The position numbers were made by a program, and so were the translations under genes. DNA of 55,364 nucleotides, counting the filler, from Dirinaria sp. TL-2023a (lineage: Eukaryota): NCBI GenBank assembly GCA_051941275.1. It is 2 parts of 2 records of this genome, joined end to end, with 100 filler letters (N's around TTAATTAATTAA, not from the genome) between each part and the next. Parts side by side here need not be neighbours in the genome. Positions count along the whole stretch, not along the records: positions 1 to 27,707 come from JAVEBF010000137.1; 1 more part is not named here. The stretch is one strand, 5' to 3'. Numbering within the stretch: position 1 is the first letter of the stretch; each line of letters opens with the position of its first letter. This document shows positions 1-55,364 of the stretch, piece by piece. The notes beneath the pieces are model-generated. The model saw only the letters and a list, made by a program, of their open reading frames with translations. It was not told the DNA's origin and ran no database searches.

Positions 1-521
1 CCCTCGTTTGTAGTCCCCTCCCACCTTTCCCCCAAGTCAAGCTGGTATCGCCTTCGTAGCACTATGGTCATTAGGACTTTAACGATTTGGCGAATTGACG
101 ATGGCTCTCCGTTCGTAATCTGATCCATCAGTATCTCTTGAACACCTTTTATCATGAATTGCTGACATGCTTGAAATTAGCCCGGCGGTTTAAGGTGCGA
201 AAGTTCTGAATATCAAAGGTCCATTACATGTAGGTAGTTTTTCGGTTGAAATTCAGTTGCAACCCTTGTCGCGGATGTTATTGAGTTTTATTGAAGCGAG
301 CCAAATAATTTTGTTAAAGCATGTCAGGCACCAAAGCTTGCGGTTCAAGACGAACTATAAACCCATCAAAGCACTCCATGTATTACGTCCTGCTTTATAC
401 CAAAGACCAATCATGAATTATATACGAGACGGGTATCCGCACACTTACCGTGACAGGTATGCAAATGCACCATGGTCCAAAAGCACTCTATACCAGGAGA
501 CCAGGCATTCTTGGCTGCAGA

Positions 522-1892
522 TCAGACAGCAAAGAGAGTGCTCGCAACAGTGAACAGCGCTCCAATGTACCGCGCGCCGAACCATGCAATTATCCACGAG
601 CCCACGTAGTGCAGCACACAGAAAACAAATAGGGACTTCCAGTGCGTACGCAGACTCACATAGCGGCTAGGGCACCTCTTACCCTCAGCCTCAAGCCGAG
701 GCTCGTAAAACCACTCCTCGATGGAAGACAGCCAGGAGGACTCTTTCAAGAAGCTCTCGAACCGCAGCCCTTCATCGTCTTCTTTCTCGAGGATTTTTTT
801 GGATCTGCCGTTGCGTCTCCAGCGATTGATTTTGTTTTTCCATGGCTCCTTTAATAGACCGTTTTCGTCGTACGGCATGAGCCTCGCCCAGTTCCGCAAG
901 GCTTCAACTCGGAGTAGAGCCTCGTTCTTGCCTATTTTGAAAAACTCGCAATGTTTGATAGTACGCCCATCGGAGCGCCTATTTGTGCAACTGACGCACT
1001 CAACGTGGTAGTGCTCATTCCACAGAATATTCTTGATCAGTGTCTCCAGTCTTTTATGAAATGGCACCGCTATGAAACTTTGGCTCTCCTGGTCGACGAG
1101 GTCTAACTCGGAGTTGCATAATGCTGACCATTCCTGTTTGCGTTGATCTGGGCCGTTCGTCGTTCGCCCAATCTTGACGTAGCCTGGATAAGCTGCGTTT
1201 GTGAATATGTATATATAACCGTAGTCGTTGTCCTGCACGCTGCTGGGGTCGAAGGCCTTCTTGGACATGATGTCCCAAACCTTGTTGGCCACAGACATCA
1301 TAGATTTCGAATCTTGGTGTTTCTTTTGGAATCTCGGTGAACCAGAATGTATGTCATCGCTTCCTGAGTCCAGGTCAACTTGGACATCTACTGAGTGACG
1401 GGTAGCCTCCAGAGATGCTCGCTCTGCAAAACCAGTAGCAGGCTGAGCGAATACACCTGCAGCTTCCGCTGGAGATAGGCTTCGCGATGGGGTTGGTGAA
1501 TCCCTTTTGGTATGGCTGTCATTGCCCGTATCAAGCTGTCGCTGTGAATGGTTCGATTGATTTGCAACGGCCGGAAATAGCTTACACCTTGGGCTCGCTT
1601 GGTCTCCCTCACTGTCACTGTTCTCGATGGCGTACGGTCGCTGTGCGAAAGTGCCTTCTGTCCATGAACTGCCAATACTTGTCGACTTCTGCCTGCTTCT
1701 CTTCGAGGGCGTGTAGGCAGAAGAAGCAGACAGCTCGGTGCTTGATCGTTTCCCATTTCCAGATGCTACATGATGATTTTCGAACTCCTTCCTGAGTTGA
1801 TCCTTGGTGCTCTCGGATAGTCGATGAGTATTCGTGGGTTCAGAATGCGATGGTGTGGGATAAGGTCGAGGCTCCTTTATCTCTGGCGTCAT
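522..1892 (-). CDS. T5orf172/MUG113 (GIY-YIG-like nuclease) domain protein with disordered N-terminus and C-terminal hydrophobic helices
   Basis: Intronless 456-aa ORF. Motifs YGYIYIF...GYVKIGRT...R..EW...C, HKRLETLI, CVSC...HCEFFKI match the fungal T5orf172 pattern. The last ~40 aa are hydrophobic (SLFVFCVLHYVGSWIIAWFGARYIGALFTVASTLFAV). Confidence 0.8.
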   Translation of the reverse strand: MTPEIKEPRPYPTPSHSEPTNTHRLSESTKDQLRKEFENHHVASGNGKRSSTELSASSAYTPSKRSRQKSTSIGSSWTEGTFAQRPYAIENSDSEGDQASPRCKLFPAVANQSNHSQRQLDTGNDSHTKRDSPTPSRSLSPAEAAGVFAQPATGFAERASLEATRHSVDVQVDLDSGSDDIHSGSPRFQKKHQDSKSMMSVANKVWDIMSKKAFDPSSVQDNDYGYIYIFTNAAYPGYVKIGRTTNGPDQRKQEWSALCNSELDLVDQESQSFIAVPFHKRLETLIKNILWNEHYHVECVSCTNRRSDGRTIKHCEFFKIGKNEALLRVEALRNWARLMPYDENGLLKEPWKNKINRWRRNGRSKKILEKEDDEGLRFESFLKESSWLSSIEEWFYEPRLEAEGKRCPSRYVSLRTHWKSLFVFCVLHYVGSWIIAWFGARYIGALFTVASTLFAV

Positions 1893-4087
1893 GTTCTTGA
1901 TCTCTGATGGAGCTGACGAAGCTACAAAGGCAAAGCGTGGATTGTAAATAACGCTCTGCAGGTGTACTGGAAATCAACAACGTTAATTCGCAGGTTCTAG
2001 CGCTAGATATGACTGAGTAAAGACAGGAGAACGATGAGAGAGAGAACAAATTAGGAGCAGACAATAGCAATTGATTACGAGTATGTGGACTGCAATCTGG
2101 TGGAGTCGAAGCTTTATAAAGGAGTAGCAAAGGCAGCCTTACCATTGGTACCGCACAGCCCCCAAAAGGTTAGGCAGATAACCTCGACGAACGTAATGCT
2201 CGGAATTATGATGGTGGGATCGAACTACGTTCTGAAAGATCACCATTGTAGCCGACGCATAGCGAGCTTTGGCTTTACACCAGAGCGGAAATTGGAGGTG
2301 CCACGTCAGACAGATACAGTATTACGCAGATAACGTGCGTTTGTGCGATCGTAGCTCTTTAAGGATTGCAGCAAGGTGTATGATGCAGTTCCCATTGCAT
2401 GATTTTTTGACGACGGCCCGCTCATTTGGATGACGGACCTGCCGAATATGGTATGAAAGGCCCGCGATGCAGTTAGCCCGGGATCTTATGGGCTATTCAA
2501 TCCCGTAAGGAACGATCAGTTCCACAAGAAGAGCATTTCCCGCGCCTGATTGACCCGCAATTAATCAGCAGAAGATATCCCAAGAATCCGCAGTTGAGAA
2601 CCAAGAAGATTGGAAGATCGTTCACGGTCAACTCTGTTCGTGCAATTCTGTTTAGCGAACGGAGAAATCACGCATCTATCATTTGGTCATGATTCGAGCT
2701 ACAATTTCTGCCGGGGTACCAGGCTACCAGCAGCGAGTCTCGGCTCGATGGCGAGAGACTTGTCTCCTATCCTTGCCACACCCACATGAAACGATTGTTT
2801 CGAAGTATCAATTGTTTCAAATGACTGGAGCATAGCCTCATGGCTGCCAATGATAATAATAGAGTGTCTAAAGGGCTGCACAAAGGAGTAAACCTCTCCT
2901 CGGCGACGCTGGTCTTGATCAAGAAATTATTGACCATCTTTGACAAAGGCATCATTTGCTTACCATACAGACACATTCGCAGTCTTAGATACAATCGCAG
3001 CCCACGAACTTGTGCGATTTTGTGATTTTCAAGGCTGATCGAAGGATCTAGAGCAGGGGGCTGAAACGCGCAAGCCTGTACGTACAGTAGAGTGTGGTCA
3101 TACTAGATAGTTGGCAGTCTAGCAGTCTAGCCGCTCGCTTGGGGAAAACGAACCCCAGCTTCCGGCCGCCATTGTGGCTTGACAGTTCGTGGCCGTGTGT
3201 AGGTAGTGGCTACAGTCTCTGAAACATTTATCAACCAGCATCCATGCATCGGTCCGCTCTGCATTCTATATTATTTCGAGGTCCAAATGTCAAGAATGGG
3301 GGTCAATGATGACTCCGGAGTATTCACTAGCGGCTGCCATGGCAGGAGCTTCATCATCTCCGTACGTTGTAGTCTGCTTCGTGACTTAAGGTATTTCAGT
3401 CACCCCAGATAGGCCATCAAATTCAGGCTGTGATTGTACAGCCCGTTGGTAGACTGCGGTTGATGTAAGCTCTTGAGGCGGTCCAGGAGTAAGGTACTTT
3501 TCTGTGGGAGACTGCAGACACGAATCCAAGTTCCGACACAAAGTGAGGGGAAACCATATTCAAGCTTGAAGTACACTTGCTGGTAAGACTGGAAACTTGT
3601 CCAAAGCCAAAGGTTTGTACGGAGTAGATGTCCACATGTTTCTCAATGGGAAAAGCAACTCAGCTCGTGCACGTCACCTTAAAGATAGCAAGTTGAACCG
3701 ATTGCAGATCGATCAGTCATTTTGCAGATGATAGCGTCCCCACTCAATAGGGAGATCCGCACCAAAAGACCTGGCTAACGCGGTCAACGGTCAATGTCGT
3801 TGATGGGACCAACTGGAAGTCGCTGGAGGGACGACCTAACATTATCACCTGAGCGTTTTGACTTGCCACCTCAGGTAGGGTGCAGCTATGCCATCCAAAG
3901 CCTCCATTACCTTATCTGTAGTCACCTGGAAGACCAGTCTTGGCGTACATGAAGCTAGCTAGAACTTATGGTTACTGTATGTGTGATCCTCCCACGCCTC
4001 CTTATTCCTTCAAGATGGCGTAGACGATGGACATTGAAGAGACGAACGGTGGAAAGCGACCGAATGCTCCGCCGCATTCCTTCCTCT

Positions 4088-4495
4088 TCATGCTCGATCC
4101 AGCACACCAACCAGCACACTCCCAACGATGGTCAGAGCCGGCGCATACCCCCAATGGTTCCACTCGCCTCTGCCAATCAGATTCCGGCATATAGCACCAT
4201 CCACAAATGCTACGCCACTGCCTGCGATCAAGATCCAGCCCAAAGTCTTCCTGGTCCCAAAATAAGCGGCGGCATACATCGCTACGCCCATGAATATGTC
4301 TCTTGCGCCGTAGATCACGATCAGGCTGTCGACAAGATCTCGATCCGCGGCGGACGCTGGCGGCTCGAACTCGAATATCTCGAGCGCGTTGCGCGGACGG
4401 ATGATAGCATTGATACCGAAACCAAGGAAGATGCTTGCGAATATAGTGGCGGCGATGTTGAGGTAGGGCGACTGGGAGATTTTGGTAGTGGCCAT
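4088..4495 (-). CDS. DUF4267-family small integral membrane protein
   Basis: 135-aa ATG ORF with about 4 hydrophobic segments and the family-typical YGARDIFMG, VAFVDG and NHWGYAP motifs. Confidence 0.8.
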   Translation of the reverse strand: MATTKISQSPYLNIAATIFASIFLGFGINAIIRPRNALEIFEFEPPASAADRDLVDSLIVIYGARDIFMGVAMYAAAYFGTRKTLGWILIAGSGVAFVDGAICRNLIGRGEWNHWGYAPALTIVGSVLVGVLDRA

Positions 4496-4767
4496 AATGT
4501 CATTCCAAGGTCGAGAATGGGTTGCCGGGTACGGACCGGTCGTTATGAACAGAAGTAGGCAAAAGCCAGCAAAGTCTGAACGAGCTTAATTTTTGAATAG
4601 TATTGATGCAAGTACTCGTTTTCATGTATCAATGGCTTTTACCCTTTATGCGCTCTCCCTCTCGAGACGAGAATCTGGAGTCTGGCTAGAAGCGGGCTTG
4701 GCGTCAAATCTGAAAAGCACCTTGGTGTAGCAGTCAGGGTCTACTAGGGGTCCTGGTACTGCCAAGG

Positions 4768-4793
4768 AAGCTAGTAAAGCTAGTAAAGCTAGT
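4768..4793. repeat. 9-bp tandem repeat (AAGCTAGTA) x ~3
   Basis: aagctagtaaagctagtaaagctagt read directly. Confidence 0.8.
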
Positions 4794-5550
4794 CACGCTT
4801 AGGGGGTCAGGGTCTAGTGTGCTATGGCCCTTAATGTCGCGTATATAGATTGGGTCAAAGCCCACCCATTTTGAATAGAAAGCAGTTGGGAATCTACATT
4901 AGTAATCAATCAGTTCTCACTCCTGCTATTATCGATGAGACCTCGAACTAGAACGTTGCCCTTCCTTCTTGCTCCTGTTACAGTCGCTCTCGAATACTAC
5001 GTAAGATGCTTTGACTATTTGGAGCGAGACTGGCCGGAACAGAGAATCACTTTTTCTTCGCGGGCGAGTAATTCCAATATCAGGTAACAAAGGAATTATT
5101 TGCAGTTCACACAGTCAAGTTTTCTAGCACTGATGTGGAAATGTCCGAGAGCGCCTTGTTAAGTAGGCTAGGCTGTCAAAAACAAGGATTGAAATGACTA
5201 ATTTGAGAAAAACACTTGGCTGCGAGAAGAGCCCTGCTCCTCGGCATCTGTCACAGTTAATAGTCACCTGTCGTGGCTTTAAGCTGGAGGTCTAAGATCC
5301 GAATTCAGTAATGCTCCATAAGGGGGTGAAAAGGTCCAAAAAAAGGACCTTTCTTGTCACGGAGACAGATGCCTTAATTTGTGTGCGGTGTCCTATGAGC
5401 GTTCCATCATCCACTTTCTCTCAATTTGATATTGTGGGTGCAAAGACCACTTTGTGGTCACCATCCACAAATAAAGAAAGAAGAAAAAAACAAAAATAAG
5501 GAATCTCTGGTATTGCCGCCCATGCGGGCCGAAACCAGCCGATATCGTAC

Positions 5551-7376
5551 TCACTTCACCAGCATTCTCATACCCCTTGAGCCAATTCGTGGAAAGGGCG
5601 TAAAAAAGTCGTGATACGTCTCTACATCCTCGATGGTTGTTTCAAATGGTTCCCACTGGAAGCGACCCGGTGCGAAAACAGCGGCTAGTGTCAGATACAA
5701 CTCGCAGTATGCAAGACTAGAATATGTCAGAGCAGATCCGACGACCACAGCCCTTGGTGAAGACAGGATGAAACGAAACTCACTTGAGGCCCAAACACTG
5801 CCTTGAGCCTCGACTGAACGGTGTGAGATAGTTCCGGAGGCGGTTAGAGTCGGATTGAAGCCATCTGTCGGGATTGAAAGCGCGAGGGTTGGGGAAGTGC
5901 TCCTCATTATTGTGCATCAGCACCGTACTCATGCCCACCGGGGTTCCGGGAGGGATGATCCACTTATCGTATTGCAGTGGAACGTCGGGGGATATCCTCT
6001 GAAGTCGATGTGTTACGCCATAAGACCATCGCAGGCCTTCCGTAATGACTGCAGTCAGGTATGGTAGTCTCTCCAGTTGCATCCATGTCACCTGCGCTTC
6101 TGGCTGGGCATAGACGGTTTCTAGCTCTTTCTGCAAGCGATCAAGAATTGATCTATTACTAGCAACATGAAAGGTAGTTGTGGAGAGCGTGTGTGCAGTG
6201 GTATTAGACCCAGCAGTGATGACTGATATTCCCTCTTGCTCAAGCCGGTCAATAGACTTGTCGGCCGTAGAAAGGTTTTCGTTAGTGAGGACTTCCGAGA
6301 AAACTGTTTTCTCCTCGACTTTTCCATTTGCTAATCCCTCTTGCACTTCCATGATTTTCTCACGGACAAGCTTCCAGGGTCAGCCCTGAATCTTTCGTGG
6401 GCATGGAATAGACCTGCCTTTGTTAAGTTCAGCATGCCTACGAGCCTCGGATTCATTGCTTCGACAACCGCAACAGGAAGCTTGCGGGTCAAAGGCTCCA
6501 TCCACGGGAATTGCTTGAACAAGTGCGATGCCTCCAAGAGGTCCAGCATACACTTGTTCCACCATGGCGAGAAATCAGGTGTGTCTAAAAAATTGTAGGA
6601 CGAGGCGAAAGCATATTGCCCTATGATCTACGGCACAGTCAGTCATTCGTCTGATAATCAGGCAAATTTCCCACATCATTGGTCAGAGCACTGTACGCAT
6701 CGATCAAGTTAATGGGGGTGCAAGAGCCTTGTAAACTTTTAAGACGTGAGACAAATTTGGCAATAACCGCTTGCACGGTAGGCTGGAGCTGTGTAACCGA
6801 TGCTTTGGAGAAGGACGGTGCTAATGCTCCTCTTCGTATCCGGTGAAGCTCATGGCTTCCAGTCGAGAAGCTTGCGACGGTGGGGCCAAAGGAGCTCGTG
6901 AACCATTCGTACTTCATGGTTCGTCGCGAAGAGCCAACGTACACCTCATCGTAGTAGCTAGGAAGGATGAGCGATAACGTAGGATAGCCGAAGAGAAGAT
7001 TCTACTCAGGGTCATCGATATGTATCTCATAAGGGCTATTCGGATCCATTCAGCATAATCTCTAAGCTTTTTCATAGTAGAGGCTCACTTGATTCGTATA
7101 ATTGGACCTAAGAAGATTAAGCAGAAGGTTAAGCACTTTCTAAAGATGCGGCTTTCGATGCGCACCGTATTCCTTGTGCAGATCTTTGATTTTCCATGTG
7201 TATCGGCCTCTCTTGACCACATCGTAATAGAACTCATACCACAGCGTCAAAGCCGCCAATTTGGGCCCGGGAAATTTCGCCAAAGGGCTGAAGTAAAGAC
7301 GATAAAGGGCCAAACAGACCAGATATGCCACCCAAAGAACAGATAAGGGGGCGATGAAGTGCGCAAATGAAACCAT
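5551..7376 (-). CDS. Cytochrome P450, CYP58/trichodiene-oxygenase-like, 7 exons, apparently intact
   Basis: Spliced reading gives TM anchor, [47 protein letters not shown]-helix AGSNTTA, EGLR (ExxR), FNPDRW (PERF) and heme motif [10 protein letters not shown]. All introns are GT-AG except a predicted GC-AG intron at 6371-6417. Confidence 0.92.
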
Positions 7377-7651
7377 GTTGACAATGTAACTCGAAGTTAC
7401 CGAAATCCTGGGTTAGGAAGAGGAGGTGGTAATCCCACAATGACGGGAGCATTCTCCTCACGCAAATGATCGTTAGTATAGATTTAGTCTCCCAATAAGG
7501 CGCATTAGTCTATCACACGCTATGGTAGCGCCATGCAGCTACCCTAGCCAGTCACGACAAGACGAAATATTCAGGAAACGGTAAAAAGCTTGAAATAGCG
7601 TCAGCTCAGTCCGCTGGTGACCTATTTCATGAGAAGTTTGATAGCCTTCCT

Positions 7652-9330
7652 CTAACGTCAAAACGTTTGAGTGCCACATATCTTAAGGGCGGGTAAGTGA
7701 CGCAAGTAGAAGCAATAGACATCCTCGGTCGAATATCACATCCGTAATCTCCAATCTTTGCTGCCACTGGACCGTAGCACCACGTTTGATCCGAACCTAC
7801 GATGGCTCCAGCTAAACTAATGAGCCATCAAAGCACTGCAGCAACTCTGACCGGCAGCGTTTGCCTTATCTTCCTAAGCTATTCAGTCAGAGTGGAGGCC
7901 GCGGAGCTCATGAAACAAGAAATATTGGTCTGGCACAATGGTCAAGGAAGAAAAAACCCAATAAGTCACAAACGGTAGCAAATTTCCGGAAACATTGAAC
8001 CGATTATTGCGGCCAGCGACCGAGCAGACAAGCTCAATAAGTATGAGAAGAGTGCACAAGACCCACCGTGGGATCACTTTGGCCCAGTGACACATAATTC
8101 ACAACTCAAGGCTGAAGAGTAAAGTGCCGGTGCGCTATTGACAAAATTTCACAACGGCAAGACGATGCAGCAGAAATCTTCCCAGTCTTTGAGCTCCCCA
8201 TGGCAGGCAAACGGCAGCACTCCGGACTATTTCGAGTATGCTATGGCCCAGACGGTTGTCGAAGGGACACTTGTGGCAATGGTCACGCTCGTCAAATTGA
8301 CACCTCTCACCGAAAGCCATAAGCCCAACCAAGTCATGAAAAACGTGAGGACCTTGCTCGTAGCAGCGGCATAGTAGACGTAGAATTGGCGCTGGTTGCG
8401 AAATAGCCAATGACAATGGAAAATCTGAGAGCGAAAGAGCAGCGGTTTGCTAATAAGGCGCCTAAAGAACCTGAAGATGCTAGCGAGGTATCGACCATGT
8501 GGGCGGAGCAGGCAAGGAGGGAGATGACCGTTACTACTTAGGGGATCTAGGTATACCTTCCTTCCCTTTGGTCATATAGTCGTTATCGCTAACCTTCTAG
8601 ATAGGAAAAGGCGCCTCTCGCAGGTATAGAGTATGACTACACCGAAGGCAGCTACAAAACCAATACAAAGAGCACGAACCACATACCTAACGGCTGTACT
8701 CAAACCACCACCATTGACCGCGAAAACATTTGACCCAGCAATTAGGCAGGAAATAATCGTTCCTAACCAAGTTAAACGATTGCGTTGAGAAGATAGGCGA
8801 TCTGAGATATCTAATAACAAAAATAGAGTCCACTAAGAGTCTGTCAAATGCTAAAGCCGTTAACTTAGCTTACTCGTTACTATAGACAGTGAAATCTCGG
8901 GAATTGCGACAGACGCTCACCTACCATTGTTCGATTTCCGCTTTGCGGCCCATAGATGGAGGTGTCAAGAGCGCCACATTAAGACAGCAAATTAGTGAAA
9001 ATACCACAACAAGCTGACGTCCAGCCGAGATTGGATTCTAGCGGCCCCAAGAGTCCATCAAACTAGTGTACTTGCCACAAGGTTCGTCCTAAATCACAGC
9101 ATGAACATCTGCAGGTAGATAGCCCTTACAGCCCAGGCTGTGCTTATGTTGTGGAAGCACACGCTTGATGCGGCGACTTTCAAGCTCTGCTAGGCCTTCT
9201 ATTCTAGCATTCCATCGCGAGAGCCTCGTCTTGAATTGGGTTTCTGCTAGGCGAGAAAGGCCTGGGAAGCTGTCTGAAACGCTGCTACGAGCGCGCAAGA
9301 GCGATTGGTTCTCCCAGCCCGCATCCCGTT
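7652..9330 (-). pseudogene. Degraded purine-cytosine permease (Fcy2/Tpn1-like, NCS1 family) pseudogene
   Basis: Collinear fragments in shifting frames: WNARIEGLAELESRRIKRVLP; LQMFML*F; GLLGPL; SCLIAGSNVFAVNGGGLSTAV; ANRCSF; FYVYYAA; NSAPALYSSAL; KVIPRWVLC; AGRNN; TYWVF; D*IA*EDK; GPVAAKIGDYG; YPPLRYVALKRF. Stops at ~9094, ~8227, 7883 and 7874, plus several frameshifts. The 5' boundary is approximate. Confidence 0.85.
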
Positions 9331-10560
9331 GCAGGATCCGCCTCCAAGGTTCGATGATAATCAGGTTGATATAGTAGACTTATTTTTCAAAGGGATCGTA
9401 GTGCTTACGATCTCTCCTCGCATGATTGATGTGTGTGATAATTGGAAAAGTCACAAAGTATATAAGAGATCCCTGGCCCGGGTGCATGTCATGTAGGAGG
9501 TTGGAAGATGCTATGAAGGAGATTAAGAAAGGTCACGCGGTGAAGCGCACTACCGGCATCTCACCGTTCCTAACATCATAATTGGGGAAATAATCGGACT
9601 AGAGTACAGCAGGGGCCTAGTAATAAACAATATTTTCCTGCAGATAGAGTATGCTGTGTCTTTAATAGTCCAATAATCGATGTATAAATGCGGAGGTCTC
9701 GCGTGGAGGTTGGAGATGTGTAAGCTTCGTGCAGCGCACCTAGTCTCCATAAGGCAGGACTGGTGGAAAATCTCGTTGCCCGAGAGCACCCTTTTTCGTT
9801 TTGCTTTCCATCTTTTCTGGCAATAGTATTACCGTCACCTTTGCCTCAACCGACTCTTTGCTGTACAGTTGCATTGTTAGTCTTTCGCCTCGCGTTCAAG
9901 AGATTTCCACGTCCCGACATTTTCGTTAGTATTTAAATGGATTATACTGATCCTCAACAACGTAGGGGATAATACTGGCTCTGGTCTAGTCTGGACTTTC
10001 CGTGAAAAGTCTAGCAACGGTAGAATGGTAGGCGGAGAAACTGGTGACGGACTTCGATTGTCGCTTCTCTTCATCCCTAGTACTACAACTAGGTGTCCTT
10101 ATTTAAGCCTGTTTTCTGAACTGTGCGCACTTCCACAACTCAGAATGGCCCAATAGCTGGTCAAAGTGGACGTCTATGATGACTTCTCCCATCAGTGTGC
10201 CCTGGCAGTCTTCTCATGTGTTCTTCTAGGAGCCGCTGTATGTACTCGAGGTTTTCTTGCTCTTTCTTTCTTGGACAGACAGTATTATGCCACACTCTCA
10301 GTTCAACAACATCAGCGCGAGAATTTGATGAAGTGATCATCCGATTAATTAAATGGATACAGCAGCCAGGCGTTCTCCAAAGTAATGAACCCTAAGGTAC
10401 CTTACTTGAGGTAATAGGACACGCTAATCACCGCTTTGGGCAACACTGGAACGCGGTCTCGGACGCGCTGTCGTGCGCCCAAGCGCCTGCGCACGATCCC
10501 GACATTTGTATGGTGGCTGAAACATGAATTTCTTCTTCGAGAAGTATTCCCTCAGACTCT

Positions 10561-11733
10561 ATGGCAAATATGAACCATCAACTGAACATCGATGGGTCAT
10601 TTCAGACTCTACCAGAGGCATACCAATGCCTTGAGATAAACAACGCTAACATTGCGGATGGAGATGTTGTTGCAGCTTTTTATGCAGCATATGAGAAGGA
10701 TGAAGTCGGTACTTCTGTGCGGCGTCGTTGGTCGATCAAGGCTCTCGAGACTATTGCTCATAGCCGTCAATCTCAGCTTCTCGCCTTCATCCTAACTGTA
10801 GTCCCGCATGTCACCCAGCATAATGTGTCCTTGCTAGCTACACCTCCCGAGTCCCCACCGGCTAGGCTGATTTCAACTGAGGTAATCGAACTAGAATCGG
10901 ATAACGAGCGCACCGTGACTCCTGCCAGCGGCTTGGACTGTAGCATGGCTACACCTGATTCGGATGATATCTCTTTGCCCTCAGAGGAAAGCCCATCAAG
11001 TGTCGGTTCAGTATCTACTTCAGCAGGTTCAACAGAGTCGGACTTCGACGACCACATTGGTGGTAAATTCTGGGATGGAGCAAGTTGGCGCTGCGAGGAA
11101 TGTAATGACGAGCTTGTCCAAGGAAAATGTCCCAACGGCGATATCATCGATCCATGCAGGCTGTGTGGGCGAGCTTTCGAAGGTGCTTGCCCTGCACTTT
11201 GCGACAATTGCCATAAAGAGCTTGACGCTCCGTGCTTAGAGTGCACTAACATTGACGCCACCGGTGATGAAGATTCGTCAGAAGACTGTGGTATGATCTG
11301 GGATGAGCTCGACGATGTTTGGAGGTGTAAGGATTGTCTTTGGGAGGTCGAAGCCAATGGGAAAGACGAGGGTCAATGCCATTGCCGCGTGGACTCGGAG
11401 GTATTTGATCTGTGTCTATTTCGTTGGAAGTGAACTGACGAAAAACAGGCCCCGGGTGCACAATGGTTCGCCTATCCCATTGATCTATCCCTCTACGATC
11501 ACTATGAACCGGCGGACTCAGACAGCTCGGGGTCGGACTCTACTGATTCTGAACTCAACAGTGAGGATGAAGCGTTTATCGAGGATGATGGACCTTTTCG
11601 ACCTGAAATGCTGAGCTGCCCTGGCCCGGTTTTTCTGCCAGACGAGTCACAACGTACGGAAAGGTCAACGACAATAGAAAAAGACGACCTATCCGCAGCA
11701 GATTCCGAGCACCAATACATGGACATAGAGTGA
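10561..11733 (+). CDS. Orphan acidic, Cys-rich protein with probable zinc-binding motifs; 2 exons (10561-11400, 11449-11733)
   Basis: ATG ORF, GT donor at 11401, ctgac branch point and cag acceptor. Exon 2 is open (APGAQWFAYPIDLSLY...SEDEAFIEDDG) to TGA at 11731-11733. Several CxxC motifs. Confidence 0.7.
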
Positions 11734-12209
11734 GTTTTTAACAAATCTGTAAAGCCAATTACAGACTATCAATACATTTGTTACTTTGTAATGATAGCCT
11801 GTGTGTAAAACTGAGCTCTTGAATTAACAAGATCGGCTCGGAACTGCTTGCATCTCATCTCAGCCTCTATATTGACCTGTTTCCTTGCGTGACCTCGGCA
11901 TGTTGTGAACGTATAGTGTGCATTTGTATCTTTCCCTTCAAGTCTAATTGAAAGCGTTCGACACTATACTCCTGCAAAATTCACCATTGGGTACCGGGCT
12001 CGCCGTCACGCTCCCAGATCTACATGCCACCTTCTATCCCACCTATTGAAATAGTGTCAATGACAGCATCCAAAAGCAAATCCTGCGATAAACGATAGTA
12101 AAAACATATTCAGCCATGTAGCCAGCAACCCATCCTATCCTCCGCAAAACCAAATATCAGACCCACCACCGCTACACCTACACCTCCACCTCCATCTAGT
12201 CTCCTCCAC

Positions 12210-13421
12210 TCACAACCCATTCTTATTCAACCACTCCAAGCTCGCCTGGTACCCCAAGTTCGCCCCCTTGTGGAAAGGCAATCCATGGCCTGTGCCCGGT
12301 TGCATGAATGTATCAATCTTCCTTGCATCCGGATACAGTTTCTTCAAAGCCTCCGTATTCACAGCATCGCTACAGTCACCCGCGCAAACAGCGTAGTCGA
12401 ACTGCGCCAGTACAAATTGTAGAGGACCCTTGAACCCCTTTGCCGGCCCCGGCGTCAACACCTGCGACAGCGACGCGATCTCAGCCCCTGTGAGCGTCTG
12501 CCGGATGGAATATGCGTAGTCTAGGAGCTTGGGATCGAAGCCGCCGATTCCGGTGGAGGTGTTCCGGCGGGTGGAGAAGAAGTTTGCTTGCATAGCGGCG
12601 TGCGTGCCGGGGACTATGTAGCCGGGGGATAGATTGGGGAAGAGCGTGGCGTTGTTTTGAGGCGCGTATTCGAGACCCCAGGCGGCCCATTTGTTGGATG
12701 AGAAACGGCCTGTCTGGATGTAGCCTGTGAGGACAGCGGCGTCGGAGAGGGTTGGGGAGGTAGCGATGAGAGCGTTGGAGAGGATGCTGCCAAAGCTGTG
12801 GCCGACGTGGATGATCTTGTCGAAAAAGACATTATAGGCGGACCCATTCTGTGTCGCGCTGGTGTTCTGCTTGAAAAGGTCCCCGTTGCGCGCCATCTTT
12901 GTTATAGATCGAAGAATGTCGAGTTCAAGTCCTGATTGCACGATCGTGTCTCCATCTGGATGAGCGGAGAGCCCAGTGCCGAGACGATCGTAGGTCAGGA
13001 TACTGTAGCCGGCTGCGAGGGCCGCGTCAACATAGGAATATTGCTGGGGATCAATAGCGACGTCCCAGTAGCGTTTGTCGAAACCTGAGCCGTGAGTCGC
13101 GATCTGGAGATGATTTTTCTTGGATCCATTGCTCGGAACGCAGAGCTGAGCACTTATGTCGAAGGTGTCAGAGACAGTGAAGTTCCGAAGTAATCGCTGA
13201 GTACCATTAGGGGAGGACCAAGTGTCGAAGTCGATAGCGAACGAGGTCGCGTCGATGTTGTTTTGGACTTTGATGATTTGATATTGTCCATTTTGCGCAG
13301 AAGCAGGTACGCGGAGTGAGAGATCTATGCAGGGCCTCTTGCTGGCGGAGACGTCTGTTGGAGCCGCGTTGAGAGGTGTAAATAGCAATTGGAGCAGAAT
13401 TACGGCAAGAGCGAGTACCAT
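12210..13421 (-). CDS. Secreted alpha/beta hydrolase (AB hydrolase_1/6-like)
   Basis: ATG at 13421 starts a signal peptide (MVLALAVILLQLLFTPLNAA). Motifs ATHGSGFDKRYW, YDRLGTG, nucleophile GHSFG, acid FD and catalytic His in GTGHG. Many N-glycosylation sequons. Confidence 0.88.
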   Translation of the reverse strand: MVLALAVILLQLLFTPLNAAPTDVSASKRPCIDLSLRVPASAQNGQYQIIKVQNNIDATSFAIDFDTWSSPNGTQRLLRNFTVSDTFDISAQLCVPSNGSKKNHLQIATHGSGFDKRYWDVAIDPQQYSYVDAALAAGYSILTYDRLGTGLSAHPDGDTIVQSGLELDILRSITKMARNGDLFKQNTSATQNGSAYNVFFDKIIHVGHSFGSILSNALIATSPTLSDAAVLTGYIQTGRFSSNKWAAWGLEYAPQNNATLFPNLSPGYIVPGTHAAMQANFFSTRRNTSTGIGGFDPKLLDYAYSIRQTLTGAEIASLSQVLTPGPAKGFKGPLQFVLAQFDYAVCAGDCSDAVNTEALKKLYPDARKIDTFMQPGTGHGLPFHKGANLGYQASLEWLNKNGL

Positions 13422-15098
13422 CTTTTCAAGAGTTGCAAAAGCCTGCGAATGTATTCTGGTGAAATTGAGAGGCACACGGAATCTGCGGTTTTTTATACAT
13501 GCTCGTCACTGTCTAAGGTGTAAGCTCCGGGATGTAAGTCTCGAAGCTGGCTGCGGCCACTTGCTTACACCGTCAAAAGCTCTTTCGTTGCGTAGCCAGT
13601 AGACCAAAGTATCAGTATCACTTGTCAGAGCCAAGGCTGTTCTCGATGTCTGAATGCTGCAATTAGGGCTTACTTGCACCCTGATTATTCTTTCGCTACT
13701 TTGACAAGAATTGGGTATATTCTCGTTCTCGTTCCCGTTCCCGTTCCTACTCAGTATTGAGGATAGTATATTGGTGATATGGCACAATCCTTCAACTTTC
13801 GGTATTCAGATACTCGACACTACTACTGTTAGGCTAGTATCATCTTGACGCTGAATGGCAAGACATGTTAATGCCTCGAGATGGCATGAAATGATATGAT
13901 AAAGAATAAAAATACTGTGAGTAGGACTTTTACTAGAGAAGTCCACTTAGCATGCCTGAGCTTTCTGTGCTTCCATTATGCGGCAGACAACGCATGACAT
14001 CGTATGAGACCAAATGCCACTCAAATCGATTAGTCTAACAGTGTAGCGTAGTGGTGTTGATATTATTGGGAATATGGTCTGATGTCGCCTCGAGTACCGG
14101 AAGTACCGACCCAGAGAAGTGACTTGATGTAACAATTGGCCCACACCTGAAGTTTAGCATTATTCAGGACGTCGTGCTGGTCCTCGTTTAAATTGTCGTT
14201 CCCGTTGTCGTTCAGTCGTCTAGCTTCAACTTGCGAATAGTATCATGTTGGCCCATGACCAGTAATGAAGTGAGTCAGCTGAGTAAGCTGCTATCAGCCA
14301 GTCGTGAAATCATTTCAAAGCGAAAATGCTGCATTTCGATGTGCAAGTAAAACCTTGTCAGAATACAAGGAGCGTATTGATCGCCACCCGCATTCGCACC
14401 TTGAGAGCCATTCTGCCAGATAAACACGGGGGTAAGGCGAAACTAAGGCGTGGTGACCATGAAGAGACGTCATCATAGATCATGCCATTAGTTCAACTGA
14501 GCATTCCAATCGTACTTCCAAATATATATGCTGTTCTGAAAATCGGTTCTGCCCATTCTTGGTACCATTTTCAAACTTTCTGCGGTTACATTCATTTTTT
14601 CAACAACAGCATCCGCGGCCACCTCCTAGCCGTCGCTGTACCGCTACCGCTTTCTTGATGATCAAATCCTATCTGACAAGTAGCCTTCAGATATACTACC
14701 GTATACGCTACGTAGTGACAATAGGTCGTCACAGCCAGCACTTCCCAATACCATAAATCTCGAAGCGAATAGATCTCGACCATGCGACAACCATTTTTTG
14801 AATTATCACTGTGAGAAGTCCGATTACTGGGACGTATGGGAGTATCGTCGACCTGCTAACGACTAAAATGTTAGCTATGGTCATCCTATTGCTCATACCT
14901 GCATATGCAGTCGCCTAAGGTACTTTAGAAGTTAAGTGTCCTGCGGCTGACAGCCCGGACAATCGCATAGCTCAACCTGCTAGCCTGCGAAATGGAGTTC
15001 GAGACTATGGCAAAGTGGGAGTAGATTGTAAAGTTAGGGTACTGCAGGTCCTCAATTGTAATGTTTTGTGGCAAATGCTAATCTGACGGTATTATTTG

Positions 15099-15686
15099 GT
15101 GGAGTTTCGGGCCAGAGGATTTGTCTTGTTCTTAGTTATGGCATTTCTCTCAGGAGCGTGCTTTGCTCTCTACAAGCGTCTGGGTGCTGATAGGTAGGTT
15201 GCTGCACTATCGACTTACAACTTATCAAGGTGAGTGGCAGAAAGCTCCACTTTAAGGTATTTGACTGATGTAACCAGCAACTTGAACTCCACGTGGGGAA
15301 ATATGGGACGCAAATTCCTCGTGCCATTTACTCAGACTACCCTGATCATAACGTATGGTCGGCCGCTTAGCTTAAGCCGGGCGGCCGACTTCCTCGATAT
15401 CTTCGAAGAAGAGGTGACTCGGTCGATGATCCCCAATGAACCTTCCTCGCTCCTGCCTGAGACCTGTTACGATATCATTGTAGACGGATTCAATTTCAGT
15501 GTGTATAGCCCGACTGAGATCAAGGAGGATGAGCATACGTCATGGGTAATTTTGAAAGATGTGGTTGATGGAGTCGGGATGATAGTGATTGGGGAAGCTC
15601 CAGTTAGATTAGTGGCTTTCATGATTGAGAATGGACCATCTGATATTTTCATTGGATACAGCCATTTCGTCCCGAGCAGGGGTTAG
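15099..15686 (+). pseudogene. Probable small secreted protein gene, apparently disabled by an in-frame TAG in exon 1
   Basis: Signal-peptide-like FVLFLVMAFLSGACFAL, in-frame TAG at 15195, GT-AG intron 15230-15278, then an open exon (FLVPFTQTTLIITYG...TSWVILKDVVDG...FMIENG..IFIGYSHF). An alternative start at the internal Met (NMGRK) cannot be excluded. Confidence 0.4.
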
Positions 15687-16085
15687 GACCTCGGTGAGAA
15701 AATGGGTTTTGAACGTCGAAAAAACGTGTTTCCAAAGAATGTTCCCGTTCAATCAAGGAAGCGAGAGGGCCAAACGAGAGAACGAGCATGTTGCGTTTAC
15801 GGGGCCCAATCACTGGACGGGCATGCGTTGATGTATCATCGTACGAGTTTAAAAAGAGCTTTAGAAGCATAGAAAGTCGACTAGTTGTCCCATGTGTTAT
15901 GCGCATCTGGCGAATGCTGAAGCTTTGGGTAACTTTGCCAGGATGTTTCTTCTATCTCAGGCAAGGTCATCTAGAGAAATCTTTGGAGGTTGTGCTTGCC
16001 ATGGTGTTATTGGGCTCTTAGATTGGACCACGATCCATGGACTGATAATCAGTTACCATCAGAACAGGCAGGTATCGCAAGGTCG

Positions 16086-16592
16086 TCACTGTAATACCTG
16101 AATTGACACGGGTGTACTAGACCTCTTATCTTCCGAATGTACATCGCTTTGAGGCTGCTCCAAAAATCCTCGCAAACACAGAGATGAGCAATCAGGGATT
16201 TGATTGCGGCCAGTACGAGATTTTCGGGACCAGGCTCCCCGATCGCGTTCTGTAGAAACGTCCAGTGCTGTAGGGATCATTGATCGCCCGACATCCGCCT
16301 CGTAGAAGCTGGAGAGTACCAGCAGCCGCCTCCTTCGAAAGCTCTGAATCATAGGTACTTGATCCAAGTTGCCAGCCACCTATTGCGGGGCATGCGTCAA
16401 GTCGTTTTGTGTAAGAAGGCAGGCAGAGCTGCGATGCTCATGATCGGCAGGCGAGGGGGAAGAAGTCACACTAATCAATGCTGGAGGTGCTAAAGTGGTG
16501 CTCAGGCGGTTGGATCTTGATGTAGGTAGGATACTCGGTAGAGGGTTGACAAATTCTATGACAATCAGCAGTGCGTATACGATAATATACAT
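16086..16592 (-). pseudogene. Possible decayed secreted-protein gene
   Basis: ATG at 16592 gives signal-peptide-like MYIIVYALLIVIEFVNPLP and an S/T/P-rich stretch. One TAG at 16380-16382, then the same frame stays open to 16086. No family recognised. Confidence 0.2.
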
Positions 16593-17742
16593 CAGCTTTG
16601 CCGGACGAAATGCCGCTCTCTATGGCACTTAACGATCGGATGGACCTGGCCATGACATATCACAGAGCCATTGCTGCACGCAACATGGCTCTAAAGCCAG
16701 AATAGGCCTAGGGATATCTCATCGGAGACTGCCCTCCCAGCTCTGACACAATGGACTGGCACGAAAATGTGGGGGGATGATTGATTGATTGTTGAACTGC
16801 GGAAAGACTCCTCATTCTGATCAGCGCAAGCGAAGGTATCGGAAAGCTTCCTGCCAATACGGATAAGCCCATGACACTATCAGAGTCCCTGGATGGGGCG
16901 TAAGCTTGGAGGTCGGATGGAGGTTACAAGGACGTGGCAGCGCCAAATAGAGCGTACAAGGCGTATCACGTGATCTCGTGAGATTAGATGAGTTGAGACG
17001 AAGATTCATGGGCGGCTGCTACTGCTTCCATTTAAGCAACAATGAGTTCACCTTGTTATAAGCACAATTCGCGGCGGAAATAAATCGAACAACCACATTA
17101 CTGTCGCATGTTCATTCAGAGCAGTTGAGGGAGAGCGAATTGATAAGTTACTGTACTCATGGGAATGTATCTTACCATCAAGGGAAGCCAGAAGGAATGC
17201 CAAAGGCCTCAGGATATCGTGTGCGCGGGTCATTTGCGAATGATTCGGGCCCTCATGCGTAAGTTGTGGTGCTAAGCAGTACATGCAGCACTAGTTACTT
17301 GCAGTTGTTACTCGCCCAGCCAATAATTTTCATATCCTGGTTATCGTCATACCTGTTGGCCACGAAATCTTCCAGAAGCAAGAGTGAGACTGTTCGATGC
17401 AAACGGCAATCGACAGGCATAGCGACTCCTCGTCCTGCTGCGCTGGGAAGTCTCAGCCGTTCTCAGCTAGTCTCTGCTAAGCAATGCCTCAATGCTATAC
17501 GGGCTGCCATTGACACGGACCGTGATGGCAATTTAAAGAATCTCAAGGCAGGTCAATTTTCTATTGCCACAGGAAGGGCAAAGTGATTGTTTGCATTTCC
17601 TCTACTGGGTAAAGAAGAGAGCCAAAAATTCACGCATCGCATTTCTCATGACAGACCTTTCGTTTATCCCGATGAGATTTGCCTAGCCCGTCAATTGACA
17701 AATACCTCGAATCATCGAGCTCATCTGCCAAAGTCGCGAGGG

Positions 17743-18619
17743 ATGGCTTCCGGTTCAAGTCGAGGATCGACGCCAGCGCCAGATGTTAGGGATATTGCCA
17801 AATATTATAGGGATCACTACGTGTCACAAGACCAAAAGATTAAGTCAGATCAGATTGCTGCCTTAGCCCAGTTGCTTTCAGGACACCCTTTCGATGAGAA
17901 ATTTTACATCATTGGTGGAGCGGCGGTGCAATTGGTGGGTTCAGACCGTATCACTCGCGTAAGTGGTTCCTGGTGTCGCAAACGTAAGACTTTGCCCCTA
18001 ACAATGACACCTTCGCCAGGATATCGACATGATATATGACACCAAAGACGCTATGGATCGGGTGCGCAACGGACTTCGCACCTTTCGCGACGGTAACAGC
18101 GGCTTTGCCGTCATGCCTGGCAGTCAGGTGGTATATTGGTATAACAAGCCCAGCCCAACCGTCGTCATCCTTTTAGACATGCACTATGCAAGCCAGGGTA
18201 AACCTCCTTTTCCAACCATGCCCATTGCGTCTTTTCCAGTCATTCCAAGGACAGGTGTACCCATTGCGCCTTCGTTGCTCAATCTTTGCTACAAGCTCAT
18301 TGCTTGGTCGACACGAGATGGAAAGAAGAAGGAGACTGATGCGGAAGACATCTTGTTTTTACTTGGTGTGGGAGACCTGAAATCGCCTCGTCTGCCGGAA
18401 AGCCTAAAAGGGCAATCTTGGTGCCCTGCGTGGACGATGGGGTTTCCCCCGGGAGCGGCAGGTGCTCCGCAGCCGGTGGTGGGAGGCAATGCTGCGGGAG
18501 TGGCTGTCTGGGAAGAAGCTCGGAAAATTTGGCAAAGGTCGTGGACGGGCAGTCCACGAGTACAGAATTTTGACAATGAGCGATCGGTGTTGTTCCAGGA
18601 GATCCTCCCAACCCCCTGA
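17743..18619 (+). CDS. AbiEii-like (type IV toxin-antitoxin toxin / Pol-beta superfamily) nucleotidyltransferase, 2 exons, ~271 aa
   Basis: Exon 1 17743-17958, intron 17959-18019 (gtaagt...ccctaac...ccag), exon 2 18020-18619. Splicing rebuilds FYIIGGAAVQLVGSDRITRDIDMI (GG...R.T.DxD). The C-terminal YKLIAWSTRDGKKKETDAEDILFLL matches K..A...R...D..D. Confidence 0.75.
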
Positions 18620-20828
18620 ACAGGCAATATCCCATCCGTCGGCAGGGTGTGGCATTCAGGGGCACCATGTGGTCAGCCAAGACCATTCTTTGAAGTCCTT
18701 ATGAAAAGGTCATAACATAATTACGAAATAATGTGTTGCTATTGGGCGTACCTTGGTCGTTTCTCTAAGAACCATTATATCTCATTAGGTACATAGCCAA
18801 GGAGTATTGTGACTCCTAGGCGCCTACCTCAGCATCCTAGCCGTCGGAGTGCATTTCGCCTAGAAATGTCAAGAAATTTCATGCCCACGGTGCCGATGGA
18901 TAGCATAGGATATCTTGCCGTGCCAGTATGGGCATGTTCGCTCGAAATTCCACACTGCAAAACCTGAATATCGGAGACTTATTAGACTCGTTCGGGAGCA
19001 TCAACGTGTTTACGCTCAAAAATGTCTCGCTCAATTCTCACGCTGACTAGTCTTCGAATGCTCTCCTTACTGAATGGAATGTGCGTCTTTGCATGGCAAC
19101 TCAAGGGGTAAATGGACTTGAATTATTGTGTCTCTCTCCTCGCCAAATTCTGCCTTGGGCCAGTGATCCATTTACCGAGCATGCCACTTTGAGCAACGTC
19201 CTTCACCTAGTCAGCACTCTTGTCGAACCCTTTGCCTGGCTTACCCATTTTTTGACACGATTCGCATGATCTGCACAGTTGCTTACTTTTTCCAATATTA
19301 CATACCGAATATCCATTGGGTATACCATCTAGCCAGGACCCGTCTTGAAGTCTATTGAAGCCTTAATTTGAGGAGAAGAGAGGTTTCCAGGCGAAGTGGC
19401 AAGGCAATTAGCTTCTTGCTGGGCTCCCAGGGTTGCGAGAATGTTTGGTACGAGTACCGTAGCCACGAGGACTTCTAGCAATGGTATACTCCTCGTTTGG
19501 TCTAGGTAGGAAAGTCTAACCCTTCCCTGGCAAGACTGACAAAAAGCATTCGCAGCAGCTGCAAGCTCAGCGGCATCTTACGGAAATTGTCAGATGTCTT
19601 AATGGGCAAGACGTACCTTCTTCTTTGAACCCTCAACCACCTACATCCATATGAAAGCCTTACCTCTTCCAGGAACTTCTTGCTTCTTCATATTCTCGAT
19701 TGCCAATCCCCCCCATTCTTATAGCATTCCAGCTCAACATCCATCACCCAAGGCTTTATTTCTCAGAACCTGATACTTTGCTCCACGTTGAGCAGGACAC
19801 TCACCGGCAGCAATTCACCAGCTCCTCGCAGTTTTCCAATCCGGATCTATAATCTCTGCTCTCAACCGTCAGCATGTTAGTTCACACACATCATACCCCT
19901 CTCAACCCTGGCAGCAAGCCATCTAGCTTTCACCAAAGCCTACTAGTAGAGTATAGGACAGCAGGCATTGACGGCATAAGCAGGATATCGTTTTCTCATG
20001 TGATGTAGACTGATTTAGTAGTACGATCACAATAGGTGGCCATGCTGTATAGTTATTGTGGCTGAAGATCGAGGATGCTGGCGGGGCGGATAATGCATCT
20101 GTCTAGTTATCATGCAAGCACAGGAGTCCGTGATCGTTACGACCGAAATGTCCTGCTCAGCTGTTCGTTCGATCAATGTAGATCACACAAGGCGGACTAG
20201 GATGAATTGTTGGCGCCGCTGGGCTATGCACTTGAGGCGTCTTAGCTGTATGCTGTAAATTTGGTATGTAGTAAGCTATCATTTCAGCATTGGGAGTCTG
20301 CTTCGTCGGCATTCATGCGAAAAAAAAGAAAAAAAAAAAAGGCCAAGTCACAAGCTTTACTTTCCGACATATGGAAACCGTGGGGGAAAGGGGCTGTATT
20401 GTTGCTATGTTCTATCGTGTGCGAAGGGGTCATTGAAAGCATCTGTACTGTACATCGGTGGTGCCGGAGAGCGCTGGCGCAGCCGCAAGGCTACTAGTGC
20501 GGAAAAAGGTGACAGTGCTCGTACATAATGAAGAAGTTCCAGTTGGTTTGATGCAGCTGTTATCTCTGCTCGTTAGCATCGTCAGTGTCACAAGCAGAAT
20601 GCACTGTTGGTGGTGGGCATTGGATAGTTAGCACATAAGTGTAGTATTATATAAAATAACCTTCTTCACTAGTGCCGCAAAGACCCATATAAGTTCGTTC
20701 AGATACCTCTTTGCGATTACTGAATCCCCATTCGGAGAGCTCCAAGCCTGGAACGGTGGCGCCTCCGCTCTTCGAAAGAGCGAAAATTTGAGACCAGGAC
20801 AAGCGTTCAACTGTTCTCCTTCGTGGCC

Positions 20829-22362
20829 TTACTTTTTAGTCGATATCCCAGAAATCGCTTCATGGAGCGCCTCTTCATCACGCTTTTCATCCCTCGGTAT
20901 TTCATCCTCTAGTTTTTCTTTATGAGCACCGTTGCCATTCTGCAGCTCGGGATGCTCGAGAGAAGTGGGCGAGTGGGCGATGTGGCGCCAGAATAGAGGA
21001 ATGAGTGGTAAGCAACAACAGATGATACCACAAGCTACTTCCCCGTAACCTAAGAGGCCGGTTTGTCCGTGGATGAACGAGTAGCTGCGAACAATTTCCG
21101 AGTCAGCGTTTGAGGATCACAATACAGGCCGCTGTTAGGCTGCCCATGTCGCAGGAGATTGTTCACTCTCGGAACACGTCGTGGGGTTCAGAAGGTAGCA
21201 TTGGGGCTATGAAAAGAAACTTACTCCTCCGAATGCAGGAGCCTCATCTGGAAATAGACGCGCGTGGCTGCGCATACTGTTGCGAAAACACCGAACTATG
21301 GGGGAAATGGACGAGTCAGTCGGCATGTTCAATCTTAGAGAGAAAAGTACGGAGTTATGGTAGGTACCTACCGCAAAGATAGCACTTATACCAAGTTTGC
21401 GCTTTGTACTCATCCGCAACTGCCAGACCATGATCACGGGTACCACCAACAAAACCTGTGAAGGGTTCAAAGTCAGCATCGTACTAACAATTGCATCAGT
21501 GTAATGTGAAAATTTGTTCTCGATAGCAAATAAATCTGCTCTTCATATGTCGTCTACTCCGCGAAAGACCTTAGAACGCTGGAACACCACCAAACGCTTT
21601 GCCGGATTGAAGATTCTAGGTTGCTTCAACGCGTCCCAAAAGTTTGAAACGGAACATTAAACAGAGTAATGGGCAGCGAATGTCGAGCTGATTGAAGTGC
21701 GTCAGAGGGGGCGAAATCATTCGAAAACGACTTACAACGTCCCCAATCGTATTAAAGGAAGCAGCGGATTCATATAGCATTTTAGTGTTGAAGCATTTGC
21801 CTGGCACATCGGCGTTCCAGATCTTGCGGCGAGGACGGCAGGCAAAGATGTTGATGAACAAAGCTATGGTGTAATAGATGGCATTGGCCCATAAGAAAAG
21901 CTGATTGATCCAGAAGAGGATATTTCGTTTAACACCGAGGAAGATTCGACTAATGAGGAGGAAGAGCGATACTTTGATGCACCCATATGCGATGCACACG
22001 TGCATGTCGGCAATGTTCGCCAGATGCTGATTCCGCGAAACTGTCTCTTGAGAGAGGTTCCACATATGTGTCCCTGCACCGTAGTAGCTCGCTGAGTGCA
22101 ACTCGAGGGAGACAAAAACGAGGTAAGCCAGCCATCCGAGGATACACGTATAATCTTCCAATAATAGCTTCTTAACGACGAAGACCTTGACATAGATGCG
22201 CGCTAATACCAAGATTGTGGTTACAATGATGGCTTCTGATATGGTTACAATCGTGTATGGCAGCAGCGTATATGGCTGTTCGAAGTTGGGTATGACTCCG
22301 GCAGGTGGAGTGAGCGCTGGCGTGGGAGGAGATGTCAGAGTATAGGTGGCTGGAGGAGCCAT
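20829..22362 (-). CDS. Pth11-like integral membrane receptor (fungal rhodopsin-domain family, no CFEM domain), 4 exons
   Basis: N-terminal PPAGVIPNFEQP. Motifs LARIYVK, EDY, GAGTHMWN, IKVSLFLL, ACRPRRKIW...GKC, FNTIGDV, PVIMVWQLRMSTKRKLGISAIF, EVACGIICCCLP. Introns are GT-AG and the stop is at 20829-20831. Confidence 0.88.
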
Positions 22363-23159
22363 GCTGGATGGTGTTACTTGTTATCTTGCGAAGACGTCTG
22401 GCCGTTGTCGACTAATGCGACCTGTAAAGAAGGGCATGTAAAAAGTATAGTAGGTGCTATATGGAGAGACCGAATATGAAGGCCCTCAAGTATCATGAGG
22501 ATAGTGCCAGTTGCAATTGGTACAAGCTTAAACCCACGGGTCGCATGTGGTGAAATGAACGATCTTCTTTAGCTTGAGACGGGATCTGCTTGGATTGCAT
22601 ATATTTCTTACTAGAGTAAAGTATCTGCCACTACCTTACTCACTAGACACAAGCTGCACCGTGCAGCCCGGAAATATTTGATTTATCGGCCTTCTTCGTA
22701 TAGGTAACATCGTCTACAGCTGTAGCTGATCAACTTATCTATCTGATGTATTTGGACTTGTGTACGATACCAAACAACTCATATTTTCATCTTTGCGCGA
22801 GGCTGCGCTGTGCGAGCAAAGTAAATGGCACTGCGACAACTGTCTTCTAATCGCAGCGTTAAATCACGCTGATGCGACGACGTGTTGGAAGATTTTCGAA
22901 TTCCATAATTCGTTGCAGCTGTTATCGCTAAGACGCTGTGCCTCAAACCTCACGTTGGAGCCGTGGTTTGATTTGCTCAGCGGAAGCGAGATCCAGGCGA
23001 TCTTGTTGACGGCGTCAAGTCAAATGCTAGCCTAAACTATGCGCGCCTGTCATTGGCAACTCTTCCCGGTTCAGCATCACCACCCACTAGGCATACATGA
23101 GACACACTGCTGGTTTCGTATTGCCCGATGCGACAACGATATTGAAAACGCTGATGTCT

Positions 23160-24959
23160 GTCAGTCGTGAAACCATAAGGTATTCAAGCGAAAATACTTC
23201 ATTTCTTTCGCATGTAAGTCAAATTTAATTAAAAGACGAGAAACATTTTGACTGCATCCTGCATTCGCAGTCTGGACACCGCACTTTATAGAATCCGCCG
23301 AACTTGAATGGAGGCCGATTTTCCTTTTTATAATACCAAACGGACTCCTTTCAGTCTGCGCTGAACCACAAGTCTTTGCACTTTTGATTGATGAAGGCTA
23401 CATAATCCAAATCTCAGAGTAGGGACAGCGAAGTGAAGCATACTCATGGTACCATTCAGTTGTTTCTCACTCAAGATTCCAACGATACATACTTCTAAGA
23501 ACGGAGATGACGATATGGAGAACTGGAGATAGTGGAGTATCTATAGTATAGAGTACTCACTCATGAACAGGCTTTGAAACGCACACAGCCGGCCGGTACC
23601 TTATCCCAGTGGTCCAAATTGTTTTCATACATGTGCTCAGACACACCGCTTTCGATTCATCAATGCTTTAGCTCCTTGGTCAAGGGAAACAATGTCAAAT
23701 GCAGCTCTCATATGGATAATCAATAGCTTGAACAAAGAAAACTTTATTTCAACGACCATTCGCTTAGATCAAAGTCGGCTCAACCAACAACGCTAAAACG
23801 CACTTCTACACAATTTCAAAGCGTCTTTTGGCGTAGCTACCGGGTGAAGAACCGGTACGAAGCTTTGATCTACATCAATGCGAAGCCAGAGATAATACGT
23901 CTCGTGAAAGAGTAAAAAAGACTACTTGCAAAGCAGCTCTCCGGTAGTAAATGTCCTAACCGGAGTGGAGTGAGTGAAATCTCATATGTAAATAGAACGT
24001 TCGCAGTAATTGAAATGAGTGATCAAGTACGTTTGGTAGGAATAAGGGAATTGGGATTCGAATATATTGCTTGGATTGACTTGTTATTGATGAAATCAAC
24101 GAGGTGGGTAACTATCGCTATGCTTTTTCGTGGAGAAGTGCAGCCTGGTAGTTTGCTGGCGGCGAGAATACAGTATGTCAAGGTCCTTGAGAACACGCTT
24201 GGCAGACGAGCATCGATTCATGTCAATGTTAGTCAGTCGGAATTGTCATTTTGCTAGCTCACGAGTATTGCGTGGCCTGTACCTGACTGAAGTCTTTTAG
24301 AGAGTCTCTAAGGAGGATTCTCGAGAACGTGATCCGCGCTACTACTCTCTTGATTTATTACTCGTCTATTTTCGCCGCGAGCAAAAAGCATGTAAGTTGG
24401 TAAACGCTGCTCCAAGCTGATTGAGGGGAAGAAGTATTGATGCCCATTGTGAAGTGAAAGCCGGTAAGCACTGCGATGAGCGATATCATCGAATCTCCGT
24501 GGAATATACTTGCGTTTTCAGCCGCTCGCTGTCGTACCATGCAGTAGAAAGAAGAGCAACTGTTCGAGAATCCGCATCCGAGGCAATGACGAAGAATTGA
24601 CAATCTGTGCTTTGATTTTCGGTGCAATGGAATTTCCAATAACAACCTCCGATATGATTGCGGATAACGCTTACACACTTGACATCACCATTGAGAATGC
24701 ACTTAAAAGTAGAATGATGTTTCATCAGCGAAAATAATCGATCGGCCGTCGTTCCTAAGAGAGGATTCGACTCAAGATAGAGTCCAAGATCACACCTTCC
24801 GTCATCAAATGCCTTGACAAAAAAGTCTTGACTATGAGCATCGCTCAGTGCGGTCTCAGCGATTAAAGCTTCGCTCATTGTTGAAGCAAGTCCATTTCGG
24901 ATAGCGTATAGATACTTGAGCAAAGGATTCTGTTGATCTTCAGAGGTTCTTTTACCCAT
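23160..24959 (-). pseudogene. Possible heavily degraded unknown gene next to the tRNA
   Basis: 157-aa ATG ORF (24486-24959) followed by protein-like stretches with scattered stops (e.g. FHETYYLWLRIDVDQSFVPVLHPVATPKDALKLCRSAF*) in AT-richer DNA. No family recognised; the 3' end is approximate. Confidence 0.25.
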
Positions 24960-25387
24960 GATTCTTCACTGTCTCAAGGATGTCACACAGTAGATAGTGT
25001 TGAAGTGTTTTACTATGACTATGGATCAGAATACTAGTCATGAGAATGGGAAATGAGGGGGACTTCACTAGACCAAATAAGCTGAGAGTGGCAGAATATG
25101 ACAGGGATTGCGGCTTACTGAGTGACTGTCTTGTGTTTGCTTTCTTTATTCTTTTCAACACTGTATCTAAGGTTTGTTCGCATATGACATGACTTCAACT
25201 CAGGTTGAGACATGTGTTTGCCAATCTTATTATAACTTACTCTGATAAATGAACAAAGAGATGTAATTCTACTATATTGAGAGTTCGGATGAATGCCTAT
25301 CAAAAGTGAAATGAGCGGGAGATCTTCTTTCAAACACTTTTCATGAGTAAGAGATTAATTAAGTTTTGTGCGAAAAATATCACCCGC

Positions 25388-25478
25388 GGCTTGTTGGTGT
25401 AGTTGGTTATCACGTGTCCTTAACAAAACATAATTTGTGTTGCGGACAAGGTCCTGGGTTCGAGTCCCAGACGAGTCA
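25388..25478 (+). tRNA. tRNA-Val(AAC) with 17-nt intron (25426-25442)
   Basis: Acceptor stem GGCTTGT/ACGAGTC, A box TGGTGTAGTTGG, anticodon stem TGTCC/GGACA with AAC at 25422-25424, intron after position 37, T arm CTGGG-TTCGAGT-CCCAG (B box), discriminator A. Confidence 0.93.
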
Positions 25479-25483
25479 ACATC

Positions 25484-25489
25484 TTTTTT
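25484..25489 (+). terminator. Pol III oligo-T terminator of the tRNA
   Basis: TTTTTT directly downstream of the tRNA 3' end. Confidence 0.7.
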
Positions 25490-25813
25490 GCTTGGTTGGA
25501 GTCATATTCAAGCCAAATTGAAGAACATTTATGTGACATCTTCTTACCTATGCACTAGGATCGAGCGAGATGTGACAGAGTTGTAGTGTTTTCAATTCAA
25601 TTGCTGATGAGTAAGATGGACGGCTAATTAAGCTGCAACACACTTTCTAAATCGTGTGGCTGATCTGCATCCTTGATATCACAATTCGGAGAATTTTTGT
25701 TACATCAGCATAGCCTCAAAGAAAGCTCAATTATAACTCCTAATTGACTTCAGCCTGGGATCCTCACCATTTCCCCAGATTCGATGATTTAATGCCATAT
25801 TCCAATCGCTCTG

Positions 25814-26611
25814 ATGCCTTTCAGCGCCCGCCTTTTCCGACTACCCTACAGATTACGTAGGCGTGCACGTCGCCATCGGTTTGCAACAATGCTTCTCCTT
25901 TGGGTCGTCTTCTGCACAGTGATTTTCCCTTTCTACTGGATATATAAGCCGCCCGCGTTCCTGATTCGCTATTTTCAAAAGCGATGGCCAGATGTTCTCT
26001 GGCAGGTTGATACGCCCACAAAGGTAGTTGCTCTCACAATCGACGATGCGCCATCTGAACACACCGATGAAATCGTGGATATACTCAACGAGAACCATGC
26101 ATCTGCCACTTTCTTCGTCATTGGCTCGCAGGCCTCTGGCCGCGAAGAGATCCTTCGCAGCATAGTCCATAATGGAAACGAGCTAGGAAATCATGCAATG
26201 CACGATGCACCCTCACGGTCCCTAAGTGATGCCGCGCTGTTCAAGGATATCAAGTCCGTGGAGACAATCATCGATGATACATACGCTGCTGTCACCCCAA
26301 ATCTACCGCCTAAATACTTCCGACCGGGATCCGGTTTCTTCCACGAAAGGATGCTCAAACTCTTGGACAAATTGGGCTATAGACTCGTCCTTGGTGGTAT
26401 CTATCCACATGACGCCCAGATTCCCTACTGGCGAATCAATGCAAAGCATATACTTAGTAGGCTACGGCCTGGGGCAATCATAATTTGCCACGATAGAAGG
26501 AGCTGGACAGTCCCTATGCTTCAAAAAGTACTCCCGGAAATTCGTCGCCGTGGTTATCGAGTTACTACAATTACAGGGCTGTTGAAAGCGGCAGAACCAC
26601 AAGACAGCTGA
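25814..26611 (+). CDS. CE4 polysaccharide/chitin deacetylase (NodB homology) with N-terminal membrane anchor
   Basis: Intronless 265 aa with CE4 motifs ALTIDDAP, ATFFVIG, GNHAMHD, YFRPGSG and IIICHD. Hydrophobic MLLLWVVFCTVIFPFYWIY segment. Confidence 0.9.
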   Translation: MPFSARLFRLPYRLRRRARRHRFATMLLLWVVFCTVIFPFYWIYKPPAFLIRYFQKRWPDVLWQVDTPTKVVALTIDDAPSEHTDEIVDILNENHASATFFVIGSQASGREEILRSIVHNGNELGNHAMHDAPSRSLSDAALFKDIKSVETIIDDTYAAVTPNLPPKYFRPGSGFFHERMLKLLDKLGYRLVLGGIYPHDAQIPYWRINAKHILSRLRPGAIIICHDRRSWTVPMLQKVLPEIRRRGYRVTTITGLLKAAEPQDS

Positions 26612-27707
26612 AGATACTACTGAACATCTATCGACGCATAGTGAAGGAGGATAAGGTACTTTTTGTTCTCTATTGCTGCTGCCTTTCTGCGCCGCTACGA
26701 CTTCAGCCCATGACTATGGAAGGGTTTTGGAGAGAGTAAAAATCATACTGACGAACTTATAATGCATGCTGGAAGGCTGTAGTTCCCTCACGTTCGAGTT
26801 GCCAGATCAAGATGTATATGCCGTCTCCAGATTTTGCAGTGAAATGCGATTACTGCAAACATGCTGCGAAATACGGTGAGGGCAGGAAAACGGATTGAAG
26901 AGTGGTGCAAGCAATGAGGGTGGTATTTGGGAATCCAAGTGGTCCTTTGGCAAGGCATCATCGGATAACAACATGGTGAATGGGTGCTACTAAATGTCTG
27001 AAAGCAGAAAGATGCGCACGATTGGCCGGCTAGCCAGTGGCCGATACATGGCCTTTGGGGAATATCACATCAAAAAAAGCTCATCCAGTTCCTGACGGGA
27101 CTGTATTCACTGGATGAAGCCATCTTGGCTTGATGTGTTCTCCCTAGCACGACCTGGCAGGGTCAGCGTAATTTAACCAACACCTGTCAGTCTGCTCGAT
27201 GAGCGCAGTGGTCGCTCATGAAGGGTTAAGCAAAGGATTAGCGGAGATCGTCGCGATTGATCGAGGGTAAGGAGCACAAAGTGTATCGAGTACTTTCGCA
27301 ACTTCAATCGACAGAGACTTGGCAAGACCGAAACAATAGAAACCTTTGTGCTTGCTACCTGCCATAATGCTAAAACTCTTAAGCCGATTTTCGAACCAGG
27401 ATTCTAAATGTGTAATGAATCTATTGAAAGAATAAGCAGAGATTTAAAGTAAGGTAAGGCAGGTACGAGTACATAAATACCAACAGAGCATCTCGCAGAA
27501 AAGTATCTTCGCATCTAATCAGATCTCATTACCTTACTGATCTGGCCCCTGCATCGATTCCCGCCAAGCCTTTCCCGGCCACTTAGCGCCATCGGCAACC
27601 TCACCTCACAACCTCAGCGCTACCAACATACGGCTTCCAAACCCCAATTGCAATTCCCACGATTCACAGTTCCCCATCCTCGCGCAATCATCATCGATCT
27701 CCAATGC

Positions 27708-27807
27708 NNNNNNNNNNNNNNNNNNNNNNNNNNNNNNNNNNNNNNNNNNNNTTAATTAATTAANNNNNNNNNNNNNNNNNNNNNNNNNNNNNNNNNNNNN
27801 NNNNNNN
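27708..27807. other. Assembly gap / artificial contig linker
   Basis: 44 N + TTAATTAATTAA (stops in all six frames) + 44 N = 100 nt. Confidence 0.97.
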
Positions 27808-28777
27808 TGGTTGGGGGGGGGAGAGCAGGTCGAAACTTTTGGCTCTTTGAATGAAATGTATTCTTGAATTTCTTCTGCGGGTATATCAAGTGTTGGTTTT
27901 TGGCGTCTCTCTTGTTTTAGTATTCAATCCTTTCGAGGATCAAGTAAGTCCTCCAAAGATGGCATTTTCGATCTACTTCACCTTACTTCACCTTAAGGTA
28001 CCCTTATCCTTTTATCTGTCGATGTTTGGATTACACTAACCTGAGGCAAAGTAGTGATCTACGGTAGTTTTACTATTGACTCTTTGTTATGGAATTTATA
28101 TTGAGAGATCTTGGATCACAGGAAAACTAGTATCTCAACCGTACAGAGTCCTCAGAGTCTGAGTAAACCCGAAAACCAGATCTTATTTCCTGGCACAAGG
28201 GGTATCTGTATCTGGGTTGCGGGCATAGATTGCAGGTAGGAGTTTTCACTTTCATACTAATTTATCCGTTCAGAGAAGGTAAGGTGGAGAATGGGTTATT
28301 GAGATCCCGTGATTTTAGTTGATCCGATTCATTAAGTTTGATATGTGAATCTGTATGGTCAGAAAGAAAGAAAGGAAGGAAGAATAAATTAATAAATAGC
28401 CCTGCGTGCGGAAAATGAGACGTTAGGTGAGTCTCGAGTTCGAGTTCGAGTTAACGTTATATGCATGGAACTGAGAGATAAATCCGTGCTCAGTGGCCGC
28501 GGTACGACTTTTGAGAAAAAATTAAGAAAACATGTGCATGAGCACAACGGGCGGCTGGAATTGAAGACGCTGTGGAACTGGATGGATGGGATATAGATGC
28601 TAGATGCAAAGTGAGGAGAGCAGGGTTTCATGTGGGAGCTGCTTCTGAATAAGGCTATATTGGATATGCGCAATCGCCCTGGAACTCCCGTCTCATACTC
28701 TTATACCCCTGGAGCCTTTGTCAATGCCTCGCTAAAACTACATGATAACGATCCGTGCCTTTTCAAAAGCCCGGGAT

Positions 28778-30226
28778 CTAGATAAAGATTTCTCTGGCCT
28801 CCTTGGGATGGCTCTCGTTGGGGCAGTAGGGGCATTTGAAGCGGCCGCCTTTCGCGTGCCGGAACAAGGACTCGTGGGCGATGACGTGCCCGCACGGCAT
28901 CATCATCGGCAGGTTTGCGTCGGTGGTCTGCTCTTTGGATATCGGGCAGACGAAGATCGAGTGGAACTGGTAGGCGGGAGGAAGGGGGATTTCAACCTGC
29001 GCATGGGCTGTAAGTATGCATAGGTGATGCTGGCTAATAATATAATATTGACTTACTGGGAGTTCGTTCTGGGTCGTCCATTCGGTATGCTTCTCCTTCA
29101 TGATCGTTTGTAGTTTGAGCAGGGTGGGCAATGCGATAGCCCCGGCAGTAGCAGCGATGTAAAGAGGCGATTCGGCTGACAGGCCTAGCAATGAGCAGAA
29201 TTCTCGTGTGAATGAATTGGCCAGGTCGTTCCAGGCGTCATGATTGCAAAATATTCTCCGATACGGCGACTGCTCGAGGTTAGGACAAAAAGCCATTGCG
29301 CCAATGAGCTGCTGCATTTCTTTCAAGTATCGTGTCTGAAACGGCGCGAACTCCTCGCGTGCGTATGCTAGAGCTTTTTGCTGCCCTTCATACCTCACTT
29401 CAGGATCTCCTGCGGCGTCCATTTCTCCCAAGAACAGCCATACGAACTGCAATTTTCCGAGCTCGAATTCGAGGTTGCTTCCTCTAGCTTCCAGAGCCGC
29501 ACTATTTGCTCTGGCCCATCCGATCGCCGGCAGCAGATTCCGCTCATTTTGCAGCTCGTGCAGTATGTAATACATATTGGCAAAGTGTTGTCGTAGCGCT
29601 TCCGACTTCAGTGAGTCAATGCCGAGCTTGTGCTCAAGAGTAGCGTATGGGCTCGCTAGATCAGGGCTATCTTGTGGCTGGGATACCTTCTGAGCCACTT
29701 CCGTCAGGAAGGTGGAAGCAACAGAAAATTGACCTTCCCGCAGTAGATGCATTGCTATAGCGCGGTTGATGAGCGCTGGCTGTGAAGAAAGAGCGTCGTA
29801 GTCGGTCGTTGGTAACGGCTTATCTTTGAATTTCTAGAGATGCGTATGAGCAACACGAAATAGACGGCTAAGGAAAAGGAGGTCATGCCCTATCTAGAGC
29901 CTTTGAATACTTGCCCAATCCATTGTAGACGTCTTTCAGGTCGCTATTTATGTCATCGAAGCCGCACTTGACAGAGCTCTGAAGCTCTACGATGGTAGTA
30001 GTAGCCCTATTTGGATCTTTTCCCAGGTCAAATACGGATCAGCGAGTTGAAATAGCAGAAAAAAAAAATATATCACAAGATCGAACGAACAGTGAGCGTA
30101 CTCACCATTCGCTATCGTATCTCGCGCGCTCTTGAGAAGATCGAGGGTCTTCTGGACGTCATCCAAGCTCTTCGACAAGTTCCCCTTTTTCGAAAGCTTA
30201 TTGTGTTCTACAAGTAATGCCTCCAT
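28778..30226 (-). CDS. RMD5: GID/CTLH complex RING subunit Rmd5/Gid2, 4 exons
   Basis: LisH (INRAIAMHLLREGQFSVASTF), CTLH (LPAIGWARANS..LEARGSNLEFEL), CRA (FTREFCSLLGLSAESPLY) and a degenerate RING (FHSIFVCPISKEQ...PCGHVI...FKCPYCP). Confidence 0.93.
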
Positions 30227-30852
30227 ACTGCTTCCTCGACGCTAAAAGAAAATTGTAGTCCTAATGAAGAACGAATTACTTGCATAAAGCCACCAAAGAT
30301 TCAACTCGTCATAGGCGAAGTCTGATCGGATGAGTTCGGCATGACCGTATCGTCTAGTACTAAAATACAACTGAAGTCTTTTTGAATCTGGAGTTGTATA
30401 CACTATCAGTAAGTATACTGCTTCATTGGCGCTGGGGGCAAGTTTGGTCATCCGTACAGTGGTGACGAAGGGCGTTCTCGGCATCTCCAGCTCCTTGCAT
30501 TGCCGAAGTCTATCCGAATTTTCACCGACATGTAGGGTTGGATTGTAACACCTCAAGGCAACGTACCTTACTTTCCATGAGTATGTACTGCGTACCCAAG
30601 GTACTCTGTAGGTACTGAAATCACTGATTTCTCTCAAATTTTTAGCGTAGGCCATACTCTCCAAACAGTACCCTATGTTCCATCTGCCTTTCATCCCAGA
30701 AGGCGTTGTCGAGTGCTCCAAGGAATTCTGTCGCGGTGCATAAGCACCCATTAACATCTCTGTAGACTTCCCAAGGAAGACAAGATTAAGATGGCAACAT
30801 CTTATTGTCCCTGCATTCGATGACAAAGTGAACAGAGCTGGCGTGAGACGCC

Positions 30853-33474
30853 ATGGACGGCGATGGTGCTGCTACTGAGCCAGAGACATCCAACTCTCTA
30901 ACAGACCTCTCAACCGTGGCCACACGCGATGCGAAGCCCCGGCCCGCTCATCAACGCCTCGTCCTGACTGATCCGGTAGCATTCAGATATCTCGAAGAGG
31001 ATACTTCGCTCACGGTCCTAGAGCGGCGACGGCGCCTGCAGGGATATGAATCCTACATCGTCGAGCAATGGATATGCTCGAGAGAACATCCAACGTTCAT
31101 CATCACGACGTATACGGGCCTTGAGCAGCATTCTGTGTTTGTTGGCGTTTTGAGTGTCCCTACTGACGAAGATGAATGGTCTCCAAGACTTCGAGTATGG
31201 TTCAAGGCGCTTGCAAAATTCCATGCTCGAAAGAAGGAGACTCCATTGGGAACGTTGATGGTGACGAACCTCAGCGGCTTTCCATCGGCTCTGACAGTCA
31301 TATCTGTCCCGGATGGTGACGTAAAAAAACATCGAGACGACTTCATCGTTAACGAGAATATGAAGCGCTTGGGTTGTTCTGGACGAGCTGGCCTCAATCT
31401 AGCGCCGCCTACGAGTGCAACACAAGCAAAGTTCAAGCAGCAATATCGCACAAGTGATCATGTGTCTTTCTATGGTGCCGTTATCGAACTCGTAAAGCTT
31501 AGTCAAGTCGCCCTTGTTCTTTATGGGAAGCTTGCACCTGAATATGCTGATGGCCTAGTATGTGACGTTACCGAACGGGCAATAAATGACTGGTGGAGCG
31601 ATTTGGGCGCTGAGTACTTCAATATCGACCCCACAGACGGCATACTAGGCCCAACAACAGTATCGGCCATGCTTGGCCTTCTTCTGGGAGCGCGGAATCG
31701 ACTTCACGCGTATGGCGCACCGGTCGCGAAAGATGTATTTGATCTGATTAGCACGAAGAGGGCAATCGCCTATTTTCAAAAATCGCAAAAGATAAAGCAA
31801 ACACGGCGATTGGATAGGAAAACCTTGGAATGCCTGCACAAAGCCACAGCCAAAGCTGCGAGCGGAGAGGGCTGGACCATGCCCCGAGCTGTCAAAACTA
31901 CAGTTGCAGAACTAAGCGGAAAAGGAAGTAATATGGTCATGGGGAGGACGGGCGCCCGTGAGAAGGCTGGTATAGCTGATATCGAAACTTTGGACATTGA
32001 GACTTTTATAAGCTTATTGTCCGGGGAGAGGTCAAAGTGGCTTTGGTATGGAAAGCCCCGAAAAAACAATGAAAGCGATTCCCTTAGCAACCTCGGTGGG
32101 GACGATGGCATCGTGTTTACGAAGGACGAAAATGGAGGTTACAAGTGGACAAGCCAGAAACGGGATTCTGCAGTCGACGATAATCGAGTTCGTGGCCTAT
32201 CTTCTCAAATTTACAATCATTCAACGCATGGATCGCAGGCAAGCATTGAATCGCCTGAGAAGGAACAGGCTCTTCGACGTAAGGCCTTGAAAACAGTCAG
32301 CGGAAGGGTTACCGACGCAAGGAGCGGTCTTGGTCGGATCAAAGATGCCGTTGGCATGGCTGGTCTTCGTGGTCATCATCATAAGTACTCCAAGGAGGAC
32401 AATGTGTTATCGGACGCAGAGAGTTTCAGAGATCGACCATCTCGACGCAATGATGAGCAAGCAACAGCTAATATTGAAGACACAAGCTCCTTAAAAAGCC
32501 AGGAGGATTTGCCGATGGCAAATGGAAAAGCTTTACCAATCTCGGCAAGCCTGCCAGAGCTGGTCAATCCTCAACAGCAGCAGCTTGAAGCTCATTCATC
32601 TTCGCAAGACTATTCCAAAGACGGAGACAAGCTTGATACCTCCTCAAATGCCAGTTCAGTGAGTGCCGCTCAAGGTATAGGCCCGGCAAAGCGTCCCTCA
32701 CTTCCGCTTGCGACCGCAGACAACCAGCTTGCCTTAGACTTTGACGGGGAGTTGGCCAAAAGAGCAAGCGGCCTAGACCGAGTCAGCTTAGACAAAACTT
32801 TTCGCAGACAACCAGCACTTCCCATGCCCCTTAGAAGAACACGAAGTCTTCCTCATTGCACAACCCCAGTTGGCTTAGACCACACTGAGGCTTACCGCTG
32901 GGCAAGACATCTATCTTTCAGCAATTTTGTCGATGTTCTTGCCAACGACAACGCTGGTAGTTGGCCTGTTGCACCCTCTTCTGAGATAGACGAAACCAAA
33001 GCACCGAACAATGCGTTGCTGAGGGAAAAAGGGCTAGCATTTGAAGCACACCAAATGGCCAAGTCACTCCAACAGTTAAGAGAGAATGATGGGTCTCTTG
33101 TCGAGCGCAAGGTTGATGAGGTCACTGCTTTAGACAAGCAAGCTGCTCATGATCATGAAGTTCTCGAAGATTTGTATCACACCAAATTAGAGGAGCACAA
33201 TAGCTTGAAAGAAGCCTCGGATGACTTGCTAGCCGAGGAAAGGACTACTTTGGCTGAGTGCGTCAAGGACGTGGAGATATTGGGTGCCAAGCTCGAGTAC
33301 GAGCTGAACACTCTCCAATCAAAGGTCGAGGATATGGAGAACGGCATTGCGGATTTTGAACGTCAAATTGAACAGCTTGAGAGTAGAGCAGAGGAGCTCA
33401 TCGAAGAAAAGAGAATCTCTTGGGTGCAGTGGGCACTTGGTTTTTTCTCGCGGACCAGCAAACCGCAACAATGA
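30853..33474 (+). CDS. Sin3-binding protein STB2/STB6-like
   Basis: 873-aa intronless ORF. N-terminal domain VLTDPVAFRYLEED...GYESYIVEQW...LMVTNLSGFPS...NENMKRLGCSGR...DGILGPTTV, with a C-terminal coiled coil. Confidence 0.85.
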   Translation: MDGDGAATEPETSNSLTDLSTVATRDAKPRPAHQRLVLTDPVAFRYLEEDTSLTVLERRRRLQGYESYIVEQWICSREHPTFIITTYTGLEQHSVFVGVLSVPTDEDEWSPRLRVWFKALAKFHARKKETPLGTLMVTNLSGFPSALTVISVPDGDVKKHRDDFIVNENMKRLGCSGRAGLNLAPPTSATQAKFKQQYRTSDHVSFYGAVIELVKLSQVALVLYGKLAPEYADGLVCDVTERAINDWWSDLGAEYFNIDPTDGILGPTTVSAMLGLLLGARNRLHAYGAPVAKDVFDLISTKRAIAYFQKSQKIKQTRRLDRKTLECLHKATAKAASGEGWTMPRAVKTTVAELSGKGSNMVMGRTGAREKAGIADIETLDIETFISLLSGERSKWLWYGKPRKNNESDSLSNLGGDDGIVFTKDENGGYKWTSQKRDSAVDDNRVRGLSSQIYNHSTHGSQASIESPEKEQALRRKALKTVSGRVTDARSGLGRIKDAVGMAGLRGHHHKYSKEDNVLSDAESFRDRPSRRNDEQATANIEDTSSLKSQEDLPMANGKALPISASLPELVNPQQQQLEAHSSSQDYSKDGDKLDTSSNASSVSAAQGIGPAKRPSLPLATADNQLALDFDGELAKRASGLDRVSLDKTFRRQPALPMPLRRTRSLPHCTTPVGLDHTEAYRWARHLSFSNFVDVLANDNAGSWPVAPSSEIDETKAPNNALLREKGLAFEAHQMAKSLQQLRENDGSLVERKVDEVTALDKQAAHDHEVLEDLYHTKLEEHNSLKEASDDLLAEERTTLAECVKDVEILGAKLEYELNTLQSKVEDMENGIADFERQIEQLESRAEELIEEKRISWVQWALGFFSRTSKPQQ

Positions 33475-33803
33475 AAACTTGGGATGGGAATGGCATAGCG
33501 ATGGCGTTCGGAACAGAGAAGAGGCACCAGACTAGGTGTTATTGAAGTCTAGATTTCCCAGCCATACCCCAGGCAACGGTGGGCGGCATTGATGTCAATT
33601 GGAGTATGATTATCGACATAGAGTACATATGTGCCTTGGGGCATTCATATAGCCAAGGACCTTTCTATTTCAGAAATCTCTTGCTGGAGGCCTTCGAGGC
33701 CGTGGAGTAGCGATTTTTCGTGCTCTGAAGCACCAAAGCGTGAAAGGTGTCTGTAGTTCATCCGCGATTTGGTGTAATGCAGCTTGTCCCTTCCTCGTCT
33801 CGT

Positions 33804-34147
33804 TCATGATCCCGGCATACCTAGTCCACCGCCCGTTTGTTGTTCTCTCTGAAATTTATCGCTAACCTTCATGGTGACATCGAAGAACTTAGCCACGCAT
33901 CTGTCCAAGCATACTGACTCGCCCTTATTCAGATCGCTTTCTCGGTAGTCGGTGGGTACGCACTTTTTCGTGCACGATTCGTTGAGACTGTGCATAGGTT
34001 AGAATCATCACGAAGGTAGCGTAGACTGGGAGGCTATTTCAAAGCGCACCGGTTGACCATGCCTGTGATCATCTCAAGCTCGGATTCGGCAGCGGCGATT
34101 TTCTCCGCTGATGAGGGCTGTGGTCGGCCACCAAACATGAACGACAT
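33804..34147 (-). CDS. TIM10: Mitochondrial intermembrane-space small Tim chaperone Tim10 (exons 34147-34050, 33987-33804)
   Basis: [26 protein letters not shown]...SCTKKC...[18 protein letters not shown], a twin CX3C motif. Confidence 0.95.
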
Positions 34148-34621
34148 TTTGGCGGCGCTGTAGGATTCTTTCAGACCTTCAATCGGTAGAGGAAGTGGTT
34201 ACGATGCTTATATGTACAATGAATCAAGCAGAGGGGAAGGAATTTGGCGGAGGTTGCTTAAGAAGTTGAAGCTGGTCCGGCGAGGTTTTTCTAGCAATGC
34301 GCTGTTCCTAGCATATTACTAAAAGCGTGAGCGATGGGAGCTTCTACTCTCATTCTCTACCAGGATTCGTGGTGACAGACAGAGGAGGTGGAGTAGCGTT
34401 CAATGGTAGAAAATCGGAGTAAGTATCTCTGTCGTCTCCTGGCTTTTGTATATTCGGATTTCAAGGAAGAAAGACTGTATTCAAGAACCGTTGCGAATGA
34501 CACTTGCTCCCCAAGTGGATGGTCAAATATTTGATCCCATATCTGACTGAGCTTACGATTGTCGCAATGCACTTGCTCAAGATTGGACAAAGCCCTCGAA
34601 TAATTGGTAACATGGTATAGG

Positions 34622-36524
34622 ATGACAAAACTTTTCCACTTCCTGCGTCCGTATCTCAAATCTCGAATATACCATCCATCTGCCAGCGCCTTCTCGGCAC
34701 ACGTTCGGTTCTACAGTGTCCTTAGCCCTGGGAAAGTAGATGGTGGAACTTCGGAACTGCAATGGCGACAGACATTGGTGGAGGGAACGGCATTGCCGCC
34801 AGCTCACCTTCATCCTCGAATTGCAACCGACCAGTGCGCAATAAGCTGCCGAGACTTCGCAAATCGCTATTCGATCCTAGGACGGGATGAAGTGAAGCAC
34901 GGCGAGACTCTAGTCCTAAGAGGTACACGCTGCTCCAATACAAACACCCGATTGTCCACTCACACTGTCAGGAAGGGTTTATAGCCACCGGTCTGCTGGG
35001 ATGAAGCTCCTGTTCATTGACCTCCGACAGGATGGCCAGCCAGTACAAGTCGTCTGCAACTATAGCAAGATGCAAGAGGGGCTAGGTGAAGCTGAATTTA
35101 GAAGATGGTGCTGTGAGGTTCAGAGAGGCGACATCTACAGTATGCCAAATCGGCCCTAATTAATATCTAAGAGACTCTAAGCTTTACAGGCTTCAAAGGA
35201 CTACCACATCGGACAAGTAGAGGCGAGCTCTCCCTTTTGGTGACAGAGCTCCCCGAGCTTCTCTCGCCATGTCTGCATCCCTTCTCCACAGAGCTCTCGG
35301 ATCAAGAGACTAGGGTCCGCAATCGGCACCTCGATCTCTGGACCAGTAGAAAATCGGTGCAAACCTTGCTCCTAAGATCAGAAATCATGCGGCATGTTAG
35401 GCACTTTCTCGAGGCGGACGATTTTCGAGAGGTACAGACGCCCATTTTGGCTGATGAGGCGGGCGGAGCTGTTGCAAGAGCTTTCCATACAAATGCGACT
35501 GAATTTCCAGAACGCCGGATATCATTACGAATAGCGCCCGAGCTTTGGCTCAAACGGCTTATACTCGGTGGGTTCGATAAAGTTTTTGAAATGGGGCCAT
35601 GCTTTCGAAACGAAGGTGAGCAAAGGGAACAGCATCCATATTTGATAGCCGCTCATCGACCCAGGATTGGATCTCAACCACAATCCGGAATACACGACCT
35701 GCGAATTTTACCAAGCGTACGCCAATCTCGAAGACCTAGTTTCTCTGACAGAGAAACTCTTTGCCAGCCTCGCTAGCCTCACACGCCGACTCATATCAAC
35801 ATCACACCCTGATCTGCCCGCTCTAGACATTGATTTCAATGAAACCTTCCACCGTGTTCCATTCATCCCCTCTCTCGAAAAAGCCCTCAGTCGCACTTTG
35901 CCCGACCTCTCAGCTTCCAACGCAACCTCAGATCTCCTCTCCATCTTCGATTCCCTTAACATCGCCCCACCCTCGAACCCGACTCAGCCACGCCTCCTCG
36001 ACCGTCTCTCGGCCATCTATCTCGAGCCTGCAAGCCACACCGCTCCGACCCTCATCACGCACCACCCGGAATGTCTCTCCCCACTGTCAAAATCCTTTCT
36101 TGACCCGCAGACGAACCAGCGTGTCGCGGCGCGCGCCGAGCTTTTCGTCAAAGGCCAGGAGCTGGTGAACATGTACGAGGAAGAAAACTCGCCGTTTGAA
36201 CAACGGTGGAAATTTGAGTCCCAATTGAAATATAAAAAAGGTGGTGAGGGCTTTGTAACGACTGATGGTAGTAGTAGTAGCAGTTCCGGGGCTAGTAAGG
36301 ATGATGGAAAGGCGAAGAAAAGCGCGGGAGGAGCAGGGGCAGAAGAGCTCAACGAAAGCTACCTCGAAGCGCTGGAATGGGGCTTACCCCCGACGGGAGG
36401 ATGGGGTTGCGGGATCGATAGGTTGTGCATGCTGTTCAGCGGCTCTGAGCGCATCGCGGATGTGCTCCCCTTTGGCAATCTGAGGAACGTGGTTGGTTTG
36501 GGACGAGGTTGGAGAAGGAAGTAA
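34622..36524 (+). CDS. MSK1: Mitochondrial lysyl-tRNA synthetase (class II), multi-exon
   Basis: Basic presequence-like N-terminus, OB-fold exon, motif 1 (FREVQTPIL), GGAVARAF, LRIAPELWLKRLILGG, FRNEG, HNPEYTTCEFY and motif 3 (GLPPTGGWGCGIDRL). Confidence 0.92.
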
Positions 36525-36957
36525 GTAGAGAGTAAGCTCAGGGATATGAGTGAGGGGGAGAGTAGTAAATCAAAACCGCAAATCTAGGTTCATAGATTGT
36601 ATAAATGTACAAAGGTGTCAATGAGCGAGTTGCTGGCAATACTGCTGGCCTGCATGAAAAAGGACCCAATAACAATGTGTGAAAAAAAAGACAGCCCCTT
36701 GATTGATAATGGTATATATCTACTTAGCGTACTGTAGCCCTGCGTAAGCGAGATCCAACACCCAAGGCACAAAGCCTCTTGTATTTTGCAAGTGTCGTGA
36801 AAATCACGGCTTGGAAATGTTTCAGACAGACACAGCTCGAATTATCAGAGATTTCTCTATCACTGCTGACCGCTAATGAGCGATCAATGTTCCTGAGACA
36901 ATCTCGAAAAATTGGGCGTGGGTTTTAATATTATTATTATTAGGCTTCCACTATCAA

Positions 36958-37591
36958 CTGCCGCCACACCATCCTACTATCTTACTCTCCAGGCATATCG
37001 CTCTCCCCCGCTAATTTACTCTTTGATGCCTCGGATCTAAAGTATATCAAAGTCTCTGACAGAGTGCGAGTTTCCAAGCAAAACGACGGTTTCACGAGAT
37101 GATGATGGGCTAATTCAACCACGAACGTACCAACCTACTCTCCTGGCACATCGTCCTGCCCCACTAATTTACACTTTGATGCCTCGGATTTAAAAGTATA
37201 TCAATTCCTCTCTGCTCTGACAGAGTGCGAGTTTCCAAGCAAAACGACGGTTTCACGGAATGACGATGGGGTAATTCAACCACGAACGTACCATCCTACT
37301 CTCCTGGCACATCGCCCTCTTCGCTAATTAAGGTACTCTTTGATGCCTCGAATTTAAGTATATCAATAATTCCTCTCTGCTTGACAGAGTGCGAGTTTCC
37401 AAGCAAAACGACGATTTCACGAGATGATGATGGGGTAATTTAACCACGAACGTGCCATCGTCAAGTAGGCAAATCGTTAAAGGAGGTGGAAGATGCTAGA
37501 AGAAAAAGCCCTTTGAGAGATATTATTGATAGATCAAAATAATGAATAGGGAGGAGTGGTGTGGCAGTAGAGTAGAGTGGTGTGGCGGCAG
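36958..37591. repeat. Three ~161-164 bp tandem units enclosed by a 14-bp perfect inverted repeat (MITE/foldback-like or minisatellite)
   Basis: Anchor GACAGAGTGCGAGTTTCCAAGCAAAACGAC at 37058, 37219 and 37383. CTGCCGCCACACCA (36958-36971) is the reverse complement of TGGTGTGGCGGCAG (37578-37591). Confidence 0.85.
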
Positions 37592-37595
37592 ATCC

Positions 37596-37680
37596 TATTA
37601 TTAATATTTTAATTTTTTATTTAATATTTAATATTTAATATTTAATAAACATTTAATATTTAATGATCTTTTTTTTTTGT
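37596..37680. repeat. AT-rich (TTTAATA)n low-complexity tract plus poly-T
   Basis: atttaatatttaatatttaatatttaata... read directly. Confidence 0.8.
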
Positions 37681-38411
37681 TAAAATGCCAAGAAAAGCCC
37701 ATTAGATAACTCTCGGGGATCGACCTAAACCTCCTTCACCTCAAACACACATCTCATACATTCGCACAACCCACTTCTATAAACCCGCGAGAGAGAGAGG
37801 AGGTGGGGGGTTGAGCTGGAGAGCTCGGAAAAGTATACTCTATATATATTTGGTGAGTGCCATTTTCTCTGAGCCTGAACACCCTAGTCTTTGAGATCTC
37901 CCCCAGATTCCTGTAGAGGGCCATACCCAAAGGTACGAGTATGAGGTTCCAGAGCGGTCAACCTACCGGTTCCCCACCTCCAATACTGTTCTACAGCACT
38001 TGTAGCCAACATGCAGGATGCTGTCTCGGATACATAATCTGAAGATGAAGGACGGAGACGACCCCATACTCTTTTCGGTATCGGTGTCGGTCCTATATTG
38101 GGCCGACAGTGACAATAGGTGATCTTAGATCTGCCGGCACCTGCATCTCATTTCAGATACATTGCCTGACCTTGTTTTCTATCACCACAGACTTCTACAA
38201 TACTATCTTTGCTTGAACTGGTTGAACTGGTTGACAGAAACCCTGCTCGAGTCAGACCCGCTAATTCTCGAGTAAAGACATCTTTCATCCAACCAAACCA
38301 GCTCAGAGAGCTCAAAGGCCCACCTTTGAGGTAAGTGACAAGCGAAGTGAGTTAGGAGCCACGGAATAACCAACACCAAACAGTACAGACAACAAAACCT
38401 GCTCTGCAGCG

Positions 38412-39989
38412 ATGGAAGGCCGTGTTTTTGAGCAGCAGGAGACTGAGGGTAAGTCATTTTCTCACCCTTGTAAGCCACTACCTCACTCTTGACGCCGTTC
38501 TGGCGGAAAAGCACCATCTCATAGTGAGATAGCTGTGGCAAGTAAAGCCACCAGTGAGAACTGTGAGGTCGAGCAGGAAAATCTTGGCAGTAAGCTAATT
38601 CGATGACACTTTCGCGGCGAAGCAGTCTCATCCAACTCCATCATAGATGCTCCGAGTGGAGCTGCCGATGACGGGCGTAAGATAAAGGAGGAGAGCGTCG
38701 ACGGTAAGCGAGCTCATCAAAGCCTTTGCAGCCGAGAGGCCCTATCTAACAGTGAGCATAGTCGACCCAAGCATCGCTGCCAACATCGAAGATGCCGGCC
38801 TTGAAGAAGGCGAGATCAGTCAACACGACGATCTCAACGACGAAGGCGAGAAAAAGCCAAAAAAGATCACCCTTGCAGCATTGCAGCTCGCAATGCCGTC
38901 AAAGCGCAAGGGCGATAGTTCGAAAGACCGGCCGTTCGCTCCTCCCGGTAAAGTACGCAAGGCCAAGAAAGAAATCATCCCAGGGTAAGACGAAGACTGA
39001 TCCAACAGCAAATACCTTGCAAGCTAATCATCATTAGGCAAGTAATAGACACTCGAGCCACACAGCCATACAGCCGCTCCGACGTACAAAGTCTGAAGTA
39101 TGTGCGCACCTTGATCAAGGAGGCCGAGGAAGCAACCTCGAAGGATGATGAGCGTACTTTACACCACCTGTTCCATCTCCTGCGCCAACAAATCCACGAG
39201 ATCGAATTCATGAGCAACCTGTCTGGAGACCTCGTCACACAGTCCAGACTACTTGACGACAACGGCCTGGCCAAGATCGTAGGGAAAGTCGGCGTTGACT
39301 ACCCTTTCGATCTCGTGGCAGACACCAAGGCTCTTCACGATAGATGGTCCAAGGGCGATTTCGATGCCTTCCTGTTGCGCGGCATCGAATTAAAATCTCG
39401 TACCCAGGGTGAAAAGACGACCAAGTCTCGTAACCTGGACAAGAATTACCCCTACAAGGTCTCGCCCAATTTCATAGGGGAAGGTCCGCTTGTCAATGGC
39501 CAATGGTGGCCGCACCAGATCTGCGCAATACGCGACGGTGCCCATGGCGCGATCGAGGCAGGGATCTTTGGTGAGAGAGGGAAAGGTGCTCTTTCCATTG
39601 TGGTTGGATCATCCGGATACGCGAATGAGGATGACGGCGACATCATCAAGTACTGCGGTACTTCTGGTTCTCTCGAGACACCCACAGAGAACACAAAATT
39701 GATGATAGAATCGCAAAACCGTCAAACCCCAGTGAGGGTCATTCGCTCAGGCGCCTCTAACGCTAAGAAGCACAGCGTCTACCAGCCAATCGTGGGCCTC
39801 CGATACGATGGCCTTTATCAGGTGACAGACAATACGCTGATGGACCAAGGTACAGCGATGTACCAGTTCAGACTGGAGCGTCTGCCGGGCCAGGACCCGA
39901 TCCGGTGTCGAGGAGTCGAGATACGTCCGACACCAGAGGAGAGCCACGTCCACAGCAGGATCCGAGAGGCCCTAGGGTACTCGAATTAG
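38412..39989 (+). CDS. Stand-alone SRA-YDG (SAD_SRA) domain protein with several short 5' exons; true start uncertain and possibly further upstream
   Basis: Last exon contains GEGPLVNGQWWP.QICAIRDGAHGAIEAGIFG...ALSIVV...GYANEDDGDIIKYCGT...PVRVIRS...GLRYDGLYQV. Upstream GT-AG introns (donors ~38449, ~38589, ~38704, ~38985) splice in frame. Confidence 0.85.
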
Positions 39990-40074
39990 GTGGAGGGGAG
40001 TCTTGAGAGAAGTTGGTCGGTGGTGCAGTGATTTTCTGAGCTAGCATTATCATCAGAGACGGCAGCAGGGGTTA

Positions 40075-40122
40075 GGGAGCATTGTGCTGGGAGCATTCTG
40101 CTGGGAGCATTCTGCTGGGAGC
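40075..40122. repeat. 14-bp tandem repeat GGGAGCATT(G/C)TGCT x ~3.4
   Basis: gggagcattgtgctgggagcattctgctgggagcattctgctgggagc, downstream of the SRA gene stop. Confidence 0.85.
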
Positions 40123-41782
40123 GTGGATCGACGAGATACCCATAGACAAGCGGCATATGCAGTCTTTTTAGTTAGTACCTTTACCAATTTACAGAATTTT
40201 CCTGAACGACAAGGCAATACCTCGTAAAGTGTATTTTCCTCTCCTTTCCCCCTTCTGAACCTTTGACTACCATATGTTCATGTATAATTTCACATGTTAG
40301 TAATGGGACTGCTCCCCTGTTTAGACCCCGGCCCGTGACCTTGGTGAAGCCATACTGCATGTCGAGAGGATACTTGACTTCCGCTAGTCAGCTTCCTTCC
40401 GCTTTCGCTGTTATAGAATCATCCAACATCTCAGACTGTGCATACTCTCGGGGTGCTTTGTCGCCGACTGAAATGTAGTCGGTTGTGCTTCATGGAGACC
40501 ACAGGATGGCCATCCAGAGCTACCGGTTTAACTCACAGGCGTATGACCTTCTCCCGCCGTACATGGAACGAATCGAGCTAAATGGTGCAAATGCAGTTTT
40601 GACAGAGCGGCGACATTGGCCCCAAGCTACTACCCAACCTTCCGAATGCTTCGTTTTCCACTCGACCGTCTATGTCAGCAATGCTGGGAAGACATGGCTC
40701 ACCGCTCGATCACAGCTCTAGCATGGCTAGACAACGGGGCCAAACCACACTTTATTATTATCATTATGATCGTCATCGTGGTGATCGATCGAGCAAGTGG
40801 CAGAGTGTTGCAAGGGGTTGTTGCGCAAATAAGGTAGGGGAGCACTAAACCCTCTTTCCCAGGAACCAAGAGCGACCGGCAAACCAGCGTGCCAGCTAAC
40901 CTTGCGAGCCTTGGTACGGATTTACAGGGGCGTTACCTTAAACTTGCGCCCACTATCGGTTGTTCCTGCGCTAAAAAAGACACATCGACTCATAGCGTGG
41001 AGGCCTGCTGACTGCTGACTCCTTCCAACGGAGCTACCGACCGAGCTACGACAGGCAAGGAGTGCTGGTGGTGCAGCTTCCCAAAGCTCCTGCCAACAGC
41101 TTCCCTGCAGGTATGAGCTGCATACTGCAGCATCACGGGATCTGTGTAGCAGCACCAATGGTCTCGATATCAATCCATATCTTGCAGAACTATGCTGACA
41201 ACTCCGTAGGATCCCATCCTCAGACCACCTCGCCATGACCTTGGGCCAGGCAGAGGCTTGCCGACAAAGTTTGTCAGCCCAGCCGCCAGAAGATTGCACT
41301 CGACCGGTAGCCTTTCCCCGCAGGCCGGACGTTGGAGCGAGCTGCGCAAGTGAAACATTAAACCTTGCATGCTCGCTTTTTACGAGCAAAAGACCATGCC
41401 AAGTTTGCCAACTCCGAGCAAAATCTCTGTCTGGGCGTTCCAGAATTGCTAGCCGACGAATCATGTGATATCGGGTTTCTTCCGTGTAAAGTGGTGCGCG
41501 TCCAATCGCGTCTCCCCAGCTGCCAGCCAAAAAACCGGGGTCGGATCGCCAGAACGCATATATATGACTCTCCTGATCCCCTCAAAAGTCTCCTGGATCG
41601 AGATGCTTTTCGTACTCAATGTCGGTGCCTGGGTGGGACTGAGGCATCAACCGTCCTTTTCCTTCCCTACATAAACCCCATGCTTGCACCTTTCTTCCTC
41701 TCCTTCCCCCCTCTCATACCTCTTTCCATCCTTCCGAGTCCGGTGGAGCCGATACCGAGAGCTTCACTGCTGCCTCGCCATC

Positions 41783-42773
41783 ATGTTTGCTCGCCGGGCT
41801 CACCATGATGATAGTTTCTCCAAGTATCGCGCTACCAAATCTACTGGTACAAGTAGGCAGAAGCGGTCATTTCGCGAGCATGCAGCTGCAACCAAGAAAC
41901 CTGAAAAGCCCAAGCGTCCAGCAGGGGTTAGCCTAATCAAGGGCTCGTACGTTCGTCCAAATTCCAGCTTACAGCCAAGCATAGCTGATGCGACTAACAG
42001 AACGATGACGTCTCCGATCGTTACCATCGTCGTCGGTCAAGACGCTCGCCTTTTCGCAGCCCACGAAGACGTCCTCTCCGCCTCTCCGTTCTTCTCAGCT
42101 ATCATTCGCGGCCAATTCCTCGAGTCGCACAGCAAACGGGTGACTCTCTCGGACGAAATTCCCGAGATTTTCTCCTCGGTACTCGAATACCTCTACAAGG
42201 GTGACTACTACCCTCGCCTTCTGCACAACAAGAGGCAAGACCGGTGGGAACTCGAAGATACGTCACCTACAAGCCCTTCAGGGGGAGTAACAAGAGGGCA
42301 CGTGGAGAGTACAGTCTACAGCCCGGTTGATGGACAGCTTCTGCTGAAAGATACCCTGCTGTACTGCACAGCGGAGAAGTACGGGCTGGAAGACTTGAAG
42401 AGGTTGGCGCTTCGGAAACAAGGACTCCAAAGCGGGATCCAGTGCGCGACCATCTTGGCGAGTGCTAGATTCGCATACGCGAATACGCCCGACAGCGATA
42501 GCAAGCTAAGGGCGCACTATCTGGCGCTTATCATCCGATCGAGAGGCACTTTCAAGAGGAGCGGGACTATGCAAATGGAGATGGAAAGGGGTGGAAAGTT
42601 GTACGTTCCATTTTTCTTTTTCTCTCCTTGCTAGCTACTACCCATCTCCTTTCTTCATGAAATCACCGGCTTATGGCCCTACCAATTACAGATTCTTCGA
42701 CCTCTTCTGTGCGCTGTCAAACCATCTTGACGATATGGCAGCCATCACAAAGTCACCGCGTACACCTCGTTAA
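41783..42773 (+). CDS. BTB/POZ domain protein (intron 42601-42691)
   Basis: TSPIVTIVVGQDARLFAAHEDVLSASPFF...DEIPEIFSSVLEYLYKGDYYP...YCTAEKYGLEDLKRLALRK. The spliced end reads GGKLFFDLFCALSNHLDD. Confidence 0.9.
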
Positions 42774-43922
42774 GGCCGCCTACCCAATCAACCAAACCAC
42801 GGATTTATCCATTGTTTTTTGAAACGGCCTCTCAACTCTGCGTTACTCCACACTCCAGCTAACCAATAAACATCTGTCGCTTCTCTTTTCTTTCCTCTCC
42901 TATCTAGAGTTGAAATTTTCTGCCTCACCACCAAGATTCTACTCGCTTACTCACCCATCAGTCTGAGCGTCACTCGCAAGTCGACTCAAAAAACTTCTGT
43001 ATACTAAACACAATCTCCTACTAACGGAAAGAGAGGGAAGGAGGGAATTCGTGGCGTTTTTCGTTTCTCTCTGATATTCGGGGCAACTACCATTCGTGTA
43101 TTGTATTATGACCTTACCTTTTCATCGCTGTCGCTTCCTGCTCTGAGTAGCCTACTTTAGGCTAGCCTAGCACTTCCTAACAAGAAGAAGAAACCCAATA
43201 AATTGAAAAGAAAAGCCCAATTCGCCCATTTTTCATCACATCATATCTTTTTCTTTGCCTTGAGCAAACAGTATTTCATTTCTGGCCTTATGACTCGAAA
43301 TAATATTCCTCATGTAGTGTAATGCATGCGAGTATCTCCGCTTCCATCCAGATCTGTGTACATAAGGTAAGGTAGTACAATACTCCGTATGCAGCTGCCC
43401 CCTGCCCATGGGAGTAACCGAGTAACCGAAGTAAAATGTAAAAGGAGGGTGAGTGAGTCAGTCAGTCAACCGGAAACTCCACGATACCCAGCATCGATGA
43501 CAGATCTAGATCACACCACCCCTCTTTATCGGGAAATAACATGTACATGCGTGATGCGATTCGATTCGATGGAAATAGAACAGAACAGAACGGACAGAAA
43601 GGACGGACGGGAATAAACAGGGCAGGGTAGGGATCGGGCGAATAAGGTATGGTACCTTAGGTTGATAATAATGTGACGGCGCGGGAGTGGGTAAGGGAAG
43701 GGGGGTATGAGTCATACCTTCCATACCGCCCAGCGCCCGGTGGGACGAGATCGGGTTCAATAATAGCTCGTTTCGTTTTTGGGCATTTTTTTTGTGAGTA
43801 ATAATACTGTACGTACTGTAAGTAGAGAGAGAGGAAGTGGCTGCCTGGCCTGGCTTAGAGTATCGAGAGACAGGGAGGGAAGGTATGGAGGCTTTTTGTT
43901 AAATTTTTTTTTCAAATTTTTT

Positions 43923-45651
43923 TTAAATGCCGGTGCCCGGGAAAGCGCCGGATTTACTCAGCACCACGACGCCGTGGTCGCGCGAGATGTAGCCTTTGAG
44001 GAGGTCCTGCATTTTGGAGACCGAGTGTCGAGGGGTGTTAGTCTTGGTTTTTTTGGGAGGTGGGGAGAAGGGGAAGTGGTTGCTGATTATAGGGATGGGG
44101 ATGGGGATGCCTGGAGAAAGAAGAATCCGAATTGACGTTACCTTGTAAATCATATTGGCCAGCAAACACTCCACTTCATCTCTTTCCATCCGCGCCTGGC
44201 TTCTCCCTCCTCCTCCTACTACTCCGTCTTCCCCCCCTTTCTCACTCACCTCGACCGCTTTCACGAATTCTTCCAGGTCCACTTTCCGGATCTTCCCATC
44301 GTCCTGCCACGCTTGCTGCTTACAGACTTTCCGCAAAAGGTTCCTGAGGCAGATATCGCGCCCTCGCTCTAGCGTGAGGTAGATGCGGCGTTTGACGAAC
44401 TCGGGCTCGCCGGCTGCGAGAGCGCTGTCGAAGGCGTGGAGGGAGCCGAGCCTGATGGCGCGGGACAGCGGGATGAATAAAGCGCCGAGGCGGGGATAGG
44501 GGTTGAGAAGCGATGGCGAGGGGAGCAGGTGCGAAGTTAGGAGGCGGGTGGGGATCAGGTAGGTTAGGATCAATCTGGGGGATGTATTTCGTCAGGATAG
44601 GTTGCACACCAAGCGAAAGCTGGGAGTCTTACTCTCGATTTCGCGTAGCTGAGGCGAGGCACAGATTGTATGCTTGTGAGAGGTGGTCTTCGGCCTACGG
44701 GTTTTTCAGTCAAAGGGGGGGAAAGGTGTAGGGTATTCGGTGAGGGGATTGCCAGACCTGTTTGTAATCCTCGTCGAGAAAGGCGATGACGCCGGCGTAG
44801 TACTTGAACGTCACGATGTGCGCTTTGGGGAACATGTCCAGCTCAGGCATGTCGGTCCTCGACGCAACCAATGCTCGGAGAATGTTCTTCGAAAGGCCGA
44901 TGGAGTTCAACCTGAAATAGGTTTTGAAAAGGAGGTTGGTGGTGTAGTAGATGGCCCATTTCCGGGACTCCTCGAGCGGTGCTCTGCAAAATTCCCTCAG
45001 TGGCGAGTCCCTTTTTCTTTTGGGAGGCAAAAAAAAGCGAGTTTTATTGTTACGCCTACATACATACCTATCGCTAATACATAATGTGAATATCCGGTTG
45101 ATCTGCCTCGCAGCATCCTCCAGCTTCTCGTTTTTGCCCACGTCGCTCGCAATATCATCTCCAAACCCACCTGTCTTCATTTGTAGCCCGCCATCGCTGT
45201 TCGCCTTTGCCTTCTCATCTGCTCTTATGGCGTACAGCCGCAGATACTTGCCCGCCACGTAGAGGCAGGGGATCGTCCAAACAGCGAAGTGGCCTCCGCT
45301 ATATCCCCTGTGTAGGGTATTCGCCACCTCTTTCCAGCTTTCATAGACTTTCGCCCAGTCATCATGGGCCGAGCCATTCTCTGCGTCGAGTATCGGTCCC
45401 AGTGCTTTCCAAAATGCGATGTAGACATCGATCCACGCATTCGCTTCCTGTTTTTTGATCTGCAATGACTTGTCGTAATGGGTGATTTGGTATCGGACGT
45501 CTGCGGCTATGGAGTAGTCATCGGTCTCTCTGTGGAAGATCCGCAGGCGTTTGGGATCGTGAAAAGGCGCAATGGGGGTGATTGTCGACGCGAGAAGCGG
45601 GCCAGATTCTTGGTAATGAGCCTGCTTGAAGTCGCTGAAGAGCGCGTCCAT
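43923..45651 (-). CDS. CSN12: PCI-domain protein Csn12 (PCID2/Thp1-like), 5 exons
   Basis: [84 protein letters not shown] and KGYISR..VVLSKSGAFPG. Confidence 0.9.
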
Positions 45652-45780
45652 TATTGGGTACTTTCCTACATGAGTTCAGCATAAGTAATTTCCATTTCGC
45701 TATTAAAATCCGGCTTGGTGCAGCCAATTAAACGCCACCAGAAGCTGTGAAGTAACATGTTAGGGACTTCGATAAACAAG

Positions 45781-45792
45781 TAAGGTACCTTA
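45781..45792. promoter_or_regulatory. Palindrome TAAGGTACCTTA in the CSN12/RPL20 divergent promoter (also at 10393, 51910, 52497)
   Basis: Exact 12-bp palindrome seen four times, each in intergenic DNA. A regulatory function is inferred only. Confidence 0.35.
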
Positions 45793-45992
45793 TGTAGAGT
45801 GTTGATGAAGGATAGGGCTGCAGGGATTCTCTGCTAGCGTCTCGCTTAGATTTCAAGCGCACGGAATCCCTACCACATAATCCAAACCGCTCTACTCCAT
45901 CGCCAGTATTAGATCTGAAGGAAAGGTAGTTGAAGCCGTAAGTGTTTCCCATTCAAGGCCTTCACATTAATTCTATTCACTGACTATTATAG

Positions 45993-46945
45993 ATGGGTAA
46001 GCAATTCCCATTTTCAGACCCGTGCCGCTCTCCCTAGGTGGAATTTCAACCTCTCCGATGCTCAAATTTCAACATTGTCCGGTGCTGCTCAAGAGTCATT
46101 CTTGCAGCCAAGACGGGAATCCATCGATAAGGCCGGATGGGATAGCTGTTACTTGCGTATATGAGCGTCCTAGCCTGACCGATTGAAAAGGAAAAGCATA
46201 CCCTTTTAGCCGCGGTTCAGGAGAGGCACCGTGAAGCTGTAGTAGAGGACTCCATACTGGATAAACGAGCTAACAAAGTCCTGTTGCAGGTCGTCTCAAC
46301 GAGTACCAGGTGGTAGGGCGCCACCTCCCCACCGATGCCAATCCTACACCCAAGCTCTATCGCATGCGCATTTTCGCGCCCAACACCGTGGTCGCGAAAT
46401 CAAGATTCTGGTACTTCTTAATGAAGCTGCGAAAGGTCAAGAAATCCAACGGCGAAGTCGTCACCATCAATTTGGTACGAAAAAGAACCCTTGATCCGTG
46501 CTTGACTCGGATTCGAATTAAAAGGGACGGGAACTAACACAGGCTCTCAAAACCAGATCCACGAGAAACGTCCTCAAAAGGTGAAGAACTTCGGCATCTG
46601 GATCCGCTACGACTCGCGCTCGGGAACACATAATATGTACAAGGAGTATAGGGAGATGTCGAGAACGGATGCGGTAGAAGCTCTCTACCAAGACATGGCT
46701 GCCAGGCATCGTGCGCGTTTTAGGTCAATTCACGTATGTTTACTCGCTTCATATACTGCAAAAGCATCCGCTAATCTATCCTTCAGATCTTGAAGGTTGT
46801 TGAGATTGAAAAGACGGACGACGTCAAACGCCCATACATGAAGCAACTTCTCACCAAAGGCCTCAAATTCCCTCTCCCGCACCGCGTTCCTAAGGCTACT
46901 TCCAAAGCCCTCTTTGCGGCTCACCGGCCCTCGACCTTTGCATGA
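45993..46945 (+). CDS. RPL20: 60S ribosomal protein L20 (eL20/L18a), multi-exon, with a 4-nt ATGG first coding exon
   Basis: [16 protein letters not shown]...[22 protein letters not shown]...[24 protein letters not shown]...LKFPLPHRV...RPSTFA. Confidence 0.96.
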
Positions 46946-47550
46946 GCGTAGGGAAGGAGGAGTGGGGAGCTGTATGTGGCTCTCTGGCGATTGTCAAGGT
47001 TTCCCAATAGCAACACTTAGGAATCTTAGCAAAAAATTTCACAGTTCTACAATCAGTGTGCACGATGAAGCTCATCATTCGTGACTATTCGCACTTGGTG
47101 AAGTCATACATCTCCATCTGCCATTTGAATGTATGCGTATATGCAGCGAATACATTCGAAAACAGGGTCAAGCCAGACCTAGCTGATGCAGGAATACCTG
47201 TTTTTTAAAAATGTGGACGTTGACTCTGAGAATTCGATTACCTAGATGTATTTAAGATTAAAGTCAGGTAAGTAATCTAACAGTACTCACACACGGTATG
47301 AGGGATTAAGGTAAAGTCGTCTCAGTCCTTGTGGGAGTTGAGAGACCGATACAGTAATATCTGCTAGCGCGCCAAGACCATCGGCAATGCTTGGCGCGGC
47401 AGCTGTCTGTTGGCCGTGTCCTTTTCAACATTTAAACAATTCGCGACTCAATCTTTCCAATTCATCATCTCACCACGCCCATTTACATCGCCAGTGAGCT
47501 CTGGTTTAATCCATTATATCGCTTTTTACCTTCTGTGGGCACTCTCTATT

Positions 47551-48216
47551 ATGGTATGTTACATCCAACTTGAGGCATATTGCACAGCAATCAGCCCCTT
47601 GCCAGCCTCTTAGTCTATTGCAAACCCGTCATCATTAGACGAATATAGCTCACATTGCGGACCACCATCTTCTGAAACTTTTGAACCATTCAAGCGCTTT
47701 CTTGGGCTCTCTGTAGGCCGTTGGTGGCTAACCCAATTTCTTTACAGTCGTCACCCAGATCAAGCTCGCCAGCAGGCACGCCTCAATCCGCTGGATCAAG
47801 CACAGCGCGACCCTCATCGCCACCCGGTGGACCTAGGACAGCAATCAGAAGAAAAGCCGCAGCGGATAGGGCAGACAAGGTCGCCAATGCTAGACCATCG
47901 AGCACACGATCGGCAGGCGCAGGGGGGAGCACGAGCACAATGTTGAGTACGTTATTGTCTAGAAGCAAGTGTCGCTTCGGATTGTGTGCGGCTTTCCGCG
48001 CTGGATATATGACATATTGACGGTCTCGTTCCAGAACTATATACCGATGAATCTCCCGGATTGAAGGTTGACCCAGTGGTCGTGCTTGTACTATCTCTTG
48101 GCTTCATCTTCAGTGTCGTCGCTCTCCACAGTCAGTATCGCCGAATGCTCCCAGATTGGCTGTGCTAACAACCGTCATTAGTCATTGCCAAGATCACGCG
48201 ACGATTTTCCTCATAA
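47551..48216 (+). CDS. SBH1: Sec61 translocon beta subunit, 4 coding exons
   Basis: ATG|gt exon at 47551, then SSPRSSSP...[56 protein letters not shown]. Confidence 0.93.
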
Positions 48217-49073
48217 CCATGTAGAGATACCCCAATTGAACATTTCAGATCCAGTCGGCGCAAATCGATGATAGATACTCCGTACCTTCAGTGCCGAAAG
48301 AACGCATAGCGATGGACCTAGGGAAGATTCAGGATGTTTGACTGGCAAAAGTGTATCTCGCCAGGTCCATGCTCGGGCGTTGTCCAGTGTACAATACTAA
48401 AAAAAAGTTGGGTCATTCAATGTGAGAGCCTTATCCTCCAGAGATGGCTGTATTTGGAGACTCTCCTGCTCTGAAGTTACACTTTCTAGTTTCATCAAGT
48501 CTTCTAGACCTTGAAAGATACTTGAATTCTTTCCACATACCTAACATTCTGTAATCTCATTGGCCATATCATGATATACCCATTTATCCGAGGATAGCCG
48601 CTCACATGTTTTCCACTTGAGCTAAGGTTGCCGAATGTAGCGCTAAAGTAAGGCGCTCTTGAGCTGCCTAAAGCAATAATAATAATGTGGAGTAAGGTAG
48701 CTCAAGGTCCTCTGCAAGGTAAGGGGGATAAAATCGAACCGCCTTGACGAATGCCGTCATTGATACCGATCGGGCGGAAGCGCGATATTTGCTATTTGGT
48801 GTGTCACTCGCACATAAGAATTCACTCCTAAAGAAGCTCAAGGATCTCTCCCAAAAACTCTTGCAAAGCAGTGACAAGTCGTTGATATTCACTCGGAGTG
48901 GATCATCTCAGAATCGAGCCGCAACGCTGCAATTGAGGTATTGATGTACGACTTTCACTAAGACGAGCCGCATCTTTGTCCCACTACCCCACCATCTCCT
49001 CTTTTATGCGCCCAGTATTTCCTTTGCGGCTCGAACTCAGAAATAATTTTTACCTCGACCAATACCAGTTAAC

Positions 49074-50322
49074 ATGGCTTCACCTTCTGTCAACCTCAAT
49101 AGTGGTTATCAGATGCCCATTGTAGGCTTTGGGTCTGTACATGGCTGTTCAGAAAATCCAATATGATCACGCGCTGACTGGCCAGTACAGACTGTGGAAA
49201 GTGAACAATGACACTTGCGCAGATCAGGTTTACAATGCAATCAAGTCCGGCTACCGTCTTTTCGATGGAGCATGCGGTATAGCATCACTGCACTCTTAGC
49301 AAGCATGCCCAAAGAAAAGCTTATTGACTGAATGCTCAGATTACGGCAACGAAGTCGAATCCGGTCAAGGCGTCGCCCGCGCAATCAAAGAAGGCATTGT
49401 CAAGCGCGAAGACCTGTTCCTCGTCTCCAAGCTTTGGAATTCGTTCCATGATGGCGACAAAGTTGAGCCCATCTGTAAAAAGCAACTAGCCGACTGGGGA
49501 ATTGACTACTTCGACCTTTACATAGTCCACTTTCCTATCGCCCTCAAATATGTTGACCCGAAAGACCGGTATCCGCCAGGCTTCACATACGATGGCAAGA
49601 ATGTGGTACCAGGCAAAGCGAGCATCCAGGAGACCTGGACTGCCATGGAGAGCCTTGTGGACAAAGGGTTAGCAAAGAGCATTGGCATCAGTAATTTCAA
49701 CGGCCAACTTATCATGGATCTTCTGCGCTACGCAAAGATTGTGCCTGCCACGCTGCAAATTGAGCACCATCCCTACCTAACACAAGAGGGACTCGTGAAA
49801 TTGGCTCAGAACCACAATATCGCAGTGACAGCATACTCGTCGTTCGGTCCACAATCCTTCCTGGAGCTCGACATGAAGGAAGCCAAGGATACACCTTTGC
49901 TGCTCGAGAATCCGAGTATCAAATCTATCGCCGACAAGCACGGAAAGACATCAGCTCAGATCCTGTTAAGATGGGCTACACAGCGTGATATTGCGTGAGT
50001 AAAACTTTCCCTCACGGGCTGGTCTTTCGAGTGGTACTCTTGAACTTCATTCGAGGTTTTCCCGATGTCCCCAGAGAAGGATGTGCTGACCTTGCCCCTT
50101 TCAGAGTCATACCAAAATCAAACAATCAGAACCGTTTGGCGCAGAATCTCGACGTTACTGCATTCGATCTGAGCGACAGTGAACTCAAGGACATCAGCGG
50201 CTTGAACAAGAATCTGAGGTTCAATGATCCACTACACGTAAGCGTGCCCCTAAGGACCGCACACGATAATTCCTTGCTCACGGTTCTTACAGTATGGTGT
50301 CGACATGCCGATTTACGTTTAA
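49074..50322 (+). CDS. XYL1: NAD(P)H-dependent D-xylose reductase (aldo-keto reductase AKR2B), multi-exon
   Basis: [72 protein letters not shown] and LRFNDP. Confidence 0.93.
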
Positions 50323-50720
50323 GTGGACTAGGGTCGAGAGTAGGGTCCGAAATTGTGCATCTGGATGACGAAGGCAGAGAAACGCATTTACGAGTTCCTT
50401 ACAAACAGCCATATTGACGAGCCTCTGATGTAGCGAAAATAGGGTAGTAGTAAGCGGGTGGAAACTGCCTACGGTCCAAACCCTAAATTTAAATATTCCA
50501 CCTTTTCAACCCTACAATCACTTCTCGCATTTGGCGCCATTTGCGGCTGAACGAGTTACAACAATGACGCTGGGTGGGCATGTTTCTACCTAACGTCGTC
50601 AAAACGTTCTTCAATATCAAGACCATGGATCTGCAAAGCGCTGGGCGCTATAAAGTTTCTAAAACGACCATTGGCGTCTGATACTAGTTACAAGCTGCAC
50701 CTTGTCATTCTTTCACTTCC

Positions 50721-51617
50721 ATGCCTCCCACTCCTACGTCGTCCACGCAGCCCTTGATCCAGCAACCTCGTGTAATCCTCTACCATCAAACCCATTACCA
50801 CGACGGTAATTTCGTCTCAGCGCTCCCCTTGCTGACGGAAGCGCGCTCCAACATTGGTCCCACCCACCTCATCCTTGCCGCTCTCCATCTGAACGCTTCC
50901 CCCGGGAACATAACCCTCAACGACGATCCGCCCTTCTGCGCTAAGCACGAGGCACTATGGGAAGAAGCCGGAATTCTCAACGATGTAGGGGTGAAGGTAC
51001 TGGTCATGCTCGGTGGTGCCGCTAAGGGCACCTTTATGCGCCTCGATAGCGACGACGACCAAACGTTCGAATCTTATTACGTACCTTTAAAGGAGTGCTT
51101 GAAAACGATGCAAGGGCATGGCTTGGAAGGGGTGGATCTGGATGTCGAGGAGGAAATGAGCCTGTTGGGCATCATCCGCCTTATTGATCGTCTGAAGCTC
51201 GATTTCGGGCAGGGGTTCCTGATTACGATGGCCCCGGTTGCGAACGCGCTCGCAGGGGGGAAGCATCTGAGTGGCTTCGACTACGAGGCGCTGGAGGTCA
51301 TGAGGGGTGGTAGTGTGGCATGGTACAACACGCAATTTTACAATGGCTGGGGCAGTGTGCAGCAAGGGTTTGGACAGATACTGGCGCGAGGATGGCGGCC
51401 GGAGAAGGTCGTTGTGGGCGTTTTGACAAATCCGGGGAATGGCCACGACTTTGTCGAGTTCGAGGAGTTGAAGGCCTTGTTGAGGATGGTGAGGCAGTTC
51501 TGTCCGAATTTTGGAGGGGTCATGGGGTGGGAATACTTCAACTGCGTGCCTGGAGGACACGCAAGGCCTTGGGAATGGGCAGAGAGCATGAGAGACTGTA
51601 TCGTGGACTGCCAATAA
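50721..51617 (+). CDS. GH18 endo-beta-N-acetylglucosaminidase (Endo T/Eng18B-like), no signal peptide, likely cytosolic
   Basis: PRVILYHQTH, THLILAALHLN, ITLNDDPP, VKVLVMLGGAAKG, catalytic GVDLDVEE, LITMAPVA, WYNTQFYNGWG and FGGVMGWEYFN. Confidence 0.82.
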   Translation: MPPTPTSSTQPLIQQPRVILYHQTHYHDGNFVSALPLLTEARSNIGPTHLILAALHLNASPGNITLNDDPPFCAKHEALWEEAGILNDVGVKVLVMLGGAAKGTFMRLDSDDDQTFESYYVPLKECLKTMQGHGLEGVDLDVEEEMSLLGIIRLIDRLKLDFGQGFLITMAPVANALAGGKHLSGFDYEALEVMRGGSVAWYNTQFYNGWGSVQQGFGQILARGWRPEKVVVGVLTNPGNGHDFVEFEELKALLRMVRQFCPNFGGVMGWEYFNCVPGGHARPWEWAESMRDCIVDCQ

Positions 51618-51813
51618 CAATCTCAGCGACACTTGACACACAGCGCTATTACTTGAAGGGATGTCCTGGAGATCCAGGCGGAATCCCTGTTGCATGGAAG
51701 AACCGACTTCGTCTCCACATCGGACAATTAGGCATCTACATACTGTACCTTAAGGTACGCTGGGCGATGCGAAGGAAGCTCGATGTAGATTTTGGCTCAT
51801 TCGTTCTGTAGGG

Positions 51814-51860
51814 GTGGAGAGAGGAGAGCGGAGAGTGGAGAGGAGAGAGTGGAGAGAGGA
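51814..51860. repeat. GA-rich simple repeat (GGAGAGA-like units)
   Basis: gtggagagaggagagcggagagtggagaggagagagtggagagagga. Confidence 0.7.
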
Positions 51861-53183
51861 ACCGCGGTTTCCGCGCACGAGCCTCTCTTGTGCAGCGAAC
51901 AACCTACCTTAAGGTACCTTAACTTTCTTTTTTCTTCCGCATGCTGGGGCTCCTCTCACCCCTGGACTGCTGGGCACCTGGACCGCTTCCGCGAAAGCTC
52001 GCTTGAGATGCGCAGTCAGCTAGTCAAGAAGCCCCGCTGCACAAGCAGCCGTTGATGCATCGACAGCACATGCCTGATTGTGGCGCATGATGGATCAAGA
52101 ACGGCCTAGCTGGCTTCCCTTTCCCCGGTCAATCACGATCGTGAAGGGCGGATCCTCGGCGTGATTGGTAGAAGAATGACGATTTGCCGCCATCTACTGC
52201 GGGCTCTGCGGAAGGCAAGCCCACACACCCTTTTCCCTTAGTGCTTAGTCTCTCTGGAAGTAGGAAGCAGATGCCGGCCTCCAGACAGGCCTCGAGGCAG
52301 AATTGGGCAATGGACGGTTGACACACCACCAGAACAGCACCTGTCCTCGATTGATTCGTGCTTTTGTTCAGAGCAGATCGCCGAGTCTGGCCTTCTGACT
52401 GATGGAATTAATCAGCTGTCTACTGTTCACCGTAATTCGTAGTACTGTAATTCGTAATACCGGAACCTGCACGACCTTACCTTACTGTGCTGATGGTAAG
52501 GTACCTTAATAATGTAAGGTAAGGTCGTGATCGCTCAAGCTGCTGCTCCCGTGATGCTCTAGCCATGCTAAGGCAAGGTGGGTGTGCTAGTCAATCCAGG
52601 CTTGTGATTGGTCAGCAACGGGCCCTATGAGTGTCCCCTGGAAATTGGGCACAAGCCTGGGCAGGTGTGGCTTGCCCTCTCTTGCCCGCCCCATCACGAC
52701 TCACCCCCAGGCTTAACCGTGGATGCAACTTTCTTGTTTGTTCAGTTCCCAAGCTCCATCTGTAACAACCCAATCTTTATCTCTGCCTTCCATCTAATCA
52801 TCGCACCGCTCACTCACCAACCATCTTTTACCCTCATCCTTGCCAGGGTCTAATTTAGACGCGCGGTAAACCGCAGTGGAGGGTCTTCCTTTGTTTCCGG
52901 TCGCAATTGCCTCAAACAAGGCGCCGATACAATCGTTTCACCCCATCGGCCTTCGTCCTATCGGGAATAAATCAACATCAATATTCTACATGAGGGGAGA
53001 AGGATCGAGAGGTGGAGTTCATTCATTTGTCAGGCCCAGGATCAGCGTCTGCCGCGCCAGGCACTCTATCCGCCGGAACCTCCACAGCGAAGCATATCTT
53101 AGACAAGAGCGCGGGGTCATCGTACTTAGGCAGCAAGGTGCGATAAGCTCTTGGTAGCCTTATAGAGGCCCAGAGTAGTCCAA

Positions 53184-55293
53184 ATGAGTGCAGAGGCTAC
53201 GCTACCTAAAGAGGATACGGTGGATACGAACCCCGTGGAAAAGGACCTCTCGCGTTTCCCACCTGCCGGAACTACGAACCCTGTCACTGCTGGTTCGTCG
53301 CATTCAATCTACGGATCCTCCTAGGGATTTTGCTCGAAATATGCTGACGCAGTACAGATACATCTCTCCTGACGAGTCCCACATCCTTTACCTCCGCACA
53401 CGAGACCATTCCCTCGGCAGAGGTGAGCGATTGCAACCAAGGGGCTCGGAACGGTCTTGCATCGGAAAATGGTATGAGTACTGGAACGGTGGATACTCCT
53501 ACAGCATCGCAGCTGGAAGAGCGATCTAGACCTGGTGTACCGGTTCGCACTTCATCCAATTCGCAAGTCCAAACTTCGACATCTGCGCCACCTCAATCGA
53601 CTGCCGCTCAAGAGCCCAAGACAATTTCCAGGAAAACTTCCCAAGACAGTATCAAGGAAAAGCGCCGCAGCACAAGCATCGGTAGCCGGCATTCTCGGAA
53701 AGAGAAGGTGGTGGAGAAAAGCGGTAGCGGGCAGGAGACCCGGGGCTCACAGCTGGACGCTGGTTCAAGCGCGGAGAAGTCGAAGAAGCGAGCTGTACCA
53801 AGATTTCTCTCGTTGCTGGGCTGCTGTGGTGCACCGAAGGATGAGAAAGATCGCGAGAACAGTGAACCGGCTGTCGCTCCAAAGAAAGCCAGAGTTCTTC
53901 AATCGAATCGCAACCGGCAGCCGACACCAGTGGCGAAGCAGGATAAGACTACGGCGAGTTCGAGTACTGGAGAGCTAAAAGAGAAGGCAGAGGAGACCAT
54001 TGGGGGAACACCTTACTCAGAGCAAACAGCGGCCGCAGAGCCGAAGATGATCACTCGAAGGTCGAAGGAAGGGCCGCCAGCTGAGAAGCCATCGATCACT
54101 GGAAATGGCCAGCCCTCAGAAAAGGATCCTGTAACACAAACAGCAGCTCGGGAACAGCCTTTACCGCCTTTACCCAATTCCAACGCAGCTAATCTTGCCA
54201 ATTCACCTCAGCAGACGGATCATCCACCAGCGCCCGATGTGGTCCCTGTACTGCCACCAGATCATCCGCAGACGACCGAGGAGGAAGAGATTGCGCCTGA
54301 AGAGGAGCAGGCAATCAATGACCGAACGCCTGAGCAAGCAAAAACAGACACCGATCTTGAGATGACTCAGGCTCCTCCAATTGCTCCGATACCTGAGGAC
54401 GGTTCTTGGAGCAATGAGCCAGAGAAGGAACAGAAATCAACTCAAATGCCATTACCGCCTCCTCCCCCACGTAACAACCAGGAACGATCACCAGCTGCAG
54501 ACCGGACGCGAGCCAGCTCTGAAAGGCAACAATGGCTGCTTCCGCCTATACAGCCTAGCTTCAGGGGCAAGAAATGCCTTGTTTTGGATTTAGACGAGAC
54601 CTTAGTACATAGCAGCTTCAAGGTGGCAACCCAAACGAACCTCCCATGGTTGCGCAAGCTGACTCGGATAGATTCTTCATCAAGCCGACTTTACGATACC
54701 TGTGGAAATCGAAGGTCAATGGCATAATGTCTACGTAATTAAGCGACCTGGTGTCGATCAGTTCATGAAGCGAGTTGGCGAGCTCTACGAGGTGGTGGTG
54801 TTTACTGCTTCGGTTTCGAAGGTATGAGTTACGACTGCCTGGCCATTGAGCTATTCGACTGACTAGATGGACCAAGTATGGCGATCCGCTTCTGGATCAA
54901 TTGGACATACACAAAGTCGTCCACCACCGGTTGTTTAGAGAATCGTGTTACAATCATGCAGTAAGTAGAGCCTTCCCTGCATACCATGCGACGAGGCTGA
55001 TTCGGGGACTATTAGGGCAATTATGTCAAGGTTTGTCCGGTACACGCTACTTGTGCATCATAGTACTAAAGGCGCTTTAGGATCTGTCGCAAGTGGGCCG
55101 CGATCTTCGAGAAACCATCATCATCGACAATTCTCCGACTTCATATATCTTCCATCCTCAGCACGCCGTCCCTATAAGTAGCTGGTTTTCCGACGCGCAC
55201 GACAACGAACTCCTCGACCTCATCCCCGTCCTCGAAGATCTGGCCGGATCCCAAGTCCGCGACGTGAGCCTGGTGCTCGATGTAGCATTATAG
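53184..55293 (+). CDS. PSR1: Psr1/Psr2-like plasma-membrane phosphatase (FCP1/NIF HAD family), multi-exon; first exon uncertain
   Basis: LLGCCG palmitoylation-like motif and long disordered region. Catalytic motifs [67 protein letters not shown] and [15 protein letters not shown]. Confidence 0.9.
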
Positions 55294-55364
55294 CATTCAA
55301 AAATGGGGGCCACTTAACGCATACCCGTCATCTTCTCATCCTCAGGACCTCGGGCCAAAGCGCC

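Follow-up and report, generated by a model that had tools for sequence, protein, structure and literature searches.

A spliced fungal gene of the AbiEii/MenT (DUF1814) nucleotidyltransferase family in Dirinaria sp.

Gene structure, expression and selection

The gene described here lies on the plus strand of a window of 55,364 nucleotides (the whole stretch of DNA that was analysed, filler included) from the genome of Dirinaria sp. TL-2023a and consists of two exons separated by a short intron (Table 1). The frame that starts at the ATG at 17743 is open to 17958 and encodes 72 amino acids (aa), and a second frame that runs from 18020 to the stop codon at 18617-18619 encodes 199 aa; the intron between them opens with a GTAAGT donor and closes with a CAG acceptor, and its CTAAC branch site lies 18 nt from the 3' end. 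Splicing yields a 271-aa protein in which the junction reads ...GSDRITR/DIDM..., with the segments YKLIAWSTR and ETDAEDILFL encoded in exon 2; an N-terminal hydrophobic signal is absent from this protein. A Dirinaria sp. entry in GenBank, annotated as 'hypothetical protein', matches this sequence letter for letter, so that the gene, presented as missed in the preliminary description, had indeed escaped the track of open reading frames (ORFs) but not the GenBank annotation, which contains the same 271-aa model.

Table 1. Coordinates of the gene, its parts and its transcribed flanks in the window
Feature	Position	Strand	Description
Upstream flank	17500..17742	+	Transcribed, probably 5' UTR; RNA-library contigs of the relative continuous into the start codon
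Exon 1	17743..17958	+	Codons 1-72; start ATG, N-terminal helices, motif I, first half of motif II
Nucleotidyltransferase core	17860..18397	+	Residues 40-198, interrupted by the intron; Pfam AbiEii match and confident part of the model
Motif I, I57-G58-G59	17911-17919	+	Within exon 1
Motif II, first half, R69-I-T71-R	17947-17958	+	End of exon 1
Intron	17959..18019	+	61 nt, spliceosomal, phase 0; interrupts motif II between R72 and D73
Exon 2	18020..18619	+	Codons 73-271 plus stop at 18617-18619
Motif II, D73-I-D75	18020-18028	+	Start of exon 2
Motif III, K164-L-I-A-W-S-T-R171	18293-18316	+	Exon 2
Motif IV, D179-A-E-D182	18338-18349	+	Exon 2
C-terminal extension	18398..18616	+	Residues 199-271
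Downstream flank	18620..18800	+	Transcribed in a close relative (RNA-library contigs); probably 3' UTR

RNA of a close relative, approximately 97% identical, in a lichen metatranscriptome directly supports the splicing. A contig from one run (X1), in which the shorter arm of the joint measures 38 nt, joins 17958 to 18020 ('skips 61, GT..AG'), and a contig from a second run (X2) of the same sample has a loose end at 17959 and continues with the first letters of exon 2. The intron is retained in none of the contigs from the RNA libraries of this relative; these are assembled sequences that show neither the strand nor the ends of the transcript. The proposal that two separate ORFs are joined through a canonical 61-nt intron within the catalytic motif is thus confirmed by both the sequence and an RNA contig that skips precisely the predicted positions. 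A further database entry, P0005, corresponds to exon 1 of another relative, with 89% identity over 72 aa, and reads into the intron (VSGS, followed by a stop).

Comparison with the contigs of the close relative reveals a divergence of about 7-8% in the flanks and about 3% in the exons. The 236 nt compared in the upstream flank contain 16 differences as well as a deletion of one nucleotide at 17624, a faster divergence than in the coding part; the downstream flank contains 12 differences over 152 nt (18649-18800). Among the 19 listed coding differences, 14 are synonymous and 5 nonsynonymous; exon 2 accounts for 15 of these, of which 11 are synonymous and 4 change the protein (twice in codon 196 and once each in codons 216 and 270), and within residues 40-190 all 8 differences are synonymous. 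Judging by this substitution pattern, the gene is under purifying selection.

Genomic context

Two genes are the closest that can be recognised, one for an alpha/beta hydrolase and the other for a membrane protein of the Fung_rhodopsin type. When the 22 ORFs of at least 70 aa between 13.5 and 21.5 kb were scanned, the sole Pfam match was to Fung_rhodopsin, in one of them; the other 21 had none. In agreement with the preliminary description, no antitoxin-like partner was detected within approximately 4 kb on either side at the level of Pfam domains, a level at which small or multi-exon partners could escape; in particular, the Pfam scan of the nearby ORFs did not identify a gene for AbiEi (COG5340), COG4861 or a MenA antitoxin next to the nucleotidyltransferase gene. 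The search of Rfam over 13.6-21.6 kb produced no match. The earlier characterization of the surroundings as a decaying accessory region is not borne out: the GC content is even (0.43-0.53), the gene is flanked by no repeats of note, and the window harbors ordinary housekeeping genes (class II tRNA synthetase, CTLH/RING, PCI and polysaccharide deacetylase).

Family assignment and predicted structure

The spliced protein matches the AbiEii family of Pfam (PF08843) with 25.0 bits and an E-value of 2.1e-5. The match spans residues 40-198 and profile positions 2-179 of 238, and its margin over the gathering cut-off of 22.5 bits is only 2.5 bits; the orthologue from Brigantiaea scores 34.2 bits against the same profile. 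Searched singly, neither exon matches any nucleotidyltransferase family in Pfam. The family profiles retrieve PDB chain 5uvd_A with E-values of 7.4e-11 and 8.1e-14 and the MenT1 chain 8an4_A with E-values of 1.2e-4 and 4.5e-5, and reach only these two structures, the ANT and Lnu chains not being significant. In the searches with single exons, a similarity of residues 136-202 to the NhaA antiporter (E about 0.01 for PDB chains; 14.5 bits against a cut-off of 254 in NCBIfam) was judged to be a chance match.

In a phmmer search of 1.84 billion representative sequences, 12 matches had E-values of 1e-3 or less, of which two are fragments, namely P0005 (see above) and P0012, from a 907-nt contig. 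Two long repeat proteins among the 12 (P0006 and P0007) were judged spurious by direct comparison, their weak local match being summed over the repeats; another long repeat protein in the phmmer list, P0013, was judged spurious from its Pfam make-up alone. Metagenome scans with A4 and P0016 as queries found no relative. Within DUF1814, the gene falls into the fungal, antitoxin-less, Pb27-like branch, and there into a highly divergent subclade that it shares with another lichen fungus, Brigantiaea; over two orders of Lecanoromycetidae, descent in this lichen clade appears to be vertical.

The possibility that there is no gene at this locus, only two chance ORFs abutting a GT...AG, might be entertained given that neither exon by itself has a family match and that antisense ORFs of 127 and 133 aa overlap the locus, but it is refuted by the Pfam match that appears only once the exons are joined, the spliced RNA contig and the excess of synonymous differences, biased to third codon positions, with a 55-59% identical orthologue present in another order and no Pfam match for the antisense ORFs or any alternative-frame ORF across the gene, so that we assign it a negligible probability. 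Together with the identity to the GenBank protein, these lines of evidence place the gene beyond chance: the locus is a genuine gene of the lichen mycobiont that is spliced, expressed and maintained by selection, looks single-copy and encodes a soluble product, and it is almost certainly a real member of the DUF1814 (AbiEii/MenT) family with the nucleotidyltransferase fold.

An AlphaFold model built from 42 sequences is of medium confidence overall (pLDDT 71.2, pTM 0.70), whereas the single-sequence model (pLDDT 32) is unusable. The former is confident at residues 51-110 and 151-190, where blocks of 10 residues have mean pLDDT values of 87-91 and 85-91, respectively. The C-terminal part, residues 199-271, is mostly of low confidence (pLDDT below 50 at 208-229, 250-257 and 259-271) and rich in Gly, Pro and Ala, with a Trp-rich helix at about 230-248; in the alignments, only the Brigantiaea homologue and the fragment P0012 have this extension too. 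The best Foldseek matches of the model are 5UVD, MenT1, MenT3, MenT4, JHP933, ANT(2'')-Ia and LnuA, with E-values from 2e-6 to 1e-4. Structural comparison gives Z-scores of 13.9 for 5UVD (194 aligned residues, rmsd 3.1), 12.4 and 12.1 for MenT1, 10.7 for MenT3, 9.1 for MenT4, 11.2-11.4 for ANT(2'')-Ia and 11.1 for LnuA. The protein is accordingly modeled with a pol-beta-type nucleotidyltransferase fold and a helical C-terminal domain. The profile and structural matches, those to MenT structures included, bear out the proposal of an intron-split fungal AbiEii/MenT-like gene.

Conserved motifs

The DUF1814 family is defined by four motifs, namely hG[G/S]x9-13DhD, with an arginine in motif II, KLxAaxxR and +DxxD (PMC3985639). 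Motifs I and II are complete in the Dirinaria protein, with 13 residues between I57-G58-G59 and D73-I-D75 and with R69 four residues ahead of D73, and so is motif III. In motif IV, both aspartates (D179 and D182) are present and D179 is preceded by T178 rather than a basic residue; the conserved K175 and K176 lie 3-4 residues upstream. All the motifs named in the preliminary description (GG, R-x-T-x-D-x-D, K...R and DxxD) are therefore found. Among the 42 family members, G59, R69, T71, D75 and K164 are invariant, D73, S67, K175, D179 and D182 are conserved in 41, and R171 in 40. The alignment matches T39, D41, K137 and D152 of MenT1, residues that have been probed by mutation (PMC11375011), with T71, D73, K164 and D182, respectively.

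The two lichen proteins deviate from this pattern in a central strand: they lack the acidic residues in the columns of V121, where 39 of the 40 other family members have E or D, and of T119, where 24 of the 40 do. Both carry a 6-residue insert in this strand that includes the conserved D125. Judging from the alignment, the loss of the strand acidic residues may have altered or abolished catalysis, and D125 could stand in for the lost acid. Because these acids are kept by nearly all relatives, the nucleotidyltransferase activity of the lichen pair is uncertain.

Relationship to known systems

The closest known relative is Pb27 (PbP27) of Paracoccidioides brasiliensis, an 'antigenic nucleotidyltransferase-like protein' of about 220 aa that, like the Dirinaria protein, is fungal, antitoxin-less and of the DUF1814 fold. 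Its structure is taken to be 5UVD, an identification that relies on the PDB title and PMC7913102. 5UVD is the best match of the Dirinaria protein by both profile and structure and shares with it GG...R-x-T-x-D-x-D and K...R...D-x-x-D in the alignments, yet the two are only 16-20% identical. Furthermore, 5UVD has a VELEV strand where the Dirinaria protein lacks E-x-E and has the 6-residue insert, and the Dirinaria protein differs from Pb27 by an additional Trp-rich C-terminal extension of about 75 residues and its gene by the intron inside motif II. Roles in yeast morphology and glucose metabolism have been attributed to Pb27 as a nucleotidyltransferase-like antigen (table in PMC5434249; PMC7913102); the passages surveyed state no enzymatic activity for it.

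Among the bacterial systems, MenT1 (Rv0078A), MenT3 and MenT4 of the MenAT systems of Mycobacterium tuberculosis share the predicted fold of the Dirinaria protein, but are encoded next to MenA antitoxins, whereas no partner was found for the Dirinaria gene. AbiEii (Streptococcus agalactiae / Lactococcus; type IV toxin-antitoxin, abortive infection), compared by motif definition, has motifs I-III in common with the Dirinaria protein, which also passes the PF08843 cut-off. However, the spacer between GG and DxD is 15 residues in AbiEii and 13 in the Dirinaria protein, the latter has DxxD without the adjoining '+' (T178), and the AbiEii system is bacterial whereas the Dirinaria gene is eukaryotic and intron-bearing and lacks AbiEi (COG5340) or COG4861 upstream. 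The nucleotidyltransferases ANT(2'')-Ia and LnuA share the same minimal fold as the model, but are smaller (158-185 aa), act on small molecules and show no significant sequence-profile match.

The existence of antitoxin-less DUF1814 genes in fungi has been on record since 2014 (PMC3985639); the passages on AbiEii-domain genes in fungal comparative genomics give only unexplained 'toxin' annotations (PMC13468701, PMC13448219, PMC11822852). Given this precedent and the crystal structure of Pb27, the novelty attributed to the gene in the preliminary description was overstated: the Dirinaria gene adds a divergent member to a fungal family already known, does not amount to a new kind of system and by itself leaves existing knowledge unchanged. 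It is a well-supported eukaryotic representative, and an unusually divergent one, of a family of toxins that in bacteria tail tRNAs and thereby block translation, and what it contributes is direct splice evidence, evidence of purifying selection and a list of invariant residues. We know of no activity, substrate or phenotype for any fungal DUF1814 member.

Possible functions

The best explanation of the observations appears to be an antitoxin-less, Pb27-like fungal nucleotidyltransferase that probably binds NTP-Mg2+ and transfers NMP to an acceptor, although our preference for this reading, like that for the protein being a working enzyme still, is a slight one. The N-terminal alpha/beta domain would bind NTP-Mg2+ through G58-G59 and D73/D75, together with R69 and T71, and the helical C-terminal domain would contribute K164...R171 and D179/D182. 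A hydroxyl group of an acceptor would then receive the NMP. On the analogy of MenT, this hydroxyl would most plausibly sit at the 3' end of tRNA or another RNA; taken on its own, an RNA 3' end as the acceptor is a tentative suggestion that draws on this analogy. The Dirinaria protein would not be one half of a toxin-antitoxin pair.

Less probable, but to be taken seriously, is a catalytically silent, nucleotidyltransferase-like pseudoenzyme that has kept the fold and the nucleotide-binding residues for a structural, binding or regulatory role; the same may apply to Pb27, an antigen of the cytoplasm and cell wall. The loss, in the lichen pair, of the central-strand acid kept by 39 of the 40 other members is compatible with such a role, as is the description of Pb27 in PMC5434249 and PMC7913102, as far as these accounts go, solely as a nucleotidyltransferase-like antigen with no activity stated; moreover, expression in a thallus metatranscriptome in the absence of an antitoxin fits a harmless protein more easily. 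However, all residues that are sensitive to mutation in AbiEii or MenT1 (GG, R, D-x-D, K, R and D; PMC3985639, PMC11375011) are kept and are invariant or nearly so across the 42 fungal sequences, and D125, present in both lichen proteins, could replace the lost acid.

An unlikely alternative to a nucleotidyltransferase that acts on RNA is an enzyme like ANT(2'')-Ia or LnuA that modifies a small molecule, either a xenobiotic or a metabolite. Lichens are surrounded by antibiotic producers, and the structural similarity of the model to these enzymes is nearly at the level of MenT1. ANT(2'')-Ia has also been placed in the DUF1814 superfamily (bioRxiv 10.64898/2026.01.19.700257). Against this assignment, the family profile is significant for 5UVD and MenT1 only, Aminoglyc_resit of Pfam appears a single time, below the cut-off, in one relative (P0010), and no biosynthetic or resistance gene was found adjoining the nucleotidyltransferase gene.

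Equally low is the probability that we assign to a fungal conflict effector (in cell death, allorecognition or antiviral defense), that is, a toxic nucleotidyltransferase restrained until a trigger arrives. The bacterial relatives are abortive-infection and toxin-antitoxin toxins (PMC3985639, PMC7450476), the AbiEii-domain genes of Colletotrichum siamense are expanded alongside NACHT, HET and Helo_like_N (PMC13468701), the fungal DUF1814 family has a patchy distribution and several paralogues in Tuber, and the phospho-acceptor threonine of MenT1 is invariant in the fungal family (T71). Conversely, the protein contains no fused NLR, HET or HeLo domain, and the three long hits of the phmmer search of unrestricted length are repeat proteins judged spurious; no NLR, HET or HeLo gene lies alongside; no PADLOC-DB family was matched by the spliced protein at E-values up to 10; and the lichen clade combines apparently vertical descent over the two orders with purifying selection.

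One specific form of the nucleotidyltransferase reading involves the invariant T71. MenA antitoxins induce auto-phosphorylation of MenT at T39 or S78 (PMC11375011). We speculate, with a good deal less confidence than we give to an RNA acceptor as such, that the fungal Pb27-like proteins are active MenT-like tailers of tRNA or other RNA 3' ends that are restrained, without an antitoxin, by auto-phosphorylation of T71, the counterpart of MenT1 T39. If so, fungi would possess a means of braking translation reversibly during dormancy or desiccation, or else a conflict effector, and the lichen proteins, marked by their Trp-rich tail and by D125 as a strand acid in a new place, would represent a re-tuned version of such an enzyme. 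The list of invariant residues, among them the MenT phospho-acceptor threonine, makes the question of the fungal function testable.

Gene structure and evolution

The gene is real, is spliced in a close relative and evolves under purifying selection. Its exons join in phase 0 (R72|D73, by sequence inspection), and the coordinates, the split of the catalytic motif and the exon 2 motifs YKLIAWSTR and ETDAEDILFL all agree with the intron-split AbiEii/MenT-like (DUF1814) nucleotidyltransferase of the preliminary description. The gene is indeed absent from the plain list of open reading frames but was not missed altogether: the spliced 271-aa product is letter-identical to the GenBank 'MAG: hypothetical protein Q9191_001625 [Dirinaria sp. 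TL-2023a]', and the gene model is therefore already part of the public annotation.

A sequencing-run search listed five runs, three of which are RNA libraries from a single lichen-metagenome sample that contain 17-23% of the words of the stretch. The splice data are contigs assembled from this one sample of a relative that is ~97% identical, rather than raw reads of Dirinaria sp. TL-2023a; they were aligned to the window at a likeness of at least 85% and carry no strand or transcript-end information. In one run (X1), a 661-nt contig covers 17921-17958 and 18020-18642 and omits exactly the 61 nt of the proposed intron, with GT..AG ends. Consistently, a contig from a second run (X2) stops at 17959 and continues with eight letters that match the start of exon 2, and no intron-retaining contig was found among the RNA contigs aligned to the window. 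A 76-aa database fragment (P0005), which is 89% identical over residues 1-72 and terminates in ...VTRVSGS, represents exon 1 read into the start of the intron up to a stop, so that the same exon boundary exists in a third, more distant relative. In lineages where prokaryote-style gene callers recovered relatives as single open reading frames of about 200-240 aa, the intron would, for that reason, be absent at this site.

Divergence from the relative is greater in the flanks than in the exons (see the table). Among the differences listed (the list for the whole stretch leaves out 6 further ones), 19 are in the coding sequence, 14 synonymous and 5 nonsynonymous, the latter in codons 9, 196 (two), 216 and 270; within residues 40-190, all 8 listed differences are synonymous.

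Coordinates of the nucleotidyltransferase gene, its flanks and other features of the window
Feature	Position	Strand	Details
Upstream flank	17524-17759		16 differences and a 1-nt deletion in 236 nt, compared with the relative's contigs
Exon 1	17743-17958	+	ATG at 17743; open frame, 72 aa, C-terminal end ...IIGGAAVQLVGSDRITR; 5 differences in 192 nt, compared with the relative's contigs
Intron	17959-18019	+	61 nt; GTAAGT start, CTAAC 18 nt before the end, CAG end
Exon 2	18020-18619	+	Frame opens DIDMIYD..., 199 codons, stop 18617-18619; 19 differences in 623 nt, compared with the relative's contigs
Downstream flank	18649-18800		12 differences in 152 nt, compared with the relative's contigs
T5orf172/MUG113 (GIY-YIG-like) domain ORF	522-1973	-	483 aa, domain at residues 252-353
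Cytochrome P450 frame	5780-6379	-	199 aa, covers profile positions 220-414
Alpha/beta hydrolase	12210-13505	-	Pfam
Fung_rhodopsin membrane protein	21207-22380	-	Pfam
tRNA-like gene	25388-25478	+	ARAGORN call, no assigned identity, four-letter anticodon 'taac'
Large open frame	30847-33474	+	875 aa uninterrupted; PG_binding_1 sub-threshold only (22.2 against 23 bits)

Family assignment and predicted fold

The gene is confirmed as a divergent member of a known group, the fungal, solitary DUF1814 nucleotidyltransferases similar to Pb27, an antigen of Paracoccidioides brasiliensis. Neither exon alone matches a nucleotidyltransferase family in Pfam; the spliced protein matches PF08843 (AbiEii) over residues 40-198 (25.0 bits, gathering score 22.5, E 2.1e-5) and DUF6036 below threshold, and NCBIfam and PADLOC searches with it gave no relevant match. 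A phmmer search of 1.84 billion representatives yielded only 12 matches at E <= 1e-3, of which seven are full-length (about 200-340 aa), led by those from Brigantiaea leucoxantha (59% identity across the matched segments) and from Niveomyces insectorum, and two are fragments (P0005 and P0012). Three long repeat proteins (P0006, P0007 and P0013) were rejected as spurious, the weak match being summed over repeats, as judged by direct comparison for the first two and by Pfam make-up only for P0013. These proteins are bacterial-type, with PKD/DUF7402 or ~67-aa tandem units, and their phmmer E-values range from 1e-7 to 4e-4; such repeat-summed values can mislead automated family expansion.

A first profile search brought in 12 more proteins and a second one 25. 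The matches with a named organism (8 of 14 in the first search and 9 of 28 in the second, plus Niveomyces) come from Dirinaria, Brigantiaea, Tuber, Choiromyces, Hyaloscypha, Lachnellula, Amorphotheca, Fusarium and Niveomyces, all of which we take to be ascomycetes (taxonomy was looked up for Dirinaria and Brigantiaea only). As a lead only, the nearest clusters in a protein-atlas look-up are 100% eukaryotic (Ascomycota and Basidiomycota), with archaeal and bacterial DUF6036/DUF2204 clusters further down. Profiles of 9 and 42 members matched the structures 5uvd_A ('Nucleotidyltransferase-like protein', Pb27; E 7.4e-11 and 8.1e-14) and 8an4_A (MenT1 of Mycobacterium tuberculosis, 'AbiEii/AbiGii toxin family protein'; E 1.2e-4 and 4.5e-5). 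The 42-sequence fungal alignment excludes the fragments and spurious matches, a near-duplicate (P0016) and four extended or partial proteins (P0025, P0030, P0031 and P0032).

The AlphaFold model built from this alignment has a pLDDT of 71.2 and a pTM of 0.70, with a core at 85-91 and a disordered tail. Foldseek ranked first 5UVD ('Crystal structure of an antigenic nucleotidyltransferase-like protein from Paracoccidioides brasiliensis'), followed by MenT1, MenT3, MenT4, JHP933, ANT(2'')-Ia and LnuA. A second structure aligner gave 5UVD a Z of 13.9 (194 residues, rmsd 3.1), MenT1 12.4 and 12.1, ANT(2'')-Ia 11.4, LnuA 11.1, MenT3 10.7, JHP933 9.4 and MenT4 9.1, with generic pol-beta/mu structures near 7. 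With 5UVD and MenT1 as the top structural matches, the anticipated nucleotidyltransferase fold is present, as far as the predicted model shows.

Conservation of the active site

DUF1814 is defined by hG[G/S]x9-13DhD (motifs I and II), the motif II arginine, KLxAaxxR (motif III) and +DxxD (motif IV), and mutation of G49, R63, D67, D69, K173, R180 or D192 abolishes AbiEii toxicity, according to Dy et al. 2014 (PMC3985639). The spliced protein carries the AbiEii-type signature reported earlier (GG, R-x-T-x-D-x-D, K...R and D-x-x-D): I57-G58-G59 is followed after 13 residues by D73-I-D75, with R69 four residues N-terminal of D73; motif III reads K164-L-I-A-W-S-T-R171; and motif IV, D179-A-E-D182, is preceded by T178, which is not basic, with K175 and K176 upstream. 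Conservation in the fungal alignment is complete for G59, R69, T71, D75 and K164 (42/42), and extends to 41 of the 42 sequences for S67, D73, K175, D179 and D182 and to 40 for G58 and R171.

In the profile alignment, with the chain numbering corrected by one residue, MenT1 T39, D41, K137 and D152 align with T71, D73, K164 and D182. MenT1 D41 and K137 are described as required for NTP binding and activity, and T39 as the site of antitoxin-induced auto-phosphorylation that turns the toxin off (PMC11375011). T71 is invariant, though fungi have no known trigger antitoxin. By alignment, the predicted nucleotide-binding residues are conserved in the Dirinaria protein, which would bind NTP-Mg2+ and might transfer a nucleotide to an acceptor molecule, possibly the 3' end of an RNA. 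The central strand is at odds with this conservation: the V121 column holds E or D in 39 of the 40 other members and V in both lichen proteins (Dirinaria and Brigantiaea); the T119 column holds E or D in 24 of the 40 and T/S in the lichen pair. Both lichen proteins have a six-residue insert on the central strand, L-D125-M-H-Y/S-A, in the same register in hhalign, and D125, present in both, may take over the role of the lost central-strand acidic residues.

Fungal relatives and phylogeny

Fungal members are already on record. Papers of 2014 and 2020 mention DUF1814 proteins 'in even fungal genomes' that are unlinked to antitoxins (PMC3985639, PMC7450476). Another refers to 5UVD as 'a putative fungal NTase' (PMC7319586); Pb27, a nucleotidyltransferase-like antigen, is described as the sole crystal structure from Paracoccidioides (PMC7913102) and is listed within the DUF1814 superfamily in a 2026 preprint (10.64898/2026.01.19.700257). 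A review table places PbP27 in the cytoplasm and cell wall, with a role in yeast morphology and glucose metabolism (PMC5434249). In Colletotrichum siamense, an AbiEii-domain family is expanded alongside NACHT and HET, with no function given in the available text (PMC13468701); AbiEii-domain families in skin fungi and Sporothrix epigloea are likewise given no function there (PMC13448219, PMC11822852). The accessible literature on fungal AbiEii/DUF1814, 5UVD and Pb27/PbP27 yielded no enzymatic activity or RNA target for a fungal member.

Maximum-likelihood analysis of the 42 sequences groups Dirinaria with Brigantiaea in a separate clade (support 100/99), whose stem measures 3.37 changes per site. 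Apart from it stand a clade rich in Tuber sequences, one with Niveomyces and a large one with Leotiomycete and Fusarium sequences; the exact position of the lichen clade is unsure because long branches meet there (program warning). Dirinaria (Caliciales) and Brigantiaea (Teloschistales) both belong to Lecanoromycetidae (taxonomy look-up), which fits vertical descent within lichen fungi. Truffles encode several paralogues in a distinct subclade (P0023, P0027 and P0032 in Tuber borchii; P0029 and P0031 in Tuber magnatum). For two of the Tuber borchii copies the reported contig is 327,799 nt long and may be one and the same, which points to local expansion.

Genomic context

The family assigned by the preliminary description is right, and a recognisable partner is absent, as it had also stated. 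None of the 22 ORFs of at least 70 aa scanned at 13.5-21.5 kb is antitoxin-like: 21 lack a Pfam match and the other, 21210-21542 (-), matches Fung_rhodopsin only, although small or multi-exon neighbours could escape such a scan. The absence of a partner at the Dirinaria locus is the known condition of fungal homologues (PMC3985639). No Rfam family scores above threshold at 13.6-21.6 kb.

The supposed decaying accessory region did not hold up. GC content is even across the window (0.43-0.53), the gene has no notable flanking repeats and the surroundings are ordinary fungal gene space by Pfam matches of the window ORFs, including polysaccharide deacetylase, CTLH/RING, class II tRNA synthetase, SAD/SRA, BTB, PCI and aldo-keto reductase genes; there is no sign of AT-richness or decay. 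No Pfam-matching ORF of at least 70 aa lies in 13600-17740 (about 4 kb upstream) or 18800-21200 (2.4 kb downstream), and these intervals may hold unannotated exons or non-coding transcripts. The relative's RNA contigs extend past 17500 and 18800.

Domains of the T5orf172/MUG113 type, one of which is encoded near the start of the window, are often associated with mobile or selfish elements. The P450 frame presumably corresponds to a single exon of a gene with several exons, and the tRNA-like call could reflect a tRNA that contains an intron or could be false.
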